Made by a program: the position numbers and the translations under genes. Positions 1 through 20,000 of a stretch of DNA of 20,000 bases are shown here, piece after piece. How positions within the stretch are numbered: the first letter of the stretch is position 1; each line of letters starts with the position of its first letter. The DNA is taken from positions 2,461,488 through 2,481,487 of the forward strand of contig NC_057756.1 of the NCBI RefSeq assembly GCF_004010195.1. Reading direction: 5' to 3'. The notes below the pieces were generated by a model. It saw only the letters and a program-made list of their open reading frames with translations, searched no databases and was not told the DNA's origin. The stretch comes from Chiloscyllium plagiosum (taxonomy: Eukaryota).

Positions 1-70
1 ATACTGCCGTGTTTGTACTGTAAATAGTTAGTTGAACTTGGAAACAAGTTATATAATTTGTCTCCTGCAG

Positions 71-91
71 AACACAAGAAATGCAAAGAAG
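71..91 (+). CDS. 21-nt heptad microexon of a putative butyrophilin/BG-like coiled-coil tail (xHKKCKE)
   Basis: ttgtctcctgcAG|aacacaagaaatgcaaagaag|GTaagc: strong acceptor and donor, exactly 21 nt, open in phase 1. Confidence 0.8.
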
Positions 92-779
92 GTAAGCGTT
101 ACACAAATTTTGATGACTAGCGAAGTGAATATTTCCTCAACTGTGATCAAAATTCATCCTCCAAGGCACGCCTCCGAATCACCATTAATTCTAGTTCTGG
201 TCGTCATTTTAATTTAATATTATTTAATGTAACTTCTGTCACACATCTCTGCCTGCGGCCCAAGACAGACACATGTTAAAAGATAGAACTGTTGTGGTTC
301 TGTTCGCCGAGATGGGAGTTTGTATTGCAGATGTACTCGTTCATAGTATGACAAAAGCAGCTAGAGCCCGTGAAATGACGAAATTGTTGAAACGTTTCAG
401 AAGAATCGCAGATGCCAGTGGGATGAGCATGTACTGGGCTCGAAAAAGTCTCAAGTCGATATCGGCTACTCCTCATGTCCTTGCCAGTTTGCGATCTCAA
501 AACATTTGTAATGTAAAGGTTTCTATTTGTTGTGGGAGATCCCATTTCCAAGTACCAGCAAAGACAAGCAAAATGACGGAACTTCATAATGAATATATAA
601 AGTTTTGTTGAGTTTCATTTTCATACAGTTCATTAAAACACGAAGAATGGGAAAATACATGTGTTTATTTTTTTCCTAAATCGCGACATTCAGTTCTATC
701 TTTTTGAAAGTTTGTGAGAAGATTTGTAGCTCGGATGTTCGTTGTTGTGGTTCTGTTTGCCGAGATGGGATTTTGTGTT

Positions 780-819
780 GCAGACGTTTCGTCCCCTGTC
801 TAGGTGACATCCTCAGTGC
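780..819 (-). ncRNA. Minimal type I hammerhead ribozyme motif (PLE pLTR)
   Basis: Minus strand reads gca-CUGAGGA-u-gucaccu agac aggggac-GAAAC-GUC-ugc: core intact, stem II with one mismatch, 3-bp stem I, palindromic ACGU in place of helix III. Confidence 0.75.
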
Positions 820-930
820 TTGGGAGCCTCCTGTGAAGTGCTTCTGCGATGTTTCCTCCGGCATGTATGTTTGTCTCCACTATAAATGCCGGAGGAAACA
901 TCACAGAATCGCTTCACAGGAGTCTGCCAA

Positions 931-970
931 GCACTGAGGATGTCACCTAGACAGAGAACGAAACGTCTGC
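931..970 (+). ncRNA. Minimal type I hammerhead motif, stem II partly decayed
   Basis: CTGAGGA 934-940, GAAAC 960-964, GTC 965-967; two stem II substitutions relative to the mirror copy. Confidence 0.65.
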
Positions 971-1769
971 AACACAAAATCCCAGCTCGGCAAACAGAAC
1001 CACAACAACGAACATCCGAGCTACAAATCTTCTCACAAACTTTGAAAAAGATAGAACTGAATGTCGCGATTTGGGAAAAAAATAAACACATGTATTTTCC
1101 CATTCTTCGTTGTTTAACTGAACCGTATGAAAATGAAACTCAACAAAACTTTATATATTCATTATAAAGTTCCATCATTTTGCTTGTCTTTGCTGGTACT
1201 TGGAAATTGGATCGCCCACAACAAATAGAAACCTTTACATTACAAATGTTTTGAGATTGCAAACTGGCAAGGACATGAGGAGTAGCCAATATCGACTTGA
1301 GATTTTTTCGAGCCCAGCACATGCTCATCCCACTGACATCTGCGATTCTTCTGAAACTTTTCAACACTTTCGTTATTTCACGGGCTCTAGCTGCTTTTGC
1401 CATACTATGAACGAGTCCCACCTTGATCTGTTCACAGCAGTATGGTGAAAAATGTCTCCCAGTCTTTCTGAAGAAAGAAGGCTGAACATATCTACATTCA
1501 CGACCACCCTGCTCCACCAGATCGATCTTATTTAAATATTAAACAATTCGCTATTAAATACTCCAACTTTCTTCTGTTTAGAGATGTGGCCACGGGTACC
1601 TGCATTGACCCCAGTTATATCCATCTCTTTGCTGATTAACCGGCATATTCCTTGTTGCAGTTCTTCTATGACACTCAACTGCAGCTCAATAACGTAACTG
1701 GAACTGTTCTCCTCAAATAAATGGAATTAGAAATACATACCTGATTCATTTCCAATGTCCAACCCTCTT

Positions 1770-2860
1770 CCAGCTGCATTTGGTCCAGCTCTGACTCATT
1801 TTATCCCTGTCTCGAAATCATAGTTTCCATAATTATCGATATACTGGATAGCACTACCCACCACACCACTACCATGACCTTGACTATGCATCTTGCTTCC
1901 TAGAAAGATTGTATTCCATCTTCTCAGTTCGTCCATCTCTGGCTCATATTTTCCAATGATGTGAACTTTCTCAAGGGGTCGATCGAAATGTCCAACTATT
2001 TCCTCAACCCACGATTCCCCATCACTGTGCTTAACAGGTCTCTCAGCTGTGTTCAAGCCATCTCCTGCAAGTTGACCCTCAACCACTCTCTTACCTCCAC
2101 AACAGTGATAGTGTCTTTTTCGTCCTGACATGACATATTTGGAGAAAGCACATCCGAAGTTTCTAAGTCAGCCTCATCCACACCACTGATCGTGCGAAAT
2201 GTAAGCTCCTCCAGTTCGTTGTTTGCCTTCTACAGGTACCACTTCTGACAAGATACCATATTGTATACTTTCCAACATCTCCATTGCACTTTCCCTTACA
2301 ATCGCAGAAGGTGTTCCATCTGCCAGTTTTATTTTTCTCTCCGCAATATTCAAGGCCACAGACGTAACTTTGAGGGGAATAGCTGATTTATCAGAACTTC
2401 ACTCAATCTGGTCAATTGTATTTGCTGTTCATAGTTTGGTCTGTTCTACAGTGCAGAGACGAAGCACAGACTGGGCGACCACACTTCAGTCCAACAATGT
2501 TCCGCCTGTAACTATAACCCCAAGCTTCCGGTCCGTTGCCAATTCAACAGGCTACTGTTGTTTCACGCCAATAGAGTAGTATTGGGCTATCTGCAGTGCT
2601 CCAATGAAGTTCAGCACAACGTGGACGCACATTCACTAAATCTCCATTCCTGAACACTTCCGTCTCCTGGACTGAATATCGATTTCAACATTTCTATATC
2701 TTCAGCACATTCACCGATTCCTTATCCCAAGCATGCATACCAAGATTTCTCATCAATTGGTTTGCTACGATAAGCAGTCAATTATCTGCCATTAATGGTC
2801 CATCTATTTCGTGCTATCCATTATCCCAAGCTGACGCTTTCTCATTCATTTATCCGCCCA
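1770..2860 (+). mobile_element. Old degenerate Penelope-like element: RT C-terminus, GIY-YIG endonuclease and 3' UTR
   Basis: Relic translations KDCIPSSQFVHL (about 1904-1940), TSLNLVNCICCS*FGLFYSAETKHRLGD (from 2396; decayed VY..YIGET) and GLNIDFN (about 2669); stops and frameshifts; boundaries approximate. Confidence 0.75.
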
Positions 2861-2862
2861 AC

Positions 2863-2952
2863 TACCTCTCTCTCTCTGTCTCTCTCACCAGATGTGGATT
2901 ACAATACGGAGAGGGAGTGGGTGAGAACGAGTGACAGAGAGAGAGAGAGGTA
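2863..2952. repeat. (CT)n and (GA)n microsatellites arranged as a short inverted repeat
   Basis: tacc(tc)5tgtc at 2863-2880 versus gaca(ga)6ggta at 2933-2952. Confidence 0.75.
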
Positions 2953-3950
2953 TCTCAACTGACAGCGAGACTGAAGCTCATCTATGAGGACTGAGATGGA
3001 AAAAGTATAAATACAAAGAGGGCTAGAGTGACGAATTTAGAAGTAAAGGATAATATGCAAGTGCACGTGTGTTCATCGAGATCAAGAGAGAAAGGGAGGG
3101 GCAAGAGACAGGAATTGTCGTGGACAGAGCTATTTATACACGGACAGACTCTTGCGAAAAGTGGTTAACGATGCCAAGGGTGAGAAATTTTAAAAAAAAA
3201 AGCACAAGTGTGAAAGTCAAATACAGAGATAACTGCAGTTCATAAAATAAACAACAAAAATATTGAAGGTTAGCAAAGCTGATGCTAACATGTTCTGATT
3301 AGGGCACGAGAGGAAAATACAAGCTGGAACCTTCGAGTTTTGAATTTAAGTCACTAAAAGTGTGTGTGAGGGGGGGATGATATCTATAGCCACTATGTAT
3401 TACAGGAAATATGGAAAACAATCTCAACATTCATAACATTTAACACTGTCGTAACGCCTTTTGGATCAAAATCAATGCGAAGAAGTTGAATGGTGTAATT
3501 TAATTATGTGCTTGGTATGAAAACAAACAAAAAAGTCGTTGCATGTGGTCAGTTTGAACGAAACGCAGAAATGTCTGCAGAAACTCAGTAATGTGAAGTT
3601 TTAAGTAATCGTCAGTTGACTGAAAATGCTGACTATACATAGATGCTGCCAGATTCGTTGAGTGTCTCGAGCAAGTTATGGTTTTAATCATTTGACACGA
3701 TTAATAATGTGGCCAATAATGAATATTCCTTCACTGTTGGTAACAGCATTCAGAAATATTTCTTCATGACAAAACAAAATGTTAACTTTAATATGGTATA
3801 GGGTAATTTATAGAATACTTAGTAGATGAGCAGATATGAGGAATAGAAATTAGTGATGTTTAAAAGAAAGTAGATGCAAATTAGTAACGATTTGCATCAA
3901 GCAAAGTCGATTGTAGAAAATAAGCACTCTTATTATGTGTTGTCCTTCAG

Positions 3951-3971
3951 ATCTGGAAAAGGGAATATTTG
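3951..3971 (+). pseudogene. Possible inactivated 21-nt heptad exon (DLEKGIF) with donor GT>AT
   Basis: tgttgtccttcAG|atctggaaaagggaatatttg|ATagga: good acceptor, 21 nt ending in G, one base away from a GTAGGA donor. Confidence 0.4.
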
Positions 3972-4141
3972 ATAGGAAGATTGAAGAGAAAGAATGCATC
4001 GAGTTATTTTTATGTTTAATTACCAATGGAAACAGTTAACTCTGGTCACGTGGATGGAAAATTTCTTCAAGTCTGTATGATGGCATACAGAAAAGCCCTT
4101 TTTGACAATATAAAGGAAAGCAAAACTTATTTTCTACCAGA

Positions 4142-4430
4142 TATGGAGTTGCCAGTGCTGGAACGGGGTGGATAAAGTTAAAGGTCACAAAACACCAGCT
4201 TACAGTCTAAAAGATTTACGTGAAAGTAGAAGCCTATGGAGGTTTGCTCCTTTGTCAGGTAGCTAGCGGAGTAGGTGTTTAGGTCACAGAACATATAAGT
4301 AAAGGATCAAATTGTCATCAACAGATACAATATATTAGGCAAATCTAAACTGCTGTTAAGTATTTAGTCACTCAGAATGGCGAGACAGGTTTCAATTAAT
4401 TAACACACAGATTTCAGATTTTCTTTTCAG
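4142..4430 (-). mobile_element. Inverted pLTR/3' end of a second PLE family with a decayed hammerhead
   Basis: Reverse complement of 4352-4379 matches 13028-13055 at 25/28; 4143-4260 is homologous to 18325-18447; relic core ctgacaa-aggagc..ctcc on the minus strand. Confidence 0.75.
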
Positions 4431-4865
4431 TCTCAGTGCTCAAGCACGTTCGGCCTCGGATTTTGGTTGAATGCCTTCCAAGGCGAACTTCAGAAAACAC
4501 AAAAATGCAGAATCGTGCAGTCGAGGCTGATAACCAAGATCAGTACCAATTTGGACGCCCTCAAACGGGATGTTGGGTTTCTGTCGTACTTCAGGTGACC
4601 ACACCATAGACTGCACTCTCACACCTACACTCACACGCACACGCATACACAAGCTCTCTTACATAAAAACACTGCCATACAAACCCTCTCTCTGACACAC
4701 GCATTCTGTCACACCACATTGACGTCCATACCACTCACTGGTTTAGATTTTTAGCACTGGTGCACACACTCACTCAAGCATGCTGACAGAGACCCTCACA
4801 CACACATGCTCACTCCCTCAGCTACACGCACACACACATTTATAAGTTTATGGAGGGAATTTGCA
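4431..4865 (+). mobile_element. PLE GIY-YIG C-terminus and CA-rich 3' UTR (left part, interrupted by CR1)
   Basis: Frameshifted relic resembling SASD..LQG..LI.K...LNRD.GF.S of shark PLE endonuclease ends, followed by a CA-rich tract at about 4615-4840. Confidence 0.65.
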
Positions 4866-6144
4866 ATTAGCTTCATCGAGTCTTCGAGATATACAAAACG
4901 GCAACAGACCCTTTGGTCAAATCGTCAATGCCGACCAGATATCTCAAAATTATCTCTTCCCACTTTTCAAAAGCCATCCCATATCGCTCCAAACCCTTCT
5001 TATTCATTCACTCATCCAGATGCTTTTAAACGTTGCAATTGTATCAGCCTCCACCACTTCGTCTGGCAGTTTGTTCCATGCTCACACGACCCTCTGTGAA
5101 AACGTCACCCCTCAGGTTGCTTTTATAACGTTCCATGCACCCTACGTGATTGCACTCCAGTTCTGGACACCTCCACCCCAGGGAAAATTCCTTGCCCATT
5201 TACCATATGCATGCCCTTCAGATTTCATTAACTTCTATTCGGTCACGCCTCAGCTTCTGAGCCTCCAGGGAAAACGGCCATAATCTATTCAAACTCTCCC
5301 GATAGTTCAAATCCTCCTATCCTGGCACTATCCTTGTAAATCGTTTGGCAGAACATACTTCCGATCAGAAAAAGACAAGAATTGCACACAATATTCCAGA
5401 AGTGGCCGAATCAATATCCTGTACACCCTCAGCATGATCTCCTAACTACTTTACAAAATATACAGAACAACAAAGAAAAGCATACCAAATGCTTTCTTAA
5501 CTGTACTATCTACTTGTGACATTATTTTCAAGGAGGTATGAGCCTCACGCCAAGGTCTCTTTGATTAGCAACACTCCCGAGGACGTTATCATGAAGTGTA
5601 TAAGGCATGCTAAGATTTGCTTACCCAAAACGAAATTTATCTGTATTAAACTCCATCTGCCACTACTTATCCCTTCTGTCTATCTAATCAAGATTACGTT
5701 ACAATCTGAGTTAACCTTCTTCGTTGTTCACGATAGCTACAATTTTGGTGTCATCTGCAAACTTGCTATCTATACCGCTTCTGCTCCCATCCAAATCATT
5801 TGCGTAAATGATGGAAAGTAATTGACCCAGTACCAATCCTTGTGGCCCTCCATTGGTCACAGGCTTCCAGTCAGAAAAAACAACTCTCCACGACCACCCT
5901 CTGTCTTCTAACTTACAGCCAGTTATGTATCAAAATAGGCAGTTGTCCTTGCATTCTATGAGATCTAATCTTGCTAATCAGTCTCCCATGGGGAAACTTG
6001 TCAAACGCCTTATGGAAGTCCATTGAGATAGCGTCCACCACTCTTCCCTTATCAATCCTCTTTGTTACTTCTTCAAAAAACTCAATCAACTTCGTGAGAC
6101 ATGTTTTCCCATGCACAACGCCAAGTTGACTATATCTAATCAGT

Positions 6145-6354
6145 GCTGAAAACGTGTTGCTGGAAAAGCGCAGCAGGTCAGGCAGCATCCAAGGAGCAAT
6201 AGAATCGACGTTTCGGGCATGAGCCCTTCTTCAGGCTCATGTCCGAAACGTCGATTCTCCTGCTCCTTGGATGCTGCCTGATCTGCTGCGCTTTTCTAGC
6301 AACACATTTTCAGCTCTGATCGCCAGCATCTGCAGTCCTCACTTTCTCCTCGAA
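6145..6354. mobile_element. PLE pLTR fold-back insertion (81-bp arms 6145-6225 and 6234-6314, 8-nt loop) nested in CR1 RT
   Basis: 11-bp TSD atctaatcagt (6134-6144 and 6355-6365); minus-strand hammerhead core CUGAAGA-agggc-ucau-gccc-GAAACGUC at 6207-6234; same family as 8744-8870. Confidence 0.9.
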
Positions 6355-8737
6355 ATCTAATCAGTCCTCGCCTTTCTAAATACATGAAAATTCCTGTCCC
6401 ACAGGATTCATTCCAGCAACTGGCCAGCCATCGACGTCAACCCCACTGGTTTATTGTTCCCTGATTTGTTCTTACCACTTGTCTTAAATATTAAAACCAC
6501 GTCAGCCAACGTCCAGTCGTTCGGCACCACCCCGCGCCCCATGACTATTAATGATATCAATATTTCGGAAAGGGGCCCAACAATCACTTCCCTACCTTCT
6601 CACGGAGTTCTAGGTTACACCTGATCAGGTCCCGGGGTTTTATGTATTTCTTGACATTCAGCACTTCCTCCTCTGTAATATGGACATTTTTCAAGATGTC
6701 ACAATCTATTGCCTGGCTATCTGCCAAGTCCTCCTCCACAGTACACACTGATACAAAGTGCTCGTTTAGTATGTCCCCCAACTCCTGCGGCTTCACATAA
6801 AGACCGCCTTGCAGATCATTGAAGGGCCTTATTTTCTACTGAGTTAACATTTTGTCTTCAATTTCTTTGCAAAAAGCCTTAAGATTATCGTAAACCCTAT
6901 TTACCAAAGTTAACTCATGTCATCTCATTGCACTCTTGATTTTTTTCTTAAGTGTACTCCAACAGCCTTAGACTCTTCTATGTATTCACTCGATCTATCC
7001 TCTCGATCCTTGATACATGCTTCCTTCTTTTTCGTAGCGAATCCTTATATTTTTCCACTCATCCAAATTTCCCTACACCTGTCAGCCCTTCCTTTCACTG
7101 TAACAGGAATGCACTACGTCTTGACTCTTCTTATCCATTTCTGAATGATTCCCATTTTCCAGCTGTCCCTTTATGTGCGAACATCTGCCCGCAATCAGCC
7201 CTTGAAATTTCAGGGACATCAAAATGAGCCTTCCTCCAATTCAGAATTTCAACGTTTAGATATGATCCATTCTTTTGCATCACTTTCTGAAAAACTAATG
7301 GGATTACAGTTGCTGGCCCTAAACTGCTCCCCCACGGACACCTCCGCCAGCTGCCCTGCCTTATTGCCCAAGGGTAGGTCAGGTTTTCCAACTTCTATCT
7401 GGCAGTTACATCACATAGTGAATAAGAAAATTTTCTTTCACATCCTTAACAAATTCCTCTCCATCTTAACCCTTAATGCTGCGGCAGTGGCAGTTTATGT
7501 TTGGAAAGTTAACGCCACCCTATTATTATGACACACAACTGAAATCTCTTTACAAAATTTTTTATCAATTACCGCCTGACAATTAGGGGGTCTATAATAC
7601 AATCTCGATGAGGTGGACCCCGCTTTGCTATTTTTCAGTTCTACCCATACAAATTTCCTGGATGTACTTGCAGGAATATTCTCCATAAGTACAGCTGTAA
7701 CGCTATCCTTTATCAAAAACGCCACTCCCCCTCCTCTCTTGCCTCCCGTTCTATACTTGTGGTAGCATTTGCATCCTGGAACATTTACCTGCCAGTACTG
7801 TCCATCGCTCAGCTGCGTTTCTGTATTTGCTGTGATAAGATAAAGGAACCATGGACGACAAGAACAGAGGAGCTTCTCGTCAAAAGGAAGAAGGCAGCTT
7901 ACTTAAGGTTGAAGAAGCAAGGACAGCTTTCGAGGATTAGAGGCTTTCTAGAACGGAGCTCAGAAATGGACTGAGGACAGCCAGGAGGGGGCACGAAAAA
8001 GGATGGCAAATAGGATTAGGGAGAACCCAAAGGCAGTTTACTCTTACGTGAGGAATAAGAGAATGATCAGGGGGAATATAGGGCCGATCAAGGATAGGCT
8101 AGGGAACTTGTGCGTGTAGTCTGAGCAGTTGCTTCAGTTTTCTCCAAAGAAAGGGATCTTGCTGTGAATGAGAATTTTCAGGAGCTTGGATGCAGACTTG
8201 ACCTGATCAAGATTGATGAAGTTGCTGTGCTAGAAAATTTTGAAAACATTAAGGTTGATAAGTCCCCAGAGCCAGACCAGATTTATCCTAGGCTACTCCG
8301 GGAAGCAAGAAAGGACGTTCCTAAGCCACTGGCAAAAATCTTTGCGTCCTTACTCTCCGTGGGATTCGTAGCAGAGGATTGGAAGGAGACGAATTTTGTT
8401 CCTCTTTTCAAGAAATATTAATGGGGAAATCCCTGGCAATTACAGACCAGCCAGTCTTACGTTTGAGGTCAGCAAAAGTTTGGAAAGAATTCTGAGGGAT
8501 AGCATCTATGACCATTTGGCAAAACATAGCATTATTAAAGACAATAAGCATGGCTTTGTGAGAGGAAATTCATGCCTCAAAAATCTTAATGAGTTCTTCG
8601 AGCAGGTGACAAGTCAGTTCGAGCAGTGTATGTGGTGTATATGGATTTCAGCAAGGCACTTGATTAGTTTCCCCATGGTAGGATCATTCATAATGTTAGG
8701 AAGTATGGGATACAGGGAGATTTAGCTATCTGGGTTC

Positions 8738-8778
8738 AGAATTCCTGATGAAGGGCGTATGCCCGAAACGTCGATTCT
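8738..8778 (+). ncRNA. Minimal type I hammerhead ribozyme, core intact
   Basis: agaauuc-CUGAUGA(8745-8751)-a-GGGC guau GCCC-GAAAC-GUC(8770-8772)-gauucu; stem I 6 bp with one bulge; predicted cleavage after C8772. Confidence 0.8.
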
Positions 8779-8870
8779 CCTGTTCTTTTGATGCTGCCTG
8801 ACCTGCTGCTTTTTTCCAGCAACACATTTTTAAGCTCTGATCGCCAGCATCTGCAGTCCTCACTTTCTCC
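8744..8870 (+). mobile_element. 127-bp PLE 3' end (pLTR) insertion inside the plus-strand CR1
   Basis: 9-bp TSD ttcagaatt (8735-8743 and 8871-8879); sequence matches 6234-6350. Confidence 0.9.
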
Positions 8871-10709
8871 TTCAGAATTGATTGGTTGACAGAGGGCAGA
8901 GATTGGTTGTAAATGGGAAGTATTGTGCCTCGAGGTCAGTGTTCAGTGGGGTCCCACAGTGCTCTGTTATTGGGTCTTTGCTCTTCATAATTTTCATAAA
9001 TGACTTGGATGAGGAGATTGAGTGGTGGGTTAGTAAATTTGCAGATAACACAAAGGTTGGAGGGGTCGTCGATATTAACGTGGCTATTTCAGGCTGCAGC
9101 GTGACATATACAGGATGCGGAGCTGGGCTGAGATATGGCAGATGGAGTTCAACTGGATCGGTCCAAAGTGATGCATTTTGGAGTGTCAAACTGAAATGCT
9201 CAATATAGATTTAAAGACAGGATTCTTTGTAGCGTGAAGGAACAGAGGGATCTGGGTGTGTAAGTACATAGATCCCTCAAAGTTGCCAACCAAGTGGATA
9301 TGGTTGTTAAGAAAGCATATGGTATTTTGGCTTTTATTAGCACGGGGATCGAGTTTAAGAGTTGCGAGGTTTTGCGACAGCACTACAAGTCCCTGGTGAG
9401 ACCACACTTGGAATCTTGTGTCCAGTTGTGGTCGCCCTACTATAGGAAAGATGCAGAGACTTTGAAGAGGGTGCAAAGAAGATTTACCAGGATGCTGCCT
9501 GGACTGGTGGGCTTGCCTTTTGAAGAAAGGTTCAGTAGGCATAGAGTTTTATCTCTGGAGAGAAGGAGGAAGAGAGGAGACCTGATCAATGTATACAAGA
9601 TAATGAGAGGAATGGATAGAGTCAATAGCCAGAGACTTTTCTGCAGGGCATGGTTCATGTGTATGAGGGGTCATGGTTTTAACGTATTAGGGGAAAGATA
9701 TAAAGGAGACGCCAGAAGTAGGTTCTTTACACAGATAGTTGTGAATGCTTGTAATGCGTTGCCAGCGGTGGTGCTGGAAGCAGAGTCATTAGGGACATTT
9801 AAGCGAATGCTGGACAGGTACATGGAGAGCAGTGGTTTGATGGTTGCGTAGGTTAAGTTATTATATTTTACGTTAGGATTAAAGCTCGGCACAGTATCAT
9901 GTGCGGATGGGCCTGATCTGTGCTATACATTTCTATGATCCACGTTCTTGTTCGATATCCCAGTTCTATGTTCCTAACCATGCCTTGAGTTCATCTGACT
10001 TCCCTGAAGTAAATGCAGTTTAGTTTATCAGTCTTATCTTGTTCTCTAATTTGTCACTGACTACTTGACTCGCTTCTTTTCTCAACTGTAAAAATTTCAG
10101 ATTTTTCTCTTTCCACACTATCTCCTGGAGTAACCCACCACCTTATTAGTTTAAATTCTCCCCCAGCAGCTGCAGCAAATCTTCCTCCCAGTATATTAGC
10201 CCACGCTCAAATCAGGTGCAACACTTCTTTTTTGTGCAGATCACTTCTATGCCAGAAGGAATTCTCAGTGTCCAAAATTGTGAATCCTTCTCCTATACAC
10301 CAGCTACACAGCTATGCATGTATCTGCTCTGTAGTCCTATTCCTCCCCTTAGTTATTTTTAGCACCAGAAATAATCTAGTTATCACTGCCTTCGAGGACC
10401 TCTTTTTTATTTTCATTTCTTCTGAACTTTCTACTCTCTCCCATCAGAATCTCACAATTTTTCCCATTCTATGTCATTCGTTCCAATGTATAAAATAACC
10501 TCTTGCTGGTGTCTCTCCCATTTGAGAACATTTTGTACCCCTTCTGAGACATCCTTGATCCTGAAATACACAATTCTGATTTTTCGTTGCTGCCCACAGA
10601 AACATCTGCCTGTGCCTCTGACAAGAGAGTCCCTCACATAATCGATAGTTGGAGCCTGAATTACATTCAATACTGTCGAGCCTGTCTCTGTGCCAGAAAC
10701 TTGGCTGTT

Positions 10710-11698
10710 AGAACATAGAACATAGAAAAATACAACGCAGTACAGGCCCTTTGGCCCTCGATGTTGCGCCGATCCAAGCCCACCTAACATACACTAGCCC
10801 ACTATCCTCCATATGCCTATCCAATCCCCGTTTAAATGTCCATAAAGAGGGTGAGTCCACCACTGCTACTGGCAGGGCATTCCATGAACTCACGACTCGC
10901 TGAGTAAAGAATCTACTCCTAACATCTGTCCTATACCTACCACCCCTTAATTTAAAGCTATGCCCCTCGTAATAGCTGACTCCATACGTGGAAAAAGGTT
11001 CTCACGGTCAACCCTATCTAAACCCCTAATCATCTTGTACACCTCTATCACGTCACCTCTAAACCTTCTTTTCTCCAATGAAAATAGCCTCAAGTGCCTC
11101 AGCCTTTCCTCATACGATCTTCCTACCATATCAGGCAACATCCTGGTAAACCTCCTCTGCACCCGTTCCAGTGCCTCCACATCCTTCCTATAGTATGGCG
11201 ACCAAAACTGCACACAATACTCCAGATGCGGCCGCACCAGAGTCTTATACAACTGCAACATGACCTCAGGGCTTGGGAACTCAATTCCTCTACCAATAAA
11301 ATCCAGTATGCCATATGCCTTCATTACTGCACTATTTACCTGGGTGGCAACTTCCAGAAATCTGTGTACATGGACACCAAGATCCCTCTGCTCATCCACA
11401 CTACCAAGTATCCGACCATTATCCCAGTACCCCATCTTTTTGTTACTCTTACCAAAGTGAATCACCTCACACTTACCTGCATTGAACTCCATTTGCCACC
11501 TTTCTGCCCAGCTCTGCAACTTATCTATATCCCGCTGTAACCTGACACATCCTTCCTCACTGTCAACAACTCCACCGACTTTCGTATCATCCGCAAACTT
11601 GCTCACGAAATCTTCTAGCCCCTCCTCCAGTTCATTTATAAAAATGACAAACAGCAATGGTCCCAAAACAGATCCTTGCGGAACACTGCTACATTCCC
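10710..11698 (-). mobile_element. Young 5'-truncated CR1 LINE with an uninterrupted RT C-terminal reading frame
   Basis: ORF 10947-11732 has VPQGSVLGPLLFVIFIN..KFADDTK..LVRPHLEYCVQFWSP; (TTCTATG)n tail at 10710-10727; 5-bp TSD ctgtt (10705-10709 and 11699-11703). Confidence 0.95.
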
Positions 11699-12657
11699 CT
11701 GTTCGTGCTACATTCCCCTGAAAATGCATCATCCCCTACACTTTCCAAAATACCATACTTGTTTGAAATGAGGAAATCCACAGAAGACTCCTGCACTACT
11801 TGCCTTTTTTTTTACTTTTACTGGAGTTAACCCATTTGTGTCTGCACCTGCGGGTTTTCTCCCATCCTAAAACTGCCATCCATCACACCCCGTTGCTCAT
11901 GTCAATTCCTCATTGCCTGAAAATGTCGCTACAATAGAACCATTCGATTTGTTAGCATTCGCAACCAATGGCATTTGTTGCAGGTATAATCTTCAGTAAC
12001 ACATAAACTCTACCAAAATTGCCACTTCCGACAAGAAGAGCATATGACTCGACTAAAGGCTATTTTTGCTTCTTCAAATCTACAAACTAAAAAGTAGCAT
12101 TTTCTTAATCCTTTACAAACCCCTGCGCCAGTCTAATTTTAGATGTATGACTTCAGAGGCATATCTGAATTAAAAACTTAATCAATAAAGTGTCCACTCT
12201 ACTCACTCTTGTGGATGTACAGCAAGGCGATACTTAAAGCTTTTTGCTTATCTGTTTCTGCGCTGTGACCTCTCCCAAACAGATTTCTCCAAACTTAGTT
12301 GCGAATTTCGCTGTTTGTTATGATCTCCTAGACGCACTTCTATGTCCAGAGATGCATGATTTCATTCAGCAAAGAGAGTAACTACGCAAGTTCACTGTTA
12401 TGTCATTTAGCAGTGTGGACTTCCTTCACTCTCTCTCTCCTGCACTTACCATGTGCTGCTTTTGTCTGTCCTTCTCCCTTTCAAACGTGCATTGTTTTGA
12501 CGTTTTTTTCCCCCTCCAAAGTCACAAAACAATGCAACAGCGTATGAAACAGCAATTGTTCCTCCTGGAATTCGACGAAGTAACCTCCAACACGTAAAGT
12601 ACCTCAAAACAGGAACAGCCTGTTCCAGCAAGAAAATTTCCCTGTCATGTGTCTCAG

Positions 12658-13118
12658 ATTTGCAGAAACATTTCATTTTGCTCGAGAACTATACAATCTT
12701 TAAGATTTTAGGCAATGTTAAATTCTATAAATTCTTACTTTGCAAAACAAAATGTCTGACTTCAGATTGCGACACAGACAGACATTAACCTCACACAATG
12801 TCACGCACTCTGGCAATTTATCAATTCTTACTTTGCAGAGAAAAGAAAAAGCTGACTTCAGATTGGGACACAGACTCTAACCTCACACATTAAAGTGTCA
12901 CGCCATGCATTGTCTGAGCAGAGATGTCACATTTCTTTAACAACTGACAAAACCTTATGTTTAATCGGGTCTGTGACTTGTTAGAAGTTTTGGAATTTAC
13001 ATATTAATCAATCGAATCCTGCAACCACATTCTGAGTGATTAAAGATTTAACAGCCATCATGGTTGGTCTCATATATCGCATCAGTTGTTTGACACATTT
13101 ACTTATAAATCCAGTGCC
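12658..13118 (+). mobile_element. Continuation of the PLE 3' UTR after the CR1 insertion
   Basis: Resumes at atttgca (also at 4859-4865); 12985-13110 is the inverted homologue of about 4290-4420. Confidence 0.7.
12711..12903 (+). repeat. Imperfect tandem duplication, period about 93-100 bp
   Basis: aattcttactttgca..ctgacttcagattg.gacacagac..taacctcacaca..tgtcacgc starts at both 12730 and 12823. Confidence 0.85.
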
Positions 13119-13369
13119 GTTTTTAAACGTATCTGATTTATTCTACCCAGATGTTGTGTGTTTTTTTTTTCAGTACTAGTGCATAGCACAGGGAAATGAA
13201 ATGATATAACATTATGTTAATTAGTCTTCGGGGTGAAGATATAATATAACTTACGTGAAAAAAACACAGCCATCTGGAAGTATTTGTACATATCAAAAGA
13301 GAAAGAAAAAATAAGTGTTATGCTGATCCTGTAAGCATCACAGATTGCCTGACGAATTGAAATAAAAAA

Positions 13370-13478
13370 TTGAGAAAGAGGGATACAGACAGAGGGCGAG
13401 TGAGAGACAGATAGAGAGATGATGAGAGAGAGAGAGGGAGAGAATGAGAGAGAAAGTCGGAGAGGAAGAGAGATGGAT
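13370..13478 (+). repeat. GA-rich low-complexity tract
   Basis: Degenerate (GA)n with GACA/GATA variants. Confidence 0.85.
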
Positions 13479-13710
13479 TTAAAACACGTGATATCCAGAA
13501 TGTGGGAGAAAAACTCTGAAAGCCAAACATCTGCTACCATTACTTGCCTTGTGATTTGAAATTTCGAGTTTGCAATTTATGCAAATCAGAAGAGATGCCT
13601 GTTTCAAGTGAACACTTCTATGAAATTTCTTTCCGTTGTCACAAAGCATTCTCAACGTAAATACTACATTTATCATTTTCATACATTTTTCTTTCCATTT
13701 TACGATCCAG

Positions 13711-13731
13711 AACTGAAGAACAGCAAAGAAA
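13711..13731 (+). CDS. 21-nt heptad microexon (ELKNSKE)
   Basis: tttttctttccattttacgatccAG|aactgaagaacagcaaagaaa|GTaagt: long pyrimidine tract, perfect donor, 21 nt, in frame with the other microexons. Confidence 0.85.
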
Positions 13732-14176
13732 GTAAGTGATATAAAAATTGATGTAAACATAAGTTAAATGATATTTCAACAATAATAATCAAGTAAAACT
13801 TGCTAATATGTACACATGTCGACGCAATGCTTGTGGAAGTTAAAATTTCGGTTATTTTTATGGAAGTTGGTGAGCGACTTAACATAGAAATGCATTAAGT
13901 AAATCAGACACGGTTTTCTTTATGGGAGCTTATTAACAGTTTTACATAGAAAATGTATCAGATAAATCAGACACATGAGTTTATCAGTGCCAATTCTATC
14001 ACTTTTCGTAAGAAAAGGTACACGAAGACCAAGAAAACTGCTAAAAATTGTTCTTCAACAAATGCATCGAAAAGTGCATCCTTGCTTTTTCCAAAAAAAA
14101 ATGCTTATACACGGTGGATTTGATGTCATTTGGATACCTTAATGACACTTCCTTTTTTCTTTAATTTGCCCTGCAG

Positions 14177-14197
14177 AATTTGCAAAGGAACAGGCAG
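14177..14197 (+). CDS. 21-nt heptad microexon (KFAKEQA)
   Basis: cttccttttttctttaatttgccctgcAG|aatttgcaaaggaacaggcag|GTatgg; branch-like ccttaat near 14137; 21 nt. Confidence 0.85.
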
Positions 14198-14376
14198 GTA
14201 TGGGCGTTATCATTTTAGTAATGTCAGACGAACAGGTGATTCAGTGATCATTTTGATGGTGAAACCGAGGTAACGTTTCATGAAATTGTTCTCACGAGGA
14301 CCAGAATTTCATTAAAAATAATCATTTCATCGCCTAAGAGGCATTGATTAATTATTTGCCGTAGGGTACTGGCAAG

Positions 14377-14679
14377 TTTTAGATTACTTACAGCGTGGAA
14401 ACAGGCCCTTCGGCCCAACAAGTCCACACCGACCCGCCGAAGCGCACCCACCCAGACCCATTACCCTACACCAACCGTTAGGGGCAATTTATCATGGCAA
14501 ATTCACCTAATCTGCACGTTTTTTGGACTGTGGGAGGAAACCGGAACACGCGGAGGAAACGCACGCAGACACAGGGAGAATGTGCAAACTCCACACAAAC
14601 AGTCGCCTGAGGTGGGAATTGAACCCAGGTCTCTGGCGCTGTGAGGCATCAGTGATAACCACTGTACCATCGTGCCGCA
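14377..14679 (-). mobile_element. HE1-type tRNA-derived SINE
   Basis: Minus-strand Pol III A box tggtacagtgg (14659-14669) and B box ggttcaattcc (14615-14625), conserved central core, CR1-like tail ending gtaatctaaa; homologous to 15301-15600. Confidence 0.9.
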
Positions 14680-16130
14680 CACTCAATCCTGGAATATTTG
14701 GAATGCAAGGACACCTACTTGAACTTCTATTTATTCACTTAGTTCCAATTTCAACATCATAATTTCAAAAAATCCGTTATCAAACTCCGAGATGGAAGAC
14801 TTTGCTCTTCTTCTGCAACTTGGCCTTTTACGGTATGGCCCACAGACTGCAATTCGCCAAGAGAGGTAACGGGATCTCCTCCACAATTATCTTCAACACC
14901 GCTGCCCTGCAAGGCTCCAGTAAAAAAAAATCCTCATACATTCCAGAACGTGTGGCCAAATTCAGCTCAAACTATATTTCAATAGATCTGAGGAAACCAC
15001 CTTTGTGGATCGTTAATTAAACAACAAGACAGAATATCGGAAAGAGAGCAACAGCTTTCTGGCATGGTGTGAGGACAACAATCTGTCCTTCAATGGCAGC
15101 AAAACAACGGTGCCAATAGTCAACTTCAGGAAGTGGATTAGATGACGCCACCATGTCCATACCAATGGTGTGAGATGGAAAAACTCGAGAGTTAGCAAGG
15201 ATTCATCTTTATCCAATCATTTCAACTACGCAATCAACAAAGCAAACCAAAGCCTTGAATTAGTCAAACGATTATGGAAAATCGGAATGGCCACAATAAT
15301 TGGATTAGATTCCCTACAGTATGGAAAAAGGGCCTTCGGCCCAACAAGTCCACACCAACCCTCCGAAGAGCAACCCACCCAGACCCGACATTTACCCCTG
15401 ACTAATGCACCTAACACTGTGGGCAATTTCGCAAGGTTAATTAAACTAATCTGCATACCTTTGAATTGTGGGAGAAATCTTGAGGAAATCCACGCTGACA
15501 CGGGGAGAACATAAAAACAGAGGTTCGGTCGAGGGCAGAATCAAACTTGGGTCCCTGGTGCTGTGAGGCAGCAATGCTAACCACTGAGGCACCGTGCCAC
15601 TCGCACTTTCACCTGGACTGTTGGATTTCTTCCCAGTGTTATAATCTCTATACCGCCACCACAGCTTCCTGTGTTGTTATTAATTATTACTTTTGTTGCA
15701 TATAATCTACAGACGACATCCTTTCTGGATTCGTGAAAGCTTGATATGGTAACTGCTCTATCCAAAACGGAAATAAAAATTACAGAGAAATGTTAACACA
15801 ATACACCCATCATGAAAACAGGCCTTCTTTCTGTGAAACCATCTATGCTTGCTGCTGTTTTGCTAAAGCAAGAAACATAAGCAAAGACCCCAACAAGCAC
15901 GTTTATAGACTCTTCCAAACTCTTTCAAAATTTAAAAAGCAACACTTGTCAACAGATTTAAAAACAGCCTATCCCGCGCTGTTATCAGACATAAGAAAGG
16001 ATATCTCATATTTTACATTTGATCTTTCTCTGCACCTTAAGTGGAGCTATAACTTTATATGCCATATTCTGTTGTCTTGCCCTCGTACACGTGAGTAAAC
16101 TCATTGTCTTGTGAGTGTGATGAAGTTTCA
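14680..16130 (+). mobile_element. Degenerate Rex1/Babar-like LINE RT and 3' end, interrupted by the SINE at 15301-15600; may extend left to about 14270
   Basis: Relics KDTY (about 14707), ISSTIIFNTAALQGS (ORF 14802), LAWCEDNNLSFNGSKT..VNFRK (15058-15133), YGNCS (about 15745), RFKNS (about 15954). Confidence 0.7.
15301..15600 (-). mobile_element. HE1-type tRNA-derived SINE, more diverged
   Basis: tRNA head gtggcacggtgcctcagtggttagcattgctgcctcacagc; tail ending gggaatctaatc; alignable to 14377-14679. Confidence 0.85.
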
Positions 16131-16289
16131 CTTTATCTCGAATTAACTAGATATGTGCAGCTCTAAAAAAAAGTACAAATCCGAAACCCTTATTCAGTCA
16201 TTCTTGATCTTCAAGCATTTTGGAATTTATCTTCGAATGCGTAATCTAGTTGTGCTTCCTCATCAGCCATCTTCTAACTGGCGCTAAGT

Positions 16290-17705
16290 TTGTGTTTGAC
16301 CATGTCAACACAGCTTCTGAACATATTACAACGTATTTTAAATTTTCAACCATGGACAAAATAGGTAAATTCCTGACGGCAGTGAAAGATCTTGGAATAA
16401 AGGTCGCATTCGATCCAGTGTGGCATAAAATATCCCTCCAAAAACAGTTATGTATTTGTCTCAGAAGACAAACTCTCGACTGGTTGGAATTGTGCCATCG
16501 AAATAATATGACAGTTGGTGTGGATGTAAATCAATCTTGTCAGCGCCAATATATCGCTGCAGATTTACTCATGTGAATCGCTTTGGTCCATCCATATACA
16601 ACTCTTTTATCGATGAACTTACATGCATAGAACATAGAACATAGAGCATTGAAGAATACAGCGCAGTACAGGCCCTTTGGCCCTCGATGTTGCGCCGATC
16701 CAAGCCCACCTAACATACACTAGCCCATTATCCTCCATATGCCTATCCAATGCCCGCTTAAATGCCCATAAAGAGGGAGAGTCCACCACTGCTAATGGCA
16801 GGGCATTCCATGGACTCACGACTCGCTGAGTAAATATTATAATTTCAGAAAATTGGGTGGTAAAAGATTATTGTTCCATGCTCAGCACTACTTGCAAATT
16901 ATTTGACATTGAAGTAGTCTACGTTCTAAATCCAAGGAGCTTGGCAGTTGGCAAGTCAAATTTTCACCACTCAAATTTCAGGCAATGACAAACTGTTATA
17001 ACAGAATTTAACCATGATCCCTTGTATTTCAACGGTTCTACCGTGTTGCAGAAACATCCCCTATAAATAGTCTTCGGGCCACAACCTTCAGAAGCACACT
17101 ACATAAAACCAGCTACTTCAAAAGGAGTTTATACGCCATGAATACTGCAGTGAGTAACCTAACCTCTGGATTCCAACGCCTGACCACAGTCGACAACACC
17201 CATGTCAGGATCATCTTCGAAAATTAACTACTTTGGCTTAGTTGCAGCTTTAATAATGTTCAAGAAGCTTGAATCAAACCACCACAAAGTAACCCTGTTA
17301 TCGGCAACAATTCAATAAATAACTAATTCATTCACAAACGAAACTCAGTAGCAGAACTGGTCTCTCTACAAGATGCACTGCAGAATTTCATTCGTAGATA
17401 CTCAGCATTTTCCAAACATGCGACACTGATTAGTTACTGATTGCGACAGACACAGAGCAACATCACAACTTGCAATTCCCATCAAAGCGACTTCCATGGC
17501 GATTTGATATATTATCGCCATTCCTTCAATCCACTGGGTGAAAATCCTGGAATTCCCTCCTGACGTCATGGTGGACAAACCTACAGCACATAGAGTGCAA
17601 GAGTTCAAGTTTTCAGCTAACAACGAGTTCTCAAGTGGAATTAGGAACTAGCAAGAAGACTGGCCAGCAAGTGATGCCCACATCTCACGACTTTGTAACG
17701 AAAAT
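16290..17705 (+). mobile_element. Old CR1/L2-group LINE fragment (RT to 3' end), interrupted at 16626-16834
   Basis: ORF 16250 has LGIKVAFDPVWH..QTLDWLE (decayed LDIKAAFDRVWH) followed by a FIDEL relic at about 16606-16620; boundaries approximate. Confidence 0.65.
16626..16834 (-). mobile_element. Short 3' fragment of the young CR1 family
   Basis: Near-identical to 10710-10908 with a (TTCTATG)n tail. Confidence 0.95.
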
Positions 17706-18253
17706 AAACGTGGAAAATGTCAACGTGGAGAACATGTAATATGTTGACTTTAGCAATGATTTTATTGAAAACAGTTAACTGATTATGCAAATAATGTTTT
17801 TTTTCAATGTATTTATTGAATTTTCGACCTATCGAAAATTCATAAGAGGTGCCAATAAGGCATGGGTTACATGAACTAAAAAGGATCGTCAAGCAAACAT
17901 TTCATGAATTTTGGCAAATGCCAATAATTATAACAAGGTCAATGTCAATTCAGGTTCTGTTCACAATATTTATTTACCTTCCATCTTCTATATTGTGACA
18001 CAAATCTGTGCCTGGAGTGGAACGTGGATTCATGTTTTGAGACTTTAACAACAAAGCAGCTGTTTGAAAAGAAGCAAATTTATGTCACTGTCTTTTTAAT
18101 TCTTTTCTTGTATAAACTGAGCTGTTTCTAAAAAAAATGGAATTTCATTCATGATATAATCACAGTTTGGTTTCGAAGTTAAAATTTGTGCATATTTTGC
18201 TCAGATTTGCAACTGTGAGCTACTTAAAACAAAACTTTTCTTCCATCTCACAG

Positions 18254-18274
18254 ATATTGTGAAGCAACAAGCTG
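18254..18274 (+). CDS. 21-nt heptad microexon (DIVKQQA)
   Basis: cttttcttccatctcacAG|atattgtgaagcaacaagctg|GTaagg; 21 nt, phase 1. Confidence 0.85.
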
Positions 18275-18324
18275 GTAAGGTCAACAATAATATATGCATA
18301 ATTCTATTCATTCCATTACCAAGA

Positions 18325-18447
18325 GTCAGGTGATGAAAGAAAAGTGTTGTGAGAGCTTATCATTTCAAATAACCTGTTGAACAGGAAGCTGGTGTGATGT
18401 GAATTCTGATTTTGTTCAACACAGTCCAAAACCAGCACATACCCACA
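18325..18447 (+). mobile_element. Highly decayed PLE pLTR end with a hammerhead relic
   Basis: gtgatga..gagagctt (decayed CTGATGA..GAAAGCT) followed by sequence homologous to the reverse complement of 4143-4230. Confidence 0.6.
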
Positions 18448-19264
18448 CAATATTCTGAGGACTGCTGTTGCTAAAGCTGTCATGTAACTAAACGTTTAAA
18501 CGATTTATTTTTCATCAACTCAGAAAGTCATAATACTTTGGACATAAGCATCATGCCTATTGTCCGCTTAAGTCTTGCATTGGTCAAGAATGAAGATATT
18601 TCCATTCTTTCAAGACAAATCAATATGCTTTGCAACAAAGGACAGGAATACAATGTGATGCAGAAAAAAAATGAATTACTTAAGCAGAATTAAAATTGAA
18701 ATTTGTTGAGGACATACTATACATATGCCAGTGAAATACAAAAAAGGATGGCTGTCTAGATTTAAATGTAGAGCCACTTAGTATCAAAAAGAGAGAGCTG
18801 AAGTTAGAGATTACCTCCTAAATATAGGCATTGCGTGGCTTGAATCATGATATGTAAAATTATGCAATACCGAAGACAGTCATTTGCATATTGTGTTTCT
18901 ACATTAACAGGTGTGTTTTTAACTTATATTTCTAGAACTACTGTCTCCATTCCACTCATAAGAAACATAAAATTAAATCTGTGCTATATATAGTCACGAT
19001 CGTAGGTAAACATTTTGAAGATCAATATCAACTGGATTTCAGCGAAGATTGATACATGATAGTTTCCGTATTATGACATAATGTAGATTATCTTTTTAAA
19101 GGTAGCCTGATTGATTCAAATGTCGATTCTTCCACACTTTCAATAGTGAACTGTTTATCATACAACCGGGAGGTTAACAGACAGCAGAGATAGAATGATC
19201 ATGATTCTGATTTTAACAAGAAATGTATTGCTTGGGAAGGAAAATCATAAATAACATGTCATTT

Positions 19265-19325
19265 TAGACTGATAGAGTCTTTCAGCAGGGAAATAGACAT
19301 CTTGGTTCAACTTGTCTGCATCTTC
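19265..19325 (-). mobile_element. Possible very short decayed CR1 3' tail
   Basis: tagactgatagagtctttcagcagggaaatagac..ttggttcaacttgtc resembles 4868-4925. Confidence 0.35.
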
Positions 19326-19410
19326 AACTATGTTCACTTACTTTCAATAAAATTCAACACTCATGTTGCTTTAGCTAATTTTTAATTATCTGATCTATGT
19401 TTTCCTGTAG

Positions 19411-19424
19411 TGCTTGTGAAGTGA
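19411..19424 (+). CDS. Putative terminal coding exon (VLVK*) of the heptad-exon gene
   Basis: ctatgttttcctgtAG|tg ctt gtg aag TGA continues the phase-1 frame, resembles the preceding heptad (DIVK/VLVK), and AATAAA follows 37 nt after the stop. Confidence 0.6.
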
Positions 19425-19460
19425 CTGTCAGTTATTGATAATACAAATAATTGGTCTTCC

Positions 19461-19466
19461 AATAAA
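19461..19466 (+). terminator. Candidate polyadenylation signal (a second AATAAA at 19665-19670)
   Basis: AATAAA just downstream of the putative stop codon; the hexamer is common in AT-rich DNA, so support is positional only. Confidence 0.45.
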
Positions 19467-19806
19467 TGTTTTCTTGCATTTAACCTGATAAATGCGCTCC
19501 TGAAAAATCGCAGCTTCTACATTATCTGATCAGAAAATGTGCACACACAAAGAAAATAGGAACATTCCATAGCCTGGTACCACAAATGACACGTTTCGTT
19601 TCATTCATTTCGAAAATGTACAGTGATGCAATGTACAAAAGCAGCATGTAAGATATTGACAATGAATAAAAGGCAAGATTGATGCAGGAGGAAATATTTA
19701 CAGATCCCAATTACAGTTCTATGAAATACAAACTAATTCACTTTACAATTAGATATACAGTACCTGGTCTCCAAAGAGAGACAAGCTCTGTTTGCGTGAC
19801 GTTTCT

Positions 19807-19833
19807 GGAAGCGCGTGAGGAAGCGCGTGAGGA
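19807..19833 (+). repeat. 12-bp tandem repeat (ggaagcgcgtga)x2.25
   Basis: Perfect copies at 19807-19818 and 19819-19830. Confidence 0.9.
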
Positions 19834-19866
19834 TTAGGAAAGAGAGAGATGCAAAAATTGCCCGAA

Positions 19867-19867
<1 letters not shown>

Positions 19868-19912
<45 letters not shown>

Positions 19913-19931
19913 AGAGCGAGAGACAGACAGG

Positions 19932-20000
<69 letters not shown>
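19868..20000 (+). repeat. Compound microsatellite (GATA)n-(GA)n-(GATA)n running off the window end
   Basis: Directly visible. Confidence 0.98.

Follow-up and report, generated by a model that had tools for sequence, protein, structure and literature searches.

A long tail encoded at one heptad per exon has been described for the chicken BG genes (PMC5938342, PMC4046983, PMC8813856). According to these papers, a BG gene contains signal, IgV and transmembrane (TM) exons, which are followed by 27-37 tail exons. Within each BG tail exon, codons 4 and 7 are the hydrophobic ones, and a BG gene can terminate with a stop codon shortly after the repeat in the last exon (PMC5938342). Short phase-1 tail exons encoding helical repeats are also present in butyrophilin, ERMAP and MOG genes; these genes carry IgV, IgC and TM in front of few tail exons (PMC12841164), and in butyrophilins B30.2 follows the tail exons. 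TRIM proteins consist of RING, B-box, coiled coil and PRY-SPRY, and their coiled coil is used for oligomerisation (PMC8813856).

The window analyzed here is a 20,000-nucleotide stretch of the genome of the shark Chiloscyllium plagiosum. In the original prediction, it was proposed to hold a hidden gene of BG-like design, in which each 21-nt phase-1 exon encodes one heptad. The wider region contains such an array of candidate exons (Table 1). These segments are likely to be coding microexons, all part of a single shark gene of very large size, which probably belongs to a cartilaginous-fish family with a coiled coil and a B30.2 (SPRY) domain. As in chicken BG genes, the array has a long run of 21-nt exons, a phase-1 split codon, one heptad per exon and a presumed coiled coil; furthermore, exon copy number changes and early stops may truncate the product. 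BG genes are further characterised by a single IgV exon, by a TM exon placed immediately in front of the tail, by an end that lacks B30.2 and has its stop in the last exon or the penultimate one, and by linkage to the MHC. In contrast to the BG tails, the shark array has about 65 exons in 462 kb, no Ig exon and no convincing TM exon was found with it, and its hydrophobic codons are 2 and 5. Cys stands at codon 5, and two exon types alternate in a 14-residue unit. Short phase-1 helical-repeat exons are shared with the butyrophilin-type genes, including the cluster on scaffold C37 of this genome. However, those genes have IgV-IgC-TM in front and few tail exons and are located on another scaffold, and butyrophilins have few heptads before B30.2 whereas the array has 65 heptads and no B30.2 exon within 160 kb downstream by tblastn. 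As in TRIM proteins, the coiled coil may precede a B30.2 domain. Unlike in TRIM proteins, no RING or B-box was found in the closest relatives or near the array (Pfam, 146 of 158 candidate exons from the flanks).

Table 1 Features of the heptad-exon array and its proposed relatives. Positions with C47 refer to the scaffold that holds the window; other positions are those of the window.
Feature	Position	Strand	Description
Heptad-exon array	G000:C47:2298844-2760998	+	about 65 phase-1 21-nt exon candidates, 462 kb
Whole window	1..20000	+	inside the array, which starts about 163 kb before and ends about 280 kb after
Exon candidate no. 21/65	71..91	+	21 nt, phase 1, Lys/Cys (K) type heptad; acceptor 2.3, donor 7.0, open frame
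Decayed heptad-exon copy	3951..3971	+	array-like 21 nt; acceptor 3.3, exon-model score 10.4, donor at instead of gt
Exon candidate no. 22/65	13711..13731	+	21 nt, phase 1, K type; acceptor 4.2, donor 4.6
Exon candidate no. 23/65	14177..14197	+	21 nt, phase 1, Ala/Glu-Gln (A) type heptad; acceptor 6.2, donor 5.3
Exon candidate no. 24/65	18254..18274	+	21 nt, phase 1, A type; acceptor 7.5, donor 5.8
Decayed copy, previously predicted terminal exon	19411..19431	+	acceptor 1.7, exon-model score 7.5, in-frame stop, no GT/GC
Coiled-coil + SPRY model, Callorhinchus			XP_042192744.1 ('nuclear-pore anchor-like', 1697 aa)
Coiled-coil + SPRY models, Scyliorhinus			XP_038671249.1, XP_038672308.1
Coiled-coil + SPRY model, Narcine			XP_069775385.1

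The four 21-nt segments are part of a long array

The four segments have the form AG-[21 nt]-GT with donors gtaagc, gtaagt, gtatgg and gtaagg, and phase 1 is open in each, as had been predicted. When thresholds of at least 2 for the acceptor and at least 3 for the donor were used, the window contained exactly four sites of length 21 on the + strand and none on the - strand; for the other lengths from 12 to 45 nt, there was at most one site per length on either strand. A cruder splice filter gave five sites of length 21 (three of the four candidates and two others) versus four of length 25. Therefore, the window by itself is modest evidence.

The wider 790-kb region was decisive. By splice sites alone, 45 sites of length 21 were found on the + strand versus 4 on the - strand, and all 45 fall within one 462-kb span. 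The other length and strand classes (n = 67) had a mean of 3.3 sites and a maximum of 8. Across the three frames of the 45 exons, 17, 12 and 0 stop codons were counted, the last in the coding frame (phase 1). A combined score, which includes an exon model with the array itself as its training set (leave-one-out), was passed by 63 of 2630 sites on the + strand versus 0 of 2343 on the - strand. The final base is G in 62 of the 65 candidates. In 23 paralogous exon pairs, which are non-independent, pN was 0.18 and pS was 0.33 (pN/pS about 0.55). The introns measure 3.4 kb in the median and 36.5 kb at most, and coding DNA amounts to 1.4 kb within the 462 kb.

A search for more 21-nt exons upstream of the window gave 20 candidates on the + strand, and 41 candidates lie downstream. 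Thus, the segments proposed earlier stand as exon candidates, and their placement at the 3′ end of the gene has to be abandoned: the window is in the middle of the array. The first exon of the gene was looked for and not found. The segment at C47:2243036 was dropped as an upstream heptad exon because it is repeat-derived (self-BLAST depth 11, weak sites). When 146 candidate exons of the flanks were scanned for genes usable for synteny, only retroelement-type matches were obtained (zinc knuckle above and reverse transcriptase below the cut-off). A search of sequencing runs with window positions 18000-20000 listed no RNA run. Reads were also aligned to C47:2773000-2782250, which lies about 290 kb beyond the window on its downstream side and holds a candidate last exon, and no splice joint was observed among them. 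From run X5, of which about 2 in 100 was read, 1720 reads fell on repeat pieces of this stretch, and 94% of them continued into sequence unlike it. Runs X6 and X8 gave 0 reads, and the contigs of X7 were mainly on the same repeat pieces.

Decayed copies are present beside the exon candidates

The array has grown by tandem duplication of exon-plus-intron cassettes. In old cassette copies, whose flanks are about 70% identical, the frames are still open and the splice signals are kept. In addition, ten heptad-exon copies on the + strand (three on the - strand) have no donor, and two of the ten contain stops. One of them, at 3951 in the window, was overlooked in the earlier reading. Another is the segment at 19411, which had been taken for the terminal exon. 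It appears to be a decayed exon: the acceptor is weak, the 21 nt end where the donor has been lost (tt in place of gt), a stop is present, and 14 of 21 bases are identical to those of an array exon. AATAAA is found at about 19461, about 50 nt further on, and the segment could serve as an alternative last exon. The ten decayed copies and the pN/pS near 0.55 show that constraint is loose.

The joined exons are predicted to encode a coiled coil

A hydrophobic residue occupies codon 2 in 60 of the 65 exons (33 Leu, 13 Phe and 8 Met among the codon-2 residues), and 42 of these 65 have Lys at codon 4. The joined array (454 residues) contains only seven Pro and Gly in total. Its hydropathy shows periodicity peaks at 7, 3.5 and 2.33 and not at 3.6, a pattern that the 7-residue exon partly builds in. 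No hydrophobic 19-mer was found in the array product (maximum -0.37). K-type and A-type exons alternate at 47 of 64 steps (shuffle mean 32, p about 1e-4), and this alternation corresponds to a 14-residue unit. One A-type pattern had only four matches in the genome, all within the array, and the exon at 14177..14197 is among them. The amino acid composition may resemble that of the Drosophila sperm-tail protein Mst101(2).

If the array exons are spliced together, the product would be a coiled-coil rod with a length of about 455 residues or more. We infer a parallel two-stranded coil, in which position a would be Leu, Phe or Met and position d would be Cys or Tyr in every second heptad. Because position d is Glu or Lys in 22 of the 29 A-type exons, these heptads would pack poorly for a canonical coiled coil. 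The product may be a soluble intracellular spacer or scaffold without Ig domain or membrane anchor, in which the rod dimerises and holds a B30.2 domain at a distance. Alternatively, the rod might bind other coiled coils such as those of the cytoskeleton. Since each exon keeps both the frame and the heptad register, skipping, duplication or loss of one exon would shift the rod length by 7 residues without breaking the coil.

Ig, B30.2 and convincing transmembrane exons were not found around the array

The 820 kb around the window, which include 7 kb of upstream gaps, yielded neither Ig exons (IgV, IgC) nor B30.2 exons; a convincing TM exon was likewise not found. The original prediction placed IgV and TM exons upstream of the window. 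In the 197 kb upstream, of which 7,234 N bases are unreadable, no Ig exon was detected by motif scans, Pfam or tblastn. The Pfam scan covered the flank exons mentioned above, with gaps and weak-site exons outside it. The tblastn queries were the IgV and IgC of the butyrophilins of this genome; they matched the controls and nothing near the array. IgC-type (PF22705) matches numbered 37 among all 96 candidates scored, and none was on C47. The family search for V-set scored 150 of 1319 candidates and that for SPRY 150 of 293; therefore, they cannot show absence near the array. One hydrophobic candidate is a 135-nt open stretch with a good donor at C47:2237699, 61 kb upstream of the array. A homologue search with its 44 residues gave 0 of 15 candidates, which is a weak test, and the stretch can be read more simply as a long pyrimidine tract followed by a 36-nt exon of the family type. 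The idea that the array encodes the neck of a type II lectin was rejected, there being no C-type lectin motifs after the array.

The array is probably linked to coiled-coil and B30.2 genes of cartilaginous fishes

The motif [DE][LMF]xxC[KQREN] is present in 11 of 64 array exons. Among 214 retrieved B30.2 proteins, it occurs 12 times in Callorhinchus XP_042192744.1 (shuffle mean 0.18, maximum 2). Scyliorhinus XP_038671249.1 has three copies, and none of the remaining 212, butyrophilins and TRIMs included, has more than one. Like the predicted array product, the Callorhinchus and Scyliorhinus proteins have a long charged coiled coil with repeated D/E-Leu-x-x-Cys. The 21-nt motif pattern had 11 of its 14 matches on C47 (control 1). 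Exons of 36 nt with the same motif and phase had 11 of 15 genome-wide matches on C47 (control pattern 5); they lie upstream of the divergent B30.2 exons C47:994524 and C47:4577501, and one match lies upstream of the B30.2 paralogue C37:20720070. The B30.2 domains of the coiled-coil and SPRY relatives belong to the same divergent clade as three exons on C47. SPRY is the only Pfam domain in the public models of the relatives. Cassettes of 6 and 9 residues distinguish the isoforms of these models, as expected from skipped microexons. Sister arrays sampled on C47 consist mostly of 27/36-nt exons, unlike the purely 21-nt array.

No retrieved protein includes the array sequence, and array-type hexapeptides do not form a BG-like run in any of the 214 (no protein has more than seven matches); a few proteins surpass the shuffle maximum by one to three matches. 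When the C47 B30.2 alone was used as a query against longer proteins only, three unrelated TRIMs were obtained among 269 candidates. The Callorhinchus model begins with a hydrophobic stretch (19-mer 1.59); thus, solubility varies even among the relatives. We found no published definition of this group. Taken informally, its symmetric phase-1 microexons and D/E-Leu-x-x-Cys at the exon start are found in the array, and its long coiled coil is predicted there. One short motif, the exon phase and the location suggest that the array probably belongs to this family. Our search of the openly accessible literature found, among the papers listed, no report on such a shark microexon coiled-coil gene. 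To our knowledge, no function is known for any member.

Alternative explanations

A BG- or butyrophilin-type membrane protein, whose signal, IgV and TM exons would be hidden in unread gaps or located still further upstream and whose cytoplasmic tail would be the array, ending at C47:2781705, is improbable. The exon size and phase match BG tails, and PMC5938342 describes BG genes ending with a stop after the last-exon repeat. The segment at C47:2781705, 21 kb after the last array exon, has such features (acceptor 8.2, a heptad-like start, a stop, and ATTAAA 391 nt further on). Exons could be hidden in two assembly gaps, one of 3.1 kb and one of 3.8 kb, which precede the first array exon by 19-33 kb, and the 135-nt stretch is hydrophobic. 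However, the segment at C47:2781705 fits the decayed-exon class too, and further phase-1 candidates resume beyond its stop at C47:2842524. The 135-nt stretch has the simpler reading given above, no Ig exon was found in the 197 kb upstream, and none of the butyrophilin IgC matches among the scored candidates is on this scaffold. Two sampled butyrophilin genes of this genome use tail exons of 27 nt, not 21 nt, and the register of the array differs from that of BG. Thus, the heptad-exon gene proposed originally is retained as a prediction, and its butyrophilin or BG label is improbable; the little-studied cartilaginous-fish family is probably its home. Still less probable, and in our opinion very unlikely, is a formerly functional array that is now a decaying or silent pseudogene. 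The donor-less copies, the pN/pS and the missing first exon would suit such a gene, but no stop was found in the 45 exons picked by splice sites alone, the splice sites are intact over 462 kb, and even old cassettes retain open frames and signals.

The extent of the coiled-coil and B30.2 gene can be extended tentatively. The nearest + strand B30.2 exon of the divergent clade is C47:4577501, 1.8 Mb downstream, and no other clade B30.2 was found in between (150 of 258 candidates scored). Possibly, one + strand gene of at least 2.3 Mb begins with the 21-nt array as its N-terminal part and continues through 27/36-nt and 21-nt arrays to this exon. Every array sampled from 2.24 to 4.58 Mb is a phase-1 array of the + strand: about ten candidates of 27/36 nt lie at 2.84-2.91 Mb, motif-pattern matches at 2.99, 3.40-3.80 and 4.35-4.38 Mb, and 21-36-nt candidates directly before the B30.2 exon. 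Because the array sampled at 1.80 Mb (five candidates of 27-36 nt) is on the - strand, the + unit must begin between 1.80 and 2.30 Mb. Against a gene of this size, 82 kb without convincing exons separate the array from the 2.84-Mb block, far more than the longest array intron, public relatives have at most 1697 residues, and a minor part of the intervening 1.8 Mb was read. A 10-kb sample at C47:4135000 contained no exon candidate. When ten of the 27/36-nt candidates were compared with relatives by BLOSUM, the matches were weak (18-26, no control) and were set aside. Equally tentatively, such a gene would have hundreds of 21-36-nt exons and encode a rod of thousands of residues that carries a single B30.2 sensor at the tip. 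As microexons are born, die or are skipped, the length of this rod would be tuned heptad by heptad. The design would resemble that of BG but have an independent origin and no Ig, and standard annotation would not reveal the gene.

Biological significance

Genes that consist almost entirely of 21-nt exons evade gene prediction and short-read mapping; therefore, shark annotation can lack an entire family. If the proposed gene is real, its different register and lack of Ig would mean that the one-heptad-per-exon design arose again or survived from an older lineage of coiled-coil and B30.2 genes related to TRIMs and butyrophilins. The array documents exon turnover, with recent and old cassette duplications beside dead exons, and is a natural test of microexon gain, loss and splicing over multi-kb introns.

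An array of putative 21-nt exons around the window

Four 21-nt segments had been proposed as hidden exons in the window, and all four were present as described; the predicted splice junctions between them are 91>13711, 13731>14177 and 14197>18254 (window positions). When a generic splice-site score was used, exactly those four matches of length 21 were found on the + strand of the window and none on the - strand, and no other length in the 12-45 nt range gave more than one match. With a cruder splice filter, length 21 was separated less cleanly. The window is C47:2461488-2481487 on the + strand (C47 is the scaffold carrying the window), and the region read was 820 kb around it (C47:2101488-2921487), together with samples elsewhere in the 3.56-Gb genome. 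By eye, one B30.2 exon of this genome seems to recur unchanged in a database protein labelled Chiloscyllium plagiosum, so a bamboo shark is very likely the source. By splice sites alone, 790 kb contained 45 exons of length 21 on the + strand, all in one 462-kb span, and four on the - strand; the remaining length and strand classes gave a mean of 3.3 and a maximum of 8 (n = 67). Stop codons in the three frames of these 45 exons numbered 17, 12 and 0. When the score also included an exon model that had been trained, with leave-one-out, on array exons, 63 of 2630 + sites scored 12 or more, in contrast to 0 of 2343 - sites. The working set (score of at least 9.5) comprised 65 exons from C47:2298844 to 2760998, and their introns were 101 to 36,515 nt long (median, 3,390). 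The putative hidden gene is thus much larger than the original prediction had seen. The window does not contain its 3' end, as had been proposed, because the window exons are only nos. 21-24 of the 65 and the supposed last exon (window 19411) is a donor-less array-like copy. With AATAAA nearby, this copy might be an alternative last exon.

Anatomy and turnover of the array

Exon structure, phase, periodicity and turnover were observed directly in the array. When the split codon is numbered 1, codon 2 encodes Leu, Phe, Met, Val, Ile or Tyr in 60 of the 65 exons and codon 4 encodes Lys in 42. There are 36 K-type exons (Lys/Cys heptads), with Cys or Tyr at codon 5 in 23, and 29 A-type exons (Ala/Glu-Gln heptads), with Glu or Lys at codon 5 in 22. 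The two types alternate, the type switching at 47 of the 64 exon-to-exon steps (shuffle mean, 32; p ~1e-4). Two tight patterns, one per type, had four matches each genome-wide, in the array only, and controls gave 0. Therefore, the array represents one locus rather than a dispersed repeat. The conceptual product is 454 residues long (23% Lys, 16% Glu, 11% Ala, seven Pro plus Gly; net charge +8), and it lacks any hydrophobic segment.

The array grew by duplication of exon-plus-intron cassettes. Flanks were alignable in 23 exon pairs, with identities from ~70% up to 86-95%, and in these non-independent pairs pN was 0.18 versus a pS of 0.33. At C47:2664719-2667056, a two-exon cassette of ~1.16 kb is recently repeated in tandem, with intron flanks 86-95% identical. 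Array-like 21-mers with an acceptor but without a donor numbered ten on the + strand and three on the - strand. The decayed exon listed in the table is flanked by a K-type exon on either side, so that from the alternation an A-type exon would be expected there. At one exon site (L018, C47:2484936/2484939), a tandem CAGCAG acceptor makes two exon lengths possible, 24 or 21 nt.

Coordinates of array copies and related features
Feature	Position	Strand	Remark
Donor-less array-like 21-mers (among ten)	window 3951; window 19411; C47:2781705	+	acceptor without donor
Decayed heptad exon	window 3951-3971	+	donor gt changed to at; the window 3951 copy of the row above
Complete-looking shark butyrophilin genes	C37:18933550-18957800; C37:30590432-30608300		27-nt tail exons
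Divergent B30.2 clade exons, C47	994524; 1296638; 4577501	+; -; +	
Divergent B30.2 clade exons, C37	20720070; 22229878	-	
Family-type 36-nt exon	C37:21013189	-	293 kb upstream of one C37 clade B30.2 exon
Second 21-nt exon array	C47:3591413-3614233, also 3401127-3798361	+	same Leu-x-x-Cys type

Comparison with BG and butyrophilin genes

BG genes are described as starting with signal, IgV and TM exons, which are followed by 27-37 tail exons of 21 nt whose codons 4 and 7 are hydrophobic (PMC5938342); butyrophilins are described as V-C2-TM, a few heptads and then B30.2 (PMC4046983, PMC8813856). In contrast to BG, the hydrophobic codons of the shark array are 2 and 5. When all 96 candidates were scored, the genome gave 37 butyrophilin IgC matches, clustered on C37 (another scaffold, rich in butyrophilin and TRIM genes), and none on C47. 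The two C37 butyrophilin genes sampled possess IgV, IgC, TM, 27-nt tail exons and B30.2, and no array-like 21-nt exons were found in them. IgV exons had been expected upstream of the window. In the 197 kb before the array (7,234 unread bases, including gaps at C47:2265808 and 2276170), motif scans and Pfam on candidate exons found no Ig, RING or B-box exons, and tblastn with the genome's own IgV, IgC and B30.2 found no match, with positive controls. The array would work like a BG tail, but it departs from several defining features of BG and butyrophilin, and that label was not sustained. C47 also carries one V-set Ig exon (C47:10206275-10206583, +), which lies 7.4 Mb downstream, too distant and on the wrong side to be part of the array gene.

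Proposed relation to a coiled-coil and B30.2 family

A profile of five divergent B30.2 clade exons (three on C47, two on C37) retrieved gene models of cartilaginous fishes that have long coiled coils and in which Pfam recognized SPRY only, plus a sub-threshold PRY in one. Of 64 array exons, 11 contain the motif [DE][LMF]xxC[KQREN]. A 1697-residue Callorhinchus model has 12 copies of it (shuffle mean, 0.18) and a Scyliorhinus model has three; none of the other 212 proteins has more than one. Upstream of three clade B30.2 exons, 36-nt phase-1 exons begin with this motif (11 of 15 genome matches on C47, one on C37), as do 21-nt exons at C47 3.40-3.80 Mb. Because motif and phase are common to both lengths, the K-type exon appears to be a shortened version of the 36-nt exon typical of the family. 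The relatives have isoforms that are distinguished by cassettes of 6 and 9 residues, and none of the retrieved proteins contains the array itself. The array may belong to this family, as its short motif, its exon phase and its location suggest. Searches of the open-access literature turned up no account of a shark gene of this kind.

Extent of the gene

At C47 1.80 Mb, the sampled array runs on the - strand; between 2.24 and 4.58 Mb, all that was sampled runs on the + strand, and no intervening B30.2 was found. Therefore, one gene spanning 2.3 Mb or more is conceivable, if rather doubtful; it is at least as likely that there are several tandem genes and that the array gene has no B30.2. Downstream, no B30.2 or lectin exon was found in 160 kb. 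The first 82 kb after the array contain no convincing exons. They are followed by some ten candidate phase-1 exons in which lengths of 36 and 27 nt alternate (C47:2842524-2906908, +), and which may be the cluster's next gene or the array gene continued. Candidate 3' ends of the array gene are thus a stop at C47:2781705, window 19411 as an alternative end, and a continuation through this 2.84-Mb block to the B30.2 exon at 4.58 Mb. The sole notable upstream candidate, at C47:2237664, is a phase-1 exon of 36 nt, extendable to a hydrophobic 135-nt stretch for which no database match was found. About 4.5 kb upstream of it, C47:2231988-2233237 is CpG-rich and low in repeats, the sole such stretch in 790 kb, and may be either a promoter or a mobile-element remnant. 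Among 146 candidate exons in C47:2101488-2298800 and 2761000-2891487, no other recognizable host gene was found, and the only Pfam matches were of retroelement type. An AG/AGAT microsatellite (window 19867-20000) leads into a 1,288-N assembly gap directly past the window; this or other assembly gaps could hide an exon.

Proposed role of the array

We propose that splicing joins the array exons and that their product forms a parallel, dimeric coiled coil. Leu, Phe or Met would occupy position a, and Cys or Tyr position d of alternate heptads; Glu or Lys at d of the remaining heptads would loosen the coil. The product would be a soluble spacer or scaffold that dimerizes, and the dimer may present a B30.2 domain or bind to other coiled coils, in the manner of the BG 'zipper' tail and actin-myosin (PMC4046983). 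Because each exon keeps frame and register, gain, loss or skipping of exons would change the length of the rod and leave the coil unbroken.

Follow-up and report, generated by a model that had tools for sequence, protein, structure and literature searches.

Endonuclease-positive Penelope-like elements (PLEs) are described as inserting in a recognisable unit, which consists of a 5'-truncated pLTR, an adjacent inverted copy, a 30-40 bp tail at one end and a TSD (PMC3846280, PMC8557442). For the anole PLE Poseidon, in vitro work reports that both target strands are cut and extended and that reverse transcription starts at two sites delimiting the tail; the joining of two cDNAs and the formation of host palindromes are not described in the accessible part of that report (PMC11167929). 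Inverted pLTRs, tails, snap-back junctions and template switches seeded by inverted repeats are all already known. No description of a PLE palindrome that subsequently grew into the flanking host DNA was found among titles and abstract openings, in a search with most subscription journals outside its coverage.

The insertion considered here lies in a window of 20,000 nucleotides from Chiloscyllium plagiosum, to which all positions refer. Compared with the canonical unit, as outlined in the accessible parts of PMC3846280 and PMC8557442, it is alike in its inverted tail-less and direct tailed ends, its 38-nt tail and its 14-bp TSD, as well as in its AT-rich target and minimal hammerhead motif. 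It differs in that 453 bp of reversed sequence, copied from the tail, the TSD and the host DNA downstream, split the inverted arm, and in that this insertion carries no ORF, the element part of the locus being the terminal 168 bp only. We consider that the palindrome probably arose in two steps, an ordinary insertion of an inverted plus a direct pLTR followed by a fold-back template switch which added the 453-bp reverse copy, and that the locus is unlikely to preserve the insertion reaction as such.

Positions 335-1416 align with their own reverse complement at 94.0% identity over 1083 columns, so the 1.08-kb palindrome reported in the first-pass annotation is real. Of the arm segments, 335-640 and 1111-1416 match at 95% and 633-868 and 882-1117 at 94%, around a 13-nt loop at 869-881. 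The insertion is bracketed by an exact 14-bp direct repeat, as had been claimed: the left TSD, which starts with an A run after TT, at 278-291 and the right TSD at 1046-1059, both on the plus strand. A third, inverted copy (691-704, minus strand) lies within what we read as a later inverted insert. The direct, 5'-truncated pLTR occupies 878-1045 on the plus strand, its tail being 1008-1045. To its left, on the minus strand, 788-877 would be the inner remainder of the original inverted pLTR, while 705-787 appears to be a more recent copy, taken from the 3' part of the right pLTR together with its tail (705-742). Further out, 335-690 (minus strand) is an inverted copy of the low-copy host DNA at 1060-1416 (plus strand), and the self-alignment bears out the earlier statement that 704-335 copies 1046-1416. 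The outermost piece at 292-334 (minus strand), equivalent to 745-787, is read as the outer stub of the original tail-less copy. Its match extends to 290 (equivalent 743), and the short copy as a whole (290-334) is 91% identical to 743-787 and 89% identical to the reverse complement of 963-1007. Positions 290-291 lie within the TSD and form the 2-nt microhomology that had been noted at the target join.

The putative later insert comprises 335-704 and 705-787, the reverse complement of 963-1416 (minus strand); it has 19 substitutions in 453 positions, is flanked by 292-334 and 788-877, and has its inner boundary between 772 and 792. Divergence is 6.1% between the element arms (10 of 164 positions) and 4.6% between the host arms (17 of 371, and one gap).

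Read depth separates the repeat from its surroundings. In the raw reads of run X9, counted in about 4 in 100 of the reads of that run, depth is about 14,500 on the pLTR against 0-1 on 1-270 and 0-2 on 361-690. The host copy therefore lies outside the repeat consensus, and 1046-1416 is locus-specific host DNA. At this depth the pLTR family would number roughly ten thousand copies or more. It includes at least two subfamilies, with alternative letters in about 46-49% of the reads at 769, 775 and 783 and in about 24% at 799, 805 and 812.

It is extremely unlikely that the structure is an assembly artefact or that 1046-1416 is part of the repeat consensus. An artefact would agree with the contig sets of runs X5 and X6 (two of the three sets compared), where 335-704 is almost uncovered, and with the lack of any listed record across the whole stretch. 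Yet the arms differ by 5%, many of the differences being transitions, and a 297-nt contig of run X1 equals 227-523 with zero differences and crosses both the 291/292 and 334/335 junctions, so that, as far as tested, the first-pass annotation was right to consider an artefact unlikely. X1 is possibly the source sample, and none of the listed pieces spans the whole stretch. Membership in the repeat consensus is contradicted by the depth of the flank and by the flanks of family reads, which agree at only 0.4.

The whole structure is most likely an inert scar, a single locus with no known function. A Pfam search of all six frames of 1046-2900 found no families. The minus strand of 1046-2850 has stop-riddled frames with a likeness to a decayed LTR-retrotransposon gag/protease region, which is a by-eye likeness only, since no Pfam family was found in the six frames.

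The ends of the insertion correspond to those of the family. Among the loose ends listed for X9, family reads break into unrelated flanks at 707 (4177 reads, flank agreement 0.4), which marks the tail end of the pLTR, and again at 742/743 (978 and 1232 reads, agreement 0.36 and 0.35). The outer ends of the insertion are one of each class, tailed and tail-less, 38 nt apart, and this spacing is the 30-40 bp tail of PLEs. The two end classes would match the two reverse transcription starts that the accessible part of the Poseidon report describes (PMC11167929). Together with the TSD, these features support the assignment of the element to the Penelope-like pLTRs, as judged from sequence.

A scan for the minimal hammerhead pattern found core and closing motifs at 934 on the plus strand and 816 on the minus strand. 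The plus-strand copy (931-970) is a predicted minimal type I ribozyme with its core at 934, a short stem I, no stem III loop and a predicted cut after 967; its mirror copy has the core at 816. Such a layout is described for PLE terminal repeats in what is accessible of PMC4209133. Rfam gave 11 matches, none at the gathering score and none to a hammerhead, those over the palindromes being miRNA hairpin models. Minimum free energy folding did not recover the motif in either copy, and the two were no better than shuffled sequences (z 1.54 and -0.15). In exact-pattern scans the pLTR core was absent from both viral and metagenome contigs (0 matches in each).

The short copy and the loop at the centre bear most directly on how the inverted arm was made. 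According to the first-pass annotation, one cDNA snapped back, ran into host DNA, returned to cDNA for 43 nt (292-334) and was joined to the target by the 2-nt microhomology; the locus would then be direct evidence for a fold-back origin of PLE inverted ends. The geometry fits, and next to the 334/335 junction the host hexamer has a perfect match in the right arm (956-961 against 1409-1414): owing to the private letter of the right arm at 957, the host hexamer agrees with the right arm in 6 of 6 positions and with the left arm in 5 of 6, which mildly favours the template proposed there. However, a second copy of the cDNA should carry its letters at the equivalents of 758 and 771, and both are absent. 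The short copy lacks the two arm-shared letters in its span: at the 758 equivalent it has the family letter, and at the 771 equivalent one that differs from both arms. Its outer end coincides with the equivalent of 743, the tail-less end of the family, 38 nt from the tailed end. It is therefore an ordinary inverted-pLTR outer end rather than an arbitrary rejoining point, and under a single snap-back this coincidence with a fixed family end would be due to chance. Reading 292-334 as a second cDNA copy is thus not sustained.

At the centre, the left arm contains 9 nt of the element (869-877) beyond the point where the right arm stops. Behind 868 the family reads continue with 4 letters absent from the window and then 9 letters equal to window 869-877. 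Compared with antisense upstream family sequence, 869-877 matches at 9 of 9 positions against the loose-end consensus of X5 and X6 and at 7 of 9 against X9. As this segment is antisense and missing from the right arm, a simple snap-back could not have copied the loop, unless the centre was trimmed later. A snap-back would leave an inverted copy made of retained cDNA only, with a loop that reads as cDNA; here the loop does not read so, and a later deletion at the centre could rescue such a reading. The description of 877-705 as a copy of the cDNA thus holds for the match between the arms and fails at 869-877. We infer that two separately primed cDNAs joined end to end would give the antisense loop directly. 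Such a join resembles L1 twin priming as treated in the accessible part of bioRxiv 10.1101/2024.08.27.596794, and a literature search for Penelope together with twin priming, judged by titles and abstract openings, returned no paper on the topic.

Other loci of the family also turn near 861-881, with different centres: an X1 contig lacks the 9 letters from 869, another has a 3-letter gap at 874, and 4 X9 reads have 1-letter gaps near the pLTR turn, inverted pairs with such a centre being recurrent.

The letters shared by the arms and those private to one of them were then compared. Sites in 705-868 were polarised by the family majority in the reads, using the best-supported 40 of 96 rows; at unlisted sites the left arm was taken as the family letter, an assumption behind five of the letters called private to the right arm. 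Four derived letters (735, 738, 758 and 771) are common to the two arms, each of them found in about 2-9% of family reads. All four lie in 705-787, a segment with two private differences, whereas 8 of the 10 private differences and none of the shared letters lie in 788-868 (Fisher p 0.015). Of the nine derived letters of the right arm, all four in the outer part are shared and none of the five in the inner part (p 0.008). The arms diverge at 8 of 81 inner positions against 19 of 453 outer positions including the host DNA (p 0.048). The similar divergence of about 5% in the element and flank parts, earlier taken as consistent with one event, is correct on average and hides this difference.

With two parameters in each model, the maximised Poisson likelihood ratio of two steps over one is 74 at boundary 787, a boundary fixed by the end of the short copy. 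Ten boundaries were tried: those from 771 to 792 gave ratios of 41-89, and no other exceeded 35 (permutation p 0.0035). These tests draw on 14 sites, some of which had been looked at before the two-step idea took shape. The fit puts change per lineage at about 5.8% since the insertion and 2.1% since the duplication. The pattern switches within 772-792, which brackets 787, as expected if the polymerase returned to its departure point. A snap-back would give one age and the private letters of the cDNA to all copied parts; here the shared letters are limited to 705-787 and missing from the short copy, and the inner arm is twice as divergent. A rare source subfamily with all four shared letters could be an alternative source of them. 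A derived letter at 765 (equivalent 312) is common to the short copy and the left arm and absent from the right arm, a pattern which needs a parallel change or reversion under the two-step reading. The one-cDNA snap-back, which leaves both the antisense loop and the age difference between the inner and outer arms unexplained, is strongly disfavoured, and we regard it as highly improbable; the letter pattern, the end of the short copy and the antisense loop also speak against a single event and against the locus as direct evidence for fold-back insertion. What stands of the fold-back proposal is that DNA-templated synthesis along the bottom strand most likely made the host copy, though, by the letter pattern, probably not in one event during insertion.

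In the two-step reading, the element would first have entered a TT/AAAA site. There the cDNA that runs from 1045 to 878 would have been primed by one target end at the tailed start, and a second cDNA, now seen as 292-334 and 788-877, by the other target end at the tail-less start; the ends of the two would have been joined at the centre with an overlap of about 1 nt. Once the copies had drifted from the family by about 3-4%, a nascent bottom strand that crossed the small palindrome during host DNA synthesis may have folded back and paired, at about 772-792, with the right-arm copy it carried. With itself as template, it would have been extended over the tail, the TSD and the host DNA as far as 1416, before it resumed on the original left arm at 787, where an imperfect 5-of-6 microhomology lies nearby. 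The mechanism of the first step we infer from a structure that is itself observed, and the second step from the shared and private letters. The 334/335 junction retains host letters over the 5-of-6 match, a match which 2.2% of host positions offer, and these letters may fit synthesis along the bottom strand, as weak support. As in a template switch, the inserted fragment is the reverse complement of nearby sequence and is followed by a return to the original template. No intermediate allele, with the small palindrome and without the host copy, was seen in the contigs and reads compared over 1-900.

A single insertion could also have involved a PLE dimer priming both target ends on two RNAs, with the tailed cDNA folding back to copy 371 bp of the chromosome. 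The top-strand end would make 43 nt from the tail-less start, and strand displacement would be followed by a microhomology join to this short cDNA. Such a course accounts for the tail-less left end and for a short copy without the shared letters, and it has precedents, in the accessible parts of the reports, in R2 snap-back synthesis on cDNA or nearby target DNA (PMC11371274) and in templated local insertions and foldbacks at L1 (PMC11702581; bioRxiv 10.1101/2024.08.27.596794). On the other side, shared letters in the outer arm only and private letters in the inner arm are left unexplained (likelihood ratio about 70), and the antisense loop requires an extra deletion at the centre. We consider this course unlikely, although it deserves to be kept in mind. 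R2 snap-back 5' junctions (PMC11371274) and L1 templated insertions or foldbacks (PMC11702581; bioRxiv 10.1101/2024.08.27.596794) contain reverse-complement copies of cDNA or target inside the insertion, as does the present locus; as far as those reports are accessible, the copies arise during insertion, the L1 templates in the tumour set being usually <250 bp and near the site, whereas here the letter pattern dates the host copy later. If the two-RNA course were true, PLEs themselves would make long host palindromes, which are later purged from the population by deletion.

Gene conversion between arms is known in palindromes. In a structure formed in one event at insertion, conversion could later have overwritten 335 to about 780 with the right arm, resetting the outer clock, and this fits the shared and private letters as well as two steps do. 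It would, however, call for a pair of rare events, where the two-step course needs a single rare one besides a common one, and the tract would have to take in all of the host arm and happen to stop inside the 21-base interval (772-792) that surrounds the end of the short copy, so we hold it to be distinctly unlikely.

An RNA template for the 453-bp insert can be given little credence as well: a read-through transcript of the direct pLTR, cut by the hammerhead after 967, would have served reverse transcription at a nick in the adjacent inverted arm, with 330-334 and 783-787 as the resulting 5-bp duplication. The predicted cut (equivalent 782/783) does lie inside 772-792 and 5 nt from the insertion point. 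Yet poly(A) is absent, as is any primer match at 334/1416, and PLE reverse transcriptase starts at fixed pLTR sites, hammerhead cleavage being dispensable in vitro in the accessible part of PMC11167929.

The second step of the two-step reading corresponds to the four-point template switch of the 1-4-3-2 / 3-2-1-4 type, in which a reverse-complement template is used, the strand returns and an inverted repeat is made (PMC5453318, in its accessible part). With ODIRA, as presented in the accessible part of PMC4689423, it shares a pre-existing inverted repeat as seed. The copied piece of about 450 bp is longer than the tens of bases of the four-point study (PMC5453318) and far below ODIRA amplicons (PMC4689423), and the seed here is a palindrome made by a retroelement, unlike the cases set out in the accessible parts of both reports. 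The four-point study, in the same accessible part, favours switches between strands (PMC5453318), whereas the junction here fits a fold-back of the bottom strand.

Some individuals appear to carry an allele without the palindrome. A 1944-nt contig of X5 matches 1-256 and continues with 1535 letters without a further listed match; a contig of X6 likewise leaves the window after 256, with 78 further letters. X1 forks at 256/257, the path of the window having depth 3 of 6.9. Neither X5 nor X6 covers 257-270, 421-510 and 601-690, although contig gaps alone prove no absence. The words of 1046-2850 are present at 0.62-0.73 in the four runs of study P2 against 0.85-0.89 in the four of study P1. A deletion allele reaching from 257 to near or beyond 1416, which removes both host copies together with the palindrome, is likely; as a third step of the proposed history, with one breakpoint seen, it would have removed the whole palindrome in other individuals. 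Our guess for the right breakpoint is a 5-bp microhomology ending at 1512, which would leave 0.74 of the words against the 0.72-0.73 observed; there are four other candidate microhomologies of 4-5 bp.

The allele diverging at 257 is not the empty site because its divergence starts 21 bases before the TSD. A search of sequencing runs gave 14 runs, all from one organism; 8 of them contain the flank, which appeared in no other species, and no relative with an empty site came up. Contigs and reads were compared in 4 of the 14 runs and over window 1-900. The joint expected of an empty site (291 to 690 on the other strand) was absent among the 15 of 59 joints listed.

If the two-step reading is true, small PLE palindromes can seed an inverted duplication of host DNA long after their formation, and one locus records the birth, growth and probable loss of a palindrome. 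With its outer end at the second reverse transcription start and its antisense loop, the locus speaks for priming at both target ends rather than for snap-back. As for how PLE inverted ends form, the locus offers a simple genome-scale test, because the orientation of the loop can be counted in a family that likely has more than ten thousand copies. The locus itself is one fossil, informative on the formation of PLE ends and on palindrome dynamics, and it does not prove fold-back insertion directly.

A second PLE family in the window has an inverted tail-less arm, an 8-nt loop and a direct arm with a tail of about 33 nt at 6134-6365, within an 11-bp TSD (6134-6144 and 6355-6365). This pair shows the canonical inverted tail-less plus direct tailed layout and was counted in favour of the two-step reading. 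It presumably sits inside a CR1-type LINE remnant. A solo, 5'-truncated copy of the same family at 8735-8879 starts at the hammerhead motif and has an 8-9 bp TSD; it interrupts what we take to be a CR1-type RT frame. The segments at 8963-9835, 10709-11672, 16635-16841, 14379-14676 and 15305-15598 are presumably CR1-type LINE fragments in both orientations, a duplicated LINE 3' end and two SINE-like copies. The duplicated LINE 3' end has 93-94% identity.
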